This document shows positions 1 to 64,000 of a DNA stretch of 64,000 bases, piece after piece (positions within the stretch are counted from its first letter, which is position 1; each line of letters begins with the position of its first letter). The stretch is from positions 129,054-193,053 of the forward strand of contig JAPLCF010000036.1 of the NCBI GenBank assembly GCA_026392355.1. The letters run 5' to 3'. The position numbers and the translations under genes are program-made. The notes beneath the pieces are model-generated. The model saw nothing but the letters and a program-made list of their open reading frames with translations, did no database searches and was not told where the DNA came from. Source of the DNA: Actinomycetota bacterium. GTDB taxonomy: Bacteria > Actinomycetota > Thermoleophilia > Gaiellales > F1-60-MAGs149.

Positions 1-793
1 CGATGTTGCGGGCGCCCTCGACGCCCTCGATCAGCTGCTCGAGTTGCTCGGCTTCCGGCCCGCCGGTGATGGTCGTGACAAGCCCGTCGACGACTTCGAG
101 GCGCAGCGGCTCATAGAGTGCGCCGAGGTCGGTCATCACGTACTCGAGCACCATCACGCCGTTGGTCGTGCCCTCCAGGGGTGGCAGAGAGACCTCACCG
201 CCGGGGTACGCCGAGATCTCCCCCGGGTTGCGGCAGATCGCCGTCAGCCAGGCCTTCGGGTCACGACCGAGGATCGACATTTCGAGGTCGGTACCGGCCG
301 GCGAGGTGACGTGAATGCGGTCGGCGCCGCGCAGGCGATCGGCGACGCGTTCCGCCGTCTTCCGAATCTCATGGTGGTCCGCCGTCATCGCGCCATGGGT
401 CCAAGCATCGACGGTCGAGGGCGCGTTCATTGCGCCACGCGTGCCAGCCGCCTTGGCCTCCCCGGTGGCCCGCGTGTGGTAGAGGCTGCGCTTGGTCACG
501 CTGACCACGACGTCAGCACCAGCCATGGCGGCCGCCACTGCGGACGATGGCTCAGCGCCGGAGTGCGGACGCATAGGGATGCGCACCAGCGCGGCATCGG
601 CGCCTGCTGCGAGGCCCGCGGCATAGAGGGAATTGCCGATCTGGAGATCTGCGCCGTCATCGACGATGATGACCAGCGACTCTCCCGCGCAGACGCCCAG
701 ATAGGACTCGATCACGCGCTCGGCGACCTCGTCGAGCGGTACCTCGCGCGCGGACTCGGGAGCATTGGGGGGAATCCTCGTTGCGTTCCACAT
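1..793 (-). CDS. M29 family (aminopeptidase T / NicX-like) protein; C-terminal part lies beyond the window edge
   Basis: Absent from the ORF track because it runs off the 5' edge. Manual minus-strand translation from the ATG at 793..791 gives MWNATRIPPNAPESAREVPLDEVAERVIESYLGVCAGESLVIIVDD...VTSPAGTDLEMSILGR...YPGGEVSLPPLEGTTNGVMVLEY. This resembles the thermophilic metalloprotease M29 fold. The + ORF 44..799 is its antisense shadow. Confidence 0.5.
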   Translation of the reverse strand, partial: MWNATRIPPNAPESAREVPLDEVAERVIESYLGVCAGESLVIIVDDGADLQIGNSLYAAGLAAGADAALVRIPMRPHSGAEPSSAVAAAMAGADVVVSVTKRSLYHTRATGEAKAAGTRGAMNAPSTVDAWTHGAMTADHHEIRKTAERVADRLRGADRIHVTSPAGTDLEMSILGRDPKAWLTAICRNPGEISAYPGGEVSLPPLEGTTNGVMVLEYVMTDLGALYEPLRLEVVDGLVTTITGGPEAEQLEQLIEGVEGARNI

Positions 794-2060
794 GTTTGAT
801 ATCGTATCAAATGTGAGTGGACCTCAGACAGGGCTTTCGGTGAGCGCCCACGCGCTCGCTGACGGTCACCCCGGCACGGGCCGGAGCTTCCGACTCCATC
901 GGCCTCGTTCCGGCGTCTGCGGCAACGGAACCTGCGGGCAGTGCGGCAGCGACCCCGCCACCGGCGAGGCGTTGTGCTGCACACCATCCGGAGCCCACAG
1001 CCCCAGCCGCCACGATCCACTGCGCCTGCTCGGTCTTCCCGCCGAGCGGCAGGTGCCGTGGTTCTGGGAGCGCCGGCTTCTGCGGCCGCGGGTGCTACGC
1101 GGCCGCTACCTCGGCGCGATCCGCCACCTCAGCTCCGCCCCCGGCCTGCCACCCGCTCCGAGCATCGCTGCGCCACGGCGTCGTGTCGTTGAGGTACCCG
1201 TACTCCACGTCGGCGACCCGGACCATGCCGATGACGGGGCCATGATCGTCGATGCCGACGCCGGGTCCACAGCATTCGGCGTCTACCCCGACGGCACCGT
1301 CGCGGTAACCGCGCCGGGCGAGCTGCTGGAGGTGCACTGCGAGCGACTCGTCCTCGCCACCGGCGCGCACCTGCGCCTGCCTCCGATTCTTGGCAATGAC
1401 CTGCCGGGCGTCCTCCACCTCGATGCCCTGCACCGCTACCTCGCGCAAGGCGCCGACCTCAGCGGTACGCGCGTCGCCGTGATCGCCTCGACAGATCGCC
1501 ACGCTGCGATCAGCGCGTCGCTTGACCGGCGCTGCACCGTCGTGCACCTCGGCACAGGCGCACCATCGCGCATCGTCGGGCGGAGCCGGGTCGAAGCCAT
1601 CGAGCTCGACGGTCGCACGATCACCTGCGACGTCATCGCCCTCGCGCTCGATCAGCCCGCCGTCGAGCTCGCCCTGCTCGCCGGCTCGCGCGGCATCCTC
1701 GGCCCAGGGACACTCCCCGTCGTGCTGCCCGAAGAGCTCCCGACTTGGATCGAGCTGCGCGGACGCGCCGCTGCCCGCCTGGAACTGCCGGGCTGCTCAG
1801 CGAGCCGTGATGCCTTCGCCTGCACCTGCGAGGACGTGCGCATCCGCGACCTCGAGGCCGCAGTCACCAGCGGCCTTCGAGACGTCGAACTCATCAAGCG
1901 CCGCACCGGCGCAATGACCGGATCGTGCCAGGGCAAGATCTGCCAAGGCACGGTGCTGACGGCGCTGCGCGATCTCGGCGTCGAGCCACGTCCGATCACG
2001 CCGCGCCCCTTCGCCCGCCTCACCCGCCTCGCCGACCTCGCTTGCGGGCATGACAGGTAA
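765..2060 (+). CDS. HcnB/OoxA-like FAD/NAD(P)-dependent oxidoreductase subunit with N-terminal and BFD-like C-terminal [2Fe-2S] Cys motifs
   Basis: ORF-track protein carries CGNGTCGQCG near the N-terminus and ACTCEDV...TGSCQGKIC at the C-terminus (BFD-like 2Fe-2S pattern), with a pyridine-nucleotide-disulfide-oxidoreductase-like middle. The true start is uncertain (ATG 792 or GTG 840 possible). It overlaps the next gene by 11 nt. Confidence 0.6.
   Translation: MGGILVAFHMFDIVSNVSGPQTGLSVSAHALADGHPGTGRSFRLHRPRSGVCGNGTCGQCGSDPATGEALCCTPSGAHSPSRHDPLRLLGLPAERQVPWFWERRLLRPRVLRGRYLGAIRHLSSAPGLPPAPSIAAPRRRVVEVPVLHVGDPDHADDGAMIVDADAGSTAFGVYPDGTVAVTAPGELLEVHCERLVLATGAHLRLPPILGNDLPGVLHLDALHRYLAQGADLSGTRVAVIASTDRHAAISASLDRRCTVVHLGTGAPSRIVGRSRVEAIELDGRTITCDVIALALDQPAVELALLAGSRGILGPGTLPVVLPEELPTWIELRGRAAARLELPGCSASRDAFACTCEDVRIRDLEAAVTSGLRDVELIKRRTGAMTGSCQGKICQGTVLTALRDLGVEPRPITPRPFARLTRLADLACGHDR
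795..811. promoter_or_regulatory. Candidate GntR-type operator: inverted repeat TTTGATA-TCG-TATCAAA
   Basis: AT-rich 7-bp inverted arms sit in the divergent gap between the M29-like gene and the HcnB-like gene. A near-identical 17-mer recurs at 3911..3927 next to the GntR gene. Confidence 0.45.
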
Positions 2061-3228
2061 GCGCGTCGTCATCGTCGGCGCCGGCATCGCCGGTCTGATC
2101 GCCGCCCTCGAGGCGCAGGCGGCCGGTTGCGCCGTCACCGTGCTCGAGCGGGGGTACCCCGGCGGCGGGAACTCCGGCCGCAACGTCGGCCGCATCCGCC
2201 GCATGCAGCTGACCGAGGAACTGACACGCATCTCGATCGCTGCGAGCGACTACTGGCAGCGCATCGACACGCTGCTCGGGGGGCGCAATCCGCTGCTCTT
2301 CCCCACTACGTATGCGCTCGTCCTCTACGGCGACGATGAGGCGGCCCACCTCGGTGACCTCGAGCCGATGTGGCGGGCGGTCGGCATCGACGCACGCCTG
2401 CACGACAGCGCGACGACGCTCAAGCGCATTCCCATACTGCAGGGCGGTGAACGCCCGGTCGGCTCGGTCCTCTCCTCCGCGCATCTCGTCCACCACGATG
2501 CCGCCGTACACGGCGCCTATCTGGCGGCGCTCGAGCGGGGAATTGACGTGCGGCTCGGTGTCGAGGCGCTCGGCTTCGACGTCGTCGGTGGCGCGGTCGT
2601 CGCGGTCGAGACGACTACCGGACGCATCGAGGCCGACGCCGTGATCAACGCCGCTGACTCCAAAGCCCGCGGCCTGGCCGAGACCGCCGGCGTGTCGGTC
2701 CCCACGCACCCCATGCGCCGTGAGGCGCTCGTCACACACTCGATCAAGCCGATCATGGACCAGGCCGTGACGTTCTACCGGCCGTTCGAAGGCTGGTTCA
2801 ACCAGACACTGCGCGGCGAGATCGTTGCGGGCGTGACTGACCCGGACGAGCCCGCCGGCTACAACCACGACTCGAGCCTGCAATTCGCCACGCGCACGGC
2901 GTCGCTGCTCGCGCTCAAGGCGCCGTCGCTGCTCGGACTTCACGCCGTACGACAGTGGGCCGGCACCTACGAGTACACCCCTGACCGCAGCCCCATCGTC
3001 GGCGCGTACTCCGGCGTCGAGGGCTTTTACGGACTCCACGGATGGTCCGGCCGCGGCATGCTGCTGGCCCCCGTCAGCGCAGCGTTGCTCGTGCAAGAGA
3101 TCGTCTCCGGCATCCGCGACCCGCTGATGCTCCCCTTCGCCCCGCAGCGGTTCGACGGCGTCGAGGACGAGGCCGGACCGCACGTCGACTACTACGGTGG
3201 CTACTCCTCCGTGGAGGCGGCATCGTGA
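2050..3228 (+). CDS. FAD-dependent oxidoreductase, DAO family (sarcosine oxidase beta / HcnC / OoxB-like)
   Basis: N-terminal Rossmann motif VVIVGAGIAGL and a full-length DAO-type architecture of 392 aa. Translationally coupled to the upstream HcnB-like gene. Confidence 0.8.
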   Translation: MTGKRVVIVGAGIAGLIAALEAQAAGCAVTVLERGYPGGGNSGRNVGRIRRMQLTEELTRISIAASDYWQRIDTLLGGRNPLLFPTTYALVLYGDDEAAHLGDLEPMWRAVGIDARLHDSATTLKRIPILQGGERPVGSVLSSAHLVHHDAAVHGAYLAALERGIDVRLGVEALGFDVVGGAVVAVETTTGRIEADAVINAADSKARGLAETAGVSVPTHPMRREALVTHSIKPIMDQAVTFYRPFEGWFNQTLRGEIVAGVTDPDEPAGYNHDSSLQFATRTASLLALKAPSLLGLHAVRQWAGTYEYTPDRSPIVGAYSGVEGFYGLHGWSGRGMLLAPVSAALLVQEIVSGIRDPLMLPFAPQRFDGVEDEAGPHVDYYGGYSSVEAAS

Positions 3229-3893
3229 GCGGGCTCAGCGCTGCGCGCCACGAGCCCGCTCCACGTACGGAGCGTCGCCTCGCGATGGACAATCATCACG
3301 TCGCGAGCCGCCGCAGCATCGCCGGCGAGCGCAGCCTCGAGCAGGATTCGATGCTCTCCCTGGGCGCGCTCCATGCGCCCAGGCTCCTCGCCGAACAGGC
3401 TCCGCTGGCGCCGCGCCAGCCAGGCACTGTCCCACAGCCCGCCGATCAATTCGGCCAGCGCGGTAGATGCACACGACTCGAGCGCTTCGTGGAAATCGCG
3501 GTTGGCGCGGCTGAAGGCCGCGGAATCGTCACCCGCCACCGCTCGGTCAAGCGCGGCGAAGGCCGCTTCGGCGCGCCTACGGGCCTCAGCAGTCAGGTTC
3601 GGCACGGACTGCTCCAACGCGAGCGCCTCAAGCCACATGCGCGCCGAAACCCGATCGAGGACGTCGGCGAGCGAAATCTCGGTTACTGTCGCGCCACGAT
3701 GATCTTGGATCTCGACCATACCGTCGCGCTGAAGCATCCGCAGCGCTTCGCGCACAGGCATCTCGCTGAGACCCAACTCCTCCCCGAGCTCGCGCAGCCG
3801 CAGCCGCGCACCGGGCTCGAGGCGACCATCAGCGATCCGCGCGCGGATCTCCTCGTAGGCGTAGGCGCTCTTGACAGTGGGGGCGGAGGCCAT
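3201..3893 (-). CDS. GntR family transcriptional regulator (FadR/FCD-type C-terminal domain)
   Basis: Winged-HTH segment LRELGEELGLSEMPVREALRMLQRDGMVE followed by a helical FCD-like domain. Start placed at Met12 of the track ORF (MASAPTVKSAYAYEEI...) so that the operator lies outside the coding region. Confidence 0.8.
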   Translation of the reverse strand: MASAPTVKSAYAYEEIRARIADGRLEPGARLRLRELGEELGLSEMPVREALRMLQRDGMVEIQDHRGATVTEISLADVLDRVSARMWLEALALEQSVPNLTAEARRRAEAAFAALDRAVAGDDSAAFSRANRDFHEALESCASTALAELIGGLWDSAWLARRQRSLFGEEPGRMERAQGEHRILLEAALAGDAAAARDVMIVHREATLRTWSGLVARSAEPAHDAASTEE

Positions 3894-3910
3894 TGGCCGA
3901 AGCATAAAGA

Positions 3911-3927
3911 TTCGATATCCGATCAAA
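3911..3927. promoter_or_regulatory. Candidate GntR operator TTCGATATCCGATCAAA, second copy of the 795..811 motif
   Basis: 14 of 17 positions are identical to TTTGATATCGTATCAAA. It lies in the 47-bp divergent gap between the GntR gene (start 3893) and the DAO-type oxidase gene (start 3941). Confidence 0.45.
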
Positions 3928-3940
3928 ATGGAGGAACACC

Positions 3941-5158
3941 GTGAGCATTGAGAAGATCGCCATCGTCGGCGGCGGCATCGTCGGCACCGCCTGTGCGTAC
4001 TACCTTGCCCGCGAGGGCAAGCAGGTCACCCTGTTCGAGGAGACCGTCATCGCCCACGGTGCATCAGGGCGCAACCCCGGTTTCGTCTGGCTGCATACCC
4101 GCAACCCCGGCTTCGGCCGCGAGGTCAGCCTCGCCGGACGCGAGCTGTACGACACCCTCAAGGACGAGCTGCCGCTCGACTTCGAGTTCCGCGCCAGCGG
4201 CGGCATCATCTTCTACACGACCGAGGAGCAGGGGGAAATCGTCCGAGAGTTTGTCTCCACCGTGCAGGCCGACGGCTATCCGATGGAGCACATCGACGGC
4301 GCCGAGGTGCGCCGCATGGTGCAGCCGATCCGCCAGGACGTGCTCGGTGCCTCGTACTGCCCGGCCGATGCGTGCATCAACACACCGCTGCTCGTACGGT
4401 CGTTTGCCGAGGGTGCACGACAGGCGGGCGCGGACATCCGCGAGGGCGTCGCCGTGCACAGCATCATCCAGGAAGGCGACCGCGTCGTCGGCGTCGAGAC
4501 CGCAGAGGGCCGCTTCGAGGCCGACGCGGTCGTGCTTGGCGCAGGCGCGTGGGCACGCAAGCTCGCCGATACCGTCGGCATCCAGTTGGGTGTCGGTGGC
4601 GAGCGACTCCAGGTCGCCGCAACGGTGCCTGTGCCCGAGATCAAGGTCGAGCCGCTCGTCTACGGCCCGCTCGTCACGAAGCAGTACCGCCTCTTCCGCG
4701 ATCTGCCGAGCTGGAACGCCGACCACTTCACCGAGCCCTACGAGGACGAGGCGAACATCGAGGTGCTCGAGCTCATGTCGCAGCGCAAGAACGGTGAGAT
4801 CCTGATGGGCTGCGCGATGGACTACCCGGACGAGATCGACCTACGCCCGACCGTCGAGGGCCTCGCCCGCTCGCTGCAGTCGATCGTGCAGGACTTCCCC
4901 GGTCTCCGCGGCGTCGCGGTCGACCGCGTCTGGGCCGGCGTCCTCCCGTTCACCAGTGACACGGCGCCGATCATCGACGAGCCGATCCCGGGACTCTTCC
5001 TCGGCTCGGGTCACGTCTACGGCAACGCCGCCGGTCCGATGACGGGAAAGCTGATCACCTCGCTGGTGCTGGGCCGAGAGCCCGAGATCGATCTCGAAGA
5101 GGTGCGCTTCGACCGCGCCCTCGAGATGCCCGGTTCGGGTGTCGCCGTTCGCTGGTAG
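3941..5158 (+). CDS. FAD-dependent oxidoreductase, DAO family (glycine/D-amino-acid oxidase-like)
   Basis: GTG start. N-terminal IAIVGGGIVGTACAYYLA dinucleotide-binding motif in a 405-aa DAO-type protein. Confidence 0.8.
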   Translation: MSIEKIAIVGGGIVGTACAYYLAREGKQVTLFEETVIAHGASGRNPGFVWLHTRNPGFGREVSLAGRELYDTLKDELPLDFEFRASGGIIFYTTEEQGEIVREFVSTVQADGYPMEHIDGAEVRRMVQPIRQDVLGASYCPADACINTPLLVRSFAEGARQAGADIREGVAVHSIIQEGDRVVGVETAEGRFEADAVVLGAGAWARKLADTVGIQLGVGGERLQVAATVPVPEIKVEPLVYGPLVTKQYRLFRDLPSWNADHFTEPYEDEANIEVLELMSQRKNGEILMGCAMDYPDEIDLRPTVEGLARSLQSIVQDFPGLRGVAVDRVWAGVLPFTSDTAPIIDEPIPGLFLGSGHVYGNAAGPMTGKLITSLVLGREPEIDLEEVRFDRALEMPGSGVAVRW

Positions 5159-5201
5159 GTAGGGCGCCCAGCGGCGATCAGACCTGCCGAGCGGCGGTGC
5201 C

Positions 5202-5248
5202 GCAATCAACTTTGCTTTGGTGCCAGGCACCAAAGCAAAGTTGATTGC
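5202..5248. terminator. Perfect 23-bp-stem hairpin between convergent genes (bidirectional terminator-like)
   Basis: GCAATCAACTTTGCTTTGGTGCC-A-GGCACCAAAGCAAAGTTGATTGC. It is relatively AT-rich and sits between the stop at 5158 (+) and the stop at 5252 (-). Confidence 0.5.
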
Positions 5249-5251
5249 CGA

Positions 5252-6055
5252 TCAGGACGTGCGGCCCGACCGCCAGTCGAGCAGCGCCTTGAGACCGTCG
5301 AGCGGCCACTCAGGGCCAGAGGTGCCGTAGATGAAGAACGTCGCGCCGGCATCGATGAACTGCTCGAGCTTCTCGTTCAGCTCGCCGGCGTCGGCCGGAA
5401 TCTCCTCGGCGTTGAGCATGATGCTGCGCTCGATCTCGTTGGGATCACGCCCGACGGTGGCGCAGTGCTTGTCGAGGACCTCACACTTGTGGCGGATCTC
5501 GTCGGGCGTACCGAAGCCGTGCCAGATGTCGGCGTGCTGCGCGACGAGCTTGAGCATGACCTTCTCGCCGCCTCCACCGATCAGGATCGGGATCTTGCCG
5601 CGCACCGGCGGCGGGTTGCCGATCGCCATGCGGTCCTTAATCACCGGGATGGCATCGCGGAAGGCGTGCAGGCGGGTGATCGCCGTGCCGAACTCATAGC
5701 CGAACTCGGTGTAGTCCTTCTCGAACCAGCCGGAGCCGATGCCGAGCGTCAGGCGCCCGTTCGAGATGTGGTCCACCGTGCGGGCCATATCGGCGAGCAG
5801 GTTCGGGTTGCGGTACGACATGCACGTCACGAGCGCACCAACCTCGACGCGGCTGGTGGCCTCGGCGAGCGCGGCGATCAGTGTCCAGCACTCGAAGTGC
5901 GGACCGTCCGGATCGTCGTACAGCGGATAGAAGTGGTCCCAGTTGTAGATCGCGTCGACGCCGAGCGTCTCGGCCTCGATCCACGACGCGCGCATGGCGT
6001 CATACGAGCCGTGCTGCGGTCGTGCCTGGTACCCAATGCGAATCGCTCGTGCCAT
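5252..6055 (-). CDS. LLM-class (luciferase-like) F420-dependent oxidoreductase
   Basis: 267-aa protein with the luciferase-like monooxygenase pattern (RIGYQARP..., SNGRLTLGIGSGW, IGGGGEKVMLKLVAQHADIWH). Close paralog of 6456..7259 and last gene of the cofCDE operon. Confidence 0.75.
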   Translation of the reverse strand: MARAIRIGYQARPQHGSYDAMRASWIEAETLGVDAIYNWDHFYPLYDDPDGPHFECWTLIAALAEATSRVEVGALVTCMSYRNPNLLADMARTVDHISNGRLTLGIGSGWFEKDYTEFGYEFGTAITRLHAFRDAIPVIKDRMAIGNPPPVRGKIPILIGGGGEKVMLKLVAQHADIWHGFGTPDEIRHKCEVLDKHCATVGRDPNEIERSIMLNAEEIPADAGELNEKLEQFIDAGATFFIYGTSGPEWPLDGLKALLDWRSGRTS

Positions 6056-6058
6056 GTC

Positions 6059-6451
6059 TCAGCCCATCCAGTGTTCGGAATTGACGTCCATCTCGATCTG
6101 CACGCGCGTCTCGCCCTCGCGGCGGAACGGATATGGCTTGCCGAGGTACTTCATGGAGAGATCGTCGATGCCCTGATCGCCGCCCTCCTCCGTCATCGAG
6201 ACCGTGCCGCGCAACTCGACGTAGCGATACCCGTTCTCGGGGTCGAGTGCCATGATCGTCACCCGCGGGTCTGCCTCCATGTTGCGGAACTTCGCGCGAC
6301 CGGCTGCGGTGTTGAAGACGATCCTGTCGCCTTCGACGTGCAGCCACACGACCGTGACCTGCGGATGCCCGTCGGGCCCGATGGTGGCGAGGCTGGCGAA
6401 GATCGGCTGCTCGAGCAGCACGCGAGTGTTTTCGGAGATCGGCATGCGCAT
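6059..6451 (-). CDS. PPOX-class (pyridoxamine 5'-phosphate oxidase fold) F420/FMN-dependent protein
   Basis: 130-aa protein MRMPISENTRVLLEQPIFASLATIGPDGHPQVTVVWLHVEGDRIVFNT..., typical of the split-barrel FDOR/PPOX family. Only the 3' part of track ORF 6059..6748 is used. There is a 4-nt gap to the upstream gene. Confidence 0.7.
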   Translation of the reverse strand: MRMPISENTRVLLEQPIFASLATIGPDGHPQVTVVWLHVEGDRIVFNTAAGRAKFRNMEADPRVTIMALDPENGYRYVELRGTVSMTEEGGDQGIDDLSMKYLGKPYPFRREGETRVQIEMDVNSEHWMG

Positions 6452-6455
6452 GAGC

Positions 6456-7259
6456 CTAGCGGCTCGCCTCTGTGCGACGGGCGCGCCAGTCGAGCAGCTG
6501 CCGCAGGCCGGCGAGGTCGTAGTCGGGTCCGGCGCCCGAGTAGAAGAAATACGTGGCGCCGGCCCCGACGTAGGCATCGAAGAGCGCGTCGTCGGCATCG
6601 ACCAGCTCGTGCGCCTCGAACATGATGCTGCGCTCGATCTCGGCCGGATCGCGTCCCACCGTGGCGCAATGCCTGTCGAGGACCTCGCACTTGTGGCGAA
6701 TCTCGTCGGGCGTCCCGAAGCCGTGCCAGATGTCGGCGTGCTCGGCAACGAGGCGCAGCATCACCTTCTCGCCCCCACCGCCGATCATGATCGGGATCTT
6801 GCCGTGCACCGGCGGCGGATTGCCGATCGCCATACGCTCGCGAATCACCGGCAGCGCATCGCGGAAGGCGTGCAGACGAGTGATGGCGGTGCCGAACTCG
6901 TAGCCGAACGCGGTGTAGTCCGGCTCGAACCAGCCAGATCCCAGCCCAAGCACGAGGCGACCGCCGGAGATGTGATCGACGGTGCGCGCCATGTCGGCCA
7001 AGAGGTTTGGGTTGCGGTACGAGACGCAGGTGACCATCGCGCCGATCTCCACGCGGCTCGTGGCCTCGGCTAGCGCGGCGAGCGAGGTCCAGCACTCGAA
7101 GTGCAGGCCGTCAAGATCGCTCTCGACCGGCAAGAAGTGATCGTCGTTGTAGACCGCGTCGGCACCGAGCGCCTCGGCCTCGATCCACGACGCGCGCATG
7201 CGCTCGAACGTACCGTCCTGGGGGCTGGCCTCGTAGCCAATGCGGATGGGGCGGGTCAT
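6456..7259 (-). CDS. LLM-class F420-dependent oxidoreductase (paralog of 5252..6055)
   Basis: 267 aa, colinear and highly similar to the 5252..6055 product along its whole length. Its start overlaps the cofE stop (ATGA at 7256..7259). Confidence 0.75.
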   Translation of the reverse strand: MTRPIRIGYEASPQDGTFERMRASWIEAEALGADAVYNDDHFLPVESDLDGLHFECWTSLAALAEATSRVEIGAMVTCVSYRNPNLLADMARTVDHISGGRLVLGLGSGWFEPDYTAFGYEFGTAITRLHAFRDALPVIRERMAIGNPPPVHGKIPIMIGGGGEKVMLRLVAEHADIWHGFGTPDEIRHKCEVLDRHCATVGRDPAEIERSIMFEAHELVDADDALFDAYVGAGATYFFYSGAGPDYDLAGLRQLLDWRARRTEASR

Positions 7260-7999
7260 GCGAAGAGGTCCTTGTCGCGATCGATGATGCCGCCGGTTGC
7301 GCCCTCAGCACCGGCCTCGAGCACGACGCCACGAATCAGCACCGCGGGGACGCCGCCGCTCGGGCCGAGGGCGAGCTCGGCGGCACTCGCGAGCTGATCG
7401 CCCATGTGGACCTGCGTGGAGTGGAACTCGCGTCCCGTGTCGTCGACGCGGCCGGCGTGCTCGACGACCGTGGCGAAGCCCGCCGCGCCAAGCGCGACGC
7501 CGACGGTGCCGCGGCGGAACGGACGCCCGATCGAGTCGCTGATCACGATCGCCACGTCGGCGCCAGTCGCCGCACGCAGCGCGTCGCGAAGTCCACGCGC
7601 CGAGGCATCGGGGTCAACAGGCAGCAGCGTCACGTGGTCGGCCGCATCCTGGTTGGAGCGATCCACACCAGCCGAGCCAAGCACGTGGCCTTGGGCGGTG
7701 CGGCCGATGATGAACGCGCCGCGGCTGCGCACGACCTCGGCCGACTCGCGCAGGATCACCTCGACGACGCGCGGATCGCCGCCATCAGCGGCGCGCTCCA
7801 GCGCCTCGGGCGACGGCTCGACATCGGCGAGATCGACGATGCGCCCCTCGGCCTTCGAGACCGGCTTCTGCGCCACGACCAGCACGTCGCCGTCGGCCAA
7901 TGTCTCGCCCGCGTCGGCGATCGCGCCGAGCAGCAGCGCGGCAAGGTCGTCGCCCGGACGAATGCGCGCGGCCAGCGGAATCGGGATCACCTGGATCAT
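7256..7999 (-). CDS. cofE: Coenzyme F420-0:L-glutamate ligase, single-domain CofE type
   Basis: 247-aa protein MIQVIPIPLAARIRPGDDLAALL...DVLVVAQKPVSKAEGRIV...GVDRSN... Start is at Met168 of track ORF 7256..8500, overlapping the cofD stop (ATGA). No nitroreductase-like C-terminal domain is present. Confidence 0.8.
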   Translation of the reverse strand: MIQVIPIPLAARIRPGDDLAALLLGAIADAGETLADGDVLVVAQKPVSKAEGRIVDLADVEPSPEALERAADGGDPRVVEVILRESAEVVRSRGAFIIGRTAQGHVLGSAGVDRSNQDAADHVTLLPVDPDASARGLRDALRAATGADVAIVISDSIGRPFRRGTVGVALGAAGFATVVEHAGRVDDTGREFHSTQVHMGDQLASAAELALGPSGGVPAVLIRGVVLEAGAEGATGGIIDRDKDLFA

Positions 8000-8913
8000 G
8001 CGAGCACCGCGGCGGCGAGACCCGTGCGCACGGCCGGGTCCTTCATCAGCGTCGGTACGACGATGGCGCGCATGGCGAGCGCGTCGAGGTCTGCGGCGAG
8101 TGCTGCGTCCTCCTGATCGAGCACGTATGCCCCGGCCAGCGGCTGCAGGTAGCGCGCCACACCGATCGCATCCGGGCGGTGCCCCATCGACTGGAGCATC
8201 TCGACGAGCGGTCCCTTGACGGCTTTGCCACCGATCACCGGCGAGACGGCCACGGTGTCGTCGCGGCGCGCGATCACGGCATCGCGAACGCCGGCCACGC
8301 CGAGGATCGGGTCGAGCGAAACGAACGGATTGGACGGGGCCAGCACGATGCGGTCGGCTGCGGCAATCGTCTCGAGCACGCCGGGCCCGGGCGTTGCGGC
8401 CTCGATGCCCTCGAAGCGCACGCCCGCGACGGGGTCGGCGGCACGGCGTCGGACGAGCCACTCCTGGAAGGGCAGCTCGCCGTCGTCGGTGGCGATCCAC
8501 GTCCGCAGGCGATCGTCGGTGGCAGGTAGGAGGCGCGTGGCACAGCCCCAGCGGTTGGCGACGTCGGCGGTGATCGACGACAGCGCCTCACCTGCCCGCA
8601 ACCGCCGCGTGCGCGCGACGTGCAGCGCGACGTCCTTGTCGCCGAGGATGAACCAGTCGTCCTCGCCGAGCTCGATCGCGGTGTCCATCAGGTTGCGCGT
8701 GTCGCCCGCCACACCCCAGCCATTGACCGGGTCGATGCGTCCCGTCAGCGTGTACAGCACGGTGTCGAGATCGGGCGAGATCGACAGCCCCCAGTGCTCG
8801 CAGTCGTCGCCGACGTTGCCGATCACCGTCAGCTCACCCGGCGCCAGTGCCTCGTGGAGTGTGAGCGCCATGCGCGCACCGCCCACCCCCCCGGCAATCA
8901 GCGTTACTTGCAC
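7996..8913 (-). CDS. cofD: 2-phospho-L-lactate (or EPPG) transferase CofD/FbiA
   Basis: MQVTLIAGGVGGARM N-terminus and a full-length 305-aa CofD-like protein. Located in the cofC-cofD-cofE operon. Confidence 0.85.
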   Translation of the reverse strand: MQVTLIAGGVGGARMALTLHEALAPGELTVIGNVGDDCEHWGLSISPDLDTVLYTLTGRIDPVNGWGVAGDTRNLMDTAIELGEDDWFILGDKDVALHVARTRRLRAGEALSSITADVANRWGCATRLLPATDDRLRTWIATDDGELPFQEWLVRRRAADPVAGVRFEGIEAATPGPGVLETIAAADRIVLAPSNPFVSLDPILGVAGVRDAVIARRDDTVAVSPVIGGKAVKGPLVEMLQSMGHRPDAIGVARYLQPLAGAYVLDQEDAALAADLDALAMRAIVVPTLMKDPAVRTGLAAAVLA

Positions 8914-9443
8914 GCGGCCTCGAACTCCTGCAGGTCGGCGGGCGTATCGAGATCGCGGGCCAGGCCCGGGCGCACGACGGGCGTACCGCCATGACGAGCC
9001 GCAGACCCCTCGCCGTACGACGGCGTAAAGGCGCTCGGCGGAGAGGCAGCGATGGCGTTGGTTCGGCCATCAGGCGAGGGCGCGATTGCCAGCGGGGTAG
9101 CGGCGGCCAGCAGCGCCTCGATGTCGCTCGTCTCGACATACGGAAGATCGGCCGCGATCACCACGATCGTCGACGCATCGGGATAGGCCGCGAGCCCGCG
9201 CAGCACGCTCCCCGTCAGATCCTCACCGCCATCATCGACCACGACGGTGCCGAGCTCGCGGGCCGCGATATAGGCCATCGGGTCTGACGAGACGATGGCG
9301 ACCTCGAGCCCCGCGCCCTGGCACGCATCGATGACGCGCGTGAGCAACTGCAGCGCGAGGGCATGCCGCTGCTCGGCATCGAGTACCTCGCCAAGGCGCG
9401 ACTTGGCGTCGTCGAGTGACTTGAGCGGAACCAGGGCTATCAT
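8904..9443 (-). CDS. cofC: 2-phospho-L-lactate / phosphoenolpyruvate guanylyltransferase CofC/FbiD
   Basis: N-terminal ALVPLKSLDDAKSRL motif in a 179-aa protein. First gene of the F420 operon, with a 10-nt overlap onto cofD. Confidence 0.7.
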   Translation of the reverse strand: MIALVPLKSLDDAKSRLGEVLDAEQRHALALQLLTRVIDACQGAGLEVAIVSSDPMAYIAARELGTVVVDDGGEDLTGSVLRGLAAYPDASTIVVIAADLPYVETSDIEALLAAATPLAIAPSPDGRTNAIAASPPSAFTPSYGEGSAARHGGTPVVRPGLARDLDTPADLQEFEAACK

Positions 9444-9492
9444 CCAGCGGCAGTCTACGTCCGCCGCGCGCGGGGGACGCGAAGGGAGACCC

Positions 9493-10494
9493 GTGATCCG
9501 GATCGGCTACAAGGCATCGAGCGAGCAGTTCGCTCCGCGGGAACTCCTCGAGTTCGCGGTCCACGCCGACGCGAAGGGCTGGGACACGATCGCGATCTCG
9601 GACCACTTCCAGCCGTTTCGTCATACGGGCGGCCACTCGCCGTTCTCCTTCGCCTGGATGGGCGCGCTCATCGAGCGCACGTGCCACGCGTCGATCGGCA
9701 CCAGCGTCATCACCCCGACTTTCCGCCATCACCCGTCCACGATCGCCCAGGGCTTCGCCACGCTGGCCTGCCTGGCGCCGGGCCGCATCTTCCTCGGTGT
9801 CGGCTCGGGCGAGTCGCTCAACGAGGTGCCGCCGACCGGCATCGAGTGGCCCGAAGGTCCGGAGCGCCTGAAGCGCCTGAAGGAATCGCTCGCGCTGATC
9901 CGCCAGCTCTGGAGCGAGGAGCGCGTGACGTTCGAGGGCGACTACTACTCGACGCGCAGCGCGACGATCTACGACCTGCCCGACGCGCCGCCGCCGATCT
10001 ACGTCGCTGCGGCCGCACCGATGGCGTCGCGCTACGCCGGCGCCACTGCCGACGGCTTCATCACCACGTCCGGCAAGCCGAAGGAGCTCTACACCGAGAA
10101 GCTCCTGCCGGCACTCGCCGAGGGCGCCGAGAAGGCAGGCCGCTCGCTCACCGAGCTTGACCTGCTGATGGAGATCAAGCTCTCGTACCACCCCGACCTC
10201 GATCAGGCCAAGAGCGACTGCGACTTCTGGGCACCGCTCGCGCTGCCCGCCGAGATGAAGCACGGCGTCGAGGACCCGGTCGAGCTCGAGCGGCTGTCGA
10301 AGGACCCGTCCGTCGATCCGACGAGCCGCTTCATCTGCACGAACGACCCCGACGAGGCCGTCGAACGCATTGCCGCCTACGTGGAGATGGGGTTCACGAA
10401 CCTCGTCTTCCACTACCCGGGTGCGGATCAGATCGGGTTCATCGACCGCTTCGAGGCCGACCTCCGGCCGCGCATCGCAGCGCGCTGGGGTTAG
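9493..10494 (+). CDS. fgd: F420-dependent glucose-6-phosphate dehydrogenase
   Basis: GTG start at Val67 of the track ORF, preceded by GAAGGGAG. The protein IRIGYKASSEQFAPRELLEFAV...SDHFQPFRHTGGHSPFSFAWM...GVGSGESLNE is colinear with mycobacterial Fgd1 as I recall it. Confidence 0.85.
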   Translation: MIRIGYKASSEQFAPRELLEFAVHADAKGWDTIAISDHFQPFRHTGGHSPFSFAWMGALIERTCHASIGTSVITPTFRHHPSTIAQGFATLACLAPGRIFLGVGSGESLNEVPPTGIEWPEGPERLKRLKESLALIRQLWSEERVTFEGDYYSTRSATIYDLPDAPPPIYVAAAAPMASRYAGATADGFITTSGKPKELYTEKLLPALAEGAEKAGRSLTELDLLMEIKLSYHPDLDQAKSDCDFWAPLALPAEMKHGVEDPVELERLSKDPSVDPTSRFICTNDPDEAVERIAAYVEMGFTNLVFHYPGADQIGFIDRFEADLRPRIAARWG

Positions 10495-10503
10495 GCTGCC
10501 GGG

Positions 10504-12924
10504 GTGCTGACCGACGCCGAGGCTCTCGCGCTCGCCGAAGATCCCTCGCCGGATCTGGCGACACTCTGTGCTGACGCACGCGCGCGCCGCGACGCCGCCT
10601 ACGGCGTCGTGGTGACGTACTCGCCCAAGGTCTTCATCCCGCTAACGATGCTGTGCCGGGACGTCTGCCACTACTGCACCTTCACGAAGCCCCCCAAGAA
10701 GGGCGAGCGGTCGTACCTCACGCCTGACGAGGTTGTGGCGCTGGCCGAGCAGGGCAAGGCGGCCGGGTGCCGCGAGGCGCTCTTCACCCTCGGTGACAAG
10801 CCCGAGCTCCGCTACGAGGCAGCGCGGCTCGAGCTGGCGGAGCTCGGCTTCGAGACGACCGTCGCCTATCTCGTGCACTGCATGGAGCGGGTGCTCACCG
10901 AGACCGGCCTGCTGCCCCACGCCAACCCCGGCATCCTCAGCGACGCAGAACTGGCGGCCACGCGTGCGTGGTCGCCGAGCCAGGGGATCATGCTCGAGAC
11001 GGCGAGCGCTCGGCTGAGCGAGAAGGGCATGCCGCACTACGGCTCGCCCGATAAGGAGCCCTCGGTGCGCCTCGACGCGCTGCGCCGGATGGGCGCGCAC
11101 AAGATCCCGACTACGTCGGGCATCCTGATCGGCATCGGCGAGACACGCCGCGAGCAGGTCGAGGCGCTGCTGGCGCTGCGCGAGTTGCACGCCGAGCACG
11201 GGCATCTGCAGGAGGTAATCGTCCAGAACTTCCGTGCCAAGGCCGGCACAAAGATGGTCGATGCGCCTGAGCCGTCGCTCGACGAGCACCTGTGGACGCT
11301 CGCGATGGCGCGCCTGATCCTGCCCGACGAGGTGAGCCTGCAGGCGCCGCCGAACCTCGCGCACGCCGACTTCCCGCGTCTGCTCGAAGCGGGCATCAAC
11401 GACTGGGGCGGCGTCTCGCCCGTCACGCCCGATCACGTGAACCCCGAGGCACCGTGGCCCGAGCTTGAGGTGCTGGAGGCCCGTACCAGTGAGGCCAGCC
11501 ACACGCTGCTGCCGCGCCTCACCGTGTACCCGCGCTTCCTCAACACCGAGTGGACCGAGCCCGCGCCGCTCGCCGCCGCACTCAAGCTCGCCGATGGCCA
11601 GTTGCGATCGCGCCCGCACGACGACTGGGTCAACGGCATCTCACAGTCGCCACCCGCCGCCTGGAGCGATGGACCGCCCGCCCGCCTTGGTGCGATCTCC
11701 ACCGACTTCGCCCGCGCCATCAAGCGCGCCGAGGCCGAGGAGCTGCTCGAGCTCGAGGACACCGAGGCGCTCCTGACCGCTCGCGGTCCCGAGCTCGCGC
11801 GCCTCGTCGAGCTCGCCGACCAGCGCCGCTGGGAACGCGCCGGCGATGACGTGACGTACGTCGTCTGCCGGAACATCAACTACACCAACGTCTGCTACTT
11901 CAAGTGCGGCTTCTGCGCCTTCTCGAAGGGTCGCCTCGCGGAGAACCTGCGCGGTCCCGCCTACCTGCTCGACGTCGATGAGGTCGCTCGGCGCTCGGTC
12001 GAGGCGTGGCAGCGCGGCGGCACCGAGGTGTGTCTGCAGGGCGGCATCCACCCGGGCTTCACCGGCGAGTGGTACCTCGACGTACTGCGCGCCGTGAAGG
12101 CCGCGCAGCCTGAGATCCACGTGCACGCGTTTTCGCCGCTCGAGGTCTGGCAGGGCGCGGCCACCATGCAGTGGACGCTGGCCGATTACCTGCGCCAGCT
12201 GAAGGAGGCCGGGCTCGGCAGCATGCCCGGCACCGCCGCCGAGATCCTCGACGACGAGGTCCGCGCCGTCCTCTGCCCCGACAAGGTGAACACCGAGCAG
12301 TGGCTCGAGGTGATGCGCACTGCGCACTCCGTCGGCGTGCGCACGACGGCGACGATCATGTTCGGCCACGTCGAGCGTCCCGTCCACGTGGCGCGCCACC
12401 TGCATCGCATCCGCGACCTGCAGCGTGAGACGGGTGGCTTCACCGAGTTTGTGCCGCTGCCGTTCGTGCCCGAGGAGGCGCCGATCGCGCTGAAGGGCAA
12501 GGCGCGTTACGGCCCGACCTTCGACGAGACGATCGCCCTCCACGCCACCGCGCGGCTGGCCCTCGACCCGTGGATCCCGAGCATCCAGACCTCGTGGGTG
12601 AAGCTCGGTCCCGAAGGCGCGCGCCACATGCTCGGCGCGGGCGTGAACGATCTCGGTGGCACGCTGATGGACGAGTCGATCTCACGCGCGGCGGGTGCCG
12701 CCCACGGCCAGGAGTGCCCGCCCGAGCGGATGGATGAGATCATCGCCGCCGCCGGCCGCGACGCGTACCAGCGCACGACGCTCTACGGCCGCCCCGACGC
12801 GGCGCAGGTTGCGCGCTCCTACGGCGCGCCGCCGCTCGCCGACACGACACCGCCCGCGTACGACGATCTCGGTCTCAAGCGCCCCGCGACGCTGATTCGC
12901 CCGGGCCTCGCCGGCGTCAGCTGA
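10504..12924 (+). CDS. fbiC: FO synthase, fused CofG/CofH (7,8-didemethyl-8-hydroxy-5-deazariboflavin synthase)
   Basis: 806-aa protein with two radical-SAM CxxxCxxC motifs (CRDVCHYCTF and CYFKCGFCAF), characteristic of bifunctional FbiC. Confidence 0.95.
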   Translation: MLTDAEALALAEDPSPDLATLCADARARRDAAYGVVVTYSPKVFIPLTMLCRDVCHYCTFTKPPKKGERSYLTPDEVVALAEQGKAAGCREALFTLGDKPELRYEAARLELAELGFETTVAYLVHCMERVLTETGLLPHANPGILSDAELAATRAWSPSQGIMLETASARLSEKGMPHYGSPDKEPSVRLDALRRMGAHKIPTTSGILIGIGETRREQVEALLALRELHAEHGHLQEVIVQNFRAKAGTKMVDAPEPSLDEHLWTLAMARLILPDEVSLQAPPNLAHADFPRLLEAGINDWGGVSPVTPDHVNPEAPWPELEVLEARTSEASHTLLPRLTVYPRFLNTEWTEPAPLAAALKLADGQLRSRPHDDWVNGISQSPPAAWSDGPPARLGAISTDFARAIKRAEAEELLELEDTEALLTARGPELARLVELADQRRWERAGDDVTYVVCRNINYTNVCYFKCGFCAFSKGRLAENLRGPAYLLDVDEVARRSVEAWQRGGTEVCLQGGIHPGFTGEWYLDVLRAVKAAQPEIHVHAFSPLEVWQGAATMQWTLADYLRQLKEAGLGSMPGTAAEILDDEVRAVLCPDKVNTEQWLEVMRTAHSVGVRTTATIMFGHVERPVHVARHLHRIRDLQRETGGFTEFVPLPFVPEEAPIALKGKARYGPTFDETIALHATARLALDPWIPSIQTSWVKLGPEGARHMLGAGVNDLGGTLMDESISRAAGAAHGQECPPERMDEIIAAAGRDAYQRTTLYGRPDAAQVARSYGAPPLADTTPPAYDDLGLKRPATLIRPGLAGVS

Positions 12925-13474
12925 CGCGCTGCGCGCGGGCGAGCACCACCGCTGCTGCCGCACACACGACCGCTCCACCCAGCAGCCAGCCGCCGAGGAT
13001 GTCGCTCGGCCAGTGCACGCCGAGGACGAGTCGGCTCGGTGCCATCAGAATCCCGATGGCCAGGGCCATCGCGCCGATGACGCGCGGCAGGCGGCCGCCG
13101 ACGGGAGCGAGCAGCAGGACCGCGCCGAGCACCGCCCACGACGTGATGCCGCTCATGGCGTGACCCGACGGGAACGCCGCGGTCAGCGGCTGGAAGGCCG
13201 ACTCGGACCACGACGGGCGCTCCCGACCGACCAGTTGCTTGACGAGGTTCTGCGCGGCGAAGCCGCCGATGGCGCTCCACATCAGCCACTGGGCCCACCG
13301 CCGATGCGGCCGCCAGAGCAGCGCGACGGCAACCGCCATCACCGCGGCGGTGCCGACATCGCGCGTGGCGAGGCCGAGCGAATCGGCCGGCGAGACGAGC
13401 CAGGCGGGCCGGCCGACCAGCGCGTGACCGAGCGAGCGATCCAGCTCGAGCAGGGGGCTCCACGATGACACCAC
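12917..13474 (-). CDS. PAP2 family (type 2 phosphatidic acid phosphatase-like) membrane phosphatase
   Basis: PAP2 motifs KQLVGRERP, PSGHA and SRLVLGVHWPSD. Start is uncertain. GTG 13474 is the first canonical start that does not overlap the argG remnant, but it truncates a predicted N-terminal TM helix. The track ORF extends to 13717. Confidence 0.6.
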   Translation of the reverse strand: MVSSWSPLLELDRSLGHALVGRPAWLVSPADSLGLATRDVGTAAVMAVAVALLWRPHRRWAQWLMWSAIGGFAAQNLVKQLVGRERPSWSESAFQPLTAAFPSGHAMSGITSWAVLGAVLLLAPVGGRLPRVIGAMALAIGILMAPSRLVLGVHWPSDILGGWLLGGAVVCAAAAVVLARAQRVS

Positions 13475-13547
13475 GGCGAGCCCGAGCAGCAGGAACAGCC
13501 CGAGCAGGACACCCGCCGCGATCGCGAGCGACCGGGCGCGGGGGGCG

Positions 13548-15845
<2,298 letters not shown>

Positions 15846-15849
<4 letters not shown>

Positions 15850-16856
15850 AGCTCGGCCACGAAGATCTCGGACGGCGACGCGTGCTTGAAGCGCTGGCGC
15901 TCCACCACCGCGACGCAGGCGATCGTGAGGGCGATGCCGAGCGCCTGCAGCGGTGAGAGGAGCTGACCGAGCACGAACCACGCAAGCAGCGGTGCCACGA
16001 TCGGCTCCGTCATGCCCGCCATGCTGCCTGCCCCAGCGCCAATCCGGGTGAAGCCGACGATGATCAGCGCATACGGGACGATGCTGCCGAAGACGATCGC
16101 GAAGAGCACAGCCACGCCGACCGGAATCGAGGCCTGCAGGCGACCGTCAAGCTGGGTCTGGACGGTCATCAGATCGAACGGCAGCTGCCAGAACGGCACC
16201 AGCGGCACCCAGATCAGTGCAGCCACCAGCATGCCCGCACCGGTGCGGGCCATCGGCGCCAGTGACTGCGGCTGGCGCGCACCGAGGATCGCCTGCCCCG
16301 CAAACGAGAACGCCGTCAGCAGTGCGAAGGCAATACCCACTATCGAAATGGCACCGATCCCTCCCGACCCGCCGACCACGGCCACGGCGACTCCAGCAAC
16401 GGCAAGCGCCATGGCGAGGTAGGCGAGCAACGGCAGCCGCTCGGCATGGAAGAGGCGCTGGTACGCGGCGACCAGGAGCGGGCCCGTGTAGACGATCACG
16501 AGCGCAACGGCGATGTCCATACGCGAGATCGCCTCGTAATAGAAGGCCTGGGCCAGCACGATCCCGACGAGCGCGAAGAGCGCAATCGGCACGAGATCGC
16601 GCCGCGTCAACCGCCGGGCAGCCAGCACCACGAACGGCAGCATCAGGAGCCCGGCACCGTACGAGCGGAACGCCGCCAGCTCCAGCGGCGCAACGCCACC
16701 GTCGAACGCGGCCTTGCTGATCACTCCGGTGCAGGCGAAAAGCACCGAGCCGCCGATCACCATCAGGTAGCCAGTTCGTCGGGAGATCACACCGAGCATC
16801 GTGCCTGAGCGCTGGACATACTGCGCTATGGGCCGGTCAAAGTTCGACGGGCGCAT
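15846..16856 (-). CDS. EamA/DMT-superfamily transporter (paralog 2 of 3)
   Basis: Same architecture as its neighbours. The alternative start at Met20 (16799) is equally plausible. Confidence 0.7.
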
Positions 16857-17832
16857 CCGGCGCGTCGATCCGGCGCGTCCGGATCCGCGCCGCCTCGACC
16901 ACCAGGATCGCCGTCACCGTCAACCCGATGCCAACCATCTGGAGCCCCGCGAGATACTGCCCCAGCAGCGCCCAGGCCACGGCAGCGGCGAGCACCGGTT
17001 CGGACATGCCGACCACGCTCGATGCGCCCGCCCCCACCAAGCTCGTACCGGCGACCCAGGCCACGAAGACACCAACCGACCCGATCAGGATCGCAAAGGC
17101 GATGGCGACCCAGAGCGGCATCGAGAAGCCGAGCCCCCCGGTGAAGCTCGCCGTCGCGCCGAGCAGATCGAAGGGCAGCGTCCACGGCGGCACGATCACG
17201 CAGAACGCCACGGCGGCGGCCACCATGCTGGCTGCCGTTCGCGCGAGCGGCGGTAGCTCCGTCGGCAGACGTGCCGCGAGAATCACCGAAACGCCGTAGG
17301 CGATCATCGAGATGGTCGCGAAGATCAGCCCACGCATGGTGATGCCACCGATGCCACCCCCGGCAACTGCGAGCGCGACACCACCGATGGCGACGACGAT
17401 CGCGGCGTACGCGTATACCGGGAGCGTCGCGCCCAGATACACCCGCTCGTACAGCGTCACGAAGATGGGCGCCGTGAAGATGATCACCAGCACGATGGCC
17501 ACGTCGGAATCCTGAAACGCGATGAAGGCAGTGCCCTGCCCGAGCACCAGCCCAATCACGGCGAAGGCGGCGATCGGCAACAGATGCGAGCGGCGAATCC
17601 GCCGAAGCACCGGGATCAGGAAGACCAGAAGGATGAGCCCGCCGCCGTAGATGCGTGTAGCCGAGAGTTGCAGTGGCTCGACCCCCGTATCGATGATCAG
17701 ACGAGCGAAGACCACGTTGAATGCGGCTAGCGCCGCCGAGGTGAAGACGAGGATGTAGCCAAGCACCACGAGGTTCGAACGCGAGGAGGTGGTGCGTGCC
17801 GACGCCACGTCAGCACCGTACCGCGCACGCAC
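16837..17832 (-). CDS. EamA/DMT-superfamily transporter (paralog 3 of 3)
   Basis: 331-aa multi-TM protein and first gene of the co-directional eamA x3 - argG remnant - PAP2 string. Confidence 0.7.
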   Translation of the reverse strand: MRARYGADVASARTTSSRSNLVVLGYILVFTSAALAAFNVVFARLIIDTGVEPLQLSATRIYGGGLILLVFLIPVLRRIRRSHLLPIAAFAVIGLVLGQGTAFIAFQDSDVAIVLVIIFTAPIFVTLYERVYLGATLPVYAYAAIVVAIGGVALAVAGGGIGGITMRGLIFATISMIAYGVSVILAARLPTELPPLARTAASMVAAAVAFCVIVPPWTLPFDLLGATASFTGGLGFSMPLWVAIAFAILIGSVGVFVAWVAGTSLVGAGASSVVGMSEPVLAAAVAWALLGQYLAGLQMVGIGLTVTAILVVEAARIRTRRIDAPDAPVEL

Positions 17833-17881
17833 CCATCTCCGCCTACGTATCAGTCGCAGGCGCGCCGGTTACGCTCCCGAC

Positions 17882-18340
17882 ATGAGCAACGAGAAGACCC
17901 TGTTCCTCGAGGACCTGCCCGTCGGGACCGTCCTCACGTCGTCGGCCCGCACGATCTCGGCCCAGGACATCAGCGACTACTGCGACCTGTCCGGCGATCA
18001 CAACCCGCTGCACAAGGACGACGAGTGGGTGCGCGCCAACACGCCGTTCGAGCAGCGCATCGCGCACGGCCTGCTCGTGCTCGGCGCGTCGTCCGGCACG
18101 CCGTGCCCGGAGATGGATGCGCTGCTGATCATCGCCTACCTCTCCGAGTCGCGGAACTTCAAGGCGCCGACGTACCCGGGCGAGTCGATCGTCACGGAGT
18201 GGAAGGTCGTTGAGAACCGCGCGTCGAAGTCGAAGCCCGATCAGGGGCTCGTCACGTTCGCCGTCACCTGTACCAAGCAGGACGGCACTGTTGTGCAGGA
18301 CGGCGAGGATCTGCTGCTCGTCGCCAAGCGGCCAAGCTGA
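17882..18340 (+). CDS. MaoC-like (R)-specific enoyl-CoA hydratase / hotdog-fold dehydratase
   Basis: Hydratase motif SGDHNPLHKD in a 152-aa hotdog-size protein. ATG is at Met32 of the track ORF. Confidence 0.75.
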   Translation: MSNEKTLFLEDLPVGTVLTSSARTISAQDISDYCDLSGDHNPLHKDDEWVRANTPFEQRIAHGLLVLGASSGTPCPEMDALLIIAYLSESRNFKAPTYPGESIVTEWKVVENRASKSKPDQGLVTFAVTCTKQDGTVVQDGEDLLLVAKRPS

Positions 18341-18357
18341 GCCCCCGAAAACGACAC

Positions 18358-18391
18358 AGGGGCGGAACGGCCCTACGGCCGAACCGCCCCT
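18358..18391. terminator. GC-rich hairpin between convergent maoC-like and trpB2 genes
   Basis: AGGGGCGGaaCGGCC-ctac-GGCCGaaCCGCCCCT. A second small stem, ACGCCCG-ccCTA-CGGGCGT, lies at 18428..18446. Confidence 0.45.
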
Positions 18392-18476
18392 GCTGTCGTC
18401 GACGTACGTGCTCAGTGCGCACTTCCGACGCCCGCCCTACGGGCGTACGTCATTCGTACGCGCTGCTCACGCCCGT

Positions 18477-19838
18477 CTACGCGATAGCCGGCAGACCCTC
18501 GAGGCTCTTCGCCGCGGCGTCGAGCTCCGACTGCGGCAGCTCGATGTCCTCCATCGTGCCGCTGAAGAACGCGTCGTAGGCGGCAAGGTCGAAGTTGCCG
18601 TGACCGCAGAGGTTGAACAGGATCGTCTTGGAGACGCCCTCCTCGCGGGCCCGCTCGACCTCGGCAACGACTTGACGAATCGCATGCGTCGGCTCGGGCG
18701 CCGGGATGATGCCCTCGGTGCGGGCGAAGCGCACGGCCTCGGTGAAGCACTCGCGCTGCGGATAGGCGACGGCCTCGATCAGGCCGAGGTTCAGCAGGTG
18801 CGAGACCATCGGCGCAGCGCCGTGGTAGCGCAGGCCACCCGAGTGAATCGTGTCGGGGATGAAGCCGTGGCCGAGCGTATGCATCGGCATCAGCGGCGTC
18901 AGCTGCGCCGTGTCGCCGAAGTCGTAGCCGTAGTGGCCGCGCGTCAGCGTCGGGCAGGCGGCGGGCTCGACGGCCACGACGCGGATGTCCTTGCCAGCGA
19001 TCTTGTCGGCGAGGAACGGGTACGCAATGCCGGCGAAGTTCGAACCACCGCCGACGCAACCGACGACGACGTCGGGGTACGCCCCGGCCTCCTTCAGCTG
19101 CTCCTGGGCCTCCTGACCGATGACCGTCTGGTGCAGCAGCACGTGGTTGAGCACCGAGCCGAGCGCGTACTTGGTGTCATCGCGCGTGGCGGCGTCCTCG
19201 ACGGCTTCGGAGATCGCGATGCCGAGGCTGCCGGGGCAGTTCGGGTCGGTCTCGAGGATGGCGCGGCCGGCGTTCGTGTCCATCGACGGGCTGGCGACGA
19301 TCGAGCCGCCCCACGTCTCGATCATGGAGCGGCGGAACGGCTTGGCGTCGTACGACGCACGCACCTGGTAGACCTTGATCTCAAGGTCGAACTGGGCGCC
19401 CGCGAAGGACAGGGCCGAGCCCCACTGGCCTGCGCCAGTCTCGGTTGCGATGCGCTTGACGCCCTCCTGCTTGTTGTACCAAGCCTGCGGAATGGCGGTG
19501 TTCGGCTTGTGCGAGCCGGCCGGCGAGGTGCCCTCGTACTTGTAGAAGATCTTGCAGTCCGTGCCGAGCGCGGCCTCGAGGTTCTCGGCCCGCAGGAGCG
19601 GCGTCGGGCGCCACATCGCGAGCACGTCGCGGATCGGGTCGGGAATCGCGATCTCGCGCTCGGCCGAGACCTCCTGGCCGATCAGCGCCATCGCGAACAG
19701 CGGCGCAAGGTCGTCGGGACCAATCGGCTGGCCGGTGCCGGGGTGCAGCGGCGGGGGCGGCATGCTCGGCAGGTCGGCGGCAATGTTGTACCAGTGGCGC
19801 GGGACCTGATCGTCCTTGAGCGAGTACTTGCGAGTCAT
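18477..19838 (-). CDS. trpB: TrpB2-type tryptophan synthase beta-like PLP enzyme
   Basis: 453 aa, the long TrpB2 form. PLP-lysine motif GSHKPNTA with HWYNIAADLP at the N-terminus. No trpA is adjacent. Confidence 0.85.
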   Translation of the reverse strand: MTRKYSLKDDQVPRHWYNIAADLPSMPPPPLHPGTGQPIGPDDLAPLFAMALIGQEVSAEREIAIPDPIRDVLAMWRPTPLLRAENLEAALGTDCKIFYKYEGTSPAGSHKPNTAIPQAWYNKQEGVKRIATETGAGQWGSALSFAGAQFDLEIKVYQVRASYDAKPFRRSMIETWGGSIVASPSMDTNAGRAILETDPNCPGSLGIAISEAVEDAATRDDTKYALGSVLNHVLLHQTVIGQEAQEQLKEAGAYPDVVVGCVGGGSNFAGIAYPFLADKIAGKDIRVVAVEPAACPTLTRGHYGYDFGDTAQLTPLMPMHTLGHGFIPDTIHSGGLRYHGAAPMVSHLLNLGLIEAVAYPQRECFTEAVRFARTEGIIPAPEPTHAIRQVVAEVERAREEGVSKTILFNLCGHGNFDLAAYDAFFSGTMEDIELPQSELDAAAKSLEGLPAIA

Positions 19839-19913
19839 GCGATGTTCCCTTTCAGGGACGTGGCAACAGTTAGTGCCGGGATGCTAGCCGGTTTTCGCCG
19901 ATTTGCAGGGAAA

Positions 19914-21083
19914 TCAGCCGACGTGCACGAGCAGCGCCTGACCCTGCCCAACGCCGATGCACGCGGCGACGAGGCCGGTACCGCCGCCGCGACGCTGCAG
20001 CTCGCGCACGCAATCGAGGATCAGGCGCGGCGCCGATGCACCGAGCGGGTGGCCGTACGCGATCGCGCCGCCGTGCACGTTGACGCGCTCCTCGTCGATG
20101 CCGTCGATCTCGTGCAGCACGGCGAGCGGTACGGCGGCGAATGCCTCCTGCAGCTCCCAGACGTCGATGTCGGCAGGCGTGAGGCCCGCCTTGGCAAGCA
20201 GCGCGCGGATCGCGGGGACGGGTGCGTACCCGAACTCCTGGGGGGCGACGCCGACAGTGATGCTCTGGCCGATGCGCGCGAGCGGCTGCCAGCCGCGCTC
20301 ACTACAGGCCTGCTCGCCGGCCACCAGCATCGCCAGCGCGCCATCGTTAATCGGCGAGGAGTTGCCTGCCGTGACGATGCCGTCTTTCGTGAAGGCCGGC
20401 TTCAGCTCGGCAAGCCCCTCGAGGGTGGTGTTCGGGCGGATGCTCTCGTCGCGCGTGACACCCGCGACCTCCATCACCACGTCGTCGTGCAGACCCGCCT
20501 CCCAGGCGGCGTGGGCACGCGCGTGGCTGCGCACCGACCACGCATCCATCTGCTCGCGGGTGATGCCAAGGCGCACCCCCGTCTGCTCGGCGGCAGCGCC
20601 GAGCGACAGCAGCCACTCCTCCGGCATCGCCGTGTTGACCATGCGCCAGCCGACGGCGGTCGAATGCAACTTCATGTCGCGCGGCAGCGCGTCATCGGGC
20701 TTCTGCAGGATAAACGGTGAGCGACTCATGCCCTCCACGCCACCGGCGATGACGACGTCGGCGTCGCCGCAGCGGATCATGCGCGAGCCCTGGATCACCG
20801 CCTCGCCGCCCGAACCGCAGAGGCGATTGACCGTAACGCCGGGCACCGAGACGGGCAGCCCGGCCAAGAGCAGCGCCATGCGGGCCACATTGCGGTTGTC
20901 CTCACCGGCCTGATTCGTGTCGCCCATCAGCACCTCGTCGATCTGGGCCGGATCAAGCTCGGGATGGCGGGCGATCAGCTCGCGAATCGGCAGCGCAGCG
21001 AGATCATCAACACGTACGGCACTCAGCCCCCCGCGGTTCTTGCCAAAGGGCGTGCGGACGGCATCGACGATGAAGGAGTCCAT
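19914..21083 (-). CDS. Acetyl-CoA C-acyltransferase (thiolase)
   Basis: Active-site NRLCGSG and C-terminal ACIGVGQG thiolase signatures, 389 aa. Confidence 0.9.
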   Translation of the reverse strand: MDSFIVDAVRTPFGKNRGGLSAVRVDDLAALPIRELIARHPELDPAQIDEVLMGDTNQAGEDNRNVARMALLLAGLPVSVPGVTVNRLCGSGGEAVIQGSRMIRCGDADVVIAGGVEGMSRSPFILQKPDDALPRDMKLHSTAVGWRMVNTAMPEEWLLSLGAAAEQTGVRLGITREQMDAWSVRSHARAHAAWEAGLHDDVVMEVAGVTRDESIRPNTTLEGLAELKPAFTKDGIVTAGNSSPINDGALAMLVAGEQACSERGWQPLARIGQSITVGVAPQEFGYAPVPAIRALLAKAGLTPADIDVWELQEAFAAVPLAVLHEIDGIDEERVNVHGGAIAYGHPLGASAPRLILDCVRELQRRGGGTGLVAACIGVGQGQALLVHVG

Positions 21084-21134
21084 GGCGCGGCAGCCTACCG
21101 GTTCCGCGCTAGTCGCCGCTGGTAGCCTCGGCGC

Positions 21135-21770
21135 ATGACCGATCGCACCCCCGCTCCGGTCGAATTGAGCGACCTGCTCGGCCGCCGGCTGTCGGGCGGG
21201 GTCAAGGTCGCCGATCTACTCGTGCTGGCTGAAGGCCCGGCCTGGGAGGTCCGGGCGATCGTCACCCGGGACAACGTCTACGAAGCGCACTGGGAGCATG
21301 GCGAGCTGGCACTCGGCACTGTCGTCATGCCAACCGGCCTGACCTCGCTAAAGCACGACGTCCTCGACCGTCAGGTCGTGGACACCGACGACCGTCGCGT
21401 GGTGCGCGTCGGCGACGTGGCGCTCCTGCCTGTGGCTGGCCGGCTCGAGGCAGTGGCCCTCGAGGTTGGGCTCCGCCCCGTCTTTCGCCGCGTTGGGCTG
21501 CATGTGATCGCACGGCGTCATCGCGAGGACCTGCTCGAGCTCGACGACGTGACCATCACCGAGAGCTGCGTCGTCGCGCACGCCTCGCATGCCCGCGTGG
21601 CGAAGATCGAAACGCATCACCTCGCGCGGCTGATCCGTCGCCTGCCGCACCGGATGAAGCACGACGTGCTCGCGCAGCTGCCCGAGGAACGCAGCCGCGA
21701 GGTCCGCGCGCACATGCTGCACAGGCCGCACCGTCCGCACCTGCGTCGCTTCCGGGTGCCCCGTGCGTAA
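21135..21770 (+). CDS. Hypothetical protein (PRC-barrel / MgtE-N-like), coupled to the Nramp transporter
   Basis: 211-aa ORF with good GC3. Its 8-nt overlap with the downstream Nramp gene suggests co-translation. The function call is weak. Confidence 0.4.
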   Translation: MTDRTPAPVELSDLLGRRLSGGVKVADLLVLAEGPAWEVRAIVTRDNVYEAHWEHGELALGTVVMPTGLTSLKHDVLDRQVVDTDDRRVVRVGDVALLPVAGRLEAVALEVGLRPVFRRVGLHVIARRHREDLLELDDVTITESCVVAHASHARVAKIETHHLARLIRRLPHRMKHDVLAQLPEERSREVRAHMLHRPHRPHLRRFRVPRA

Positions 21771-22992
21771 ACGCGTTGCTATCTTCCTGGCGATTCTCGG
21801 CCCCGGCCTGATCGCCGGCCTGTCTGACGACGACCCGGCTGGCATCACCACGTACGCCGTGATGGGCGCCGACCATGGCTACGCGCTTTTGTGGGTGCTC
21901 GTCGTCGCGACCGGAATGCTCGTGCTCTACCACCTGCTCGGCGTGCGGATCGGCGTCGCCACCGGCCAGGGCATGATCGGACTCGTACGCGAGCGCTATG
22001 GCGTGCGTATCGGCGGCGCGATTCTCGTGTGTCTGCTGGTCGCCAACCTCGGCACGCTGGCCGCCGAGTACGCCGGCATCGCCGCCGCGCTGGGCATGGT
22101 CGGGATCCCGCGCGAGCTCTCGGTGCCAGCCGCAGCGATCATCATCACGCTGCTCGTGATCCGCTCGTCGTTCCATCTCGTCGAGCGCGTCCTGCTGGCG
22201 CTCGGCGCCCTGCTCGCCTCGTACATCCTGGCCGGCCTGCTCGCCCACCCCGACTACGGCGCGACACTGCACGGGCTGATGGTTCCGGGCACGAGCGGCA
22301 ACACGGGCGCGCTGATCACCGCCGTCGCCGTCGTCGGCACGACGATCGCGCCGTGGGGCCTGTCGTTCATCCAGTCGTACGCCGTCGACAAGCGCATCAA
22401 GGCCGAGCAGTTGAAGGCCGAGAACGTCGACATCGTCAGCGGCGCCGTGCTGACCGGCGCCATTGGCCTCTTCGTCGTCGTGGCGTGCGCGGCGACACTC
22501 CATGCCACGGGGACATCGATCGAGAACGCAGCCGACGCGGCAATCGCACTCGAGCCGCTCGCCGGCAATCTCGCCGGCACGCTCTTTGGCGTCGGCCTCC
22601 TCGCCGCTGGCACGCTCGCCGCGGCCGTCGTCCCGCTCTCGACCGGATACTCCGTGTCCGAGGCGGTCGGCATGGAGGCGCGCATCGATGACTCCTTCCG
22701 TGAGGCCCCGCTCTTCTACGGCACGTTCGTCGTGATGACCGCACTCGCGGCTCTGATCGTGGCGCTGCCGTTTATCCCGCTCCTGCCGATCCTATTTCTG
22801 TCGCAGGTGCTCAACGCGATCCTGCTCGTGCCGATCCTGATCGCGCTTGCGCGCGTCGGTGGCGATGGGCGCGTGATGGGAAGCCTCAAGGTTGGGCGAC
22901 TGCAGAAATGGCTGCTGTGGGCGGGCGCCATCGGGCTCGGCATCACGAGCGCCGTGCTGATCGCCACGCTCCTGCTCGATCTCATCCCGTAG
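21763..22992 (+). CDS. mntH: Nramp-family divalent metal cation transporter
   Basis: 409-aa polytopic protein with an N-terminal GPGLIAGLSDDDPAGI motif, typical of the Nramp/MntH family. Confidence 0.8.
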   Translation: MRKRVAIFLAILGPGLIAGLSDDDPAGITTYAVMGADHGYALLWVLVVATGMLVLYHLLGVRIGVATGQGMIGLVRERYGVRIGGAILVCLLVANLGTLAAEYAGIAAALGMVGIPRELSVPAAAIIITLLVIRSSFHLVERVLLALGALLASYILAGLLAHPDYGATLHGLMVPGTSGNTGALITAVAVVGTTIAPWGLSFIQSYAVDKRIKAEQLKAENVDIVSGAVLTGAIGLFVVVACAATLHATGTSIENAADAAIALEPLAGNLAGTLFGVGLLAAGTLAAAVVPLSTGYSVSEAVGMEARIDDSFREAPLFYGTFVVMTALAALIVALPFIPLLPILFLSQVLNAILLVPILIALARVGGDGRVMGSLKVGRLQKWLLWAGAIGLGITSAVLIATLLLDLIP

Positions 22993-23036
22993 AACGACAG
23001 TCGCCCGGTCGTTGCCGCGGCGGTACCATCCCGGGC

Positions 23037-24314
23037 ATGCAGCGCCCCCTCCCTCGCGAGGCCTTCCTTCGTGAAGACACGTACGCCAAGACACGTCTCC
23101 CGGTGGACTTCGCCTGGACGCTGATCCCTGATGCGTACACGACGCAAGACTTCCATGAGGTCGAGCAGCAAGAGGTCTTCGCCAAGAGCTGGGTCCCGGT
23201 CTGCGTGACCGACGAGGTGCGCGAGCCCGGCGACTTTCTCGTCGTCGAGGTCGCGGGCCGCTCGATCATCGTGGCGCGCAACGCTGAGGGCGAGCTGCGC
23301 GCACACCACAACGTCTGCCGCCACCGCGGCGCCCGTCTCTGTGAGGGCACGGGACACGTCAAGCGCTTCTTCTCGTGCCCGTACCATGCGTGGGCCTACG
23401 ACCTCGACGGGAAGTGCCTCGGCACGCCACTGTTCACGCCCGAGAGTGAGGTGCCCGTCGAGGCCCGCGTGGCCTTCGACATGGCCGACGTCAAGGCCTT
23501 CGATAAGGACGAGATGGGCCTGCACCCGGTGCGCGTCGCCGAGTGGAACTTCCTCGTCTTCGTCTGCCTCGATCCCGCAACGCCCGAGCTGGAGCACGAG
23601 CTCGGCGATCTGACCGAGCGCCTCGCCGGCTATCGCCTCGGCGAGTACCGCCTGCAGCGCCGCGTCGAGTACGACATCAAGGCCGACTGGAAGCTGATCG
23701 GCGAGAACTTCATGGAGTACTACCACCTGCCGTGGGTGCACCCTGCGCTGGTCAAGGTCTCGCCGATGGACGATCACTACCGCTGGCAGGGGCCGGGAAA
23801 GTATGTCGGCTTCTGCACGTGGCCGATCGCGGCGAACACCGACGACGGCGGCTGGAAGGGCCTGCCGCCCGTCACGTTCGTCGAGGGCCAGGATGCCGAA
23901 GCCGCGCGTTTCATCTGGCTGTTCCCCAACATCGCGATCAACGTGATGGCCAATCACGTGGTACTGCTGCTGGCGCGTCCCGATGGTGTCGGGCACACCG
24001 CCGAGGTCGTCTACCTCCTGACGCACCCCGACTCGATCGCCGCAAGCGCCGACCCCGAGGCCGAGATCGATTCCCTCATGACGTTCTGGGACGAGGTCAA
24101 CAAAGAGGACATCGGCATCGTCGAGCGCGTCCAGGATGGCCTGTGCAACCCCGCCTACGAGGGCGGTCGCATGTGTTACCGCTTCGAGGAGTCGTGCCAC
24201 CGCTTCCAGAACATGGTGATCGATCGCATGTTGGGCATCGCCACGATTCCCGCCGGCGATGATGCCGAGACGGTGCGGATGTTCGGCCCCCGCGACAAGG
24301 CAGAGCAGGCATGA
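23037..24314 (+). CDS. Rieske [2Fe-2S] non-heme iron oxygenase alpha subunit (choline-monooxygenase / GbcA-like class)
   Basis: Rieske motif CRHRGARL...CPYHAWAY, then a catalytic domain with NFMEYYHLPWVHP. Start is at Met44 of the track ORF. No beta subunit or reductase is adjacent. Confidence 0.8.
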   Translation: MQRPLPREAFLREDTYAKTRLPVDFAWTLIPDAYTTQDFHEVEQQEVFAKSWVPVCVTDEVREPGDFLVVEVAGRSIIVARNAEGELRAHHNVCRHRGARLCEGTGHVKRFFSCPYHAWAYDLDGKCLGTPLFTPESEVPVEARVAFDMADVKAFDKDEMGLHPVRVAEWNFLVFVCLDPATPELEHELGDLTERLAGYRLGEYRLQRRVEYDIKADWKLIGENFMEYYHLPWVHPALVKVSPMDDHYRWQGPGKYVGFCTWPIAANTDDGGWKGLPPVTFVEGQDAEAARFIWLFPNIAINVMANHVVLLLARPDGVGHTAEVVYLLTHPDSIAASADPEAEIDSLMTFWDEVNKEDIGIVERVQDGLCNPAYEGGRMCYRFEESCHRFQNMVIDRMLGIATIPAGDDAETVRMFGPRDKAEQA

Positions 24315-25093
24315 CCGAGCAGCCATCGCACCATCAGCACCTCGATGAACCACGGCGACAGTTCGGTCGCCGCTGGCTGGACCTGACGAGCGAGAACCAC
24401 ATCCTGGTCGCGCCGTTCATCTCGCTTGCGGCGTTCATCTGCATCGCCCTCGGCAACAAGTCAATCGTCGCGGCACTGATCGCGTTGCTCCTGCAGAGCG
24501 CGCTCTTCCAGATCGCCGTTGTGGCGCACATCCGCCAGCCGCAAGTGCGTCGCATCGCGTACATCACGGCACCGTTTCTCATCATTGCCATCGTGATAAT
24601 CGCGGGCGCACTCGCGCGTCTCGTCGGGGTGGACTCCGGCCGGTTCGTCCTGATGGCCTTCAGTGCTGGACTCACGCTCGGCGTGATCGTCCGCATCTTC
24701 GGTCGTGTCGCGAAGGCACCGATCATCAACGCGGGCGTGGTCGTCAACGCCGTCACGGTCTATCTGATGCTCGGGCTGTTCTTCGCCTACGTCTACATGT
24801 CGTTGAGCGCCGCAGCGGGCGAGGCGTTCTTCGCCCAAGGTTCCGACCAGCCGACCACGGTCTTCCTCTACTTCTCGTACGTCACGCTCGCGACCGTCGG
24901 CTACGGCGACTTCACCCCAGCGTTCAACGCAGGACGCTTCGCGGCCGTCGCCGAGGGCCTGATGGGTCAGCTGTACCTCGTCACCGTGCTCGCGCTGATC
25001 GTGAGCAACCTCGGTCGTCAACGCAACGGGTCGATGGTGCCGCTGGAGAAGTCCAGCGACACCACCCCCACCGATGATTCCCTAAAGGACTAG
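24311..25093 (+). CDS. Potassium channel family protein (two-TM pore domain with extra N-terminal TM helices)
   Basis: Selectivity filter TVGYGD. The start ATG overlaps the Rieske oxygenase stop (ATGA). Confidence 0.8.
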   Translation: MTEQPSHHQHLDEPRRQFGRRWLDLTSENHILVAPFISLAAFICIALGNKSIVAALIALLLQSALFQIAVVAHIRQPQVRRIAYITAPFLIIAIVIIAGALARLVGVDSGRFVLMAFSAGLTLGVIVRIFGRVAKAPIINAGVVVNAVTVYLMLGLFFAYVYMSLSAAAGEAFFAQGSDQPTTVFLYFSYVTLATVGYGDFTPAFNAGRFAAVAEGLMGQLYLVTVLALIVSNLGRQRNGSMVPLEKSSDTTPTDDSLKD

Positions 25094-26730
25094 GCGCCGA
25101 TCGCGCGCTTGCGGCGCTTGTGCCGCAGCTTCGCGGCCGCGGCCTTGCCCGGCGTCGGCTTGCCCGGCTTAGGAGCCTCGGGCGTGCCGTTGGTGTGCAC
25201 CGAGCGGTTCGACTGCTGATGCTTATGGTGCTCGCGGCTCGTGCTCTCGCCGCGGGCCTCGACCTTCTCGCCGTGACGGGGCTTGTCGCCATGACGCGGC
25301 TTGTCGCCGTGGTGCGGCTTGTCGCCGTGCGAGGGACGGTCACTACTGCGCGGACGATCATCACGCTGCGGCTTGTCACCGTAGGCCGGACGGTCGCCAC
25401 TGCGCGGACCATCATCACGCTTCGGCTTGTCGCCGTGGGACGGGCGGTCACCGCTACGCGGACGATCGTCACGACGCGGCTTGTCGCCGTGATGCGACTT
25501 GCGATCCTCGTGGCGCTTCTCGGCCTTCAGCTCGTGCTTGGCGATGGCATCGATGCGCTCGGCATCGACCGGCGGGCGCTTGGCGTCGACGCGGACGGGC
25601 TTGATCTCGCCGAGCAGGTCGAGGTCGACGGGCGTGATCTGCGCGTCGAGCTTGAGCTGGCTGAGGAGCTTGCGGACGGGATGCTCGTCCTGCTTGCCGA
25701 CGAAGCTGACGACCAGGCCGTCCTCGCCGGCACGGCCGGTGCGGCCCGAGCGATGGACGTAGTCGGCCTTGTCGGCCGGCGGGTCGAAGTGCACGACGCA
25801 CGAGACGTCATCGACGTGGATGCCGCGAGCGGCGACGTCGGTGGCGCAGAGGACCGGCATGCGGCCCTTGGTGAAGGCGTGCAGGGCACGGTCACGCTGC
25901 GACTGCGAGCGGCCGCCGTGCAGGTTGGCCGCGCCAACGCCAGCGGCGTTGAGCTTCTTGGCCAGACGATCGACGCCGTGCCGGGTACGGCAGAACGCGA
26001 TCACCGTACCGGTGCGCAGAACGAGGTCGACGAGCAGGTCGACGCGGTCGTCCGGCTTGACCTTCCAGAAGTAGTGCGTGACGTCGCCGACCGAACGCTC
26101 CTCGGCGACCGCCTCGTGGCGGACCGGGTTGTTCTGGTACTCACGGGCGACCTTCTCGACCTCGCCGTCGAGCGTGGCGGAGAAGAGCAGCGTCTGGCGG
26201 TTCGGCTGAACCTGGTCGAAGAGGCGGCGGACGACGGGCAGGAAGCCCATGTCGGCCATGCGGTCGGCCTCGTCGAGCACGACGATGTGGACGTCGGAAA
26301 GATCGACATCACGGCGCTGGATCAGGTCCTCGAGGCGGCCGGGGCACGCCACGAGGATCTCAACACCGCGGCGAAGCGCGCTCTGCTGCGCGCCATAGCC
26401 GGTGCCGCCGTAGACGGCAGCGCACTTGAAACCACGCGTTGCTGCGAGCGGCTCGACCTCGCGCATGATCTGCTCGGCGAGCTCGCGCGTCGGGGCGAGG
26501 ATCAGCGCAGTCGGGCGCTTCGGCTTGGCGGGCTTAACCTGCGCGGCGACGGCGAGGCCGAAGGCGATGGTCTTGCCCGAGCCCGTGGGGGCACGGCCGG
26601 TGACGTCGAGGCCCTGGAGGGCGTCGGGGATGGTGTATTCCTGGATCGGGAACGGGGCCTCGATGCCCTTGCGCGCCAGTACGGCCGCAAGGTCAGCAGG
26701 CACACCGAGATCGGTGAACGAGGTGGTCAT
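25090..26730 (-). CDS. DEAD-box ATP-dependent RNA helicase with a repetitive basic C-terminal tail
   Basis: Motifs APTGSGKT, VLDEADRM and SAT. Start is at Met86 of the track ORF, preceded by AGGAG. The C-terminal about 135 aa are low-complexity. Confidence 0.9.
   Translation of the reverse strand: MTTSFTDLGVPADLAAVLARKGIEAPFPIQEYTIPDALQGLDVTGRAPTGSGKTIAFGLAVAAQVKPAKPKRPTALILAPTRELAEQIMREVEPLAATRGFKCAAVYGGTGYGAQQSALRRGVEILVACPGRLEDLIQRRDVDLSDVHIVVLDEADRMADMGFLPVVRRLFDQVQPNRQTLLFSATLDGEVEKVAREYQNNPVRHEAVAEERSVGDVTHYFWKVKPDDRVDLLVDLVLRTGTVIAFCRTRHGVDRLAKKLNAAGVGAANLHGGRSQSQRDRALHAFTKGRMPVLCATDVAARGIHVDDVSCVVHFDPPADKADYVHRSGRTGRAGEDGLVVSFVGKQDEHPVRKLLSQLKLDAQITPVDLDLLGEIKPVRVDAKRPPVDAERIDAIAKHELKAEKRHEDRKSHHGDKPRRDDRPRSGDRPSHGDKPKRDDGPRSGDRPAYGDKPQRDDRPRSSDRPSHGDKPHHGDKPRHGDKPRHGEKVEARGESTSREHHKHQQSNRSVHTNGTPEAPKPGKPTPGKAAAAKLRHKRRKRAIGA
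25264..25497. repeat. In-frame tandem repeats inside the helicase tail (54-nt unit x3, then 15-18-nt HGDKP units)
   Basis: Encodes HGDKPRRDDRPRSGDRPS / HGDKPKRDDGPRSGDRPA / YGDKPQRDDRPRSSDRPS, then HGDKPH-HGDKPR-HGDKPR-HGEK. Confidence 0.8.
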
Positions 26731-26893
26731 GGAACTCCTATCGAGCAGTTCGCGCGCTCGAGTTGATTCCAGAGCGGGCGCATCCCCGGGGTACGTCGAC
26801 GGGTTCGCCGACAGCCAGGAACGTCCTCCTACGGTATCAGCGGTTTGTGGAACCGGCGGCATAGACCTGCCACACCCCGGTATCGTCCCTGCC

Positions 26894-28000
26894 ATGGATC
26901 GCCATCCCGATACCGCGCTTGTGCAGGGCGGGCGCCCGGAGGGTCCGGGCGCGATGCTCAACACGCCCATCGTGCTCAATAGCACCTACCGCGTCGGTGG
27001 CGACCTCAGCTACGGCCGCTCGGGCAACGAGACGTGGGAGGCCTTTGAGTCGGTGATGGGCGAGCTCGAAGGCGGTAGCGCCGTCGCGTTCGCCAGCGGG
27101 ATCGCCGCGGCGACGGCTGTGCTGGACCTCGTGCCGATCGGCGGCACGATCGTCGCGCCAATCTCGCTGTACATGGGCCTCTGGAGCCAGCTCAAGGAGC
27201 GCGCCAAGGACGGCCGCGCCAACGTGCATTTCGTCGATCAGACCGATGTCGATGCGTTGCTGACCGCCGCGCAGGGCGCCGACCTCGTCTGGATCGAGAC
27301 GCCGAGTAACCCGCTGATGCAGATCGCGGACATTGCCGCGATTGCCGAGGGCCTCGATGACTCCACGCTGCTCGCTGTCGACGGCACCTTCACGACGCCG
27401 CTGCTGCAGCAGCCGCTGGCGCTCGGTGCCGACCTGGTCGTCCACAGCGCGACGAAGCTGATCGGCGGCCATGCCGACCTGCTGATGGGCGTCGTGATCG
27501 GGAGCGACGAACTCGCGGAGAAGCTCCGCGACAAGCGCTATGCCCACGGCGCCACGCCGGGGTCGCTCGAAGCGTTCCTCGCACTCCGCGGCTTGCGCAC
27601 CTTGGCGGTCCGGCTCGAGCGTGCGCAGGCAAACGCCCAGGCGATCGCGGAGTTCCTCGCCGAGTCGAATCACGTGACGTACGTGCTCTACCCCAGCCTG
27701 AGCTGGCACAAGGGTCATGCCCTCGCCGCCAAGCAGATGCAGGGGTTCGGCACGATGCTCTCCTTCGAGCTCGCCGCCGGGCACGAGACAGCAGAGCGCC
27801 TCTGCAACGCCACGCAAGTCTTCGCCAACGCCACGAGCCTCGGTGGCGTCGAGTCGCTAATGGAGGTGCGCGGCAACCGCGAGTCGGAGCGCGCGATGGG
27901 TACGCCGCATGCGCTGATTCGCGTCTCCGCCGGCATCGAGCACTGCGACGACTTGATCGCGGACCTCACGCAGGCGCTTGCCATCGCCCACCAGGGCTAG
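26894..28000 (+). CDS. Cys/Met-metabolism PLP enzyme (cystathionine gamma-synthase/lyase family)
   Basis: PLP-lysine motif HSATKLIGGH in a 368-aa protein. Start is at Met157 of the track ORF. Confidence 0.8.
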   Translation: MDRHPDTALVQGGRPEGPGAMLNTPIVLNSTYRVGGDLSYGRSGNETWEAFESVMGELEGGSAVAFASGIAAATAVLDLVPIGGTIVAPISLYMGLWSQLKERAKDGRANVHFVDQTDVDALLTAAQGADLVWIETPSNPLMQIADIAAIAEGLDDSTLLAVDGTFTTPLLQQPLALGADLVVHSATKLIGGHADLLMGVVIGSDELAEKLRDKRYAHGATPGSLEAFLALRGLRTLAVRLERAQANAQAIAEFLAESNHVTYVLYPSLSWHKGHALAAKQMQGFGTMLSFELAAGHETAERLCNATQVFANATSLGGVESLMEVRGNRESERAMGTPHALIRVSAGIEHCDDLIADLTQALAIAHQG

Positions 28001-28014
28001 GGCAGGTCGGCCCG

Positions 28015-28644
28015 GTGGCCAAAGACCTGCCGATCGGGAAGCTCCTCCGCGAGTGCGGTTTCGCATCCGACACCGCGCAGGCCGCAGGACGTGAGGCCCT
28101 CGACGCGGCTGGTGTGACACGTCCGGGCAAGGACCGCATCGTCGAGTGGAAGCGACCCGACGTCGTCGCGGTCCTCAAGGCACGCGTCACGCTGCTCTGC
28201 GCACCATGCCGCGAGGCCGGGCTCGGTAACGACTACCCGGAGGCGATCACGGCCGGAGCCGGCGACCGCTGCGTCGTCTGCGAGGGCAGCGCCACCCGAC
28301 GTGGTGCGCTGATTCTGACCCGCGCCTGCCAGCGTGCGCGCTTCCATCGGGTGATCTTCGTCGGCGGTAACCCCGACGTCCATCGTGAGCTGCCGCTGCT
28401 CCTGGGTAACGACCTCGACGTCCGCGTCGTCGATGGCATGACATCGCGGCCGGGGCGTGACGTCCAGCGCGAGATCGACGGCTGCGACGTTGTCGTACTG
28501 CTTGGCTCGACCGAGATCAGCCACACGGTCAGCGCCACCTGGGCGGGGCCAAAGACGGTCGCGACTCAGTCTCGCGGTATCAGTGCGTTCCTGCTCGAAG
28601 CGGCCGAGAAGATCGACGCCCGCGCCGGCCGCGCTGGACTCTGA
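28015..28644 (+). CDS. Hypothetical protein with two CxxC pairs and a DUF2325-like C-terminal domain
   Basis: CAPC and CVVC motifs followed by RVIFVGGNPD...CDVVVLLGSTEISH. I judged the antisense ORF 27997..28818 a shadow. Confidence 0.4.
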   Translation: MAKDLPIGKLLRECGFASDTAQAAGREALDAAGVTRPGKDRIVEWKRPDVVAVLKARVTLLCAPCREAGLGNDYPEAITAGAGDRCVVCEGSATRRGALILTRACQRARFHRVIFVGGNPDVHRELPLLLGNDLDVRVVDGMTSRPGRDVQREIDGCDVVVLLGSTEISHTVSATWAGPKTVATQSRGISAFLLEAAEKIDARAGRAGL

Positions 28645-28699
28645 GCCCACAGGCAGGTACCTTGACCGCGCAGTCAGGATTATCGAGGAGAGGTTCCCC

Positions 28700-30022
28700 A
28701 TGCATGACGTCATCGTGATCGGCGCCGGCTTTGCCGGTTGCTCCGCGGCCCGCGAGGTACGTCGAGCCGGCAAGACGCCACTGCTCCTCGAGGCGCGCGA
28801 CCGCATTGGCGGCCGCACGTGGACCTCGGACTGGGATGGCCAGCGGTTCGAGCGCGGCGGTAACTACTTTCACTGGTTCCAGCCCCACCTCTGGACCGAG
28901 GTCATGGCCGCCGGCGTCACGCCGCTCGCGCCGCCCACCGGCGACCCCGTGCACTGGACCGTCAATGAGCAACTCCGTAGCGGCACCCGCGCCGAGCGCG
29001 AGGCCATCAACGAGTCTGCCTGGAACAAGTACAACGCGGGCTCGTGGGAGATCCTCCCCGAGCCGCACGCACCCCTGCGCCACCCCGACCGCATCGCCCG
29101 GCTCGACGCCATGACGATCCAGGAACGGATCGACGAGCTCGACCTGACCGACGATGAGCGCGCGCTCCTGATGGTGGAGTGCGAGGGCGTGGCGAGCGGA
29201 CACCTCAACGATGCCGGCGCCCTCTCGGTGATGCGCTGGCATGCGCTGTCTGGACACACGCTGGCTGGCACGCAAGAGGCTGCAGGCGGCTACACGATCG
29301 CCGAGGGCACGCTCGCCTTCCTGCAGCCGATCCTCGACGCCGCCGCCTGCGAGTTGCGACTCGAGGCGCCGATCGAGGCCATCGAGCAGGAGGACGACCG
29401 CGTCGTCGTCACGCTGCGGTCCGGCGAGGCGCTGGCAGCCCGCGCGTGCGTCGTGACTGTGCCGCTCAACGCGCTCGGGGCGATCCGCTTCGAGCCAGGC
29501 CTGTCAGAGGTGAAGCGGTCGGGCATTGCTCTCGGACAGGCGGGCATTGGCAGCAAGGTGATGCTCAAGGTGCGCACGTCCGGCGGCCCGGTCTCGGGCA
29601 TGCACCCGAATCACCCCTTCGGCTTCCTCGGCACGATCTTCGATCTGCCCGGCGACGAGCAGATCCTTGTGTGCTTCGGCCACGACGGTGACGAGATCGT
29701 CGATGGCGACCTCGCCTGGGCGCAGCGCGAGCTCGACCGGGCGATCCCCGGCTGCGAGGTGATCGGCATGAATTACCACGACTGGAAGTCCGATGAGTTC
29801 TCGCAGGGCACCTGGGGCGTGCACCGCCCAGGCTGGTACACGACCCACCACGCCGAGATGCAGCGCCCAGAGGGTCGCGTGATCCTCTCCAACTCCGACG
29901 CTGGGCAGGCTTCGTCGATGGGGCGATCGAGTCGGGCACGCACGGTGGCCGCTGGGCGGCCGCGCAGATGTAGTCCGAACCTTTTCCAGACCATAACCAG
30001 ACCAATTTGCAATTTGGTCTGA
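28700..30022 (+). CDS. Flavin-containing amine oxidase (MAO/putrescine oxidase-like) with an apparent C-terminal frameshift
   Basis: MHDVIVIGAGFAGCSAAREV...LEARDRIGGR N-terminus. After ...ILSNSD (about 29899) the conserved C-terminus WAGFVDGAIESGTHGGRWAAAQM* is encoded in another frame, ending at 29973. Confidence 0.7.
   Translation: MHDVIVIGAGFAGCSAAREVRRAGKTPLLLEARDRIGGRTWTSDWDGQRFERGGNYFHWFQPHLWTEVMAAGVTPLAPPTGDPVHWTVNEQLRSGTRAEREAINESAWNKYNAGSWEILPEPHAPLRHPDRIARLDAMTIQERIDELDLTDDERALLMVECEGVASGHLNDAGALSVMRWHALSGHTLAGTQEAAGGYTIAEGTLAFLQPILDAAACELRLEAPIEAIEQEDDRVVVTLRSGEALAARACVVTVPLNALGAIRFEPGLSEVKRSGIALGQAGIGSKVMLKVRTSGGPVSGMHPNHPFGFLGTIFDLPGDEQILVCFGHDGDEIVDGDLAWAQRELDRAIPGCEVIGMNYHDWKSDEFSQGTWGVHRPGWYTTHHAEMQRPEGRVILSNSDAGQASSMGRSSRARTVAAGRPRRCSPNLFQTITRPICNLV
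29986..30021. promoter_or_regulatory. Candidate HutC/GntR operator array: CCAGACCA-taa-CCAGACCA plus a 24-bp near-palindrome CAGACCAAtTTGCAAtTTGGTCTG
   Basis: AT-rich patch 40-75 nt upstream of the first BMC-operon gene. The palindrome pairs at 11 of 12 positions. The half-site resembles DasR/HutC-type TGGTCT/AGACCA boxes. Confidence 0.5.
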
Positions 30023-30061
30023 TATTCGGTACCTTCCGGTCCGTACCCTCGGAAGGCATCG

Positions 30062-31354
30062 ATGTACGACTACGGATTCTTCTCGTACGACTCGAAGGCG
30101 GACATGCTGGAGCGCTCCCGCGCGTTCTGGAATCCCGACAAGACCGACTTCTGGCAGGACGCCGGCATCGACCTCGTGATCGATCGCCGCGAGGGCTACT
30201 ACCTCTGGGACATGGCTGGCCGCCGCCTGATCGACGTGCACCTCAACGGCGGCACGTACAACCTCGGCCACCGCAACCCCGAGCTAATCGCCACGCTCGA
30301 GCAGGCCATGCAGCACTTCGACATGGGCAACCATCACTTCCCGTCGCTCGCGCGCACCGCACTGGCCGAGGCGCTCGTCAAGACGTGCGCCCCGAACATG
30401 CGCCGCGTGATCTACGGCGCCGCGGGCGGCGAGGCGATCGACATCGCGATCAAGACGGCGCGTCACACCAAGCAGCGTCGCAAGATCGTCTCGCTGATCA
30501 AGGCGTACCACGGCCACACCGGCCTCGCCGTCGGCACGGGTGACGACCGCTTCTCGAAGCTCTTCCTCGCAGACCACCCCGAGGAGTTCATCAACGTCCC
30601 GTTCAACGATCTCAACGCGATGGAAGACGCGCTCAAGGGCCGCGACGTCGCCGGCGTGTTGATCGAGTCGATTCCCGCGACGTACGGCTTCCCACTCCCC
30701 GAGCCCGGCTACCTCCAGGGCGTCAAGCGCCTCTGCGAGCAGTACGACACGCTCTACATCGCCGACGAAGTGCAGACCGGCCTGATGCGCACGGGCGAGA
30801 TGTGGTGCATCTCGAAGTCGGGCGTCGAGCCGGACATCATGGTCATCGGCAAGGGCATCTCCGGCGGCATGTACCCGCTCTCGTGCGTCGTCGTCTCCGA
30901 GGAGTGCTCGGCCTGGCTCAAGGAGGACGGCTTCGGCCACATCACCACGGTCGGCGGTTCGGAACTCGGCTGCATCGTCGGGATGAAGGTCCTCGAGATC
31001 TGCGGCCGGCCCGAGGTGCGCTCGATGGTGCACTACATGGCCGAGCGCTTCCAGCAGGGCCTGCGCCAGATCCAGGAGATCTACCCCGACTGGTTCGTCG
31101 GCATCCGCCAGGACGGCGTCGTGATTGGCCTCGAGTTCAACCATCCCACCGGCGCGAAGATCGTGATGAAGCATCTTTACGCGCACGGCATCTGGGCGAT
31201 CTTCTCCACGCTCGATCCGCGCGTCCTGCAGTACAAGCCCGGCATCCTGCTGAGCCCCGAGCTGGTCGACGAGATCCTCGACCGCACGGAGATCGCCATT
31301 GGCAAGGCCTACGCCGAGTGGAAGTCCATGTCGCGCCAGGCGGTGACGGCATGA
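30062..31354 (+). CDS. Class-III aminotransferase-fold PLP enzyme (candidate amino-alcohol O-phosphate phospho-lyase of the BMC pathway)
   Basis: 430 aa with DEVQTGLMRTG and the VIGKGISGG PLP-lysine region. First gene of the BMC operon, ATGA-coupled to the aldehyde dehydrogenase. Confidence 0.8.
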   Translation: MYDYGFFSYDSKADMLERSRAFWNPDKTDFWQDAGIDLVIDRREGYYLWDMAGRRLIDVHLNGGTYNLGHRNPELIATLEQAMQHFDMGNHHFPSLARTALAEALVKTCAPNMRRVIYGAAGGEAIDIAIKTARHTKQRRKIVSLIKAYHGHTGLAVGTGDDRFSKLFLADHPEEFINVPFNDLNAMEDALKGRDVAGVLIESIPATYGFPLPEPGYLQGVKRLCEQYDTLYIADEVQTGLMRTGEMWCISKSGVEPDIMVIGKGISGGMYPLSCVVVSEECSAWLKEDGFGHITTVGGSELGCIVGMKVLEICGRPEVRSMVHYMAERFQQGLRQIQEIYPDWFVGIRQDGVVIGLEFNHPTGAKIVMKHLYAHGIWAIFSTLDPRVLQYKPGILLSPELVDEILDRTEIAIGKAYAEWKSMSRQAVTA

Positions 31355-32877
31355 GCATGATCGAGCTGGAGCGCCGCGATCCTCCCGGGGCCGCCCGCGC
31401 CGCGATGATGCTGCAGCGCGCCCACTGGGCCGCCGAGACCTTCGCGCGCTATGACCGCACCCGCGTCGTGCGCATCCTTGACGCCGTCGCCGAGGCCGCC
31501 GAGGCCCACGCCGAGCGCTATGCCGAGGAGGCCGTTGCCGAGACCGGCATGGGCGTCGTCGAGCACAAGGTCCTTAAGAACCGCATGCTCTCACGCGGCC
31601 TCTGGGACCACTATCGCGATCACGATTTCGTGAGCCCGCGCATCGACCACGACGCCAAGATCCTCGAGCTGCCCCGCCCCGCCGGCGTGATCTTCGCGCT
31701 CACGCCCGTCACGAACCCCGTCGCCACCGTGTACTTCAAGGTGATGCTCGCCCTGATGACGCGCAACGCGATCGTCGTGAGCCCGCATCCCGGTGCCAAG
31801 CACGTCTGCGCCGACGCCGTCCGCATGCTGTCCGACGCCGCCGTCCGCGCCGGCGCCCCTGACGGCTGCATCCAGATTGTCGAAGAGCCCTCGATCCCGC
31901 TGATCGAGGCGCTGATGACCGACCCGACGACCGACGTCGTCGTGGCGACCGGCGGTGGCGCCGTCGTGCGCGCCGCGTATCGCTCGGGCAATCCCGCCCT
32001 CGGCGTGGGTCCTGGCAACGTGCCCTCGTTCGTCGACGCCACGGCCGACATCGCTGCGGCCGCGCGGCACATCATCGACTCCAAGTCGTTCGACCACTCC
32101 ATCCTCTGCACCAACGAGTCGGTCGTGATCGTCGAAGAGGAGGTCGCCGACCAGCTCGAGCGCGAGCTGCGCAAGCACGGCGGCCACATCGTCGACGCCA
32201 GCGAGGTTGAGCAGGTGCGCGAGCACCTCTTCCCCAACGGCCACATGCGCCTCGACCTGATCGGCAAGAGCGCACTCGAGCTGGCCGAGGCCGCGCAGCT
32301 GAAGGTGCCCGCGAACACGCGCGTGCTGATCGCACCGTTCTCGCTCGTCGTCCCCGAGGAGCCGCTGGCGCACGAGAAGCTGTTCCCGCTGCTGGGCCTC
32401 GTCCGCGTGCCCAATACGCGCGCCGGCATCTCGGCCGCCCAGGCGATGCTGCGCATCACCGGCGCCGGCCACTCGGCCTCGATCCACTCGCGCAGCGCAC
32501 GGACGATCATGGCCTACGGCGCCGCGGTCAAGGTCCTGCGCGTGTCGGTCAACGTCGGCAACAGCCTCGGCTCGGCCGGCGCACTGACGAACCTCTCGCC
32601 CACGATGACGATCGGCACCGGCTTCTACGGCCGCTCGTCGGTTGGCGAGAACCTCGAGCCGCGCCACCTGATCAACCTGATGCGCGTCGCGTACAACGCC
32701 GACGCCTCCGTGCCCTTCGACGACTTCACCGGCCTTGAGCCGTGGGTCCTCGAGGCGGCCGCCACACCCATCGCCGCGCCCGTCGAGCACGCGCCGGCCG
32801 CACCCGAAACCGACCTGCTGCGCGAGGAGATCCGCAAGGTGATCCTCGAGGAGCTCAAGGAGCTGACCCGTCAGTGA
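31351..32877 (+). CDS. CoA-acylating aldehyde dehydrogenase (PduP/EutE-like) with C-terminal encapsulation-peptide-like helix
   Basis: Start is at Met184 of track ORF 30802..32877. The catalytic region has FDHSILCTNE. The tail is an Ala/Pro linker plus the amphipathic DLLREEIRKVILEELKELTRQ. Confidence 0.85.
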   Translation: MSMIELERRDPPGAARAAMMLQRAHWAAETFARYDRTRVVRILDAVAEAAEAHAERYAEEAVAETGMGVVEHKVLKNRMLSRGLWDHYRDHDFVSPRIDHDAKILELPRPAGVIFALTPVTNPVATVYFKVMLALMTRNAIVVSPHPGAKHVCADAVRMLSDAAVRAGAPDGCIQIVEEPSIPLIEALMTDPTTDVVVATGGGAVVRAAYRSGNPALGVGPGNVPSFVDATADIAAAARHIIDSKSFDHSILCTNESVVIVEEEVADQLERELRKHGGHIVDASEVEQVREHLFPNGHMRLDLIGKSALELAEAAQLKVPANTRVLIAPFSLVVPEEPLAHEKLFPLLGLVRVPNTRAGISAAQAMLRITGAGHSASIHSRSARTIMAYGAAVKVLRVSVNVGNSLGSAGALTNLSPTMTIGTGFYGRSSVGENLEPRHLINLMRVAYNADASVPFDDFTGLEPWVLEAAATPIAAPVEHAPAAPETDLLREEIRKVILEELKELTRQ

Positions 32878-33494
32878 GTAACGCAACCGCCGTCGAGCTC
32901 CGCTCCTGCATCTACCTCGATCAGCTGCAGCCGCAGACCATGTGTTACCTCGGCTCCTGGATCAAGGGCCGCCTGCCGCGCGCCGGCATGGCCGCCCAGA
33001 TCATCGAGGTCGCACCGGGTCTCGACATCGAGGCACTCACCGACGTCGCGCTCAAGCACGACCGCGTCGAGGCCGGCATCCTGTTCGTCGAGCGCACCTT
33101 CGGCTACCTCGAGATGCACTCGCTCTCGCCCGCCGCCGTCAAGTCGGCCACCAGCGCCGTGCTCGACGCGCTCGACCTGTCGGGTCGCGACTCGATCAAG
33201 CCGAAGATCCTGGCCAAGAAGGTCATCTCGCGCGTCGACGGCCAGCACGCCTTCCTGATCAACCGCAACAAGATCGGCTCGATGCTCCTGCCGGGTGAGT
33301 CGCTGTTCGTACTCGAATGCCAGCCCGCCTCGTACGCGATCCTCGCGACGAACGAGGCCGAGAAGGCCGCCGACATCAAGGTGATCGACTACCGCATGAT
33401 CGGCGCCACCGGCCGCGTCTACCTGTCCGGCGAGGAGGCCAACGTCCGCGCTGCGGGCGAGGCCGCCGTCGCAGCGCTGGAGGCAATCGCGTGA
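32874..33494 (+). CDS. BMC shell protein, tandem BMC-domain (BMC-T-like), paralog 1
   Basis: 206 aa with a GTGA-coupled start. Two BMC-like halves are visible (AAQIIEVAPGLDIEALTDVALK... and SLFVLECQPASYAILATNEAEKAADIKVI...GRVYLSGEEANVRAAGEAA). Confidence 0.7.
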   Translation: MSNATAVELRSCIYLDQLQPQTMCYLGSWIKGRLPRAGMAAQIIEVAPGLDIEALTDVALKHDRVEAGILFVERTFGYLEMHSLSPAAVKSATSAVLDALDLSGRDSIKPKILAKKVISRVDGQHAFLINRNKIGSMLLPGESLFVLECQPASYAILATNEAEKAADIKVIDYRMIGATGRVYLSGEEANVRAAGEAAVAALEAIA

Positions 33495-34060
33495 GCGAAG
33501 CCCCCGTCAACGAGAGCACCGAGATGCACGCGGCGCTGAAGACTGCGCTTGCCGAGCTCCTGCCCGACATGCTGCGCGAGCATCAGGCGGCTCCGGTCGC
33601 CCAGGTGCCTGCACCGCCCGTCGCGCAGACGCTGCGCCCGAGCACCTGGCACCCGTCGCAGCAGGCGCCCGATCCGGCGGGCAACGCCGCTCCCGCCCCC
33701 GCTGCCGCACCGGCCGCCGGGGGCGCCGTCGAGCAGGTGCGTCTCAAGGACGACCGCGACCTCGACACGTTCGTGCGCTCGCTGGCACGCCGCCTCGAGC
33801 ACCCGGCCGAGCGCGCCGCGATTGCCGCGGGCCACATCCGCTTCACCATGACGGGCCACGGCACACCTGCCGCCGCGCCTGCACCCGCCACGAGCGGTAC
33901 CGAGCGCATCGAGCGCGGTGCCGTCACCGAGCGCATCATCGAGCGCGCCGCCGAAAACGGTGGCGTCCTCGTGCTCGGCCCCAAGGCCGTGCTCACGCCG
34001 ATGGGCAAAGATCGCGCCCGCGCACTCGGCGTCCAGATCCAGAGGGAGGCAGCATGCTGA
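33491..34060 (+). CDS. BMC-associated hypothetical protein (N-terminal amphipathic helix, Pro/Ala linker, small C-terminal domain)
   Basis: 189 aa. GTGA-coupled upstream, and its end overlaps the BMC-P start by 7 nt. Contains MHAALKTALAELLPDMLRE, then a P/A-rich stretch, then ...GAVTERIIERAAENGGVLVLGPKAVLTPMGKDRARALGVQI. Confidence 0.6.
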   Translation: MSEAPVNESTEMHAALKTALAELLPDMLREHQAAPVAQVPAPPVAQTLRPSTWHPSQQAPDPAGNAAPAPAAAPAAGGAVEQVRLKDDRDLDTFVRSLARRLEHPAERAAIAAGHIRFTMTGHGTPAAAPAPATSGTERIERGAVTERIIERAAENGGVLVLGPKAVLTPMGKDRARALGVQIQREAAC

Positions 34061-34293
34061 AAGGCACCGTGACCGGATCCGTGTGGTCGACCAAGCGCGT
34101 CGACGATATGCCACACGGAGCGTTTCTTGAGGTAGAGCTCGAAGGCGGCGCCTCGATCGTCGCGTTCGACATTCTCGGCTCGGGGGTCGGCGAGCGGGTC
34201 CTCGTCGCCACCGGCTCTGTCGCCGCCGCGCGGTTTGCGCCGGCCCACCCGCCGATCGATGCACTGATCGTCGGCCTGATCGACCAGTCCTAG
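34054..34293 (+). CDS. BMC vertex pentamer protein (BMC-P; EutN/CcmL/PduN family)
   Basis: 79 aa: MLKGTVTGSVWSTKRV...VAFDILGSGVGERVLVATGSVAA...IDALIVGLID matches the EutN/CcmL pattern. Confidence 0.85.
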   Translation: MLKGTVTGSVWSTKRVDDMPHGAFLEVELEGGASIVAFDILGSGVGERVLVATGSVAAARFAPAHPPIDALIVGLIDQS

Positions 34294-34341
34294 ACCCACA
34301 TTCATCACGCACGTCCAGTTCGAGATCCAAGGAGGGATCAC

Positions 34342-34617
34342 ATGTCTGAAGCACTCGGAATGATCGAGACCAAGGGGTACGTCGCCGCACTCGCCGCCGC
34401 GGACGCCATGGTCAAGGCCGCCAACGTGACCATCGTCGGTCGCGAGGAGGTCGGTGACGGGCTCGTCGCCGTCGTCATCCAGGGCGACGTCGGTGCCGTC
34501 AAGGCTGCCACGGAGGCCGGCTCGGAGACCGCTGCAACGGTCGGCGAGCTCGTGTCCGCGCACGTCATCCCGCGCCCGCACGCCGAGCTCGGCAAGCACT
34601 TCACGGCCGGCAAGTAA
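34342..34617 (+). CDS. BMC shell hexamer protein (BMC-H; PduA/EutM/CcmK-like)
   Basis: 91 aa: [31 protein letters not shown]...[13 protein letters not shown] is the canonical BMC domain. AAGGAGGG RBS lies upstream. Confidence 0.95.
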
Positions 34618-34627
34618 GGAGCACCCG

Positions 34628-35272
34628 ATGGCCGGACCGGATATCGAACTGCGCGTCTACCTCCCCATCCCCGAGCTGCGTCGGCAGTTCGCGGCCTACA
34701 TGGGGACGCCGACGCGCGCTCGTGGCTACCCGCCGATGGAGGGCGAGCACGCTCTCATCGTCGAGGTCGCTCCCGGTCTGGCCATCGAGCGCGTTATCGA
34801 CCTCGCGCTCAAGGCCGTGCCTGAGGTCGAGCCCGGCATCCTCTTCGTGGAGCGCCAGTTCGGCGTCCTCGAGCTGCATGCCAAGGACGCGGAGACGGTT
34901 GAGCGCGCCGGTGCGGCGATTCTCGCCGGCATCAACGCCGAGCCGTCGCATCAGCTGAAGCCCCGCATCCTCTACTCGGATGTGATCGAGGACATCACCG
35001 ATCAGCACGCGGTGATCGTCAACCGCAACCGCCAGGCCTCGATGGTCCTGCCGGGCGAGTCGCTGCTCGTCTACGAGATGGCACCCGCACTGTTCGCAGC
35101 CATGGCAGCCAACGAGGCCGAGCGCGTCGCCCCGGACGTCACGGTCGTCGATATCGCGATGATCGGTGCGACCGGTCGCATCTACATGAGCGGCAAGACC
35201 GAGAGCGTCCTCAAGGCCCGCGACGAGATCACGCGCGTACTTGAGGCCGTCGTCGGCCGCGACCACGGATAG
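34628..35272 (+). CDS. BMC shell protein, tandem BMC-domain (BMC-T-like), paralog 2
   Basis: 214 aa, colinear with the 32874..33494 product (IELRVYLP...ALIVEVAPGLAIERVIDLALK...SLLVYEMAPALFAAMAANEAERVAPDV...GRIYMSGKTESVLKARDEI). AAGGAG RBS. Confidence 0.7.
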   Translation: MAGPDIELRVYLPIPELRRQFAAYMGTPTRARGYPPMEGEHALIVEVAPGLAIERVIDLALKAVPEVEPGILFVERQFGVLELHAKDAETVERAGAAILAGINAEPSHQLKPRILYSDVIEDITDQHAVIVNRNRQASMVLPGESLLVYEMAPALFAAMAANEAERVAPDVTVVDIAMIGATGRIYMSGKTESVLKARDEITRVLEAVVGRDHG

Positions 35273-35273
35273 G

Positions 35274-35370
35274 TGCTCCGAAGGGGTCAGACCCTTTTGG
35301 AGCATCGCATCATTGCGGTCTATTTCAGCGTCGTCCGGATGCTCCAAAAGGGTCTGACCCCTTCGGAGCA
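35274..35370. repeat. MITE/REP-like palindromic element, copy A (perfect 33-bp arms, 31-nt spacer)
   Basis: TGCTCCGAAGGGGTCAGACCCTTTTGGAGCATC ... GATGCTCCAAAAGGGTCTGACCCCTTCGGAGCA. It begins 1 nt after the BMC-T2 stop codon and is related to the element at 57877..57980. Confidence 0.75.
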
Positions 35371-35371
35371 T

Positions 35372-35391
35372 CGGTCTGGTCGAACAGACCG
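35372..35391. promoter_or_regulatory. Second GGTCTG/CAGACC palindrome: CGGTCTG-gtcgaa-CAGACCG
   Basis: 7-bp perfect inverted arms 40 nt upstream of the kinase gene. It shares the half-site with the 29986..30021 array. Confidence 0.4.
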
Positions 35392-35431
35392 GATACCCAT
35401 ATACTCCTGCCCCTGAGGAGAGGTGGAGCCC

Positions 35432-36424
35432 ATGGCAGAGGTCGTGGATCAAGACGAGGTTGATCGCTTGGCGCAGGCCGCGCTTGCGCACTACGACGTG
35501 TCGCCGGGTTGCACCCTGCAGCTGATCAACCTGTCCGAGAACTGGACGTATCGCGTCGAGGATCCCGACTCTGGCACGACCTATGCCCTGCGCGTGCACC
35601 GTACGGGGTACCACACGCCCGCGGAAATCGCCTCCGAGCTGCTGTGGATCGACGCGCTCCAGCAGGATGACGTCGTCGGCACGGTTACCCCGCTGCCTGC
35701 GCGCTCCGGCGAGCGCGTGATCCAGATGGCGACGGAGACCCTGCCCGAGCGGAGCGTCGTGCTGTTCGCATGGGAGGAAGGCGCGCCGCCCGACCCCGAT
35801 GCCGACCTGATCCCGGTCTACCGCACGCTCGGCGCGATCAGCGCTGGCATGCACGAACACGCCCGCGGCTGGCAGCAGCCTGCGGCGTTTACCCGCTTCA
35901 GCTGGGACTTCGACACCGCGCTCGGCCCGCAGGGCCACTGGGGCCCGTGGCAGGACGCCGTCGGCCTCGACGACGAGAAGCGCGACCTCTTCCAGCGCAC
36001 GGTCGACGTCGTCGATCAACGCCTGCAGGCCTACGGCAAGGGGCCCGAGCGCTATGGCCTGATCCATGCCGACATGCGCCCCGCCAACGTGTTGGTGCTC
36101 GGCGACGACGTTCGGGCCATCGATTTCGACGACTGCGGCGCCGGCTGGTTCATGTACGACTTCGCGACCACGATCTCGTTCATCGAAGAGCACCCGATGG
36201 TGCCGGAGTGGCGCGCGTCGTGGCTCGAGGGCTATCGCTCGGCCGGCACGCTCAGCGCGAAGGACGAGGCCGAGCTCGACACCTTCGTGATGCTGCGCCG
36301 CATGATGCTGCTCTGCTGGGTCGGCTCGCATTACGCCCATGCCATCGAGGCGCAGGAACTCGGCGCCGATTTCACGCTCGCCACGTGTCCGCTTGCGGAG
36401 ACGTATCTCTCGCACTACGCCTGA
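35432..36424 (+). CDS. Aminoglycoside-phosphotransferase-fold kinase (candidate 1-amino-2-propanol kinase)
   Basis: Catalytic loop GLIHADMRPANVL and IDFDD metal-binding motif. ATG 35432 is preferred over GTG 35423 because of the spacing to the GAGGAG RBS. Confidence 0.8.
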   Translation: MAEVVDQDEVDRLAQAALAHYDVSPGCTLQLINLSENWTYRVEDPDSGTTYALRVHRTGYHTPAEIASELLWIDALQQDDVVGTVTPLPARSGERVIQMATETLPERSVVLFAWEEGAPPDPDADLIPVYRTLGAISAGMHEHARGWQQPAAFTRFSWDFDTALGPQGHWGPWQDAVGLDDEKRDLFQRTVDVVDQRLQAYGKGPERYGLIHADMRPANVLVLGDDVRAIDFDDCGAGWFMYDFATTISFIEEHPMVPEWRASWLEGYRSAGTLSAKDEAELDTFVMLRRMMLLCWVGSHYAHAIEAQELGADFTLATCPLAETYLSHYA

Positions 36425-36440
36425 CCAGGAGGTCACCACC

Positions 36441-37220
36441 ATGAGCAAGATGTTCAACTCCCTCGAGGGCCGCAGCGTCCTCGTCACCGGCGGCACCAAG
36501 GGCATTGGCCTCGGCATCGCCCGCGTCTTCGCCGATGCCGGCTGCAAGGTCACCGTCGCCGGTCGTGATGAGGCCACGGGCGCAGCCGCTGTCGAGTCGC
36601 TCGGCGCGAACGCGTCGTTCGTCAAGGGCGACGTCAGCCGCGCAGCCGACTGCAAGCGCATCGTCGAAGAGACCGTCGCGCTGCAGGGAGGCCTCGACGT
36701 GCTCTGCGCCAACGCCGGCATCTTCCCCGAGTGCCGCCTCGAGGAGATGACCGAGGAGGCGCTCGACCTGATGCTCGACACGAACCTCAAGGGCAACATC
36801 CTCTCCGTCGCGCATGCCATTCCCGCGCTCGCGAAGTCGGGCCACGGCCGCATCATCCTGACGTCGTCGATCACCGGTCCGTTCACGGCGATCCCCGCGC
36901 TGTCGCACTACGGCGCGTCGAAGGCCGGCCAACTGGGCTTCATGCGCGGTGCTGCGATGGAGCTCGCGCCCAAGAAGATCACGATCAACGCGGTGCTGCC
37001 GGGCAACATCCTGACCGAGGGTCTGGTTGGGCTCGGCGAGGACTACCTGCGCACGGCGGCCGAGTCGATCCCGCTGGGCAAGCTCGGCGACCTCGAGGAC
37101 ATCGGCTACGCCGCGATGTTCCTCGCCACCGACGAGGCCAAGTTCATCACCGGCCAGACGATTGTCGTCGACGGCGGCCAGACGCTGCCCGAGGCGCCGT
37201 CGGCCATGGAGGCGATCTGA
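36441..37220 (+). CDS. Short-chain dehydrogenase/reductase (candidate amino-propanol/aminoacetone dehydrogenase)
   Basis: TGGTKGIG cofactor motif, NAG, and the catalytic YGASK. AGGAGG RBS lies upstream. Confidence 0.85.
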   Translation: MSKMFNSLEGRSVLVTGGTKGIGLGIARVFADAGCKVTVAGRDEATGAAAVESLGANASFVKGDVSRAADCKRIVEETVALQGGLDVLCANAGIFPECRLEEMTEEALDLMLDTNLKGNILSVAHAIPALAKSGHGRIILTSSITGPFTAIPALSHYGASKAGQLGFMRGAAMELAPKKITINAVLPGNILTEGLVGLGEDYLRTAAESIPLGKLGDLEDIGYAAMFLATDEAKFITGQTIVVDGGQTLPEAPSAMEAI

Positions 37221-37282
37221 GCACAACCACGCCAACGGGCGATAAGGGTGCCGCCGGGCAACTCGGCCCGGCCGGCATCGGC

Positions 37283-38020
37283 GTGCGCGATCGGATCCTG
37301 AGCGAGATCGCCAGTGGTGCGCTCGCACCCGGTGAGCGCCTCGGTGGCGAGCGCGATCTCGCCGAGCACTACGGCGTCAGTCGCTCCACGCTGCGTGCCG
37401 CGCTGGGCGCACTCGAGACGATGGGCGCCGTGCGCCGACAGTCGGGCCGCACCGGTGGCACGTTCGTTGCCGCCCGCAAGGTCGAGCGCGACCTGCGCAG
37501 CATGGCCGGCCTGCCGTCGTATCTCCGACGCCAGGGCTTCTCGGCTGATGCCCGCGTGCTGTCGACCGCCACGATCGAAGCCGATGCCGAGACGGCCGCA
37601 GCGCTCGACGTTGCGGTCGGTGCGCTCGTGCTCGAGATCGTGCGCGTGCGTCTTGCCGACGGCGAGCCGATCTCCTACGAGCGCGCGCGCTTCCCCGCCG
37701 CGCGCTTCGCCGGCATGCTCGACCACGGCCTCGGCGGCTCGCTCTACGAGTTGCTGCAGAGCGAGTTCGACGTGAAGCCCGGCGAGGCAATGGAGCAGAT
37801 CGAGATCGTCGGCGCCGGCTCGGCCGAGGCGAAAGTGCTCGAGGTCAAGCGCTCCACGCCACTGGTCGCAATCATCCGCACCGCCTGGGACCGCGACGGC
37901 CGCCCGTTTGAGCACTCGCACGACCTGTTCCGCTCCGACCGCGTACGCATCGTCGTGCGCACGCCCGCCGGCGAATCGGCCGCCCGTGGCGTGGCGAGCA
38001 CGATCGAGGTCGTGGCATGA
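37283..38020 (+). CDS. GntR family regulator, HutC subfamily (UTRA effector domain)
   Basis: HTH ERDLAEHYGVSRSTLRAALGALETMGAVRRQSGRGTF-like segment followed by a UTRA-like domain. Start is GTG at Val185 of the track ORF. CTG 37217, overlapping the SDR stop, is an alternative. Confidence 0.75.
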   Translation: MRDRILSEIASGALAPGERLGGERDLAEHYGVSRSTLRAALGALETMGAVRRQSGRTGGTFVAARKVERDLRSMAGLPSYLRRQGFSADARVLSTATIEADAETAAALDVAVGALVLEIVRVRLADGEPISYERARFPAARFAGMLDHGLGGSLYELLQSEFDVKPGEAMEQIEIVGAGSAEAKVLEVKRSTPLVAIIRTAWDRDGRPFEHSHDLFRSDRVRIVVRTPAGESAARGVASTIEVVA

Positions 38021-38958
38021 CCGAGCACCGCATCTCCCGCGACCTGCCCACGCACCGTCGCTGGGACGTGGATGTCCCCCCGGTCGTGATGGCGCAACCT
38101 GGCGACGTGATCGTCGCCGAGACCGACGACTTCGCCGCGGGCCAGATCACCCGCGACTCGCCGGCCTCCGCGCTGCTCGAGGTCGACTTCGACCTGATCT
38201 ACCCGCTGGCCGGCCCGATCCACGTCGAAGGTGCCGAGCCGGGCGACGCACTGGCGATCGAGATCCTCGGCTTCGAACTGCCCGACTGGGGCTGGTCGTG
38301 CATCATCCCCGGCTTCGGCCTGCTGCCGCCCGGCGAGTTTCCCGACCCCGTCCTGCGCATCTTCGACCTGACGGACGGCGACACAACGCAGCTCTGTCCG
38401 GGCGTGCGCATTCCGATCGAGCCGTTCTGCGGCACGATGGGCGTCCCCGGCCCGGGCATGAGGGACGCGCCGATTCCGCCGCCCCATGCCGGTGGCGGCA
38501 ACGTCGATTGTCGACACCTGACCGCTGGCACCACGCTCTACCTTCCCGTCGGTGCCCCGGGCGGTCTGTTCTCGCTGGGTGATGCTCACGCTGCACAGGG
38601 CGATGGCGAGGTTGCGATCGCCGGTATCGAGTGCGCGATGACCACCCGCATTCGGGTCGATGTCGTCAAGGGCATGGATATCCCCGCGCCCCAGCTGCGC
38701 CGGCCAGCGGGCTCCCTGACACCGCGAGTCGACCACGCCGGCTGGTTCGCGACGACCGGTGTCGAGACCGATCTGATGGAGGGTGCCCGCAGTGCCGTGC
38801 GGGCGATGATCGACCATCTCGTGCGCGAGCGCGGGCTGTCGCGCGAGGACGCCTACATCCTTTGCGCGCTGGCCGGCGACCTCAAGATCACCGAGGTGGT
38901 CGATGCGCCGATGTGGATGGTCGGGTGCTTCATGCCCGACGCCGTCTTCACCGGATAG
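38017..38958 (+). CDS. Acetamidase/formamidase family (FmdA/AmdA) amidase
   Basis: 313 aa with LAGPIHVEGAEPGD...GGNVDCRHL...LFSLGDAHAAQGDGE, as in the FmdA_AmdA family. The ATG overlaps the regulator stop (ATGA). Confidence 0.8.
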   Translation: MTEHRISRDLPTHRRWDVDVPPVVMAQPGDVIVAETDDFAAGQITRDSPASALLEVDFDLIYPLAGPIHVEGAEPGDALAIEILGFELPDWGWSCIIPGFGLLPPGEFPDPVLRIFDLTDGDTTQLCPGVRIPIEPFCGTMGVPGPGMRDAPIPPPHAGGGNVDCRHLTAGTTLYLPVGAPGGLFSLGDAHAAQGDGEVAIAGIECAMTTRIRVDVVKGMDIPAPQLRRPAGSLTPRVDHAGWFATTGVETDLMEGARSAVRAMIDHLVRERGLSREDAYILCALAGDLKITEVVDAPMWMVGCFMPDAVFTG

Positions 38959-39060
38959 GCGTTCTGACAATACCCGCGGATTGAGGGTTCAAAACCGCCA
39001 CTTTTTCTGGTTCAATCCCGTCAGAGAACGTGGCATTTGCCACGGGGAGAAGGAGGATTT

Positions 39061-40593
39061 ATGACCGACCACCACGGAGTGGGTGTCGGGCGTCAGGGGA
39101 CGATCGAGACGGTCTCGATCTCCGACACGGACGCCGGCCGACTCAAGCCCGGGGCCATCGGCCTGATGGGCGTCATCTTCGTCGCCGTCACGGGAGCCGC
39201 GCCGATCTCGGCCATGCTCTTCAACGTGCCGTTCGCGACGGGCTTCGGCACCGGCTACTACACACCGGCTGCCTTTCTCTTTGCCGCCGTCGTGCTGACG
39301 ATCTTCTCGGTCGGCTACGTCGCGATGGCGAAGGAGATCAGCGCTGCTGGCGGCTTCTACTCGTTCATCTCGCACGGCCTCGGCCAGGCCCTCGGCCTCG
39401 CCACGGGCATCTGCGGTGCCGTCGCCTACGCCCTCTTCGAGGTGTCGCTGCTCGGCGGTTTCTCGTACTTCTTCTCGACGAACTTCAATTCATGGTTCGG
39501 CTGGGAGATTCCGTGGATCCTGCCCGCGGTGGTTGCCGCAGTCTTGATTGCCGTGCTCTGCTGGTTCGACGTTGAGCTGTCGGTCAAGGTGCTTGGTGTC
39601 GCGCTCATCAGCGAGATCATCATCCTCGTCATCTTCGACGTGCTGGTCTTCGGCCAGGGTGGCAGCGACACGGGCATTGCGTACGACTCGATCAACGTGT
39701 TCAAGCTGACCGATCCGGGCGTCGGCCTGGCCGCCGGCGTCGGCGTCTTCTTGGCGTTCTGGTCGTGGGTCGGCTTCGAGGCGATCCCGAACTACGCGGA
39801 GGAGTCGAAGGACCCGAAGCGCAACGTCGTACGCGCCACGATGATCTCCGTGATCGGGCTCGGCGTCGGCTACGTGATCACCGCGGTCGCGTTCGAGTCG
39901 GCCTTCCCGAAGGACCAGGTTGTCGAGGCGGCACAGGATCCGGCTGGTCCGTTCTTCGTCGCCATGGAGGCCTTCGGCACGCCCTGGCTGGCGACGATCA
40001 TGCAGATCCTGATCCTGACCGGCGCGTTCGCCTGCGCCATGGCCTTCCACAACGTCGCGATGCGGTACTTCTACGCGATGGGCCGTGAGGGCATCCTGCC
40101 CTCGAAGCTCGGCAGCACGCACCCCAAGCACAAGGTGCCGCACGTCGCCAACATCACGGCGCTCGTCGTGGCGCTCGTGATCATGCTGATCTGGGGCATC
40201 TTCTCGGGCTTCGGCTTCGGCGAGGCCTTCGACACCGCGTACGTCCGCATCTACACGATGATGGCCGTGCAGGGCGTGGTCTGGATCCTCGCGATTCAGG
40301 CGCTGTGTGCCGTCGCGATCATCGTGTGGTTCCGCAAGGACGGTCGCAAGGGCAACCCGCTCACCACGATCATCTGCCCGATTCTCGCGATCGTCGGCCA
40401 GGTGTTCGCGATCTTCCTGCTCTTCAAGAACATCGACACGCTCGCCGGCACGATCTCGTACGTGCAGGCGATCGCGCCGATCGCCGTGATCCTCGTGATC
40501 GTGGCGCTCGTCTACGCCTTCGTGCTCCGCAGCACGAACCGCGAGAAGTTCGACCGCATCGGCCGCGTCATCGACGACACGGGCGACCTGTAG
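39061..40593 (+). CDS. APC-superfamily amino acid/amine permease
   Basis: 510-aa polytopic protein. ATG at Met9 of the track ORF is preceded by AGGAGGA. Confidence 0.8.
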   Translation: MTDHHGVGVGRQGTIETVSISDTDAGRLKPGAIGLMGVIFVAVTGAAPISAMLFNVPFATGFGTGYYTPAAFLFAAVVLTIFSVGYVAMAKEISAAGGFYSFISHGLGQALGLATGICGAVAYALFEVSLLGGFSYFFSTNFNSWFGWEIPWILPAVVAAVLIAVLCWFDVELSVKVLGVALISEIIILVIFDVLVFGQGGSDTGIAYDSINVFKLTDPGVGLAAGVGVFLAFWSWVGFEAIPNYAEESKDPKRNVVRATMISVIGLGVGYVITAVAFESAFPKDQVVEAAQDPAGPFFVAMEAFGTPWLATIMQILILTGAFACAMAFHNVAMRYFYAMGREGILPSKLGSTHPKHKVPHVANITALVVALVIMLIWGIFSGFGFGEAFDTAYVRIYTMMAVQGVVWILAIQALCAVAIIVWFRKDGRKGNPLTTIICPILAIVGQVFAIFLLFKNIDTLAGTISYVQAIAPIAVILVIVALVYAFVLRSTNREKFDRIGRVIDDTGDL

Positions 40594-40603
40594 GCCAACC
40601 CAC

Positions 40604-40631
40604 GGGGTCCGCTCCTTCGGGGGCGGGCCCC
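40604..40631. terminator. GC-rich hairpin between convergent permease and FAD oxidase genes
   Basis: GGGGTCCGC-tccttcgggg-GCGGGCCCC with one wobble/mismatch, located 11 nt after the permease stop. Confidence 0.4.
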
Positions 40632-40644
40632 GATCCCTACCGGG

Positions 40645-41979
40645 CTACTGCGTCTTGGCGATGGCGGCGGCCTGCCGCGCGGTCCACACCGACGTCTCCG
40701 CGTACCACGTGCCGAGGTAATCGCCTGCGAGATGGATACGCCCAAGCGGCTCCATCAGCGCGGGCTGGATGCGGCTGCGCCCGACGAACGGGTACGGGAT
40801 GCCCGGGTCGACGCGGTGCAGCAGACGCTCGACGACATGGCCCTTCAGCTCGGGCAGCGTGTCCTCGAGGTCGCGCTGGAAGAGATCGAGAATCGCCTCA
40901 TCCGAGTCGCCGACAATGCGCCGTGCGAGGTTGGCCGTGGCGTACGTCATGAAGCTCGATCCCTTCACGCGCTTGGGCATCAGGACGTTACCCATGTTGA
41001 AGAGCATCGACGTCGCGCGGTCCGGTGTCGCGATCGCGTAGATGTCGTCCCAGCGCCGGGGGCCGTCCTCATCCGTGAGGAACGCGGCGGAGATCATCGG
41101 GCCGTAGGTAATCGCGCGCAGGGCGGCATCCGTCGCGGCGGGCAGACCCTCGACGATCTCTGCGGTCACGTGCGATGGCGCGGTGACGATCGCAGCCTTG
41201 GCGCGCAGGGTTCGGCGCGTGCCGTTGTCGTCGCACTCGACCGTCACGCCGTCGGCGTCTTGTGCCACGCACGTCACGTTGACACCAAACCGGATGCGGT
41301 CGCCGTGCGGGGCAGCCAGGCCATCGATCAGCGTCTGCGGCCCACCGACAATGTTGCGGCCGAGGCCGTCCTCCTGATTCCACGCCAGGTGGAAGTAGCC
41401 GACGCCATAGCCGGCCGCGATCTGCTCGGGCTCGCCCGTGCCACGCGTGAGCGTGCAGCGAAAGAACGCGTCGACCTCGGGCTGTAGTACCCCGAGCTTC
41501 TGCGTGAACGACTGGTCGTCCATGAAGTCGAGCATGCGCTGCTGCAGCGCGGCGGGCTCCTCGCCCGGGCGCGGCTTCGCCATCTCGCCATACTCGGCGA
41601 CGAGCTTCCGCAGCTTCAGGCCGGTGCGCACGAACGACGCGCGGCCACCCAGCGAGATCGGCAGCTTGAACGGATACAGCTCGAGCGGCCCCTCGGCCAC
41701 CAGCTTGCCCTTGTACGAGACGCCCGTCAGCACGCCAGGGATGTCGCGCGGCTCGGCACCGACCTCGTGCATCAGCGTGCCCGCCGCAGAGTTGTCGCCG
41801 GCGTAGACGTGCGCGCCGAGATTGAGCCACAGATCGCCACGCGCCTCGGAGCGAATGCGGCCCCCAACGCGGTTGGCACGCTCGAGCACCACGACGTCGC
41901 GATCGCGCAGATCCCACGCGGCGCTGAGCCCGGCGATGCCGGCGCCGATCACGATGACATCGTGCTGCTCCGGCTCCAT
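40645..41979 (-). CDS. FAD-dependent amine oxidase-like oxidoreductase (paralog A)
   Basis: [18 protein letters not shown]...LERANRVGGR N-terminus, 444 aa. Colinear with the 42926..44284 product. Confidence 0.75.
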   Translation of the reverse strand: MEPEQHDVIVIGAGIAGLSAAWDLRDRDVVVLERANRVGGRIRSEARGDLWLNLGAHVYAGDNSAAGTLMHEVGAEPRDIPGVLTGVSYKGKLVAEGPLELYPFKLPISLGGRASFVRTGLKLRKLVAEYGEMAKPRPGEEPAALQQRMLDFMDDQSFTQKLGVLQPEVDAFFRCTLTRGTGEPEQIAAGYGVGYFHLAWNQEDGLGRNIVGGPQTLIDGLAAPHGDRIRFGVNVTCVAQDADGVTVECDDNGTRRTLRAKAAIVTAPSHVTAEIVEGLPAATDAALRAITYGPMISAAFLTDEDGPRRWDDIYAIATPDRATSMLFNMGNVLMPKRVKGSSFMTYATANLARRIVGDSDEAILDLFQRDLEDTLPELKGHVVERLLHRVDPGIPYPFVGRSRIQPALMEPLGRIHLAGDYLGTWYAETSVWTARQAAAIAKTQ

Positions 41980-41999
41980 GTGGAGAGCCTAGCGCCGCG

Positions 42000-42929
42000 C
42001 TACGGTCGCAGCGCGGCGGCGATCGCCGAGACGCCCGCGGGCGTGACGCCACAGCAGCCGCCGATCAACGTTGCACCGGCCGCAGTCCAGGAGCGCACGG
42101 TGTCAGCCGGGAAGCCGCCGGCGCCACCAACGGCCCACTCGCGCGCCATGCCGTCCCAGACGCGACCGTCGTTCGGATAGACGATCACGGCGAGCTCGGG
42201 TGCCGCGGTGCGACAGCGTTCGATCAGCTCGAGCACGTGCTCGGGGGCCGTGCAGTTGCAGCCGACCGCGCGGATGCCCGGGGCGTCCTTGATGCGCGCG
42301 ATGGCGTCCTCGATGGGCGAGCCGTCGGCGATGTGCCCGCCATCACGGCACTGGAACGAGACCCACGCGGCAGGACCCGCGAACTCATCCTGCAGGCGCG
42401 CAATCGCGTCGGCCTCGAGCAGGTTCGGGATCGTCTCCCACGCGAGCACGTCGGGGCCGGGGCCGAGCAGGGCGGCCACACGCGGGCGGTGGAAGCGAAC
42501 GATCTCCTCGACGCCGGCGCCCTCGTAGTCGCCCGTGTACTCCTGGCCGTTCGCCATCATCGCGCCGTACGGGCCGAGCGAGGCGGCGACGAGCGTGAAC
42601 GGCGCGTCGGGCTGCTCGCGCTCGAACGAGACGCGCGCTGCCTGCGCGAGCGTGACGCTCGTGGCGATCAGGCGATCGGCATCAGCGGCGGGAATGCCGG
42701 CCGTCGCGAAGGTCTCTTGGCTGGCCTGGTACGACGCGGTGATGGAAACGCGCGCGCCGGCCCGCAGGTAGTTGAGGTGCACGGCCTCGACCGCGGCGGG
42801 GCCATCCTCGAGCAGGCGCGCCGACCAGAGATCGCTCGACAGGTCGTAGTCCAGCGCCTCGAGCTCGGTCGCGAAGCCACCGTCGATCGTGACGGGACCC
42901 TCGTTGATCAGGTCATCGATCGCGCTCAT
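42000..42929 (-). CDS. mmuM: Homocysteine S-methyltransferase
   Basis: 309 aa with C-terminal zinc-ligand motifs VGCNC and GGCCG. Start is at Met24 of the track ORF, overlapping the upstream stop (ATGA). Confidence 0.85.
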   Translation of the reverse strand: MSAIDDLINEGPVTIDGGFATELEALDYDLSSDLWSARLLEDGPAAVEAVHLNYLRAGARVSITASYQASQETFATAGIPAADADRLIATSVTLAQAARVSFEREQPDAPFTLVAASLGPYGAMMANGQEYTGDYEGAGVEEIVRFHRPRVAALLGPGPDVLAWETIPNLLEADAIARLQDEFAGPAAWVSFQCRDGGHIADGSPIEDAIARIKDAPGIRAVGCNCTAPEHVLELIERCRTAAPELAVIVYPNDGRVWDGMAREWAVGGAGGFPADTVRSWTAAGATLIGGCCGVTPAGVSAIAAALRP

Positions 42930-44284
42930 GCGTCGAGCTGTTGCTTGACGTTCTCGGCCGACCACGCGCCGGTGCGCGCCGCGGTCTCGGCGTACCACGA
43001 CCCAAGGTAGTCGCCGGCGAGGTGAATGCGCCCGATGGGCTGCGTCAGCGCAGGCTGCAGCTTGCCGCGGCCGACGTGCGGGAACGGCAGGCCGCCGTCG
43101 ACCTTGCGCAGCACGCGCTCGACGATGCGGCCCTTGATCTCGGGGAGCACCTCCTCGAGATCGCGCTGGTAGGCGTCGAGCACCGCCTCGTCCTCCATCG
43201 CCAGCGCCTGCTTGCCCAGATCGGCGACGGCGTAGACCATGAAGCTCGTCCCCTTGCCGCGCGGCGCACCGGTGGCGCGCAGGATGTTGTCCATGTTGAA
43301 GAGCATCGTGATCGAGCGATTCGGCGTGGCGATCGCGTAGACGTCATCCCATGGCTGCGGGCCGTCCTCATCGGTGAGAAACGCGGCGCAGACGTTCGGG
43401 CCGTAGCGGAGCTCGTGCATCGCGCCGAGCATGTCGGCGGGCAGGCCCTCGACGATCTCACGCGTGACGAACGCCTGCGACGAGACGACGGCGGCCTTGG
43501 CACGAATCGATCGCTGCTCGCCCGCCTGCGTGTACTCGACTGTCACACCATCGGCGTCCTGCGCCACGCGCGTCACCTCAGCGCCAAGGCGCATGCGATC
43601 GCCATGCGGTGCCGCCAGCGCGTCCATCAGCGTCTGCGTGCCACCGACGATGTTGCGTCCCATGCCACCGGTCTTGTCCCAAACCATGTGGAAGTAGCCG
43701 ATGCCGTAGCCCGCGGCGATCTCCTCGGGCTCGCCCGTACCGCGCGTGAGCGTGCAGCGGAAGAACGCGTCGACCTCGGGGGACAGCGGTCCGAGCGCGT
43801 CCATCGCCGAGTGATCGTCCATGTAGTTGAGCATCCGCTGCTGGCGCTGCGGCAGCGTCTCGCCGGGGACGGGCGCCTGCATTTTGGCGTACGCCGCGAC
43901 GTGGCGCCGGAGCTTGAGGCCCGTGCGCATGAACTCCAGCTTGCCGCGCCACGAAATTGGCAGACGGAACGGATAGAGCTCGACGCGGCCGTTCGTCACG
44001 CGCTTGCCCTTGTACGAGATGCCGGTCAGCGTGCCGGGAATGTCCATCGCCACCGCGCCCGACTCACGTACGAGCCGGCCGACAGCAGAATCGTCGCCCG
44101 CGAACACATGCGCACCGAGGTTGAGCCAATGCTCGCCGCGCGGCACGGACATCAGCCGGCCGCCGACGCGATCAGTTGACTCGAGGACGATCGGTTCGCG
44201 ATCGCGCAGGTCCCACGCGGCCGACAATCCGGCCATGCCCGCGCCGATCACGACGACGTCGGTGATCTCCTGCGCTTCAGCCAC
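42926..44284 (-). CDS. FAD-dependent amine oxidase-like oxidoreductase (paralog B)
   Basis: [18 protein letters not shown]...[10 protein letters not shown], 452 aa. It shares long identical blocks with paralog A ([33 protein letters not shown]). Confidence 0.75.
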
Positions 44285-44356
44285 GGCACGATGCTACCCG
44301 TTCCCGACAGGCGATCGGCCCATCGGTGGAACGCCGTAGACTTCCCGGGACCGAAG

Positions 44357-45916
44357 ATGACGATTCTCCCCACCCACATCGACCGCGGCGACGCGCAGTT
44401 CGTCGCCCGCACGGCGGAGATGGATGCCTTGATCGCGCTGCTGGCCGAGCGCCGGGCGCACGTCGCCGCCGGTGGGTCCGAGGCGGCGCGCGAGAAGCAC
44501 CGCGGCCGCGGCAAGCTGCTGGCCCGCGAGCGCATCGACCGCCTCGTCGATCCGGACGGCGCCTTCCTCGAACTCGGTGCCCTCGCCGCGTGGGAGCAGT
44601 ACGACGGCGTCGTACCGTCCGCCGGGATCGTCACGGGTATCGGCGTCGTCGAGGGGCGAGCCTGCGTGATCGTCGCCAACGACGCGACGGTCAAGGGCGG
44701 CACGTACTACCCCCTCACCGTCAAGAAGCACCTGCGGGCGCAAGAGGTTGCACTCGAGAACCGGCTGCCGTGCATCTACCTCGTCGACTCGGGCGGGGCG
44801 TTCCTGCCGATGCAGGCCGACGTCTTCCCCGATCGCGACCACTTCGGCCGCATCTTCTACAACCAGGCCCGCATGTCGCAGGAGGGCATCGCGCAGATCG
44901 CCGCGGTGATGGGCTCCTGCACCGCTGGCGGCGCCTACGTGCCGGCGATGAGCGACGAGACGATCATCGTGAAGGGCACCGGCACGATCTTCCTTGGCGG
45001 CCCGCCACTGGTGAAGGCCGCCACGGGCGAGGAGGTGACGGCCGAGGACCTCGGCGGCAGCGCCGTCCACACCCGCATTTCCGGCGTGGCCGACCACGAA
45101 GCGATCGACGATGAGCACGCTCTCGCCCTGGTGCGCGAGGCCATCCGCACGCTTGGCCCCGCGCCCGCACCGACGTGGACCGTCGACGAGCCCGAGGCAC
45201 CGCTGCACGACCCCGAGGACCTGCTGGGGATCGTGCCTGTTGACTACCGCGTGCCGTACGACGTGCGCGAGGTGATCGGCCGCATCGTCGACGGCAGCCG
45301 CTTTCACGAGTTCAAACGCGAGTACGGCGAGACGCTGGTGTGCGGCTTCGCCTCGATCGAAGGCCAGCCCGTCGCGATCCTCGCCAATAACGGCGTGCTC
45401 GTCTCGGCCGCCGCGCTCAAGGGCGCACACTTCGTCGAACTCGCCTGCCAGCGCAAGATTCCGCTCGTGTTCCTGCAGAACATCACGGGCTTCATGGTCG
45501 GCACGCGTGCCGAGCACGGCGGCATCGCCAAGGACGGCGCCAAGCTCGTCACCGCCGTGTCGTGTGCACAGGTGCCGAAGTTCACCGTCGTCATCGGCGG
45601 CTCGTTCGGTGCCGGCAACTACGGCATGTGCGGCCGCGCCTTCCAGCCCCGCCAGTTGTGGGCCTGGCCGAATGCGCGCACCGGCGTGATGGGTGCCGAG
45701 CAGGCCGCGCTGGTGCTGGCGCAGGTCGGCAGCGATGCTGCCGAGGAGGCCCGTGTGCGTCTCGAAGAGGAGAGCGACGCGTACTTCTCGACCTCGCGCC
45801 TCTGGGATGACGGTCTGATCGACCCGCGCGACACGCGCCGCGTCCTCGCCTTGGGTATCGCCGCCGCTGGTAGCGCCCCCGTCCCCGCGCCGAGCTTCGG
45901 CGTGTTCCGGATGTAG
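44357..45916 (+). CDS. Methylcrotonyl-CoA carboxylase beta (carboxyltransferase) subunit
   Basis: [19 protein letters not shown]...[24 protein letters not shown]...[13 protein letters not shown]...[16 protein letters not shown]. Start is at Met23 of the track ORF. Confidence 0.85.
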
Positions 45917-45918
45917 TC

Positions 45919-46674
45919 GTGGGCACTGCGATCTCCACCACCCGCGATGGTCACGTGCTGCGCATTACCCTCACGCGCGCCGATCGCCGCAACGCGTTCG
46001 ACGGGTCGATGGTCGACGAGCTGACGGCCGCCTTCGGCGACGTCGGTGATGCTCGGGCCGTGCTGCTCACGGGCGATGGGCCAAGCTTCTCCGCCGGCGC
46101 CGACCTCGACTGGATGCGCGCGAGCGTCGACCTCTCGCCCGAGCAGAACCTCATGGAGGGCCAGCGCCTCGCCACGCTCTTCGCGGCGATCGACGGCTGC
46201 CCCGCACCTGTCGTCGCCGCCGTCCATGGCCACGCGATCGCCGGTGGTGCCGGACTCGTCGCGACCTGCGACATCGCCGTCGCCGCACCGGGCACGAAGT
46301 TCGGCTTCACCGAGACGCGCATCGGGCTGATCCCCGCCACGATCTCGCCTTACGTGATCGGCCGCATCGGCACGACCGCGGCGCGGCGCTATCTGCTGAC
46401 GGCAGAGTTGTTCGACGCCGCGGAGGCACTGCGTATCGGACTGATCAGTGCCGTTGCCGACGATCCGGCCGCCGAGGCCGAGCGCATCGTTGAGACGCTG
46501 TGCAGCGTCGGCCCCGCCGCCGTGCGCGCCACCAAGCGCATCATCCGCGAGCGTCCGAGCAACGACGAGCTGGCGCGTTTGATCAGCGAGGTGCGTGCGT
46601 CGGCTGAGGGCCAGGCGGGACTCCGTGCACTACTCGACGGAGAGGACCCGCCGTGGCGATCCGCTCCGTCCTGA
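45919..46674 (+). CDS. Enoyl-CoA hydratase/isomerase family (methylglutaconyl-CoA hydratase-like)
   Basis: Crotonase motifs FSAGADL and HGHAIAGGAGL, 251 aa. Located between the two carboxylase subunits. Confidence 0.8.
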   Translation: MGTAISTTRDGHVLRITLTRADRRNAFDGSMVDELTAAFGDVGDARAVLLTGDGPSFSAGADLDWMRASVDLSPEQNLMEGQRLATLFAAIDGCPAPVVAAVHGHAIAGGAGLVATCDIAVAAPGTKFGFTETRIGLIPATISPYVIGRIGTTAARRYLLTAELFDAAEALRIGLISAVADDPAAEAERIVETLCSVGPAAVRATKRIIRERPSNDELARLISEVRASAEGQAGLRALLDGEDPPWRSAPS

Positions 46675-48257
46675 TCGCCAACCGCGGCGAGATCGCCGCA
46701 CGCATCGCCCGTACCTGTCGCGAGCTCGGCATCGAGTCGGTCGCCCTCCAGGCGCCCGACGACCGCGACGCCTTCCATACCCGCGCCTGCGACCGCGTGA
46801 TCGATGTCGCCTCGTATCTCGACGCCGACGCAATTGCCGCTGCGGTGCGCGAGAGCGGTGCCGACGCCGTGCACCCGGGCTACGGGTTCTTGTCGGAGCG
46901 CGCCGAGGCAGCCCGCGCCGTCGAGGCGGCTGGTGCGATCTGGATTGGCCCCACCCCTGACGTCCTCGAGCGCGCCGGCGACAAGCTGGAGGCCAAGGCG
47001 ATTGCCGAAGCCGCCGGCGTCCCCGTGTTGCCGCAGGGCGATCCCGCGGTCGTCGGCTATCCCCTCCTGCTGAAAGCCGCAGCTGGCGGCGGCGGGCGCG
47101 GCATGCGCATCGTGCGCTCGGCCGACGAGCTCGACGAGGCTCGCGCCGCCGCGTCGCGCGAGGCCGAGAGTGCCTTCGGCGACGGCCGCGTCTACGCCGA
47201 GCGGCTTGTCGAGCGCCCGCACCACGTCGAGATCCAGCTGCTTGCCGATGCCCACGGCGGCGTCATCTCGCTCGGCGAGCGCGACTGCTCGATCCAGCGC
47301 CGGCACCAGAAGGTGCTCGAGGAGAGCCCCTCGCCGATCGTCGATGACGCGCTGCGTGCCCGCCTGGACGACGCTGCGATCGCCTTCGCCCGCGCGGCCG
47401 GCTACTGCGGCGCCGGCACCGCCGAGTTCCTCGTGACCGGCGATGAGATCTGGTTCCTCGAGCTCAACGCGCGCATCCAGGTCGAACATCCCGTCACCGA
47501 AGCGGTTACTGGGATCGACCTGATCGCGGAGATGATCCGCATCGCCGACGGCGGCCACGTGCCCGCAGCGCCGACGCCGAGTGGCCACGCAATCGAGGTG
47601 CGCCTCTACGCCGAGGACCCACTCACGTTCCTGCCGCGTGTTGGCCTGCTGCGCGAGCTTGCCCTGCCCGAGGGCATCCGCATCGATCTCGGCATCGCGG
47701 CGGGCGACCAGGTGCCAACGGGCTACGACCCGATGATCGCCAAGCTGATCGCGCATGGTGAGACGCGCAACGAGGCACTCACCCGCCTGACTGCCGCGCT
47801 CGATGCCACCCGCGTCGCGGGCGTGATCACCAACCTGCCGTTCCTGCGCTGGCTCGTGCGGCAACCCGACGTCATCGCCGGCACGGCAACCACCGCCTTC
47901 CTCGAAGACCACCCGCCGCTCACCGCGCGCCGTGCACCGAGCGGCGCCTTCGCCGGCGCCTGGCGCCTCGGTACCGGCTCGACCGCGCACTTCCCCGTGC
48001 CGCAGTCGCCCGATTGGACGGCCGTGGCCGGTAGCGGCGACGGTCGCCTGATCGCGCCGATGCCCGGCGTCGTCCTCTCGCTCGCCGTTACCGCCGGCCA
48101 GCAGGTCGCCGAGGGCGAACTCATCGCCGTGCTCGAAGCGATGAAGATGGAGCACCGCCTCGAGGCGCCATTCGCCGGCACCGTCGCCGAGCTCGGCATC
48201 AGCGAGGGCGCCTTCATCGACGCCGGCGCACTGATCGCCGCAATCGACCCCTCCTAG
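46653..48257 (+). CDS. Acyl-CoA carboxylase alpha subunit (biotin carboxylase + BCCP), unusually short
   Basis: N-terminus VLIANRGEIAARI. The ATP-grasp core and the C-terminal biotinylation motif EAMKME are present. The protein is only 534 aa. Confidence 0.85.
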   Translation: MAIRSVLIANRGEIAARIARTCRELGIESVALQAPDDRDAFHTRACDRVIDVASYLDADAIAAAVRESGADAVHPGYGFLSERAEAARAVEAAGAIWIGPTPDVLERAGDKLEAKAIAEAAGVPVLPQGDPAVVGYPLLLKAAAGGGGRGMRIVRSADELDEARAAASREAESAFGDGRVYAERLVERPHHVEIQLLADAHGGVISLGERDCSIQRRHQKVLEESPSPIVDDALRARLDDAAIAFARAAGYCGAGTAEFLVTGDEIWFLELNARIQVEHPVTEAVTGIDLIAEMIRIADGGHVPAAPTPSGHAIEVRLYAEDPLTFLPRVGLLRELALPEGIRIDLGIAAGDQVPTGYDPMIAKLIAHGETRNEALTRLTAALDATRVAGVITNLPFLRWLVRQPDVIAGTATTAFLEDHPPLTARRAPSGAFAGAWRLGTGSTAHFPVPQSPDWTAVAGSGDGRLIAPMPGVVLSLAVTAGQQVAEGELIAVLEAMKMEHRLEAPFAGTVAELGISEGAFIDAGALIAAIDPS

Positions 48258-48323
48258 GACATTTTAGATCCGGATCCGATTTGTCCCTCAGCGGGACAGA
48301 ATGGATCCGGATCCAGAATGTCC
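48257..48323. terminator. Long imperfect hairpin between convergent genes, containing GGATCCGGATCC
   Basis: GGACATTTTAGATCCGGATCCGATTTGTCCC-tcagc-GGGACAGAATGGATCCGGATCCAGAATGTCC. About 26 of 31 positions pair. Each end touches a stop codon. Confidence 0.45.
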
Positions 48324-49456
48324 TACAGCCCGAGGCTGCGGGCGATCACGAGGCGCTGCACCTCGTTGGTGCCCTCGCCGATCTCGAGCACCTTCTGGTC
48401 GCGGTAGATACGCGAGATCGGGTACTCGTCCATGTAGCCGTAACCGCCGTGGATCTGGACGGCCTCGTTGACCGCGCGGTTCGACGCCTCGCCGGTGTAG
48501 AGCTTCGCGATCGCAGCCTCCTGCGCGTACGGGCGGCCCTGGTCCTTCAGCCACGCTGCGCGGTAGACCAGCGCACGGGCTGCGGCGAGCTCGACGGCCA
48601 TGTCGGCGAGTTTGAACTGGATCGCCTGGAACTTCGCGATCGGCCGGCCGAACTGGTTGCGCGACTGCGCGTACGCGAGCGAGAGGTCGTAGGCGGCCTG
48701 CATCGTGCCGAGGCCCATCGCGGCGATCGACACGCGACCGCCATCGAGGATCTGCAGAAACTGCTTGAAGCCCACGCCGCGCGGGCCGAGCAGGTTCTCC
48801 TCGGGCACGAGCACATCGGCGAACGTCAGCTCGCGCGTATCGGAGGCGTGCCAGCCGATCTTGTGCAGCGGTGCGCTCTGCGTGTACCCCGGCGTGCCGT
48901 TGGGCACGATGATCGTCGAGATCTCGTCTTCCCCGGTCCGCGTCGTGATCGTCACCAACTTGGTGATGTCGGTGCCCGAGTTGGTGATGAACATCTTGGA
49001 GCCGTTGATCCGCCACTGGCCATTCTCGAGCTCGGCGTGCGTACGCGGGTTGCCCGCGTCGGAGCCAGCCTCGGGCTCGGTCAGACCAAAGGCCGCAAGA
49101 CGCTGGCCCGAGACGAGCTCCGGCAGCCACTGCTCCTTCTGGGCATCGGTGCCAAAGAGGTAGATCGGCATCGTGCCAAGCGACGTGTGCGCGGCAACGG
49201 TCACGCCGACGGAGGCGTCGATGCGCGTCAGCTCCTCGACCGCGATCGCATAGAGCAGCGTGTCGCCACCTGCCCCGCCGATCGCCTCGGGGAACGGAAT
49301 GCCCATCAGCCCGAGCCCCGCCATCTCCTCGACGATCTCGTACGGGAAGCGATGCTCGCGATCGATCTCCTCCGCGATCGGCCCGATCCGTGTCTCGGCG
49401 AAGTCGCGCACTACGGCGCGGAAGTCTTCGTACTCAACTGGCAGATCGAGATCCAT
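48323..49456 (-). CDS. Acyl-CoA dehydrogenase (isovaleryl-CoA dehydrogenase-like)
   Basis: 377-aa ACAD with GLTEPEAGSD and C-terminal IYEGTNE-like EIGEGTNEVQRLVIAR. Convergent with the carboxylase cluster. Confidence 0.85.
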   Translation of the reverse strand: MDLDLPVEYEDFRAVVRDFAETRIGPIAEEIDREHRFPYEIVEEMAGLGLMGIPFPEAIGGAGGDTLLYAIAVEELTRIDASVGVTVAAHTSLGTMPIYLFGTDAQKEQWLPELVSGQRLAAFGLTEPEAGSDAGNPRTHAELENGQWRINGSKMFITNSGTDITKLVTITTRTGEDEISTIIVPNGTPGYTQSAPLHKIGWHASDTRELTFADVLVPEENLLGPRGVGFKQFLQILDGGRVSIAAMGLGTMQAAYDLSLAYAQSRNQFGRPIAKFQAIQFKLADMAVELAAARALVYRAAWLKDQGRPYAQEAAIAKLYTGEASNRAVNEAVQIHGGYGYMDEYPISRIYRDQKVLEIGEGTNEVQRLVIARSLGL

Positions 49457-49547
49457 CGGGCGCTCCTCGCGAGGGGCGCGTCACTCGCGCCAATGGCGGC
49501 AGCATATCGGGCACCCCGCGTCCTGAGCGTGACGCCCGACTGCGCGT

Positions 49548-51056
49548 ATGCTCCCGGCTGTGACCCGCGTCAACGGCAGTGGCTCCCCCAGAATCGCGAT
49601 CATCGGTGCCGGCTTTAGCGGCATCGGCATGGCGATGCGCCTCAAGCAGGCGGGCATCACCAGCTTCACGATCTACGAGGCGGCGCCCGAGGTTGGCGGC
49701 ACGTGGTTCCACAACTCGTACCCCGGCGCGGCCTGCGACATCGGCTCGCACCTGTACTCGTTCTCGTTCAAGCGCAACCACGAGTGGACGAAGACGTACG
49801 CCGGCCACGAGGAGATCCTCGAGTACCTGAAGGCGTGCATGCGCGAGGAGGACCTCTACCCGCAGACGCGGCTGAGCACCCCGATCGAAAGCGCCGCGTA
49901 CGACGACGCGTCGAGCACGTGGACGCTGACGACCGGCGATGGTGAGCAGATCGCGACCGACGTCGTGATCTTCGGCTGTGGCCAGCTCAACGAGCCGGTC
50001 CGCCCGAACATCCCGGGCCTCGACGACTTCCAGGGCCACATGTTCCACTCGGCCCGCTGGGACCACGAGTACGACCTGACGGGCAAGCGCGTCGCCGTGA
50101 TTGGCAACGGTGCGAGCGCGGCGCAGTTCGTCCCCGAGGTTGCCAAGGCGGCTGGGCACCTGACGGTGCTGCAGCGCTCGAACTCCTGGATCGTCCCGCG
50201 CCGCGACTTCCCGTACAGCGAGACGCAGAAGCGCCGCTTTCGGAAGCTCCCGGGCGTCGAGACGCTGCACCGGCTCGGCATCTTCTGGTTCAACGAGCAG
50301 GGCTTCCTCGCCTTCCGCCCCGGCCAGAAGTGGTGGGGCCTGATCCAGGGCTCCGACAAGGCCGAGGAATGGCAGAACATCGCACTGCGCCACCTCGAGA
50401 AGCAGGTGCCCGACCCGGAACTACGCGCCCGCCTGACGCCCGACTACGGCATCGGCTGCAAGCGCGTGCTGCTCTCGAACGACTGGTACCCCACGTTGCA
50501 GCGTGATGACGTCGACCTCGTCACCGACCGCATCACGCGTGTCACGGCCGACTCGATCGAGACCGAAACCGGTACTGTCGGCCCGCTCGACGCAATCATC
50601 CTCGGCACCGGCTTCGACTCGACGAAGTTCATGTCGACGGTGAAGATCACGGGTGCGGACGGCCGTGACCTCGCCAGCGCTTGGGCCGACGGCCCGCAGG
50701 CGCACCTTGGCATCACCGTCGCAGGCTTCCCGAATCTGTTCATGCTCTACGGCCCGAACACGAACCTCGGGCACGGCACGATCATCTTCATGATCGAGTG
50801 CCAGATCCGGTACATCCGCAAGTGCATCCAGAAGATGCGCCGCGACCACCTCAAGGTGCTGACGGTCAACCCGGCCGCGCAGGCGCGCTTCAACGACGAG
50901 CTGCAGCAAGACCTCGCCAAGTCGGTCTGGGCCAGCGGCTGCGCGTCCTGGTACGTGACGAGCGACGGCAAGGTGCTCAACAACTGGTCGGGCTTCATGC
51001 TCGGCTACTGGAAGCGCACCCTGCGGCCCGACTTTGACGACTTCATCACGGCCTAG
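49548..51056 (+). CDS. Baeyer-Villiger-type flavin-containing monooxygenase
   Basis: FAD motif IIGAGFSG, BVMO fingerprint FQGHMFHSARW and a second Rossmann motif VIGNGASA. Confidence 0.85.
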   Translation: MLPAVTRVNGSGSPRIAIIGAGFSGIGMAMRLKQAGITSFTIYEAAPEVGGTWFHNSYPGAACDIGSHLYSFSFKRNHEWTKTYAGHEEILEYLKACMREEDLYPQTRLSTPIESAAYDDASSTWTLTTGDGEQIATDVVIFGCGQLNEPVRPNIPGLDDFQGHMFHSARWDHEYDLTGKRVAVIGNGASAAQFVPEVAKAAGHLTVLQRSNSWIVPRRDFPYSETQKRRFRKLPGVETLHRLGIFWFNEQGFLAFRPGQKWWGLIQGSDKAEEWQNIALRHLEKQVPDPELRARLTPDYGIGCKRVLLSNDWYPTLQRDDVDLVTDRITRVTADSIETETGTVGPLDAIILGTGFDSTKFMSTVKITGADGRDLASAWADGPQAHLGITVAGFPNLFMLYGPNTNLGHGTIIFMIECQIRYIRKCIQKMRRDHLKVLTVNPAAQARFNDELQQDLAKSVWASGCASWYVTSDGKVLNNWSGFMLGYWKRTLRPDFDDFITA

Positions 51057-51073
51057 GCAGTACGGTTGCTTCC

Positions 51074-52702
51074 ATGAACCGACGCACTGTCATCTCCGGT
51101 GGGCCGATCCTCACGATGGGCGCCGAGATGCGCGCCGAGGCCGTCGCAGTTCTCGACGAGCGCATCCTCCATGTCGGCTCGCTCGAGGAGTGCCGAGATG
51201 CGGCAGGCCAGGGGTCGGTCGAGTTCGATCTCGGTGGCCGCACGCTGCTGCCGGGCTTCGTCGACGCGCATACGCACCCGCTGATGCTCGGCCAGTGCGC
51301 GGCGTGGGTCGACTGCGCGCCACCCGAGGTGACGACGATCGATGCGCTCGTCGAGATGCTCGGTCGTCGCCGCGATTCGCTGCCGCCGACTGCCGACGTC
51401 TGGGGCTTCGGTGTGCACCACGGCGACCTTGACGTGCGGCGCAATCCGGAGCGCACCGACCTCGACCGCGTCGCCACCGACCGCGTCGTCGCCGTGATGC
51501 ACCGCTCGGGCCACGGCGTGATGGTCAACAGCTACTGCCTGACGATGAACGGCATCACGAAGGACCTGCCGGATCCAGCTGGCGGCCGCATCGAGCGCGA
51601 CGAGCAGGGCAACCCGACGGGTGTCATGTGGGACGCCGCGATCGACTTGATCACCGGCCCCGAGGGTGTCAAGACACTCAACCACGGCCCCAATATCCAC
51701 ATCCCCGACGCCCCCGAGCGACTGGTCGACTTGCTCTGCAACGCGCAGACGATGCTGCTCAAGGCGGGCGTCACGTCGGTCACCGACTGTCAGGTGACGC
51801 GCCGCGAGATGGAGACGTACCTGCTGGCTCGTGACGACGGGCGCCTCCAGCTACGGGCCTCGATGCTCACGCTCTCGACACTGCTCGAGGTGCTCGTCGA
51901 GCTCGGCCTTCGCGCCCGCCTCGGCGACGACCACCTTGCCTTCGCCGGCCTCAAGCTCGACGCCGACGGCACGCTGACAGGGCTGACCGCGTACTTCGAG
52001 AGCGGCTATCGCTTCGACCCCTGCCACCACGGCCAGCTGTACCACGAGCCCGAAGAGCTACGGCGACTGATTCGCCGCGCCCACCGGTTCGGGCTGCAGA
52101 CGGGAACGCACGCGCAGGGTGACTCTGCCATCCAGATCGTCCTCGATGCCGTCACCGAGTCGCTTGCCGATGTCGACCGCAAGGATCACCGCCACCGCAT
52201 CGAGCACTGCGGCATGCCATCGCCCGACCAGATCCACCGCATCGCGGAGCTCGGCATCTACCCGGTCCCGCAGCCGACGCACGGGTATCTCGTCGGCGAC
52301 GCGCTGCTCGAGGCGCTGGGCGAGAGCGCCAACCGCTACAACCCCTACGGCGAGTTCCGCGACGCCGGCGTGCCGATCGTGCTCTCGTCGGACACGCCGG
52401 TCTCCGGCCCCGATCCGATCGAGGCGATCTGGGCGGCCGCGACCCGCGAGACGCGTTATGGCTCGACCCTCGGCACGCCCGAGCAGCGCATCTCGGTAGA
52501 ACAGGGCCTGCGCGGGTACACGATCAACGGTGCTGCTGCGACCAAACGCGACCACGTCGTCGGCTCGATCGAGCCGGGCAAGCTGGCCGACTTCGCGATC
52601 CTGACGGGCGATCCACTCGGAGTCGCGATCGACGACCTGCGCTCGATCCGCGTCGAAGACACCTGGGTCGACGGCGCGCCCGTCGACTTCAGCCGGCTCT
52701 AG
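51074..52702 (+). CDS. Amidohydrolase-3 family metal-dependent hydrolase
   Basis: LLPGFVDAHTHP metal-binding HxH motif and a 542-aa YtcJ-like architecture. Confidence 0.75.
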   Translation: MNRRTVISGGPILTMGAEMRAEAVAVLDERILHVGSLEECRDAAGQGSVEFDLGGRTLLPGFVDAHTHPLMLGQCAAWVDCAPPEVTTIDALVEMLGRRRDSLPPTADVWGFGVHHGDLDVRRNPERTDLDRVATDRVVAVMHRSGHGVMVNSYCLTMNGITKDLPDPAGGRIERDEQGNPTGVMWDAAIDLITGPEGVKTLNHGPNIHIPDAPERLVDLLCNAQTMLLKAGVTSVTDCQVTRREMETYLLARDDGRLQLRASMLTLSTLLEVLVELGLRARLGDDHLAFAGLKLDADGTLTGLTAYFESGYRFDPCHHGQLYHEPEELRRLIRRAHRFGLQTGTHAQGDSAIQIVLDAVTESLADVDRKDHRHRIEHCGMPSPDQIHRIAELGIYPVPQPTHGYLVGDALLEALGESANRYNPYGEFRDAGVPIVLSSDTPVSGPDPIEAIWAAATRETRYGSTLGTPEQRISVEQGLRGYTINGAAATKRDHVVGSIEPGKLADFAILTGDPLGVAIDDLRSIRVEDTWVDGAPVDFSRL

Positions 52703-52806
52703 CCGGCAGCAGCACCGCGGAAGACCACGCAGCGATCAGCGGCAGGACACGGAACCACAGGGCGTCACGTCGATGACGCTTGTGTTCCCCCGCAATCGAG
52801 GAGCCG

Positions 52807-52923
52807 ATGATGTCCCCGCAGACGTCCCCCCAGCCTATCTCGCCGCCGACCCGCCTCTTCGCGATCGGTTTTGTGATCGGCCTGTGCATTGTGGCGGTCA
52901 CGCTTTGGATCGCGACCGCCTGA
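52807..52923 (+). CDS. Candidate small membrane protein (38 aa), below the ORF-track size cut-off
   Basis: Manual translation gives MMSPQTSPQPISPPTRLFAIGFVIGLCIVAVTLWIATA*. A GAGGAG RBS lies 4-5 nt upstream, third-codon positions are GC-rich, and there is one clear TM segment. Confidence 0.3.
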   Translation: MMSPQTSPQPISPPTRLFAIGFVIGLCIVAVTLWIATA

Positions 52924-53024
52924 CGCATCTCCGTCACCGTGTGACCGGCGCCACTTGACGCACCGTGGTTCCCCGCCACAATGACGAGGCGGCGGCACCT
53001 GCCGCACCGTGGAGAGGGGGCCGG

Positions 53025-53693
53025 GTGAGAATTGCAGTTCTAGACGATGAACCGTTCTTCCGGCACCTCCTCGCCCGCTCGCTGGTCGGCTCGGCGGACA
53101 TCAAGCAGGTCGATGAGTACGGTACGGCCGCCGAACTGATCGAGGCACTGCCAACGACACAACCGGATGCGGCCATCCTCGATCTCGTGCTCGCCGAAGG
53201 GCAGCCACTCAACAGTCCAGACGGAGGACTGGCCGCAGGTATGAAGGTGCGCGAGTTGGTGCCGGGCTGCGGGATCGTGATCCTGTCGAACCACGCCAGC
53301 GCCGAGGTGCTTGCGCGGCTGCCGGAGGAGCAACTCGGCGGCTGGGCCTATCTGCTGAAGCGTCGTACGGATGACATCGCCGACGTCGTCCGCGCGCTCG
53401 ACGTCACGCGGGCGGGCGAGACGATGATCGACCCTGCAATCATCGTGGAGGCCGGTCGCACGACGCTTGGGCATGATCACTTGTCCGCACACCAGTTGCG
53501 CGTACTAGAACTGCTCGCGGGCGGCGCGAGCAACGCCACGATCGCGGACGCATGCAACACCACCACGAAGTCGATCGAGCACGCAATCACCGGCATCCTC
53601 AGCGCCCTGCAGATCGATGCCCGCGACCAGACGACCAACGCGCGCGTGCTGGCCGCCACCGCCTACATCCGCCTGATCGGCGCAACTTCGTGA
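53025..53693 (+). CDS. NarL/FixJ (LuxR-type HTH) response regulator
   Basis: Receiver motifs VLDDEP and AAILDLVL. The C-terminal LuxR HTH is LSAHQLRVLELLAGGASNATIADACNTTTKSIEHAI. GTG start at Val21 of the track ORF. Confidence 0.85.
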   Translation: MRIAVLDDEPFFRHLLARSLVGSADIKQVDEYGTAAELIEALPTTQPDAAILDLVLAEGQPLNSPDGGLAAGMKVRELVPGCGIVILSNHASAEVLARLPEEQLGGWAYLLKRRTDDIADVVRALDVTRAGETMIDPAIIVEAGRTTLGHDHLSAHQLRVLELLAGGASNATIADACNTTTKSIEHAITGILSALQIDARDQTTNARVLAATAYIRLIGATS

Positions 53694-55693
53694 ACCAACG
53701 ACGTGTGCTCTTCCGTGCGCGCGCGGCACTCAGCCGACTGCCGGGACGGCACGGGTTTGGTCTGATTCCCTGGATCGTGCCGTTGCTCTTCGGGCTGGCG
53801 GGCGCACCCGTCGCGACGGAAGGACCCGACGAGGCGGGTTGGATTCTCGCCATCAGCATCGCGCACGTCGCAGCCTGGATCGCACAGGGCATCGTGCTGC
53901 TCATCATCCGCAGGCGCGCGCTTCGCCTGCCGCCGACGCCGCGCGGCGGACTCGTCGCGATCGCCCTGTTCGCCCTGATTGGCGCGATCGGCGGAGTCGT
54001 CCAGGCCGCAGTACTCAGTCGCACGGAGCTTGCCGACCCGCCGCAATTCATCGCGCCCACCACAGTGGTGCTCTTCTCGATCCTGACCTGGGTCTGCACA
54101 GCCAGCATCGTCGCGTTTGCGTTCTCCTGGCGGGATCAGCTGGCTGACTCACTACGCGCGTCAGAGCTGCACGCAGCCAGAACGCGCGACGCTCTCGCCC
54201 GCTCCACGGCACTGGAGGCACAGCGCCGAGCCGTGGTTGCGCGCCTCCTACGCCAACACACGATCCCCGCACTGGCGGAGATTGATGCCGCCGTGCGTAA
54301 CACCTCAGGCACCGCGGCCGCACAGCAGGCTGCAGACGCGATTGAGCGCTTGGCGCGCGATGACATCCGCAGCGCCTCCCACCTACTGCATCCCGTCACC
54401 GCAGCACACTCCCTGCCATCGGCGCTGGCACTGGCCTCTCGCCTGTGTGGCCTTCCCGGCACCGGCAGTGGGATCGAGGCTGAGGTGCCGATCTCGCCGG
54501 ACGTCGGCGACCGCGTGACGCTGACGGTGTTGGACCTGCTGCTCGACGATGAACCGGCTCGCCCGTGCCCTCCGCTGCAGGCCGCCCTCAGTGCCGATCA
54601 CCGAACCGTCAGCATCACACTCGACCCCGAGCGGACTGTCTGCATCCCGCTTGAGGCCGATGCAAATACCGCAGTTGCCTTCACACCGACCCCGCGTTGG
54701 CACCAGATCGCGCCGGCCCCCTTCGGCATGCCCTGGGTCGCAATCGCGCTGCTGAATGCCTTCAGCGTGCTCGCGGCGACCCTCGCCGCGGGCTCGGGGC
54801 TCTGGCTCGCAGCATTCGCGGACATGGCGGTGATCACCGTCGGCACGGCAGCGCTCGACCGTCTGCTCCGCACGCACGCCATTCAGCGGCTCTCGGCCCG
54901 CCGACAATGGCTGCTGATCGCCGTCATCGTGGCCGCCATCGGCGCGGCCGCCGGCGCAGTATGGGGCACGATGATCGATGGCGAGACCGCGTCGCTGACG
55001 GTGTTGGGGCTCGTCTGCGCACTCAGCATGGGACTGTTCCTGCCGGGCATCCGCGTCTGGGCATCCGCCGTCCGTCGCCTGCGAGCCGACGTCGTGCTCG
55101 CCGATCTGGCGGTCGGTGCCTCAGCGGCCCGCCAACGTGTCCGCGACCTCGAGTCATCGACCGCCGCGGCTGAGGCGCTACACGCGACCGTGCAGAGCCA
55201 GCTACTGGGTGTCGCCGGTGCCATTGGCTCGGATGCGCCTGACGACCTGCGAGCAATGGCCCTCGGTAAGCTCGATGACGTCGTGCGCAGCGCACTGCCC
55301 GCTATCGCGACGCAGCTCGAGACGATCCTTCCCGAGGAGGAGATCGCATTGCTGGACGCACCCGCGTTGTCGTCGCTGTGGCCGGAGGTCGCCATCACGA
55401 TGCAGGTACCGAACAATCTGCCGCAGTCGGCACTCAAGCTGATCAACTCGGTGGTGGTCGAGGCCGTGGGCAACGCCGTGCAGCACGGGCATGCGGATGC
55501 GATCGATGTGCAGGCCACGCTGTGGCCCGGCGCATTGGAGATCACCGTCGAGGATGACGGCATCGGCGTCGATACGAGCGCGACCGACGGGCTCGGGCTG
55601 TCAGCAATTCGTTCGATCGCTAGCGAATTCTCCCTGCGCCCCGGGCCCGCTGGAGGTTCGCGTCTGGACCTGCGCCTGCCCTACTTCGCCTGA
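53690..55693 (+). CDS. Membrane sensor histidine kinase (HisKA_3-type), apparently internally duplicated
   Basis: GTGA-coupled to the regulator. There are two multi-TM blocks. The H-box-like EALHATVQSQLLG and a HATPase_c domain (VEAVGNAVQHG...VEDDGIGV...GLGL) occur only in the C-terminal half. Confidence 0.75.
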   Translation: MNQRRVLFRARAALSRLPGRHGFGLIPWIVPLLFGLAGAPVATEGPDEAGWILAISIAHVAAWIAQGIVLLIIRRRALRLPPTPRGGLVAIALFALIGAIGGVVQAAVLSRTELADPPQFIAPTTVVLFSILTWVCTASIVAFAFSWRDQLADSLRASELHAARTRDALARSTALEAQRRAVVARLLRQHTIPALAEIDAAVRNTSGTAAAQQAADAIERLARDDIRSASHLLHPVTAAHSLPSALALASRLCGLPGTGSGIEAEVPISPDVGDRVTLTVLDLLLDDEPARPCPPLQAALSADHRTVSITLDPERTVCIPLEADANTAVAFTPTPRWHQIAPAPFGMPWVAIALLNAFSVLAATLAAGSGLWLAAFADMAVITVGTAALDRLLRTHAIQRLSARRQWLLIAVIVAAIGAAAGAVWGTMIDGETASLTVLGLVCALSMGLFLPGIRVWASAVRRLRADVVLADLAVGASAARQRVRDLESSTAAAEALHATVQSQLLGVAGAIGSDAPDDLRAMALGKLDDVVRSALPAIATQLETILPEEEIALLDAPALSSLWPEVAITMQVPNNLPQSALKLINSVVVEAVGNAVQHGHADAIDVQATLWPGALEITVEDDGIGVDTSATDGLGLSAIRSIASEFSLRPGPAGGSRLDLRLPYFA

Positions 55694-55707
55694 CGCCTCC
55701 GCCGGAG

Positions 55708-56949
55708 CTACGAGCGCGAGGCGACGGGCAGTTCGCCCTGACGCGGCAGCTCGAGGCGCTCCCAGACGTCGGCCAGTCCGGCGATGAGCGCCTGGACGTC
55801 GGCATCGGTGTGGAGCGGGCTCGTCGTGATGCGGAACCGCTCGGTGCCGCGCTCAACCGTCGGGTAGTCGATCGGCTGCACGTACACGCCGTGATGGTCG
55901 AGCAGGAGCTTGGCGGCCTCGCGACAACGCAGCGGATCGCCAAGGATCACCGGGATCAGATGGCTGTCGGTGTCGAGCGTCGGAATGCCCGCCGCGTCGA
56001 TCAGGCCGTGCACCTCCGCTACGCGAGAGTGCAGTGCAATGCGCTCCACGTCGCTGGTGCGGAGGTGGCGGATGCTGGCATGTGCCGCTGCCACGACGAC
56101 CGGGGCGAGCGAGGTGGTGAAGATGAAGCCGGTGCCGTACGAACGGATCAGGTCGATCAGCCGCGCCGAACCCGTGATGTACCCGCCCATCGCACCGACG
56201 GCCTTGCCGAGCGTGCCCTGGACGATGTCGATCTCGCCCTCGAGGCCCTCACGCGCCACGACACCAGCACCCTCGGGCCCGTACATGCCGACGGCGTGTA
56301 CCTCGTCGACGAACGTGAGCGCGTTGTAGCGCTTGGCGACGTCGGCGAGCTCGGCGATCGGGGCGATGTCGCCGTCCATCGAGTAGACCGACTCGAACGC
56401 GACGACACGGGCGCGCGAAGGGTCCTCGTCGCGCAGCAGCTGCTCGAGGTGCGCGGCGTCGTTGTGCCGGAAGACGCGCACCGTCGCGCCGCTGCGACGC
56501 ATGCCCTCAATCATCGAGTTGTGGTTGTTGGCGTCGGAGTAGATGACGCACTCGGGCAGGATGCTGCCGAGGACGGCAAAAGACGTAAAGTTCGCGACCC
56601 AGCCGGACGAGAAGAGGAGCCCGGCCTCCTTGCGATGCCAGTCCGCGAGCTCGCGCTCGAGCGCCACGTGCATCACCGTGGTACCAGAGATGTTGCGCGT
56701 GCCGCCGCTGCCGGCGCCATAGGCCGATGCCTCAGTCACCGCCTCGATCACCGCGGCGTTGGCCGCCATGCCGAGATAGTCGTTCGAGCACCAGACCGCG
56801 ACCGTACGGGTCGTCCCGTCGGGTGCGTGCAGCATCGCGCTGGCCGTACCGGGGATGCGCTCGATCTCGGCAAACGATCGATAGCGGCCCTCGGTCTTCA
56901 GACGCTCAATGGCGTCATCGACGATGCCGGAATAGTCCACGGACGGCAC
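55708..56949 (-). CDS. hemA: 5-aminolevulinate synthase (alpha-oxoamine synthase family)
   Basis: ALAS-specific blocks [59 protein letters not shown] and [20 protein letters not shown]. Confidence 0.85.
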
Positions 56950-56987
56950 TCTAACCCGACTCGCTCAGACAGTCCTGAGGTCGCCGG

Positions 56988-57842
56988 CTAGCCCGCGGCC
57001 CACGTGGACAGCGCCGTCCACCCGGCGGCCGTCGTGGTGGCGAGGTCGTAGAGGCTAAAGCCGTTGGCGCCGGCGTCGCGCGCGCCCCGCGCGGCGGCGT
57101 CAAGATTTGCTGCCGACAGCCCACCCGCAAGGCCGCTGATCACGTGCACTGGCAGCGCCTGATCGCCGGTCAGATCGCGTGGCTTCTGCGTGCAGCCAGC
57201 CGTCATCGTGTACATCGCCTGGGGGCTCAATTTGCGCGGTGCGTAACACATCGGCAGCACTGCGTCTGCGTTCTTCTGGATCTCCGCCCAGGGGAAGATC
57301 GGCCAGTAGTTACTGGTCGGATTCGGCGTGATTGCGCCGATCGGGGTTTGCGGATAGGTCGCGCGCAGCCATGCCACCAGGGCGCCAGCGCGCTGCGAGC
57401 GCAGCTTCGGATTCTTGACGTAGGTGGCCTCGATGTCGACCGCGACGCCGTCGACCGCCTCGGTTCCGCCGATCGCGAGCGCGGCAGCAAGCCGGCGCTG
57501 ATCCACCTTCGGCTTCTGGAAGCCCGGGAGGTACCACGGGACGACGCGAATGCCTGCGGCGTGCGCGAGCGTGACGAGCTGCTTCAGAGGGGCGGGGTTC
57601 ACAACGTCGACCTTGCTCTTCGCGTTAGCCGTCTCGACGTAGATGACGGAAACGCCCTGCTGCTGCGCGGTCGTGACAACGCTGGTCGGGTTCTTCTCGA
57701 GCGCATCCCAGATATCGATCCACACGCCGGTCCCCGAGAACACCGCGGCGCGGGCGGGCTCAGCTCCGGCCGTCGGAGCGACCAGACCAAGCGCGAGCGC
57801 GATCAGGGCGAGCAATGGGACGACGCGGCGCATGGCTCGCAT
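56988..57842 (-). CDS. Secreted hypothetical protein (TIM-barrel glycoside-hydrolase-like, DUF4015-like)
   Basis: Signal peptide MRAMRRVVPLLALIALALGLVAPTAGAEP. The function call is weak. Confidence 0.4.
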   Translation of the reverse strand: MRAMRRVVPLLALIALALGLVAPTAGAEPARAAVFSGTGVWIDIWDALEKNPTSVVTTAQQQGVSVIYVETANAKSKVDVVNPAPLKQLVTLAHAAGIRVVPWYLPGFQKPKVDQRRLAAALAIGGTEAVDGVAVDIEATYVKNPKLRSQRAGALVAWLRATYPQTPIGAITPNPTSNYWPIFPWAEIQKNADAVLPMCYAPRKLSPQAMYTMTAGCTQKPRDLTGDQALPVHVISGLAGGLSAANLDAAARGARDAGANGFSLYDLATTTAAGWTALSTWAAG

Positions 57843-57876
57843 CCTACGTGTGGTTCGGGATGGTGATCAGCCGTGT

Positions 57877-57980
57877 GAATGCTCCAAAGGGGTCAGACCC
57901 TTCTGGAACATGACGGCAATCCTCATAGTCGTGGAGACGTTCTCCATGTTCCAGAAGGGTCTGACCCCTTTGGAGCATTC
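57877..57980. repeat. MITE/REP-like palindromic element, copy B (perfect 36-bp arms, 32-nt spacer)
   Basis: GAATGCTCCAAAGGGGTCAGACCCTTCTGGAACATG ... CATGTTCCAGAAGGGTCTGACCCCTTTGGAGCATTC. The right arm abuts or overlaps the GntR stop codon (57979..57981). Confidence 0.75.
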
Positions 57981-58737
57981 ACGCACCGAGGTGATCGGCC
58001 AGCGAGCGTGCAGCCGCGGCCGCCTCGGCTTTCGGATCGACCGGCTGCTGCTGCGACTCCGCGTAGGCGAGCAGTGCCTGGCGGGCGCGGTTGCTGTGGT
58101 GCAGGAGCAGACGCGCGAGCTCGTCACCATCATCGGCGCGGATCGCAGCGATCATCTGATGGTGCTCGGACTGCGCGTGATCCTGCTCATTGAGCACGCT
58201 GACCGCGACCCGCGAGTACGAATCCATCAGCGTGAGCACGCGCCCGGCGGCATCGGCGAAGTACGGCATGCCGGACAGCCGGTGCAGCTCTTGGTGAAAG
58301 GTGTAGTTGCGGTCGGACCACGTCTCGGGATCCAGGTCGTCCATCGCGTCAACGAGCCCGCTCAGCAGCTCGAGGTCGGAGGCCGTGGTGTTGCTGACGA
58401 TGCTGGGTGCCATGTGCGACTCAAGCAGCGCGCGCAGGGTCCAGACCTCATCCACCTCGTGTGGCTCGAGCTCCGTAACCTTCGCGCCGCCGTCGTCGGA
58501 GAACGTCACGAGACCTTCGGCCGCTAGCGCGTGCAGTGCCTCGCGCACGGGAATGCGACTGACGCCCATGGCCTCGGCGATCGAGGCCTGGATCAGCGGC
58601 TGGCCGGGGGCGAGTAGTCCCTGACGGATGCCCTCCCGTAGGACCTCGGCAATCGCCGGCTTGCTGCCGGTGCGCGTCGTCTCAGCCTTGGCGTTCATAG
58701 CCAGCGATCGTACAGGGCTGCGGTCGGAAATGGGCAT
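57979..58737 (-). CDS. GntR family transcriptional regulator (FadR/FCD-type)
   Basis: HTH IQASIAEAMGVSRIPVREALHALAAEGLV plus a helical C-terminal domain. The start is either Met102 (58737) or Met115 (58698) of the track ORF. Confidence 0.75.
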   Translation of the reverse strand: MPISDRSPVRSLAMNAKAETTRTGSKPAIAEVLREGIRQGLLAPGQPLIQASIAEAMGVSRIPVREALHALAAEGLVTFSDDGGAKVTELEPHEVDEVWTLRALLESHMAPSIVSNTTASDLELLSGLVDAMDDLDPETWSDRNYTFHQELHRLSGMPYFADAAGRVLTLMDSYSRVAVSVLNEQDHAQSEHHQMIAAIRADDGDELARLLLHHSNRARQALLAYAESQQQPVDPKAEAAAAARSLADHLGA

Positions 58738-58746
58738 TTGCAATTG

Positions 58747-58758
58747 AGTGTATACACT
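58747..58758. promoter_or_regulatory. Perfect 12-bp palindrome AGTGTATACACT (GntR-type GT..TA..AC operator candidate)
   Basis: Centred in the divergent gap between the GntR gene and the hydantoinase gene. AT-rich within GC-rich DNA. Confidence 0.5.
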
Positions 58759-58816
58759 GTATGCTCTCGCAGCAAGAGCTGCCCTTCTGGCAGCGGGACG
58801 CAGGAGAGCAGCAACC

Positions 58817-61800
58817 GTGAAGCGCATCGGAGTAGACGTCGGCGGCACCTTCACCGACTTGATCCTCGTGGACGAGGAAGCCGGCAAGATCACCGTCGAC
58901 AAGGTCCCGTCCACTCCCGACGATCCGGCTCGCGGCGTGGTCGAGGGCATCAACCGCCTCTGCGAGAAGGCCGGCGTGCAGCTGTCGGAGATCGACAACC
59001 TCCTGCACGGCACGACCGTCGCCACCAATATCGCGCTCACGCATCAGGGTGCATCCGTCGGCCTGATCACCACCGAGGGCTTCCGCGACATCCTCCACAT
59101 CGCGCGCCACAAGAAGCCGCTCAACTTCTCGATCCAGCAAGACCTGCCGTGGCAGGCCCGCCCGCTTGTCAAGCGCCGCCACCGCCGCGTCGTCGCCGAG
59201 CGCGTGACCGCGCCGCACGGCGAAATCGTCACGCCGCTCGATGAGGACGCCGTCCGCCGCGAGGTGCGCCTGCTCAAGGAGTCGGGCGTCGAGGCCGTCG
59301 CCGTCTGCTTCTTGCACTCGTACCTCAACGGCGCGCACGAGCACCGCGTGTCGGAGATCATCTCGGAGGAGTTTCCCGAGGCCTACCAGTCGATCTCGAG
59401 CGATGTGATCCCGCTCTACCGCGAGTATGAGCGCTTCTCGACCGTCGCGCTCAACGCTTTCGTCGGCCCCAAGGTCTCCACGTACCTCGACCGCTTTGCG
59501 ACCGCGATGAAGGACGCTGGCTTCAAGCACGGCGTCCAGCTGATGCAGTCGTCCGGTGGCATGGCGACCGTCGAGTCGGCCTCACGCCGCCCCGTCAACC
59601 TGCTCATGAGCGGCCCCGTGGCGGGCCTGATCGGTGGCATCTGGGCGGGCAAGATGGCCGGCTACGACAGCGTCATTACCCTCGACATCGGTGGCACCTC
59701 CGCCGACGTCGGCGTGGCGGCTGGCGGCCAGATGCGCATGCGCCACCTGCTCGACACGAAGGTCGGCGACTACCAGGCGATGGTGCCGATGGTCGACATC
59801 GACACGATCGGTGCCGGTGGCGGCTCGATCGCGTACGTCGACGAGGGCGGCGTCTTCCGCGTCGGTCCGCAGTCGGCCGGTGCCGATCCTGGCCCCGCCT
59901 GTTACGACCGCGGTGGTACGGACCCCACGTCGACTGACGCCCAGGTCTTCCTCGGCCGCCTGCGCCCCGAGCGCGGCCTCGTCGGTGGTGGCCTCGCGCT
60001 CAAGCCCGAGCTCGCCAAGACGGTGATCGAGCAGCTGGCCGGCGAGGTCGACATGACGCCGGAGCAGGCCGCCCTCGGCGCCCTGCAGATCCAGAAGTTC
60101 GGCATGACGCAAAACATCGAGATCAACTCGGTGCGCCGCGGCTACGACCCGCGCGACTTCACGCTCGTCGCCGCCGGTGGTGCCGGCCCGCTGTTCTCCT
60201 GCGACGTCGCCCTCGAGCTCGAGATCCCACGCGTCCTCGTGCCGCCGCATCCGGGCATCGTTGCCGCGACGGGCCTGCTTGCCACGGACCTCCAGCACGA
60301 GTTCGTCGGCACGGAGCGCCAGGCCGTCGCCACGCTCGACGCCCCGCGCCTGCAGGCCAAGTTCGACGAGCTCGTCGCCCAGGCCGTCGGCCAGCTCGAC
60401 GCCGACGCGGTGCCCGAGGATCGTCGCCTGATCCGCCGCCTCGCCGACTGCCGCTACGCCGGCCAGGGCTACGAGGTGCGCTTCGACGTTCCCGCCGGCG
60501 ACCCCGGCCGCGCCGGCTGGACCGACGAGCTGGTCGAGGCGTTCCACATCGCCCACGAGGGTGAGTACGGCCACCGCTTCGACGCCCCGGTCGAGATCAT
60601 CAACATCCGCGTCGTTGGCATCGGCCGCATCGACGAGCTGAAGTGGCCCGAAGCCGAAGCCGGTAACGGCGACCTCTCTGCCGCACTGATCGAGACGCGC
60701 CCCGTCGTGTTCGACGTCGACGGTGACGCGCAGTCCTGCCCGACGCCGTTCTACGAGCGTGAGCACCTCAAGGCGGGCGACCGCATCGAGGGTCCGGCAA
60801 TCATCGAGCAGTACGACACGACGACGATCGTGCCCCCGGGCTTCGTCGTCGAAGTCGACACGTACGGCAACCTCGTGATCGACGTGTCCGCGCGCATCGA
60901 GGCCCGGCGCTCGAAGGGCGGCGATGCCGGCCTCGCGCAGCCGATCCTCATGCGCGTGATCGGCGGCGCGTTCAACGCCATCGCCAAGGAGATGGCGGGC
61001 GTGCTCTACCGCATGTCCTACTCGTCGATCATCCGCGAATCCGAGGACCTCGGCGCAGGCCTGTTCGACCCGCAGGGCAACAACATCGCAGAGTCCGACT
61101 CAACGCCGATGTTCATGGGCGCAATGCCGAAGATCGTCAAGGGCGTCATCTCCCTGCTGGGCGACGACATCCATCCGGGCGACATCATCCTGCACAACGA
61201 CCCGTACCTCGGCGCGACGCACTCGCCCGACGTCGCGATCGTGATGCCCGTCTTCCACGACGGCGAGCTGATCGGCTTCTCGGGTGCCTCCGCGCACCTG
61301 CTCGACATCGGCGGCGCCTTCCCGGGCCTCGCCATCGACCTGGTCGACAACTGGTCTGAGGGCAACATCTACCGCGCGGTCAAGCTGGCCGATAAGGGTG
61401 TCTGGCAGGAGTCGCTGTTCAAGCACATCCTCGAGAACACCCGCACTCCCACCCACAACCGCGGTGACATCGAGGCGATGATCGCTGCGTGCGAGCGCGC
61501 CAAGAATCGCTTCGCGGAACTCGCGGGCCGCTACGGCACTGAGGCTGTCTTGGGTGCCGCCAACCACTGGATGGACTACGCCGAGCGCATGCTCCGCCAG
61601 GAGATCGCGAAGGTGCCGGACGGCGAGTACGGCCCCGAGTACGGCTGGCTCGACGACGACGGCCGCAACCGCGGTGAGAAGCTGCCGATCAAGGTCGTCG
61701 TGCGGATCGAGGGCGACAAAATGGTCGTCGACCTGACGGGCTCGAGCCCCGAGGTACCGACCGGCTACAACTGCCCGTTCGAGGGCACGACCGTGTCCGG

Positions 61801-62689
61801 CATGACGTTCATTGCGCGCATGATGTTCCTCGACGAGGCGACGTTCCCGGTCTTCGTGCCGCAAAACGAAGGCATGCTCCGGCCGGTCGAGGTGATCGCA
61901 CCCGAGGGCACGATCTACAACCCGAAGTACCCGCGCGCCTGCTTCGCCCGCTTCTCGCAGGCCCAGCGCGCGGTCGACCTCGTGCTCCGCGCACTCGCGC
62001 CGGTGATCCCGAACCAAGTCACGGCCGGCAACTCGGCGCACATCCACTTCCTCTCCTACTCCGGCTACGTCGAGGAGGAAGGCGAGTACTGGGTGTACCT
62101 CGAGGTCGACGAGGGCTCGTATGGCGGTCGTCCCGATCGCGACGCGATGGACTCTGTCGACAACCTGATCGCCAACACGCGCAACAACCCGATCGAAGAG
62201 CTCGAGTGGCGCTTCCCGATGCGGACCGACCGCTACGAGCTGCGCGACGAGCCGGCTGCGGCGGGCAAGTGGCGCGGCGGCATCGGCATCGTTCGCGTCA
62301 ACACGTTCCTGACCGACACGATCGTCACCTGCGAGGGCGAGCGTCATGAGTCCGACCCGCCGTGGGGCATCTTCGGCGGCCACGAGGGCCTCAACGGCTC
62401 GATGGTGCGCAACCACGGCCGCCCCGACGAGGAGTCCTGGTACAGCAAGGTCACCGGCTCGCAACTGAAGGCCGGCGACAGCCTTCAGATCACCGTCCCC
62501 TCGGGCGGTGGCTACGGCGACCCGCTCGACCGCGACCCCGCGCTGGTTCGTGATGACGTCCTCGACGAGTTCACCACGCGTGACCTCGCCGAGCAGGACT
62601 ACGGCGTCGTGCTCGTCGGAGAGGGCCTCACCCTCGCCGTCGATCAGGACGCAACCGACCGCCTGCGCGCCGAAAAGCGCAAGGCCTAA
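58817..62689 (+). CDS. Fused hydantoinase A / hydantoinase B (N-methylhydantoinase / 5-oxoprolinase family, ATP-dependent)
   Basis: GTG start at Val24 of the track ORF, 10 nt after AGGAG. The N-terminus is RIGVDVGGTFTDL (HyuA). The C-terminal half is HyuB-like (DPILMRVIGGAF...). Total length is about 1290 aa. Confidence 0.85.
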   Translation: MKRIGVDVGGTFTDLILVDEEAGKITVDKVPSTPDDPARGVVEGINRLCEKAGVQLSEIDNLLHGTTVATNIALTHQGASVGLITTEGFRDILHIARHKKPLNFSIQQDLPWQARPLVKRRHRRVVAERVTAPHGEIVTPLDEDAVRREVRLLKESGVEAVAVCFLHSYLNGAHEHRVSEIISEEFPEAYQSISSDVIPLYREYERFSTVALNAFVGPKVSTYLDRFATAMKDAGFKHGVQLMQSSGGMATVESASRRPVNLLMSGPVAGLIGGIWAGKMAGYDSVITLDIGGTSADVGVAAGGQMRMRHLLDTKVGDYQAMVPMVDIDTIGAGGGSIAYVDEGGVFRVGPQSAGADPGPACYDRGGTDPTSTDAQVFLGRLRPERGLVGGGLALKPELAKTVIEQLAGEVDMTPEQAALGALQIQKFGMTQNIEINSVRRGYDPRDFTLVAAGGAGPLFSCDVALELEIPRVLVPPHPGIVAATGLLATDLQHEFVGTERQAVATLDAPRLQAKFDELVAQAVGQLDADAVPEDRRLIRRLADCRYAGQGYEVRFDVPAGDPGRAGWTDELVEAFHIAHEGEYGHRFDAPVEIINIRVVGIGRIDELKWPEAEAGNGDLSAALIETRPVVFDVDGDAQSCPTPFYEREHLKAGDRIEGPAIIEQYDTTTIVPPGFVVEVDTYGNLVIDVSARIEARRSKGGDAGLAQPILMRVIGGAFNAIAKEMAGVLYRMSYSSIIRESEDLGAGLFDPQGNNIAESDSTPMFMGAMPKIVKGVISLLGDDIHPGDIILHNDPYLGATHSPDVAIVMPVFHDGELIGFSGASAHLLDIGGAFPGLAIDLVDNWSEGNIYRAVKLADKGVWQESLFKHILENTRTPTHNRGDIEAMIAACERAKNRFAELAGRYGTEAVLGAANHWMDYAERMLRQEIAKVPDGEYGPEYGWLDDDGRNRGEKLPIKVVVRIEGDKMVVDLTGSSPEVPTGYNCPFEGTTVSGMTFIARMMFLDEATFPVFVPQNEGMLRPVEVIAPEGTIYNPKYPRACFARFSQAQRAVDLVLRALAPVIPNQVTAGNSAHIHFLSYSGYVEEEGEYWVYLEVDEGSYGGRPDRDAMDSVDNLIANTRNNPIEELEWRFPMRTDRYELRDEPAAAGKWRGGIGIVRVNTFLTDTIVTCEGERHESDPPWGIFGGHEGLNGSMVRNHGRPDEESWYSKVTGSQLKAGDSLQITVPSGGGYGDPLDRDPALVRDDVLDEFTTRDLAEQDYGVVLVGEGLTLAVDQDATDRLRAEKRKA

Positions 62690-62724
62690 CCCCACCCACA
62701 CGAACGACCCCAGGAGGAATACCC

Positions 62725-63420
62725 ATGAGCGAACTGCAGGAGATGCTCGACAAGATCTTCGCGGAGGACAGCGAGCTGTATCAGCAGCGCGGCTTCCAGC
62801 GGCGCATCGGCTTCGGCACGCGCCCCGCGATTCTCAACATCGATCTCGCCAACGCGTGGACGCACCCCGGCAACAAGTTCACGTGCGATCACATGGACAC
62901 GATCATCCCGGCCACCGAGCGCCTGCTCGAGGCGGCCCGCGCCAAGAACGTCCCCGTCGTGCACACCACCACCGCGTACAAGAAGACGACGCGCGGCGAG
63001 TGGAGCGACATGGGCCTCTGGCACAACAAGATCCCCGTCGATGTTCTCGAAGAGGGCTCGTGGGAGGCCGCGATCGACGAGCGCCTGCTGCGCGATGAGG
63101 ACCTCGTGATCTGCAAAAAGCGCGCCAGCGGCTTCCACGGCACGTACATGCAGGGCTTTCTGTCGGCGCACCGCGTCGACACGGTGATCGTGACCGGCGT
63201 GACGATGGCCGGCTGCGTCCGCCACACGGTCGAGGACGCCATCGCGTATGGCTTCCGCCCGATCGTCCCCCGCGAGTGCGTCGGCGACCGCGTGGCCGGC
63301 GTCGTGGAATGGAACCTGTTCGACATCGATGCCAAGTTCGGCGACGTCATGGGCGTCGACGAGGTCATCACGTACCTCAACGGCATCGAGCCGTTCGACG
63401 GCAACACCGTCGTCGCGTAA
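62725..63420 (+). CDS. Isochorismatase-family cysteine hydrolase (N-carbamoylsarcosine amidase-like)
   Basis: Candidate D-K-C triad context: ILNIDLANAW, ICKKRASGF and VTGVTMAGCVRHT. 231 aa. Confidence 0.7.
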   Translation: MSELQEMLDKIFAEDSELYQQRGFQRRIGFGTRPAILNIDLANAWTHPGNKFTCDHMDTIIPATERLLEAARAKNVPVVHTTTAYKKTTRGEWSDMGLWHNKIPVDVLEEGSWEAAIDERLLRDEDLVICKKRASGFHGTYMQGFLSAHRVDTVIVTGVTMAGCVRHTVEDAIAYGFRPIVPRECVGDRVAGVVEWNLFDIDAKFGDVMGVDEVITYLNGIEPFDGNTVVA

Positions 63421-63426
63421 CGCTTC

Positions 63427-63472
63427 GGCGTCCAGGTCCGGCAGCACGTCCCAGCTGCCGGACCTGGACGCC
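63427..63472 (+). terminator. Rho-independent terminator-like hairpin (perfect 19-bp stem)
   Basis: GGCGTCCAGGTCCGGCAGC-acgtccca-GCTGCCGGACCTGGACGCC followed by GTTTACGTGTT. It lies 7 nt after the stop at 63420. Confidence 0.6.
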
Positions 63473-63523
63473 GTTTACGTGTTCTAGGGCAGGAGCCCGC
63501 CCACCTCGCAGCGAATGAGGGAG

Positions 63524-64000
63524 ATGATTGGGTTGACTGTGAATCGCCCGCCCGCCCTCATCCTCGTCGTCGCCCTCGCGCTCACCGCAGCGCTGCTAGC
63601 CGGCTGCGGCATGTCTTCGCTGAAGGACAGCGAGACCGCGACCGAGGCCAAGGCGGCCGACGCCGCCGTCGCGGCGGAGCGTACCGCTGAGCCGACGAGC
63701 TCGGAAGAGGCCCTACCCGTCAGCGCCGACGCAACGATGGAAGAAACGCCCGCTGCCGACAACACCGGCGCCTGGAACGTCATCCAGAGCGGTGCCCAGA
63801 CCTTCGCCGGCCGCCTCGACCAGGCCAACCAGAGCGTCGCGTCGTGCCAGACCGACGCCGCCGCGGGTGCCGACTTCGATGCCTGCGTCGGTAAGGCGTA
63901 CACGGCAATCGCCGATGCAGCCACCGAGCTCGTCGGCACCGTCGACCAGGCGCTGACCACGACCGACGGCCAGTGTCGCGATGCGTTGGCCACGCTGCGT
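63524..64000 (+). CDS. Putative lipoprotein; C-terminus beyond the window edge
   Basis: Absent from the track because there is no stop in the window. Manual translation gives MIGLTVNRPPALILVVALALTAALLAGCGMSS... with an LLAGC lipobox. The start could also be TTG 63533 or GTG 63539. The antisense ORF 63484..63993 is a shadow. Confidence 0.55.
   Translation, partial: MIGLTVNRPPALILVVALALTAALLAGCGMSSLKDSETATEAKAADAAVAAERTAEPTSSEEALPVSADATMEETPAADNTGAWNVIQSGAQTFAGRLDQANQSVASCQTDAAAGADFDACVGKAYTAIADAATELVGTVDQALTTTDGQCRDALATLR

Follow-up and report, generated by a model that had tools for sequence, protein, structure and literature searches.

Organization of the F420 gene cluster

The window (the whole stretch of DNA analysed here, 64,000 nucleotides) contains a six-gene operon on the minus strand, with the order cofC-cofD-cofE-LLM-PPOX-LLM, which is divergent from fgd-fbiC. 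The features of this locus, by coordinate, are:

5202-5248: perfect 22-bp hairpin directly past the LLM2 stop codon, where the LLM2 and DAO genes converge (direct reading and folding)
5252-6055, minus strand: LLM2, predicted short luciferase-like F420-dependent oxidoreductase, 267 aa, last gene of the operon (TIGR03856, 359.7 bits, cut-off 243.7; PF00296)
6059-6451, minus strand: predicted PPOX-class (FDOR-B, split beta-barrel) F420-dependent oxidoreductase, 130 aa (TIGR03618, 106.5 bits, cut-off 79.05; PF01243, 66 bits)
6456-7259, minus strand: LLM1, predicted short luciferase-like F420-dependent oxidoreductase, 267 aa (TIGR03856, 330.8 bits, cut-off 243.7; PF00296)
7256-7999, minus strand: cofE, predicted single-domain F420-0:gamma-glutamyl ligase, 247 aa (TIGR01916, PF01996)
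7996-8913, minus strand: cofD/fbiA, 2-phospho-L-lactate (or enolpyruvyl) transferase, 305 aa (TIGR01819, 269 bits, cut-off 257; PF01933)
8904-9443, minus strand: cofC/fbiD, guanylyltransferase, 179 aa, first gene of the operon (TIGR03552, 129.6 bits, cut-off 105; PF01983)
9444-9492: divergent intergenic region of 49 bp between cofC (ATG 9443) and fgd (GTG 9493) (direct reading)
9493-10494, plus strand: fgd, F420-dependent glucose-6-phosphate dehydrogenase (TIGR03554, 424.3 bits, cut-off 420)
10504-12924, plus strand: fbiC, FO synthase, a CofG/CofH fusion (two radical-SAM stretches and PF19288, CofH_C)

All family assignments exceed the curated cut-offs: LLM1 and LLM2 (74% identical to each other) are members of TIGR03856, and the PPOX protein (nearest structure 3F7E, E 1.3e-18, followed by Rv1155) of TIGR03618. 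The genes of the operon are tightly packed or overlapping: cofD and cofC overlap by 10 nt, and direct reading of the sequence shows a shared ATGA at the cofD stop and the cofE start (7999-7996) and another at the cofE stop and the LLM1 start (7259-7256). Thus, the initial annotation was right in placing an LLM gene in overlap with the ligase stop codon, followed by a PPOX gene and a second LLM gene. The last gene is closed by the strong hairpin (dG -40.5 kcal/mol, z -7.5, none of 200 shuffles equally stable), which is unique in the window and likely marks the end of the operon transcript; the six genes are predicted to be co-transcribed. On the other side, a single, weak sigma-70-like consensus match is present on the plus strand at 9416-9443. 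The TIGR03554 match begins only at residue 68 of the long open reading frame, which indicates that the true start of fgd is GTG 9493; this codon is preceded by GGGAGA. The fbiC product is 69-97% identical to the products of the genes in the same position in related loci.

CofE and CofC: families and substrate type

The CofE protein scores 220.5 bits against TIGR01916 (F420_cofE, cut-off 180.65), and its only Pfam match is PF01996 (residues 12-224, profile positions 6-218 of 218). The best match among solved structures is the CofE of A. fulgidus (2G9I, E 7e-38, residues 2-234). The model of the two-domain FbiB, NF009810, aligns over positions 13-242 of 449 only, with 180.6 bits, which is below the cut-off of 304; with 247 residues in all, the protein lacks the C-terminal nitroreductase domain (TIGR03553/PF00881). 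The description of this gene as a 247-aa ligase devoid of an extra domain therefore holds. The start at ATG 7999 is preferred given that homologs are 247-248 aa long and that alignments to the family models begin at residue 2-3; a 414-aa open reading frame starting at GTG 8500, a possible longer CofE, was rejected as an artefact that overlaps cofD in a different frame. The gene is found in a single operon with cofC and cofD, 2.5 kb from fbiC, and its product is predicted, from the function of the family, to catalyze the GTP-dependent glutamylation of F420-0.

The initial annotation took fused FbiB to be the rule across actinobacteria. This premise fails for the lineage in question: all of the best 120 CofE homologs are single-domain proteins. 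CofE is also single-domain in loci from Acidimicrobiia, Solirubrobacterales and Gaiellales metagenome-assembled genomes (MAGs). Actinoplanes genes of this set have a C-terminal extension that shows no nitroreductase match. Thus, fused FbiB is not general in actinobacteria, which corrects the assumption that every actinobacterium possesses it. The nearest genomes by CofE (77-96% identity) are MAGs labelled Gaiellales, Thermoleophilia or "actinobacterium", the close relatives of the source being freshwater MAGs labelled Gaiellales or Thermoleophilia. In a neighbor-joining tree of CofE, the Gaiellales-type clade is monophyletic; the tree resolves neither the sister group of the clade nor the presence of FbiE in its ancestor. 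A literature search for Gaiella in connection with F420 biosynthesis returned no reports.

With a single-domain CofE, it is disputed how F420 acquires its saturated lactyl linker: 2-phospholactate (2-PL) could be supplied by a kinase, or phosphoenolpyruvate (PEP) could be incorporated and then reduced by an enzyme denoted "CofX" (PMC6450877). The CofC protein, whose top PDB hits are 7P97, 6BWG and 2I5E, bears on the choice of substrate. According to PMC8764529, activation of 3-phosphoglycerate (3-PG) by CofC of the Mycetohabitans type is recognized by Ser162, which is critical, Met91 and His145. The protein encoded here has Leu at the position of L92 of the M. tuberculosis enzyme, where 3-PG enzymes have Met; Tyr-Gly, as in M. 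tuberculosis FbiD and M. mazei CofC, in place of Ser162 (the alignment near this site is uncertain by one column, and neither column contains Ser or Thr); and no His at the position of H145. The same pocket pattern is found in four other, distant members of the clade. These residues are of the 2-PL/PEP type, which disfavors the 3-PG route, whereas 2-PL and PEP are not separable from the CofC sequence. Activation of 3-PG to yield 3PG-F420, with no reduction needed, would account for the absence of a reductase, and an environmental sample with producers that were not identified has yielded 3PG-F420 (PMC8764529, introduction); with its defining residues missing, this route is very improbable here. 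The initial annotation proposed a reductase-free route from either 2-PL or 3-PG, and of these, the 3-PG part is disfavored.

Under the 2-PL route, no reductase would be required anywhere in the genome: if 2-PL is the in vivo substrate of CofC, as has been suggested for archaeal species, a single-domain CofE is sufficient. The pocket of CofC is of the non-3PG type, all non-3PG CofC enzymes assayed prefer 2-PL in vitro (PMC8764529), and the cluster contains no nitroreductase. PMC8764529 cautions, however, that the in vivo substrate cannot be read from CofC assays, and no organism is known to have a lactate kinase that could provide 2-PL (PMC6450877). The 2-PL route thus appears to be a realistic option that we hold only tentatively.

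FbiE, PPOX and LLM genes next to cofE

A third arrangement combines CofE with a stand-alone homolog of FbiB's C-terminal domain, FbiE (Braga 2020, cited in PMC8498797), and independent FbiE homologs occur in several predicted F420 producers (PMC8498797, section 27, legend to Fig. 10). Such a homolog figured in the initial annotation as something to search for that would argue against its proposals, and was missing from the explanations it offered. In the present analysis, FbiE is encoded directly 3' of cofE in six other loci, four from Chloroflexi and two from actinobacteria (Acidimicrobiia); for example, the FbiE of locus L037 matches 4XOM with E 1e-33 and TIGR03553 with 153 bits.

No FbiE or other PF00881 gene was found within the 64-kb window by Pfam searches of the called genes, by tblastn with four FbiE proteins as queries, or by an FbiE profile run on every open reading frame of at least 70 aa in all six frames. 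The best tblastn match in the window (E 0.013) lies inside an isochorismatase gene and was judged spurious. About 22 clade loci, each of up to 20 kb, likewise yielded no FbiE, whereas these searches detected all of the positive controls (L021, L029, L033, L037, L026 and L036). The best 120 matches of the actinobacterial FbiE profile in the protein database are close relatives of the query, of about 200 aa, and the few of them that are named by organism come from Acidimicrobiia, so that this list carries no information on Gaiellales. Cof-type clusters lacking an adjacent nitroreductase are common among the retrieved loci (for example, proteobacterial cofE-cofD-cofC-fbiC, Dehalococcoidia and Acidimicrobiaceae). 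In the case of Acidimicrobiaceae (L019, L020 and L022), CofE groups with the FbiE-linked CofE of L026 and L036, yet there is no FbiE within 10 kb, which implies that FbiE need not adjoin cofE.

The gene string cofE-PPOX-LLM (with TIGR03618 and TIGR03856 members) is retained throughout the clade, in relatives with CofE identity as low as 53%. The order cofC-cofD-cofE-PPOX-LLM is found in six of the seven sampled distant relatives (53-59% CofE identity), the PPOX gene of the seventh adjoining cofD instead, and in close relatives, where an additional LLM copy is present. LLM2 shares 54-62% identity with the LLM encoded after PPOX in the distant relatives, and LLM1 is absent from locus L014 and from the distant Gaiellales-type operons. 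The stop and start codons of PPOX-LLM and cofE frequently overlap in the relatives, and the slot of PPOX after cofE is exactly the slot that FbiE occupies in the Chloroflexi and Acidimicrobiia loci. A description of this conserved placement of PPOX and LLM within an F420 biosynthesis operon was not found in the literature consulted.

This conservation provides circumstantial support for a non-homologous dehydro-F420-0 reductase acting in trans, as the initial annotation had suggested. Under this scenario, PEP would be used, and in Gaiellales-type actinobacteria, either the PPOX (FDOR-B) protein or a short TIGR03856 LLM encoded next to cofE would reduce the enolpyruvyl double bond with F420H2, or dehydro-F420H2, made by Fgd, thus replacing FbiB-C/FbiE and corresponding to "CofX" of Bashiri et al. 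2019. A separate reductase is indeed expected where organisms have CofE alone (PMC6450877), no clade locus yielded FbiE, and the chemistry is plausible inasmuch as FDORs and LLHTs perform F420H2-dependent ene-reductions, the LLHT LxmJ reducing dehydroalanine (PMC8498797, enzyme table). Nevertheless, we consider such a function of the PPOX or LLM protein unlikely. The FbiE gene may lie far from cofE, and the part of the genome covered by the window is 64 kb. Within the operon, conservation is lowest for PPOX (41-46% identity compared to 51-69% for CofC, CofD, CofE and FbiC). Other FbiE-less lineages yielded no PPOX or LLM gene next to cofE in relaxed tblastn, profile searches and Pfam searches of the downstream open reading frames. 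No CofE-PPOX fusion was detected among the best 120 CofE matches or the best 150 PPOX representatives; the exhaustive PPOX search produced 4259 representatives at E<=1e-3, and the long proteins among the best 150 are tandem PPOX repeats. A 311-aa "CofE" that runs into PPOX in locus L044 was rejected as a fusion and attributed to an indel error because cofC and cofD are likewise fused on this contig, and the match to PPOX is distributed over two reading frames. Finally, both oxidoreductase families are very large and occur also in organisms with fused FbiB, so that adjacency to cofE may reflect shared regulation only.

Proposed functions and comparison with known systems

The large families TIGR03618 and TIGR03856 take their names from proteins of mycobacteria, which possess fused FbiB. 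Taken together, the gene identities and operon structure are probably best explained by a complete, unfused (Cof-type) F420 gene cluster of a Gaiellales/Thermoleophilia-like freshwater actinobacterium, in which the LLM and PPOX proteins are F420H2-dependent users of the cofactor. As suggested by the functions of the respective families, FbiC would make FO; CofC would activate a C3 acid, 2-PL or PEP rather than 3-PG, with GTP; CofD would transfer the activated acid onto FO; the single-domain CofE would add the gamma-glutamyl tail; and Fgd, with glucose-6-phosphate, would keep the cofactor reduced. The two TIGR03856 LLMs and the TIGR03618 PPOX/FDOR-B protein would then most likely use F420H2, and their genes might be retained in the operon so that the cofactor and its users are made together. 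Compatible with this proposal, Fgd, FDOR and LLHT genes are drawn as accessory genes within F420 gene clusters (PMC8498797, section 27, legend to Fig. 10). Some observations count against a role as users only. The attachment of PPOX-LLM to cofE seems to be tighter than would be expected of an arbitrary user enzyme. Furthermore, the slot of FbiE is held by PPOX, with no PF00881 gene either in the window or in the clade loci searched.

Thus, throughout an actinobacterial clade, cofE is translationally linked to two small F420-type oxidoreductases, whose genes lie where other lineages have the known reductase. The PPOX and LLM proteins are two concrete candidates for the reduction step, should one be needed. 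If one of them were the reductase, it would be the first "CofX" identified for organisms with CofE alone; if neither is, the locus is simply one more Cof-type F420 cluster. We found no physiological substrate assigned in the literature consulted to members of the subfamilies TIGR03618 and TIGR03856.

Among the known systems, the archaeal-type CofE (A. fulgidus, PDB 2G9I/2PHN/7ULD) resembles the protein described here in its single PF01996 domain, its size of about 250 aa and its operon with cofC and cofD; the differences are the bacterial (actinobacterial) host and the presence of fused FbiC and Fgd rather than CofG/CofH. In mycobacterial FbiB, the homologous N-terminal ligase domain, to which the NF009810 match is confined, is fused to a dehydro-F420-0 reductase of the nitroreductase fold (PDB 4XOM/4XOO/4XOQ for the C-terminal domain), whereas here this domain is missing and the next gene encodes an LLM. 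The proteobacterial cofE-cofD-cofC-fbiC clusters (e.g. Oligotropha and Paracoccus; Ney 2017, as cited in PMC8498797), represented by L016, L017 and L032, likewise combine a single-domain CofE with the absence of a nitroreductase but differ in gene order and have no PPOX or LLM gene attached to cofE. A parallel in layout is the split CofE and FbiE system described for Thermomicrobium roseum and further Chloroflexi (Braga et al. 2020, cited in PMC8498797 and PMC8764529), in which a single-domain CofE is also followed by a small redox protein; that protein, however, is the nitroreductase-fold FbiE, whereas the proteins encoded here are a PNPOx-fold FDOR-B and TIM-barrel LLMs, which have unrelated folds. 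These proteins score above the cut-offs of the HMMs for the FDOR-B/PPOX-class reductases (3F7E; Rv1155, PDB 1W9A/4QVB) and the TIGR03856 LLMs (MSMEG_2906), the known enzymes that they most resemble.

The F420 gene cluster and its single-domain ligase

The minus strand from 9443 to 5252 carries six closely packed genes, all with scores exceeding the curated cut-offs of their families:

8904-9443, minus: cofC (TIGR03552, 129.6 bits)
7996-8913, minus: cofD (TIGR01819, 269 bits)
7256-7999, minus: cofE, 247 aa (TIGR01916, 220.5 bits; PF01996 is the sole domain)
6456-7259, minus: LLM1, a short luciferase-like protein (TIGR03856, about 331 bits)
6059-6451, minus: PPOX-class protein (TIGR03618, 106.5 bits)
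5252-6055, minus: LLM2, a second luciferase-like protein (TIGR03856, about 360 bits)

The sequence itself shows an ATGA overlap between cofD and cofE and another between cofE and LLM1; gaps of 3-4 nt are found at the LLM1/PPOX and PPOX/LLM2 junctions. A 22-bp perfect hairpin (5202-5248; dG -40.5 kcal/mol and z -7.5 by folding), located immediately 3' of the LLM2 stop where the LLM2 and DAO genes converge, is relatively AT-rich, occurs once in the window and is likely to mark the transcript end; one arm is present again at the equivalent place in the related locus L008. At the other end, a 49-bp spacer separates the operon from the divergent fgd (GTG 9493; TIGR03554, 424 bits) and fbiC. The F420 cluster is complete, and these gene calls, family scores, junctions and the fgd-fbiC pair bear out the initial annotation with regard to gene anatomy, overlaps and the LLM/PPOX/LLM order.

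The ligase qualifies as a true CofE rather than FbiB because the C-terminal domain that defines FbiB was tested for and is absent; the alignment with NF009810, the two-domain FbiB model of 449 positions, is confined to the ligase half (13-242). A 414-aa ORF from GTG 8500, considered as a longer CofE, overlaps cofD out of frame and was rejected. Three arrangements have already been described: the CofE of archaea, the fused FbiB of mycobacteria and, in Thermomicrobium, CofE with a separate FbiE (PMC8498797, PMC8764529). In the present lineage, single-domain CofE is nothing unusual: PF01996 stands alone in 120/120 of the best homologues from a collection of 5.8 billion proteins, nearly all of 234-261 aa and, where organism names are given, from Gaiellales only. 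In a genome scan, loci of Acidimicrobiia, Solirubrobacterales, Chloroflexi and Proteobacteria have a single-domain CofE as well. The fbiA-linked 'FbiB' of Actinoplanes (L035, 9986-11251, and L027) consists of the ligase domain and a C-terminal extension of 80-200 aa with no similarity to PF00881 or TIGR03553 and no nitroreductase match, so that a fused reductase domain is missing from some Actinomycetes too. That FbiB is a fusion in actinobacteria is a premise that holds for mycobacteria but not for the class represented here.

An identical CofE sequence is on record nowhere but on a Logan contig of 3.4 kb, in which the genes follow the same order. The nearest CofE genes in a species-representative genome collection (77-96% identity) all come from MAGs, labelled Gaiellales, Thermoleophilia, Actinomycetota or 'uncultured actinobacterium', apart from single records entered simply as 'uncultured bacterium' or 'uncultured Bifidobacterium'; lake samples are indicated by several of the isolate names. 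The G+C content of the window is 67-72%. A search for F420 literature on this lineage found none.

Other genes of the window

The argininosuccinate synthase gene (13548-14987, minus) contains an in-frame TAG at 14463-14465 and is short of 29 codons ([30 protein letters not shown]) that the L005 and L009 orthologues have, which makes it either a pseudogene or an artefact of assembly. Three EamA-family (drug/metabolite transporter) paralogues lie in a row at 14869-17868, minus. The region 28442-38020 resembles an RMM-type (aminoalcohol) bacterial microcompartment locus: shell proteins with BMC domains are encoded at 32742-33494 and 34342-34617, together with an amine oxidase, a class-III aminotransferase, an aldehyde dehydrogenase, an APH-family kinase, an SDR, a GntR/UTRA regulator and two ORFs without a Pfam match (33317-34060 and 34454-35272). 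Genes for two flavin amine-oxidase paralogues, at 40645-41988 and 42926-44293 on the minus strand, surround a homocysteine S-methyltransferase-like gene, with an amino-acid permease gene upstream, and a leucine/isovalerate-type catabolic set (carboxyltransferase, enoyl-CoA hydratase, biotin carboxylase, acyl-CoA dehydrogenase) occupies 44-49 kb.

FbiE and the side-chain precursor

No FbiE, the stand-alone homologue of FbiB's C-terminal domain, was found in the 64-kb window by tblastn (best E 0.013, spurious), by scanning the ORFs of all six frames with an FbiE profile or by Pfam on all called genes, nor within the related loci L001-L015 and L038-L044. Genuine FbiE genes recovered in other loci served as positive controls. 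In Chloroflexi (L021, L029, L033, L037), a gene of ~200 aa sits between cofE and cofD; its best solved relative is the C-terminal domain of M. tuberculosis FbiB (4XOM, E 1e-33), a far better match than generic nitroreductases, and TIGR03553 is the top NCBIfam match. Two actinobacterial MAGs, L026 (Actinomycetes) and L036 (Acidimicrobiia), have FbiE directly 3' of cofE, and stand-alone FbiE of ~200 aa is plentiful in public data, the few organism names among the matches listed being Acidimicrobiia. No FbiE was found within 10 kb in those Acidimicrobiaceae loci that have a CofE grouping with FbiE-linked CofE, and in the present genome, too, FbiE may lie outside the window.

Activation of 3-PG by CofC requires Ser162, assisted by Met91 and His145 (Hasan et al. 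2022, PMC8764529). In a multiple alignment, the window CofC has Leu at the Met site and Tyr-Gly instead of the Ser-Gly of the 3-PG enzyme, with no His; the Ser162 column is uncertain by one position, and Ser/Thr is absent from both candidate columns. Four distant clade members have the same residues at these sites. Because the residues that define 3-PG activation are missing, the 3-PG route originally offered as an option is disfavoured. Aligned with M. tuberculosis FbiD, the protein retains K17, L92, D116, G163, S166, D188 and D190 and has Asn at the position of T148. Sequence cannot discriminate between 2-PL and PEP, either of which may be the substrate, and CofC assays cannot reveal which of the two serves in vivo (Hasan et al. 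2022, PMC8764529).

The cofE-PPOX-LLM core and the role of the oxidoreductases

Close relatives keep the order cofC-cofD-cofE-LLM1-PPOX-LLM2 wherever the contig is long enough; in L014, of the 77%-identity lineage, LLM1 is absent, leaving cofE-PPOX-LLM2. Among seven distant CofE homologues sampled (53-59% identity), six (L038, L040, L041, L042, L043, L044) show cofC-cofD-cofE-PPOX-LLM with divergent fgd-fbiC, stop and start codons frequently overlapping; in the seventh locus, a PPOX gene is divergent from cofD. The downstream genes of L040 and L043, the two loci tested, belong to TIGR03618 and TIGR03856, as in the window. Four of the six, the Gaiellales-type loci L038, L040, L041 and L044, encode an additional TIGR03856 LLM between fgd and fbiC, whereas in the window's clade this paralogue is absent and a tandem LLM duplicate flanks PPOX instead. 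LLM1 and LLM2, 74% identical to each other, are closer to the LLM found downstream in the distant operons (54-63%) than to the fgd-side paralogue (45-52%) and therefore stem from duplication within this clade. The conserved core is cofE-PPOX-LLM, in which PPOX holds the slot taken by FbiE in other lineages. No PPOX or LLM gene adjoining cofE was found in the loci retrieved from lineages outside the clade, and no description of this architecture was found in the F420 literature searched.

The conserved, translationally coupled linkage speaks for the earlier proposal that PPOX or an LLM encoded after cofE supplies dehydro-F420-0 reduction in trans; however, PPOX is the least conserved protein of the operon (41-46% vs 51-69% for the biosynthetic enzymes), and no CofE-PPOX fusion was found among the best 120 CofE and best 150 PPOX matches. 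The chemistry is plausible in that FDORs and LLHTs perform F420H2-dependent ene-reductions, e.g., LxmJ on dehydroalanine (PMC8498797), but each family is a very large group of F420-using proteins (with PPOX as query, 4259 representatives at E<=1e-3 and only 4 at E<=1e-30), and FDOR and LLHT genes are drawn as accessory genes in F420 clusters (PMC8498797, Fig. 10 legend). For organisms with CofE only, a reductase yet to be assigned is explicitly expected in the discussion and Fig. 6 legend of PMC6450877, and the clade loci examined gave no FbiE; against this, the namesakes of both families are proteins of mycobacteria, where FbiB is fused, and the nearest structures of PPOX (3F7E, Rv1155) are enzymes without an assigned biosynthetic role. 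On balance, the points against a biosynthetic role make reduction in trans improbable, and the best reading, which appears probable, is a Cof-type cluster with co-expressed cofactor users, FbiE being encoded elsewhere or 2-PL being used. As a lead, the finding offers two small, readily expressed proteins as candidates for the missing dehydro-F420-0 reductase.

The cluster is predicted to work like the Cof-type bacterial clusters. The C-terminal reductase domain of mycobacterial FbiB is absent from its CofE, and the slot that follows cofE, taken by FbiE in the Thermomicrobium-type arrangement, is occupied by PPOX in the conserved core of this clade.

Follow-up and report, generated by a model that had tools for sequence, protein, structure and literature searches.

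The window, a 64-kb stretch of DNA from a Gaiellales/Thermoleophilia actinobacterium, contains an operon for an amino-alcohol (1-amino-2-propanol/aminoacetone) microcompartment of the RMM/Aut type, which occupies positions 30062–40593 on the plus strand and is the proposed target of the regulation considered here. As assigned by Pfam scans, the operon encodes a class-III aminotransferase-fold enzyme, an aldehyde dehydrogenase, the shell proteins BMC, EutN/BMC-P and BMC-H, and an APH-type kinase, followed by an SDR, a GntR/UTRA regulator, an acetamidase-like protein and an amino-acid permease. The gene set described for RMM/Aut-type loci (PMC4207490, PMC6620236) is complete in this interval, including the aminotransferase fold, aldehyde dehydrogenase, BMC-H, BMC-P, APH, SDR, GntR and permease. 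The same gene order recurs in about 45 loci, and every locus that extends far enough carries the GntR+UTRA regulator gene within the operon. Directly upstream of the first operon gene, between it and an amine oxidase gene, is a short AT-rich patch with repeated motifs. The amine oxidase was considered as a chimera of two tandem paralogues, an idea rejected on finding that the window is colinear with two orthologous loci (L002 and L004) and merely contains a single copy.

The patch spans positions 29986–30021 and reads CCAGACCATAACCAGACCAATTTGCAATTTGGTCTG, with a GC content of 47–48% versus 68% for the whole window. The motif CCAGACCA occurs in it twice as a direct repeat, with copies starting at 29986 and 29997 and a period of 11 bp. 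The outer copy (29986–29993; TGGTCTGG when read on the minus strand) is an ACCA-type box at about −56 to −49 relative to the predicted start of transcription, and the inner copy (29997–30004, minus strand), also of the ACCA type, is separated by 10 nt from a TGGT box and supplies the left arm of a 24-bp palindrome, CAGACCAATTTGCAATTTGGTCTG (29998–30021). This 24-mer agrees with its reverse complement in 22 of its 24 letters, and an inverted-repeat search returned it as two 12-nt arms with 92% complementarity and zero gap; its dyad lies at 30009/30010. Additionally, the outer CAGACCA (29987–29993) pairs with the TGGTCTG at 30015–30021 across a gap of 21 nt. The first-pass annotation had described the 11-bp direct repeat and the near-perfect palindrome with its inverted TGGTCTG, and both are confirmed here. 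The pattern AGACCA-N8-24-TGGTCT was observed twice in the window versus 0.04 expected, and neither this pattern, nor the 24-mer, nor the 20-nt conserved block described below has a second copy in the window outside 29986–30032. The other matches to CCAGACCA or TGGTCTG in the window are lone half-sites (15148, 57782, 40277, 53758 and 61352), of which those at 40277 and 53758 fall inside coding sequence. The palindrome by itself is not significant, since a 64-kb Markov-1 sequence of the same composition should contain about 0.9 palindromes of 24 bp with 11 or 12 of the 12 pairs matching, and one was observed. The repeats are judged real because of their location and their conservation in orthologous loci.

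To trace this conservation, we aligned 49 distinct orthologous regions upstream of the first operon gene. The first-gene proteins of these loci are only 77–88% identical and the sequences flanking the block are unalignable, yet the regions share a near-invariant block, TTG(nnn)-TTTGGTCTG-n-TATTCGG-TAnnnT; their consensus is atTTGc..TTTGGTCTg.TATTcGGTACggT, and its flanks carry almost no information. Judged from sequence, the block reads as a sigma-A-type (housekeeping-sigma) promoter. Specifically, a −10 element TAnnnT is found at the same position in 49 of 49 loci, and a −35 element TTGnnn lies exactly 17 nt upstream of it in 47 of the 49, in the form TTGACA in 6. On the plus strand of the window, the inferred −35 hexamer is TTGCAA (30007–30012) and the inferred −10 hexamer TACCTT (30030–30035), both at positions conserved across loci and separated by 17 nt, which would place the transcription start near 30042; a likely ribosome-binding site, GGAAGG (30051–30056), ends 5 nt before the ATG at 30062. 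The spacer harbors the conserved TGGTCTG box (30015–30021, about −27 to −21), a putative operator element, followed by the segment (A)TATTCGG (30022–30029), which has high information content in the 49-locus alignment and could belong to the operator or form an extended −10 region. A simple promoter/terminator scan of 29700–30300 with strict E. coli consensus gave no match because the hexamers match that consensus only weakly; the −35 hexamer is a weak match in many loci, for example TTGCAA or TTGCTT, and the promoter was recognized through cross-species conservation only. A conserved GGTAC beside the −10 element is shared with the promoter of the divergent DAO gene, which suggests that it is a promoter feature. 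The placement of the promoter was absent from the first-pass annotation: the center of the palindrome coincides with the −35 hexamer, and TGGTCTG sits in the −35/−10 spacer.

The boxes around this promoter show a polarized orientation. ACCA occurs 73 times to the left of the −35 element and twice to its right, while the counts for TGGT are 20 and 58, respectively. At the anchored spacer position TGGT is present in 38 of 48 loci, and the remainder mostly have CGGT, TGGA or TGGC. Upstream of the −35 element, the ACCA box lies at lineage-specific distances of 10 or 19–21 nt: in most of the 49 loci an ACCA box precedes the TGGT box by 19–21 nt, and an inner box, in the form AGACC(A/G), is restricted to groups A–C. 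Most lineages have a single upstream box; group B has box spacings of 10 and 22, and one distant lineage (L041) carries two ACCA and two TGGT boxes. The paired CCAGACCA with its 11-bp period is confined to the window and its group A relatives, and the 24-bp palindrome to the closer relatives of the window. The expectation that the motif recurs upstream of orthologous operons is borne out; of its parts, the right-hand TGGTCTG box alone is universal, and the direct-repeat pair and the palindrome are features of close relatives. Among 807 kb of loci, TTGGTCT/AGACCAA has 87 matches, 40 of them in the 200-bp stretches preceding the first gene, and the others are mostly codons for GMIETKG in BMC-H. 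The same codons account for a recurrent AGACCAA at about +4300; on these grounds the idea of a further operator within the operon, such as one ahead of the regulator gene, was rejected after inspection of all loci.

The candidate box-binding protein is encoded within the operon at 37283–38020 on the plus strand, where the first-pass annotation had placed a HutC-type regulator; Pfam supports this assignment with matches to GntR (E=1.3e-14) and UTRA (E=1e-37), so the product is a wHTH+UTRA regulator of the HutC subfamily. Among proteins of solved structure, its best relatives are NagR/YvoA and DasR (E ~1e-27). In NagR, Arg38, Arg48 and Gly69 contact G-5, G-4 and G-7 of GTGG (PMC4333415). These residues align with R24, R34 and G55 of the window regulator, and their equivalents are invariant in 30–31 orthologues. 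Both arginines are widespread in the GntR family, and their conservation is therefore weak evidence on specificity. The phosphate-binding residues of the UTRA pocket are also conserved, and the DNA-binding wing carries a 2-residue insertion versus the solved relatives.

Comparison with known operators suggests a control region that is ordinary in kind and unusual in its box layout. The DasR/NagR sites have TGGTCT directly abutting AGACCA with GT-N4-AC spacing (PMC4333415, PMC4494728), as in the dre palindrome GTGGTCTAGACCAC (PMC4333415), and the HutC consensus NyGTMTAKACNy has the same spacing (PMC4494728). The patch resembles these sites in the identical TGGTCT/AGACCA hexamer and in overlapping a promoter, and the systems resemble each other in encoding a wHTH+UTRA regulator with the GG-reading arginines and the wing glycine kept, and in having the regulator gene within the regulated operon, as nagR in nagA-nagB-nagR (PMC4333415). 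In contrast to dre, the halves here (TGGTCTG at 30015–30021; AGACCA at 29988 and 29999) point apart and enclose the −35 hexamer, with 10 or 19–21 nt between them across loci; the two everted layouts of the window are ACCA-N10-TGGT and ACCA-N21-TGGT. Reading of 29940–30062 found no inverted TGGT...ACCA with the GT-N4-AC spacing of NyGTMTAKACNy. The likeness to DasR operators that had been claimed for the half-site thus extends to the hexamer and not to its arrangement. The window regulator also differs from DasR/NagR in its 2-residue wing insertion, in the pathway it would serve, and in its effector, which is GlcN-6-P or GlcNAc-6-P for DasR/NagR and would be expected here to be an amino alcohol or its phosphate. 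In the window the spacing of the GG steps is 14 or 25 bp, versus 9 bp in the NagR complex, and a single dimer in a NagR-like mode would therefore be unable to span the boxes. The boxes were also considered as the strong halves of canonical 12-mers, or as helically phased; both ideas were rejected for lack of a consistent register, since the GG steps are 14, 23 or 25 bp apart depending on lineage.

Non-palindromic operators are known in the GntR family, namely the TGGTATT direct repeats of NagQ, the TGGTATAW of NanR, and those of FarR (PMC4494728); extra half-site boxes often accompany GntR-family sites, and some HutC members use non-palindromic repeats (Suvorova et al. 2015, PMC4494728). The patch is similar to the NagQ, NanR and FarR operators in being an array of TGGT-core boxes in place of a single compact palindrome, with an 11-bp direct repeat in the window. 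It differs from them in that the direct-repeat pair is kept only in close relatives of the window, while what recurs across the family is an everted pair around the −35 element, a pattern absent from the HutC list of PMC4494728. It is conceivable, if on balance doubtful, that the HutC regulators of this orthologous group, all of them with the 2-residue wing insertion, recognize an everted TGGT pair (ACCA-N10 or N19-21-TGGT) bracketing the −35 element. The geometry of the NagR/DasR complex would not accommodate such a mode, and either the DNA-binding domains would have to splay or two dimers would have to clamp the −35 element from both sides. If this is true, it would represent a new GntR/HutC operator architecture conserved from Gaiellales to Mycolicibacterium and the first defined control element of an RMM/Aut microcompartment.

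All together, the comparative data strongly support the earlier proposal that the patch is the control region of the operon, given the near-invariant TGGTCTG-containing block in 49 loci and the promoter anatomy. We consider it likely that the patch is the promoter-operator of the RMM/Aut operon and that its boxes are bound by the operon's own HutC-type GntR repressor. A housekeeping-sigma-type promoter (TTGCAA, 17 nt, TACCTT) would drive the operon, with TGGT/ACCA-core boxes surrounding its −35 element, two ACCA boxes upstream and one TGGTCTG in the spacer. The regulator, product of the operon's ninth gene, most likely contacts these boxes with its two conserved arginines, which would read the GG step, and when bound would keep RNA polymerase off the −35 element and the spacer. 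Since binding there would block RNA polymerase, we infer that the regulator is a repressor and also curbs its own production. Its release would come from a metabolite of the pathway; the candidates are 1-amino-2-propanol and its O-phosphate, the latter because of the conserved phosphate-binding residues in the UTRA pocket.

Several other explanations of the patch were weighed against binding by the operon's own repressor. The most serious, though unlikely, is that the operon promoter is correctly recognized while its boxes are bound by another factor, such as a global nitrogen or carbon regulator whose gene lies elsewhere, or are read by RNA polymerase itself, with the operon's GntR protein uninvolved. 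It accords with the promoter anatomy, which is the best-supported part of the analysis, with a box layout that is non-canonical for HutC proteins (PMC4494728, PMC4333415), and with the recurrence of GGTAC at the divergent DAO promoter; furthermore, the Solirubrobacteraceae loci are without the spacer TGGTCTG box and retain a nearly identical regulator DNA-binding domain. However, half-sites of the GntR family generically share the TGGT/ACCA core, the boxes occur at this operon only in the 807 kb of loci and the window, the regulator accompanies the operon in every lineage, and sequence conservation of this kind is unusual in promoter spacers. No GlnR-type (gTnAc-n6-GaAAc) or AmtR-type box was apparent by eye in the conserved block. 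The same regulator could instead bind the boxes as an activator or dual regulator, as would suit ACCA boxes at about −38 to −56, a frequent activator position, and a −35 element that is weak versus consensus in many loci. This is decidedly unlikely, since the invariant box is located between the −35 and −10 elements and the dyad at about −32, where a bound protein usually excludes polymerase. Its HutC relatives NagR and DasR are repressors relieved by effector (PMC4333415), and the Rhodococcus cluster is, by the account given in PMC4207490, induced by amino-2-propanol via a GntR regulator.

A role at the RNA level appears very unlikely. On the plus strand the palindrome could form a hairpin, as a terminator of the upstream amine oxidase gene or an element of the operon 5′-UTR; folding predicts an 8-bp stem with an 8-nt loop, the 88-nt region outscores its shuffled versions in folding (z = −3.5), and arm position 7 varies between A:T, G:T and G:C, never A:C. 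This A/G variation equally fits a degenerate purine position of a protein half-site, while the right arm is fixed and the left arm is absent or lies 19–21 nt away in most lineages. No terminator-like site was found, the stem being AT-rich and followed by ATATTCGG without a T-run; nor was there an Rfam match in 29800–30200 at E≤1. In most loci there would be nothing to terminate, because the upstream neighbor gene is divergent, and the −35/−10 spacing puts the arms upstream of the predicted transcription start. That the repeats are a functionless chance feature of an AT-rich intergenic spacer is extremely improbable: the palindrome alone could have arisen by chance, as calculated above, but the near-invariance of the TGGTCTG box and its neighbors in 49 loci amid unalignable flanks contradicts this view.

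The regulation of RMM/Aut microcompartments is known from one Rhodococcus induction study only, and the literature searched contained no operator or promoter for them. The present analysis supplies a promoter and boxes delimited by phylogenetic footprinting, and the question of regulator, operator and effector is therefore directly testable. A possible use is as a compact inducible promoter for actinobacterial engineering. If a HutC dimer truly reads the everted layout, the range of binding geometries known for a very large regulator family would be extended; if not, the patch would be a routine local repressor site.

Among the nearest described systems are the aminoalcohol dehydrogenase cluster of Rhodococcus erythropolis and the RMM1/RMM2 (Aut) loci of Rhodococcus and Mycobacterium, which have the same gene set. 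As relayed by PMC4207490 and PMC6620236, amino-2-propanol induces the SDR gene of the homologous Rhodococcus cluster via a GntR regulator (Urano 2011). The locus studied here differs in its host, a Gaiellales/Thermoleophilia MAG, and in having the regulator and permease genes at the operon end, not at the start or divergent. A plasmid collection searched for Rhodococcus/Mycobacterium RMM loci yielded only alphaproteobacterial and Pseudomonas aminotransferase homologues in unrelated context. No described operator for the Rhodococcus or Mycobacterium RMM regulator was found in the literature searched; the sole prediction, a speculative site for MSMEG_0268, ACCGTCTACATCGT (PMC2018728), is unrelated to the boxes described here. 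The Mycolicibacterium loci themselves follow the same logic, with the TGGT box directly after the −35 element TTGACA in five of five loci, as TTGACA-nAAATGGTC, and the Mycolicibacterium loci L057 and L058 carry GACCA-TTGACATAAA-TGGTC, equivalent to the inner box pair.

The operon (30062–40593) encodes, on the forward strand, a class-III aminotransferase-fold enzyme (30062–31354, the first gene), an aldehyde dehydrogenase (ending at 32877), BMC-domain proteins (32880–33494 and following), EutN/BMC-P (34054–34293), BMC-H (34342–34617), an APH-type kinase (35423–36424), an SDR (ending at 37220), a GntR wHTH plus UTRA regulator (37283–38020, the ninth gene), an acetamidase-like protein (38017–38958) and an amino-acid permease (39037–40593). 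Judged by gene content, this is an RMM1/Aut microcompartment locus for 1-amino-2-propanol/aminoacetone (PMC4207490, PMC6620236), and the regulator agrees with the HutC-type protein placed inside the operon by the first-pass annotation.

Upstream of the first gene, positions 29986–30021 read CCAGACCATAACCAGACCAATTTGCAATTTGGTCTG. The features described there by the first-pass annotation are all present: CCAGACCA starts at 29986 and 29997 as a direct repeat of 11-bp period, the 24-bp near-perfect palindrome (29998–30021) matches its own reverse complement at 22 of 24 positions, and the patch is AT-rich (GC ~47% vs 68% for the window). A further pairing, across 21 nt, joins the outer CAGACCA to TGGTCTG, and AGACCA-N8-24-TGGTCT occurs twice in the window against 0.04 expected. 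At the window's dinucleotide make-up, ~0.9 24-bp palindromes in which 11 or 12 of the 12 pairs match are expected per 64 kb and exactly one was observed, so the palindrome alone is not evidence; the case for an operator array depends on genomic context and conservation. A search for a second site elsewhere in the 64-kb window found none. A CAATTTG tandem repeat with 7-nt period (30003–30016) covers the palindrome centre.

Scanning a set in which each species was represented by a single genome identified 54 related loci (L001–L054). Nearly all of them belong to MAGs of Gaiellales, Thermoleophilia or Solirubrobacteraceae, three groups whose uncultured members from lakes and soils widely carry the RMM-type locus; the others are from Mycolicibacterium. 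The locus type takes its name from Rhodococcus and Mycobacterium. Its gene order is very stable, with ~45 of the 54 loci sharing it and having the regulator inside the operon. First-gene proteins are only 77–88% identical between groups of loci (the window belongs to group A), and those of L001 and L002 are identical to the window's. When the first-gene upstream regions were aligned on TTCGGTA, a word that they share, 49 distinct sequences resulted, and their consensus is atTTGc..TTTGGTCTg.TATTcGGTACggT; information content approaches its maximum throughout this conserved block and drops almost to zero on either side. TAnnnT (TACGGT, TACGTT, TACCTT and others) occupies a fixed position in 49/49 loci, and TTGnnn lies exactly 17 nt upstream of it in 47, six of them with a perfect TTGACA.

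We read this block as a putative sigma-A-type promoter, with the inferred −35 TTGCAA at 30007–30012 (overlain by the CAATTTG repeat), spacer at 30013–30029, inferred −10 TACCTT at 30030–30035, inferred transcription start near 30042 and candidate ribosome-binding site GGAAGG at 30051–30056, all on the forward strand; a strict E. coli-consensus promoter scan did not detect the window's promoter. This near-invariant promoter-like block bears out the "operon control region" proposed by the first-pass annotation, which did not record that the palindrome dyad coincides with the −35 hexamer or that TGGTCTG sits within the −35/−10 spacer. Promoter spacers are not normally conserved in sequence, so the near-invariance of this one points to a bound protein. 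The proposed box model accounts for neither the conserved TATTCGG nor the GGTAC overlapping the −10; the latter is found again at the divergent promoter and could be part of an extended −10. Additionally, a 13-nt inverted repeat (85% complementary), confined to the window's close relatives, joins 30026–30038 (TCGGTACCTTCCG, −10 region) with 30050–30062 (CGGAAGGCATCGA, ribosome-binding site and start codon), and would sequester the ribosome-binding site if the transcript began further upstream.

In 38 of 48 loci the anchored alignment has TGGT at one fixed position (exceptions are mostly CGGT, TGGA or TGGC), and the spacer TGGT box is missing from the four Solirubrobacteraceae loci. ACCA-type boxes, (A/G/T)(G/T/A)ACCA(A/T)T, occur upstream of the −35; in most loci, 19–21 nt separate them from the TGGT box. 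The 24-bp palindrome arises from an extra inner AGACC(A/G), 10 nt from the TGGT box; this box is limited to groups A–C, the window's relatives, and the 11-bp direct repeat to group A. Three AGACC boxes, spaced differently, are present in group B. Relative to the −35, ACCA lies 73 times left and 2 right, and TGGT 20 left and 58 right. TTGGTCT/AGACCAA has 87 matches in 807 kb of loci, 40 of them within 200 bp upstream of the first gene; those elsewhere are mostly codons for GMIETKG in BMC-H. The group C loci (L010, L011) carry a second TTGGTCTGAT-TCGGTGA module ~60–35 nt upstream of the −35, similar to the spacer box and −10 region, which may be a duplicated or vestigial promoter-operator.

Boxes also lie upstream of orthologous operons in distant lineages, so the refuting outcome named by the first-pass annotation, a motif missing upstream of orthologous BMC operons, was not observed. 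In all five Mycolicibacterium loci (L043 and four found through regulator homologues), TTGACA-nAAATGGT(C/T) is kept, placing a TGGT box directly after the −35. A block TATATTGGCACTACCAAT, invariant in the same five loci and ~27–30 bp upstream of the −35 (~9875–9900 in L043; intergenic in L056–L059), includes the canonical-orientation palindrome TTGGCA-C-TACCAA. L057 and L058 have GACCA-TTGACATAAA-TGGTC, in which ACCA-N10-TGGT brackets the −35 precisely as in the window. L041, an AT-rich actinobacterial MAG, carries two boxes of each kind (ACCA and TGGT), likewise everted. Further upstream, L043 and L056 contain TGG(C/T)CTAGACCA, a near-perfect dre-type site. The L057 (6813–10777) and L059 (6837–10756) clusters keep the aminotransferase-fold enzyme, APH kinase, SDR and GntR genes without aldehyde dehydrogenase or shell genes, a microcompartment-free version of the pathway; they adjoin divergent permease and diol dehydratase genes, and their promoter boxes are those of the other Mycolicibacterium loci.

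Among proteins of solved structure, the regulator is most similar to NagR/YvoA and DasR (E ~1e-27). Structures of NagR with DNA show the GTGG of GTGGTCTAGACCAC contacted by Arg38 and Arg48 at G-5 and G-4 and by the wing residue Gly69 at G-7 (PMC4333415). The equivalents in the window's protein, R24, R34 and G55, are invariant in 30–31 orthologues, and all orthologues share a 2-residue wing insertion (GRTGGTF vs KGRGTF). The usual HutC operator is a GT-N4-AC palindrome; direct repeats (NagQ, FarR) and SdhR are listed as exceptions, and the main site is often accompanied by additional half-site boxes nearby (PMC4494728). Compared with NagR, the window-type halves are everted, with GG steps 14 bp (N10) or 23–25 bp (N19–21) apart instead of 9 bp; one dimer in the NagR binding mode therefore cannot span a box pair. 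Either separate dimers would each bind one strong box or the DNA-binding domains would be rearranged, and no consistent register or helical phasing was found among the boxes. If binding is confirmed, the everted layout would be a new HutC operator variant. We found no described operator for RMM regulators in the literature covered; the sole prediction, for MSMEG_0268 (PMC2018728), is a guess unrelated to these boxes. The window's regulator has 245 aa; aligned with NagR, its start falls ~14 residues further in, which leaves the first helix short. Many orthologues have 257–266 aa, and the interval from the SDR stop (37220) to the GTG at 37283 contains no canonical start codon.

We predict that the array is a local GntR/HutC operator on the promoter of the regulator's own operon. 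The regulator would occupy boxes flanking and invading the promoter, thereby blocking polymerase, until released by a pathway metabolite, and, being encoded by the ninth gene, would limit its own synthesis. NagR phosphate ligands Arg133, Arg135, Ser165 and Tyr167, plus Glu145, are also conserved, which hints at a phosphorylated effector, for example 1-amino-2-propanol O-phosphate, the expected product of the APH-type kinase. For the homologous cluster of Rhodococcus, induction of the SDR gene by amino-2-propanol through the cluster's GntR regulator is reported (Urano 2011, as cited in PMC4207490 and PMC6620236). A DAO-family FAD oxidoreductase gene (8739–9944, minus strand, in L040) diverges from the operon in most soil Gaiellales loci, sharing a 95–100 bp control region that would serve both promoters; the gene's own −10-like GGTACGT mirrors the operon's, and the gene is probably co-regulated.

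A less likely reading is that the boxes are bound by a different transcription factor, and an activator role for the regulator is unlikely because the site lies at ~−32. A terminator or other RNA hairpin is very improbable: an 8-bp stem is predicted and arm position 7 varies among A:T, G:T and G:C, but there is no T-run or Rfam match, the left arm position is not conserved, the arms lie upstream of the inferred transcription start, and the upstream gene is usually divergent.

In the window, the upstream gene is a flavin amine oxidase (28457–29973; normal stop TAG 29971–29973). Relative to L001, L002, L003, L045 and L053, it has a 10-bp deletion near 29898, flanked by short TGGGC repeats, which shifts the frame 25 codons ahead of the normal stop; the shifted ORF crosses the operator region and ends at TGA 30020–30022, being either a pseudogene or an assembly error. 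Two tandem amine oxidase paralogues (~62–66% identical) precede the operon in some close relatives, L001 (69–2648), L045 (2243–4817) and L053 (1408–3981), and a single copy in the window, L002 and L004. Two further amine oxidase genes lie in the window at 40645–41979 and 42926–44284, both on the minus strand.

Follow-up and report, generated by a model that had tools for sequence, protein, structure and literature searches.

A probable RMM1/AAUM1-type metabolosome operon in an uncultured Thermoleophilia/Gaiellales-like actinobacterium

The window, the whole 64,000-nucleotide stretch of DNA that was analysed, carries at 30062-40593 a run of genes for shell proteins and enzymes. This raises the question of which bacterial microcompartment (BMC) these genes would build, and what chemistry it would enclose. 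A first-pass annotation had described an RMM/AAUM-type operon of eleven co-directional genes. Every component that it named is present and orthologous to the M. smegmatis parts, and the genes are indeed co-directional, but there are 12 of them; the gene at 33491-34060 had been left undescribed. They run, from the aminotransferase-fold gene to the permease gene, in the order listed here together with the neighbouring features:

28700..30022, + strand: MAO-family flavin amine oxidase with a 3' frameshift (Pfam Amino_oxidase)
29998..30021, no strand: palindrome CAGACCAATTTGCAATTTGGTCTG, a putative HutC/GntR operator 41 nt 5' of the BMC operon's first gene
30062..31354, + strand: class-III aminotransferase-fold PLP enzyme (AT), msmeg_0277 equivalent by position (Pfam Aminotran_3, 2e-69)
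31351..32877, + strand: CoA-acylating aldehyde dehydrogenase (AldDH), msmeg_0276 equivalent (Pfam Aldedh, 1e-24; NCBIfam; catalytic-Cys motif)
32812..32874, + strand: encapsulation-peptide-like amphipathic helix DLLREEIRKVILEELKELTRQ at the AldDH C-terminus, behind a Pro/Ala linker
32874..33494, + strand: BMC-Tdp, MSM0275-like (PDB 5L39, MSM0275, 5e-85; Pfam BMC, 2e-7)
33491..34060, + strand: conserved 189-aa protein in the msmeg_0274 position, a candidate PduM-like core-shell linker
34054..34293, + strand: BMC-P pentamer (vertex) protein (Pfam EutN_CcmL, 1e-18; MSM0273, 5L37, 7e-28)
34342..34617, + strand: BMC-H hexamer protein (Pfam BMC, 2e-27; MSM0272, 5L38, 2e-40)
34628..35272, + strand: BMC-Tdp, MSM0271-like (PDB 5SUH, MSM0271, 5e-93; NCBIfam CcmP, 2e-55)
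35272..35372, no strand: nested perfect palindrome of 101 nt (35-bp arms, 31-nt loop)
35432..36424, + strand: APH-fold kinase, orthologue of the M. smegmatis (S)-1-amino-2-propanol kinase (PDB 6EF6, 2e-91; Pfam APH, 9e-22)
36441..37220, + strand: SDR, orthologue of the M. smegmatis 1-amino-2-propanol dehydrogenase, msmeg_0269 (PDB 6CI8/6CI9, 5e-90; Pfam adh_short_C2, 7e-56)
37283..38020, + strand: GntR-family regulator of the HutC subfamily, with winged HTH and UTRA (Pfam GntR, 1e-14; UTRA, 1e-37)
38017..38958, + strand: FmdA/AmdA-family amidase (Pfam FmdA_AmdA, 7e-51; PDB acetamidase 2II1, 8e-45)
39061..40593, + strand: APC-superfamily amino-acid permease, with the function of msmeg_0279 (Pfam AA_permease_2, 6e-35)

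These matches agree with the earlier readings of the shell set (one BMC-H, one BMC-P and two tandem-domain BMC-T proteins, with best PDB matches MSM0272, MSM0273, MSM0275 and MSM0271), of the enzyme set (aminotransferase fold, acylating AldDH, APH kinase and SDR), of the HutC regulator and of the APC permease. The first five genes are chained by overlaps, as had been described: ATGA at AT/AldDH, GTGA at AldDH/Tdp and GTGA at Tdp/189-aa gene (each -4), and 7 nt between the 189-aa and BMC-P genes.

Complete and intact, the locus is very probably a metabolosome operon of the RMM1/AAUM1 type, carried by an uncultured Thermoleophilia/Gaiellales-like actinobacterium. It is so assigned because its shell proteins, kinase and SDR match the M. 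smegmatis RMM/AAUM proteins and its gene order is the same. Each of the four shell proteins, as well as the kinase and the SDR, matches a solved M. smegmatis structure in the PDB, with E-values of about 1e-28 to 1e-93. The synteny comparison that had been suggested, made via Supplementary Data 6 of Sutter 2021, gave the order of msmeg_0277 to msmeg_0269. RMM1/AAUM1 is catalogued there with 140 loci, and RMM1 is defined by one BMC-H, one BMC-P and two different BMC-Tdp, in Actinobacteria and Proteobacteria; the shell inventory of the window operon equals this definition. More than 500 species genomes match the RMM1/AAUM1 locus in the present comparison, for which 80 related loci were fetched (labelled L001 onwards). 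A 10-gene core in identical order is found in 41 of the 80, and the nearest relatives are Thermoleophilia/Gaiellales MAGs; the host is neither a Rhodococcus nor a Mycobacterium.

Three of the four shell ORFs at 32874..35272 match BMC or EutN profiles in Pfam. The second BMC-Tdp has no match in the Pfam copy searched, and is recognised through MSM0271, CcmP and CsoS1D; its precomputed annotation is PF27545, CsoS1D_N. The first BMC-Tdp also matches CcmP and CsoS1D in the PDB. For the BMC-P, MSM0273 is the only PDB match below 1e-8, and the BMC-H translation contains KAAN and PRPH interface motifs.

The likeness to the M. smegmatis locus (msmeg_0269 to msmeg_0279) extends to the shell inventory, in which each protein best matches its counterpart, to the orthologous kinase and SDR, and to the shared order AT, AldDH, Tdp, unknown gene, P, H, Tdp, kinase, SDR, GntR regulator; PTAC and alcohol dehydrogenase are absent from both. 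The window host, however, belongs to the class Thermoleophilia rather than to the Mycobacteriales, its operon includes an FmdA-family amidase, whereas the RMM1 catalogue lists alpha/beta hydrolases (Abhydrolase_3), and a REP-like palindrome stands between the shell genes and the pair formed by the kinase and SDR genes. A permease is found in 38 of the 80 related loci; it lies divergently upstream of AT in 25, unlike that of the window, and co-directionally downstream in nine. The proteobacterial RMM2/AAUM2 loci share all of these genes, a diverged version of that for the 189-aa protein among them, but in another order (for example SDR-kinase-AT-AldDH-Tdp-..-P-H-Tdp), whereas the window has the RMM1 order.

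The AT is 64–97% identical across RMM loci, and the AldDH gene always adjoins its own. The AldDH matches two NCBIfam models, the AdhE N-terminal domain (7e-133) and acetylating acetaldehyde dehydrogenase (4e-116), both below equivalog cut-offs, and its translation contains the catalytic-Cys motif SFDxSILCxxE. The amphipathic tail noted earlier was recovered: its motif LREEIRrlIxEEL is C-terminal, behind a variable linker, in all 16 of the actinobacterial and proteobacterial RMM AldDHs inspected. Within the operon, encapsulation-helix-like termini are confined to the AldDH and the 189-aa protein. The kinase contains HxDxxxxN and DFD motifs; its start is more likely ATG 35432, giving 330 aa, as in the gene calls of L085 and L086, which corrects an earlier start. 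It is also weakly similar to NCBIfam PRK06149 and PRK06148 (972–1015 positions; named aminotransferase or hypothetical protein), which we take to be fusions of a kinase with a class-III aminotransferase. Read in this way, they are consistent with a kinase/phospho-lyase pair.

The proposed pathway draws on the M. smegmatis model that Mallette and Kimber are said to have put forward in 2018. By analogy, the permease would import aminoacetone or 1-amino-2-propanol, and the SDR would interconvert the two, with NADH reducing aminoacetone. The kinase would then produce 1-amino-2-propanol O-phosphate. Inside the shell the AT, presumed from the model system and its context to be the 1-amino-2-propanol O-phosphate phospho-lyase, would release propionaldehyde, ammonium and phosphate. 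Finally, the AldDH would capture propionaldehyde as propionyl-CoA, yielding NADH that the SDR would re-oxidise; with this loop, the pathway could do without an alcohol dehydrogenase. Speculatively, the amidase of this lineage, whose gene is predicted to be co-translated with that of the regulator, may also supply the pathway by freeing the amine from an N-acyl precursor. RMM loci have been described as lacking PTAC or alcohol dehydrogenase, and CoA recycling falls outside the proposed pathway, as it does for all RMM loci (Axen 2014).

Among the ~55 window ORFs scanned, none encodes a diol dehydratase, EutBC, a glycyl-radical enzyme, RuBisCO, PTAC or Fe-ADH, and the absence of the first four had been claimed correctly. 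In the well-established ethanolamine utilisation (EUT) system, an amino alcohol is converted within a BMC shell to an aldehyde, which is trapped by an acylating AldDH with an encapsulation peptide, as would happen here. EUT uses the B12-dependent EutBC ammonia-lyase together with PTAC and an alcohol dehydrogenase, whereas the aldehyde here would derive from a kinase and a PLP phospho-lyase.

The substrate may nevertheless differ. The kinase and SDR are ~46–57% identical to their counterparts in Gordonia, which represents the Mycobacteriales, so their substrate range could differ. In this freshwater lineage the same machinery could be fed, instead of by free aminoacetone, by another small amino alcohol or by an N-acylated or otherwise masked amine, which the amidase would unmask and MAO-family oxidases would process. 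The amidase gene is, by its ATGA overlap, predicted to be translationally coupled to the regulator gene, and the permease gene is next. Orthologues 74–87% identical occupy the same place in L001, L003, L030, L035 and L036, while distant family members (29–34% identity) lie beside the permease in ~10 other RMM1 loci; FmdA-family genes recur in 15–16 of the 80 loci, in two different arrangements. The locus is flanked by three genes for MAO-family oxidases, an arrangement kept in its nearest relatives, and the close relatives L081–L084 have two tandem copies. The best PDB relatives of the upstream oxidase are pseudooxynicotine and nicotine amine oxidases and MAO-N (2e-63 to 1e-50). Most RMM1 loci, however, have neither amidase nor oxidases, and the upstream oxidase is frameshifted: compared with five relatives it has lost 10 nt, and with them the conserved C-terminal GWAGFVDGA(I/L)ESG. 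It also lies 5' of the operon's own conserved promoter/operator-like region, and is probably a lineage-specific neighbour outside the BMC transcription unit. The substrate itself is not deducible from sequence, and a feedstock of this kind is judged unlikely, though it is the strongest of the alternatives. In the same neighbourhood, argG is disrupted by an in-frame stop and a ~33-codon deletion.

Much less probable is that, in the same organelle, a true transaminase makes methylglyoxal from aminoacetone, which the AldDH would detoxify to pyruvyl-CoA. This was the original proposal of Axen 2014, and the nearest named families of the AT by sequence are ordinary transaminases (PigE, ArgD and putrescine aminotransferase). 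It would, however, leave the kinase without a role, although the kinase is orthologous to the characterised 1-amino-2-propanol kinase and stays next to the SDR, or together with the aminotransferase, in practically all complete RMM loci, even where Proteobacteria shuffle gene order. Later literature has adopted the propionyl-CoA route. It is highly improbable that the locus, in a pseudogene-carrying genome, is instead decaying, a remnant without function or a chimera of the assembly: two nearby genes, the amine oxidase and argG, are disrupted, but all 12 operon ORFs are intact and full length, with coupled start/stop codons and high GC3, their products are 82–97% identical to those of L001, and public assemblies contain the identical proteins in 315 indexed blocks (aminotransferase) and 142 (Tdp), which indicates purifying selection in an abundant population.

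Control of the RMM1-type operon would lie with the HutC-type regulator, a predicted repressor whose PhnF/HutC-like NCBIfam matches are all below cut-off. The upstream palindrome overlaps a promoter-like TTGCAA-17 nt-TACCTT, and is the single match to CAGACC-N(0-20)-GGTCTG in the 64 kb. It is conserved 5' of the AT gene in L001–L005, and related GGTCT/AGACC motifs lie 5' of AT in most actinobacterial loci. The regulator probably binds this promoter-overlapping CAGACC-N12-GGTCTG, and the amino alcohol would relieve binding.

The palindrome within the operon, also reported earlier, is real: its arms (35272-35306 and 35338-35372) pair perfectly over 35 bp, with an RNA minimum free energy of -100.8 kcal/mol (z = -10.7), and a small hairpin (35373-35390) follows directly. 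A second copy lies 22 kb away at 57877-57981. The element is also present in L085 and L086, with compensatory changes: both partners differ in 11 of 40 pairs, and no pair of the main stem is broken. It is missing from L003–L005, while in L001 a simpler hairpin occupies this site. Rfam gave no match. The element is a member of a dispersed REP/MITE-like repeat family, and it may act within the operon as an mRNA stabiliser or attenuator. Amidase, amine oxidase and palindrome, listed by the first-pass annotation as extra parts, are thus present but are recurrent, lineage-specific or dispersed rather than special to this locus.

The 189-aa protein has no sequence match in Pfam, NCBIfam or the PDB, and its 212 homologues are all labelled 'hypothetical'; yet its gene lies between the Tdp and BMC-P genes in every RMM locus checked, proteobacterial ones included. 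Its N-terminus forms an amphipathic helix (7-32 in the AF2 model), it carries the invariant motif VPQVPAPPV, and the model has two small alpha/beta domains, at 79-121 and 137-185, with pLDDT 80–91. An hhalign comparison with PduM gave a probability of 72% and an E-value of 3.4e-5, with a score of 36.5 against 12.1 +/- 2.3 for shuffles (~11 sd above). Both proteins are small and BMC-locus-specific, start with an amphipathic signal-like helix and end in a beta-alpha-beta-alpha-beta unit with LVL-x4-V(L/V)T(P/A)LA(R)D-x-A. Both genes also lie directly upstream of the vertex gene, the order in Pdu loci being pduM-pduN. On the other hand, the PduM profile PF15953 fails to detect the RMM protein, confident alignment covers only ~41 C-terminal columns at 24% identity, and PduM lacks the long Pro/Ala-rich linkers and VPQVPAPPV. 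PduM has been reported to be without homologues outside Pdu. The 189-aa protein, whose gene immediately precedes that of the vertex protein, would probably link cargo and shell in the way that PduM does.

The locus is thus an already catalogued organelle type, largely ordinary except for a few side observations, among which the resemblance of the 189-aa protein to PduM is the one mildly new lead. The lineage that carries this RMM1/AAUM operon is a freshwater, Thermoleophilia/Gaiellales-like one.

The microcompartment operon comprises 12 ORFs between 30062 and 40593, all in one direction and as rich in third-position G+C as real genes are expected to be; the G+C content is about 68% and uniform over the window. 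The first-pass annotation had described a complete, co-directional operon of eleven genes. The ORFs and their third-position G+C uphold that description in all but the count, the missed gene being a 189-aa ORF at 33491–34060. The junctions overlap as had been described: AT (the class-III aminotransferase-fold gene) and AldDH (acylating aldehyde dehydrogenase) by ATGA, AldDH and the first BMC-Tdp gene by GTGA, this Tdp and the 189-aa gene by GTGA, and the 189-aa gene and BMC-P by 7 nt. The regulator and amidase genes are likewise joined by an ATGA overlap.

Genes of the operon in order, all in one direction, with Pfam domains and best PDB matches
30062–31354, AT; Aminotran_3
31351–32877, AldDH; Aldedh
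32874–33494, first BMC-Tdp; BMC; MSM0275 at 5e-85
33491–34060, 189-aa protein
34054–34293, BMC-P; EutN_CcmL; MSM0273 at 7e-28, the sole match below 1e-8
34342–34617, BMC-H; BMC; MSM0272 at 2e-40
34628–35272, second BMC-Tdp; MSM0271 at 5e-93
kinase gene; APH; 6EF6 at 2.3e-91
36441–37220, short-chain dehydrogenase (SDR); adh_short; 6CI8/6CI9 at ~5e-90
37283–38020, regulator; GntR+UTRA
38017–38958, amidase; FmdA_AmdA
39061–40593, permease; AA_permease (AA_permease_2)

The best natural PDB match of every shell protein is its counterpart in the M. smegmatis RMM. The second tandem shell gene had no match in the Pfam copy used; its product matched CcmP and CsoS1D in the PDB besides MSM0271. The ORFs of 32874..35272, on whose hitting BMC/EutN profiles the first identification had been made to depend, gave Pfam BMC and EutN_CcmL matches together with the match to MSM0271. 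Both the kinase and the SDR are orthologous to characterised M. smegmatis enzymes, APK and APDH. We take 6EF6 to be the M. smegmatis (S)-1-amino-2-propanol kinase and 6CI8/6CI9 to be its 1-amino-2-propanol dehydrogenase.

The RMM1/AAUM1 type is defined by one BMC-H, one BMC-P and two different BMC-Tdp, and 140 such loci are catalogued in Actinobacteria and Proteobacteria (Sutter 2021, supplement). Its ancillary genes encode a phosphotransferase, an SDR, a permease, a GntR regulator and hydrolases, and the type is without PTAC and alcohol dehydrogenase (Axen 2014). Pfam and PDB matches give exactly that shell set here. The AldDH gene (PF00171) adjoins the class-III aminotransferase gene (PF00202) through their ATGA overlap, and an APH-family phosphotransferase, the SDR, a GntR+UTRA regulator and an AA_permease_2 permease are present at the locus. 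Pfam scans of ~55 ORFs across the window found no PTAC, Fe-ADH, diol dehydratase, EutBC, glycyl-radical enzyme or RuBisCO; the absence of PTAC and alcohol dehydrogenase from these ORFs agrees with the incomplete core of RMM1, and that of the last four had already been noted at first pass.

Synteny with M. smegmatis was compared through PDB entry names and the gene-number table of Sutter 2021 (Supplementary Data 6: msmeg_0277 aminotransferase, 0276 AldDH, 0275 and 0271 Tdp, 0273 P, 0272 H, 0269 SDR, 0279 permease). The window order AT-AldDH-Tdp-x-P-H-Tdp-kinase-SDR-GntR, where x is the 189-aa gene, is that of msmeg_0277 to msmeg_0269, with AT and AldDH as the equivalents of msmeg_0277 and msmeg_0276; it is the RMM1 and not the RMM2 order, and the comparison with the M. 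smegmatis locus that had been suggested at first pass thus gave the same arrangement. By the orthology of its shell, kinase and SDR, by gene order and by the published definition, the locus is, as judged from its sequence, an RMM1/AAUM1 operon, as first identified. It adds one more member to a BMC type that is known and catalogued; the system is not new.

The catalytic motifs of the enzymes are intact in translation: the SDR retains YxxxK and TGxxxGxG, the kinase retains HxDxxxxN and DFD, and the catalytic Cys of AldDH and the PLP Lys of AT are present. At the end of AldDH a Pro/Ala linker leads into DLLREEIRKVILEELKELTRQ, and an LREEIRrlIxEEL tail stands at the C-terminus of all 16 RMM AldDHs inspected, as would be expected of an encapsulation peptide. 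The M. smegmatis pathway model, phospho-lyase step included, is reportedly based on work by Mallette & Kimber in 2018. On this model, aminoacetone would be reduced by the SDR to (S)-1-amino-2-propanol, which would then be phosphorylated by the kinase; the PLP enzyme, AT, would cleave the phosphorylated product to propionaldehyde, and the oxidation of propionaldehyde to propionyl-CoA would form NADH that the SDR step uses up. The putative role of AT as the phospho-lyase is the weakest link of this pathway; its nearest named families by sequence are transaminases. Lyase chemistry is suggested because the kinase is invariably co-conserved and because it resembles long NCBIfam models named aminotransferase, which we take to be fusions of a kinase with a class-III aminotransferase.

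The acyl-CoA carboxylase genes at 44291–48257 were considered as a sink for propionyl-CoA and dropped, since the cluster resembles a leucine/terpenoid-type carboxylase and reaches no equivalog cut-off. Over 44291–49480 it encodes a carboxyltransferase, an enoyl-CoA hydratase (with gamma-carboxygeranoyl/methylglutaconyl-type matches), a biotin carboxylase/BCCP and a divergent acyl-CoA dehydrogenase, a make-up that points to the methylcrotonyl/geranyl-CoA type of carboxylase and away from propionyl-CoA carboxylase. Further genes lie elsewhere in the window.

5252–12924, F420 biosynthesis genes (CofD, F420 ligase and a fused radical-SAM CofG/H-like protein of 809 aa), interspersed with three luciferase-like monooxygenases and a PNPOx-like protein
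13548–14987 (-), argininosuccinate synthase, split by an in-frame stop (GDGST*FVDELGG)
14869–17868 (-), three EamA-family transporter genes in succession

About 33 codons are presumably missing at the argininosuccinate synthase stop, judged against an E. coli-type ArgG; a pseudogene and an assembly error are the two readings of the lesion.

The gene missed at first pass recurs throughout the RMM1 and RMM2 loci: in each one inspected, the 189-aa gene or a diverged copy of it sits between Tdp and BMC-P, and this holds for the proteobacterial loci too, whose copies had been missed by tblastn. Its position is that of msmeg_0274. The protein has no Pfam, NCBIfam or PDB sequence match, and the 212 homologues detected are all ‘hypothetical’. 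An alignment of the family reveals an N-terminal amphipathic helix (LRxVTREVLAELLP), like the AldDH tail, followed by an invariant VPQVPAPPV, Pro/Ala linkers and two small conserved domains. In the AF2 model the helix spans 7–32 and the domains 79–121 and 137–185, at a pLDDT of 80–91; a Foldseek search of the PDB returned nothing.

The C-terminal motif, GxxLVLxPxAVLTP(L/M)ARDRARxLG, is reminiscent of PduM, and the two proteins were compared. PduM has an N-terminal signal sequence and localises to the core, its loss partly separates core from shell, and it has no known homologues outside Pdu microcompartments (PMC12108088, 2025). A Citrobacter-like PduM query, which scored 1.2e-47 to PF15953 (PDU_like), was used to retrieve real PduM proteins. 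PF15953 matched none of 32 members of the 189-aa family, even at E 0.1, the Citrobacter-like query serving as the positive control. When the two family alignments were compared by hhalign, the probability was 72% and E 3.4e-5, over the last 41 C-terminal columns only; the score was 36.5, against 12.1 +/- 2.3 (maximum 23.2) for 200 column-shuffled PduM alignments. With stringency relaxed, the two families align collinearly from N-terminal helix to C-terminus. AF2 modelled PduM (pLDDT 91) with a helix at 4–21, at the N-terminus, and with the same C-terminal strand-helix-strand-helix-strand order as the 189-aa protein. In the Pdu system pduM presumably lies directly upstream of the pentamer gene, pduN, as the 189-aa gene lies upstream of BMC-P. 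On the strength of the profile–profile score, the collinear alignment, the matching order of the models and the position upstream of a pentamer gene, we tentatively put forward the 189-aa protein as a candidate remote relative of PduM with a similar tethering role, a reading that we think nearly as probable as its opposite.

Upstream of the operon, the amine oxidase gene at 28700–30022 had been counted as an extra part of the locus. The gene is there, but it is frameshifted and is separated from the operon by a promoter/operator-like palindrome. Compared with five relatives, it has lost 10 nt near 29919, just before a conserved GWAGFVDGA(I/L)ESG; the deletion shifts the frame and lengthens the ORF, so that the conserved C-terminal segment is replaced by 40 unrelated residues, and the ancestral stop is near 29966. 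The product is a MAO-family enzyme whose closest relatives are nicotine/pseudooxynicotine oxidases and MAO-N. Contigs with an identical AT protein carry two intact tandem oxidase paralogues here (427 and 426 aa); the window has one, damaged. The oxidase as the operon's first gene, as an apparent gap of 39 nt would have it, is rejected: the gap is misleading because the end of the oxidase ORF is a frameshift artefact of the deletion, and the true intergenic region is ~93 nt and holds the conserved palindrome. We take the operon to start at 30062, as originally proposed.

The palindrome, CAGACCAATTTGCAATTTGGTCTG, lies at 29998–30021 within this intergenic region. It is the only such palindrome in the 64-kb window, is conserved upstream of AT in five related loci (L001–L005), and overlaps a promoter-like TTGCAA-17-TACCTT; related GGTCT/AGACC motifs are found upstream of AT in most actinobacterial loci. 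Since a scan of 27900–41000 with a generic sigma-70 consensus yielded no promoter-like sites, it is by conservation that we read CAGACCAATTTGCAATTTGGTCTG as a candidate operator of the HutC-type regulator. The amine oxidases are lineage-specific neighbours. Two more of these flavin enzymes, 62% identical mutually, flank a homocysteine S-methyltransferase that passes its NCBIfam equivalog cut-off at 40645–44284 (-); L001 and L005 are the only relatives in which this trio adjoins the BMC locus. A 209-aa ORF at 28015–28644 (+) has two CxxC pairs and is without a Pfam or NCBIfam match; a gene of 209 aa is called at this position in L081–L084, where it likewise precedes the amine oxidases.

Within the operon, 35272–35372 is an inverted repeat whose 35-bp arms pair perfectly across a 31-nt loop; each arm in turn forms a hairpin around GGGGTCAGACCC. 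The first-pass annotation had set this palindrome among the extra parts of the locus. It is present but not special to it: a second copy of the same architecture lies at 57877–57981 between convergent ORFs, making two in 64 kb, and relatives carry members of the same family. Hairpins related to it and built on the same GGGGTCAGACCCC core are found in L001, L027 and L030. At the site itself, L001 has a simpler hairpin around the same core as the arms, L003–L005 have only a 36-nt spacer, and L085 and L086, which are 92–95% identical to the window, carry the element with substitutions that are coordinated between the arms. The family consists of ~100-nt nested perfect palindromes or simpler hairpins around a common GGGGTC(A/T)GACCCC. 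Where one copy differs from another, a substitution in one arm is mirrored in the other, and the copies remain perfect palindromes while their loops diverge.

Copies of the palindrome family
window, 35272–35390 and 57877–57981
L085, 2152–2258
L086, 2152–2258
L001, ~8510–8560 and ~15180–15215
L027, upstream of AT

Across four copies compared, 11 of 40 pairs had changed on both sides and none was broken in the main stem. The arms co-vary, with structural selection and concerted evolution of inverted repeats inseparable in these few, related sequences. Dispersed intergenic copies, a conserved palindromic architecture and presence that varies among relatives fit a REP/MITE-like element. Rfam has no match to the palindrome, the arm consensus had 0 exact matches when metagenome contigs were scanned for it, and the window as a whole gave nothing in Rfam and tRNA scans. 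A BMC-specific regulatory element was rejected as the primary reading in view of the second copy between unrelated convergent genes; there is a resemblance between the core GGTC(A/T)GACC and the operator-like motifs that precede AT in other lineages. REP elements occur inside operons, and by analogy this one could keep the shell/AldDH message upstream of it more stable than the kinase/SDR/regulator part. A 1313-aa ORF at 58748–62689 (+), just downstream of the second copy, fuses hydantoinase/oxoprolinase A and B domains.

The amidase, too, had been singled out as an addition, a formamidase, to the model locus. Its presence is confirmed and its nearest solved relatives are acetamidases/formamidases, but orthologues and family members recur at related RMM1 loci. 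Orthologues of 74–87% identity occupy the same position in L001, L003, L030, L035 and L036, and distant FmdA_AmdA members (29–34% identity; Pfam 3e-25, 3e-23) adjoin a divergent permease in ~10 Nocardioides-type RMM1 loci. The FmdA-family amidase is a recurrent accessory gene, not peculiar to this locus, whereas the published RMM1 catalogue has alpha/beta hydrolases only. Members of the distant FmdA/AmdA subfamily stand beside a permease or regulator in L013, L015, L016, L018, L026, L032, L033, L055, L072, L075 and L076.

When the first Tdp protein was scanned against one genome per GTDB species, more than 513 relatives were confirmed. The closest, at 96–72% identity, come from MAGs of lake, river and estuary projects labelled Thermoleophilia, Gaiellales, Actinomycetota and Solirubrobacteraceae, and it is not until 69% that Mycobacteriales (Gordonia) appear. 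The 189-aa protein likewise has its homologues under Gaiellales/Thermoleophilia names. The lineage is common, since identical AT and Tdp proteins are found in 315 and 142 blocks of public assemblies, respectively. Among the 80 closest loci taken for comparison from the >513 relatives, 41 have the ten-gene core, AT to GntR, in exactly the window order; the remainder are mostly truncated contigs or proteobacterial loci with an RMM2-like order. The 2021 BMC-Tdp tree file contains no Thermoleophilia genus names (Sutter 2021). The taxonomic extension to a freshwater Thermoleophilia/Gaiellales-like lineage is real but modest.

Knowledge of the RMM1 type itself is unchanged by this example, and its freshwater Thermoleophilia/Gaiellales-like host is a somewhat unexpected taxon for a BMC type already catalogued. 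The conserved operator/promoter candidate for the HutC-type regulator may be of use to BMC specialists, and the recurrent FmdA-family amidases hint at how the poorly defined natural substrate reaches the organelle. The sole conserved RMM gene without annotation gains a candidate function in PduM-like tethering of core to shell. If that proposal is true, a signal helix and a C-terminal beta-alpha-beta module, encoded beside the pentamer gene, would be an ancient core-to-shell linker of distant metabolosome types.
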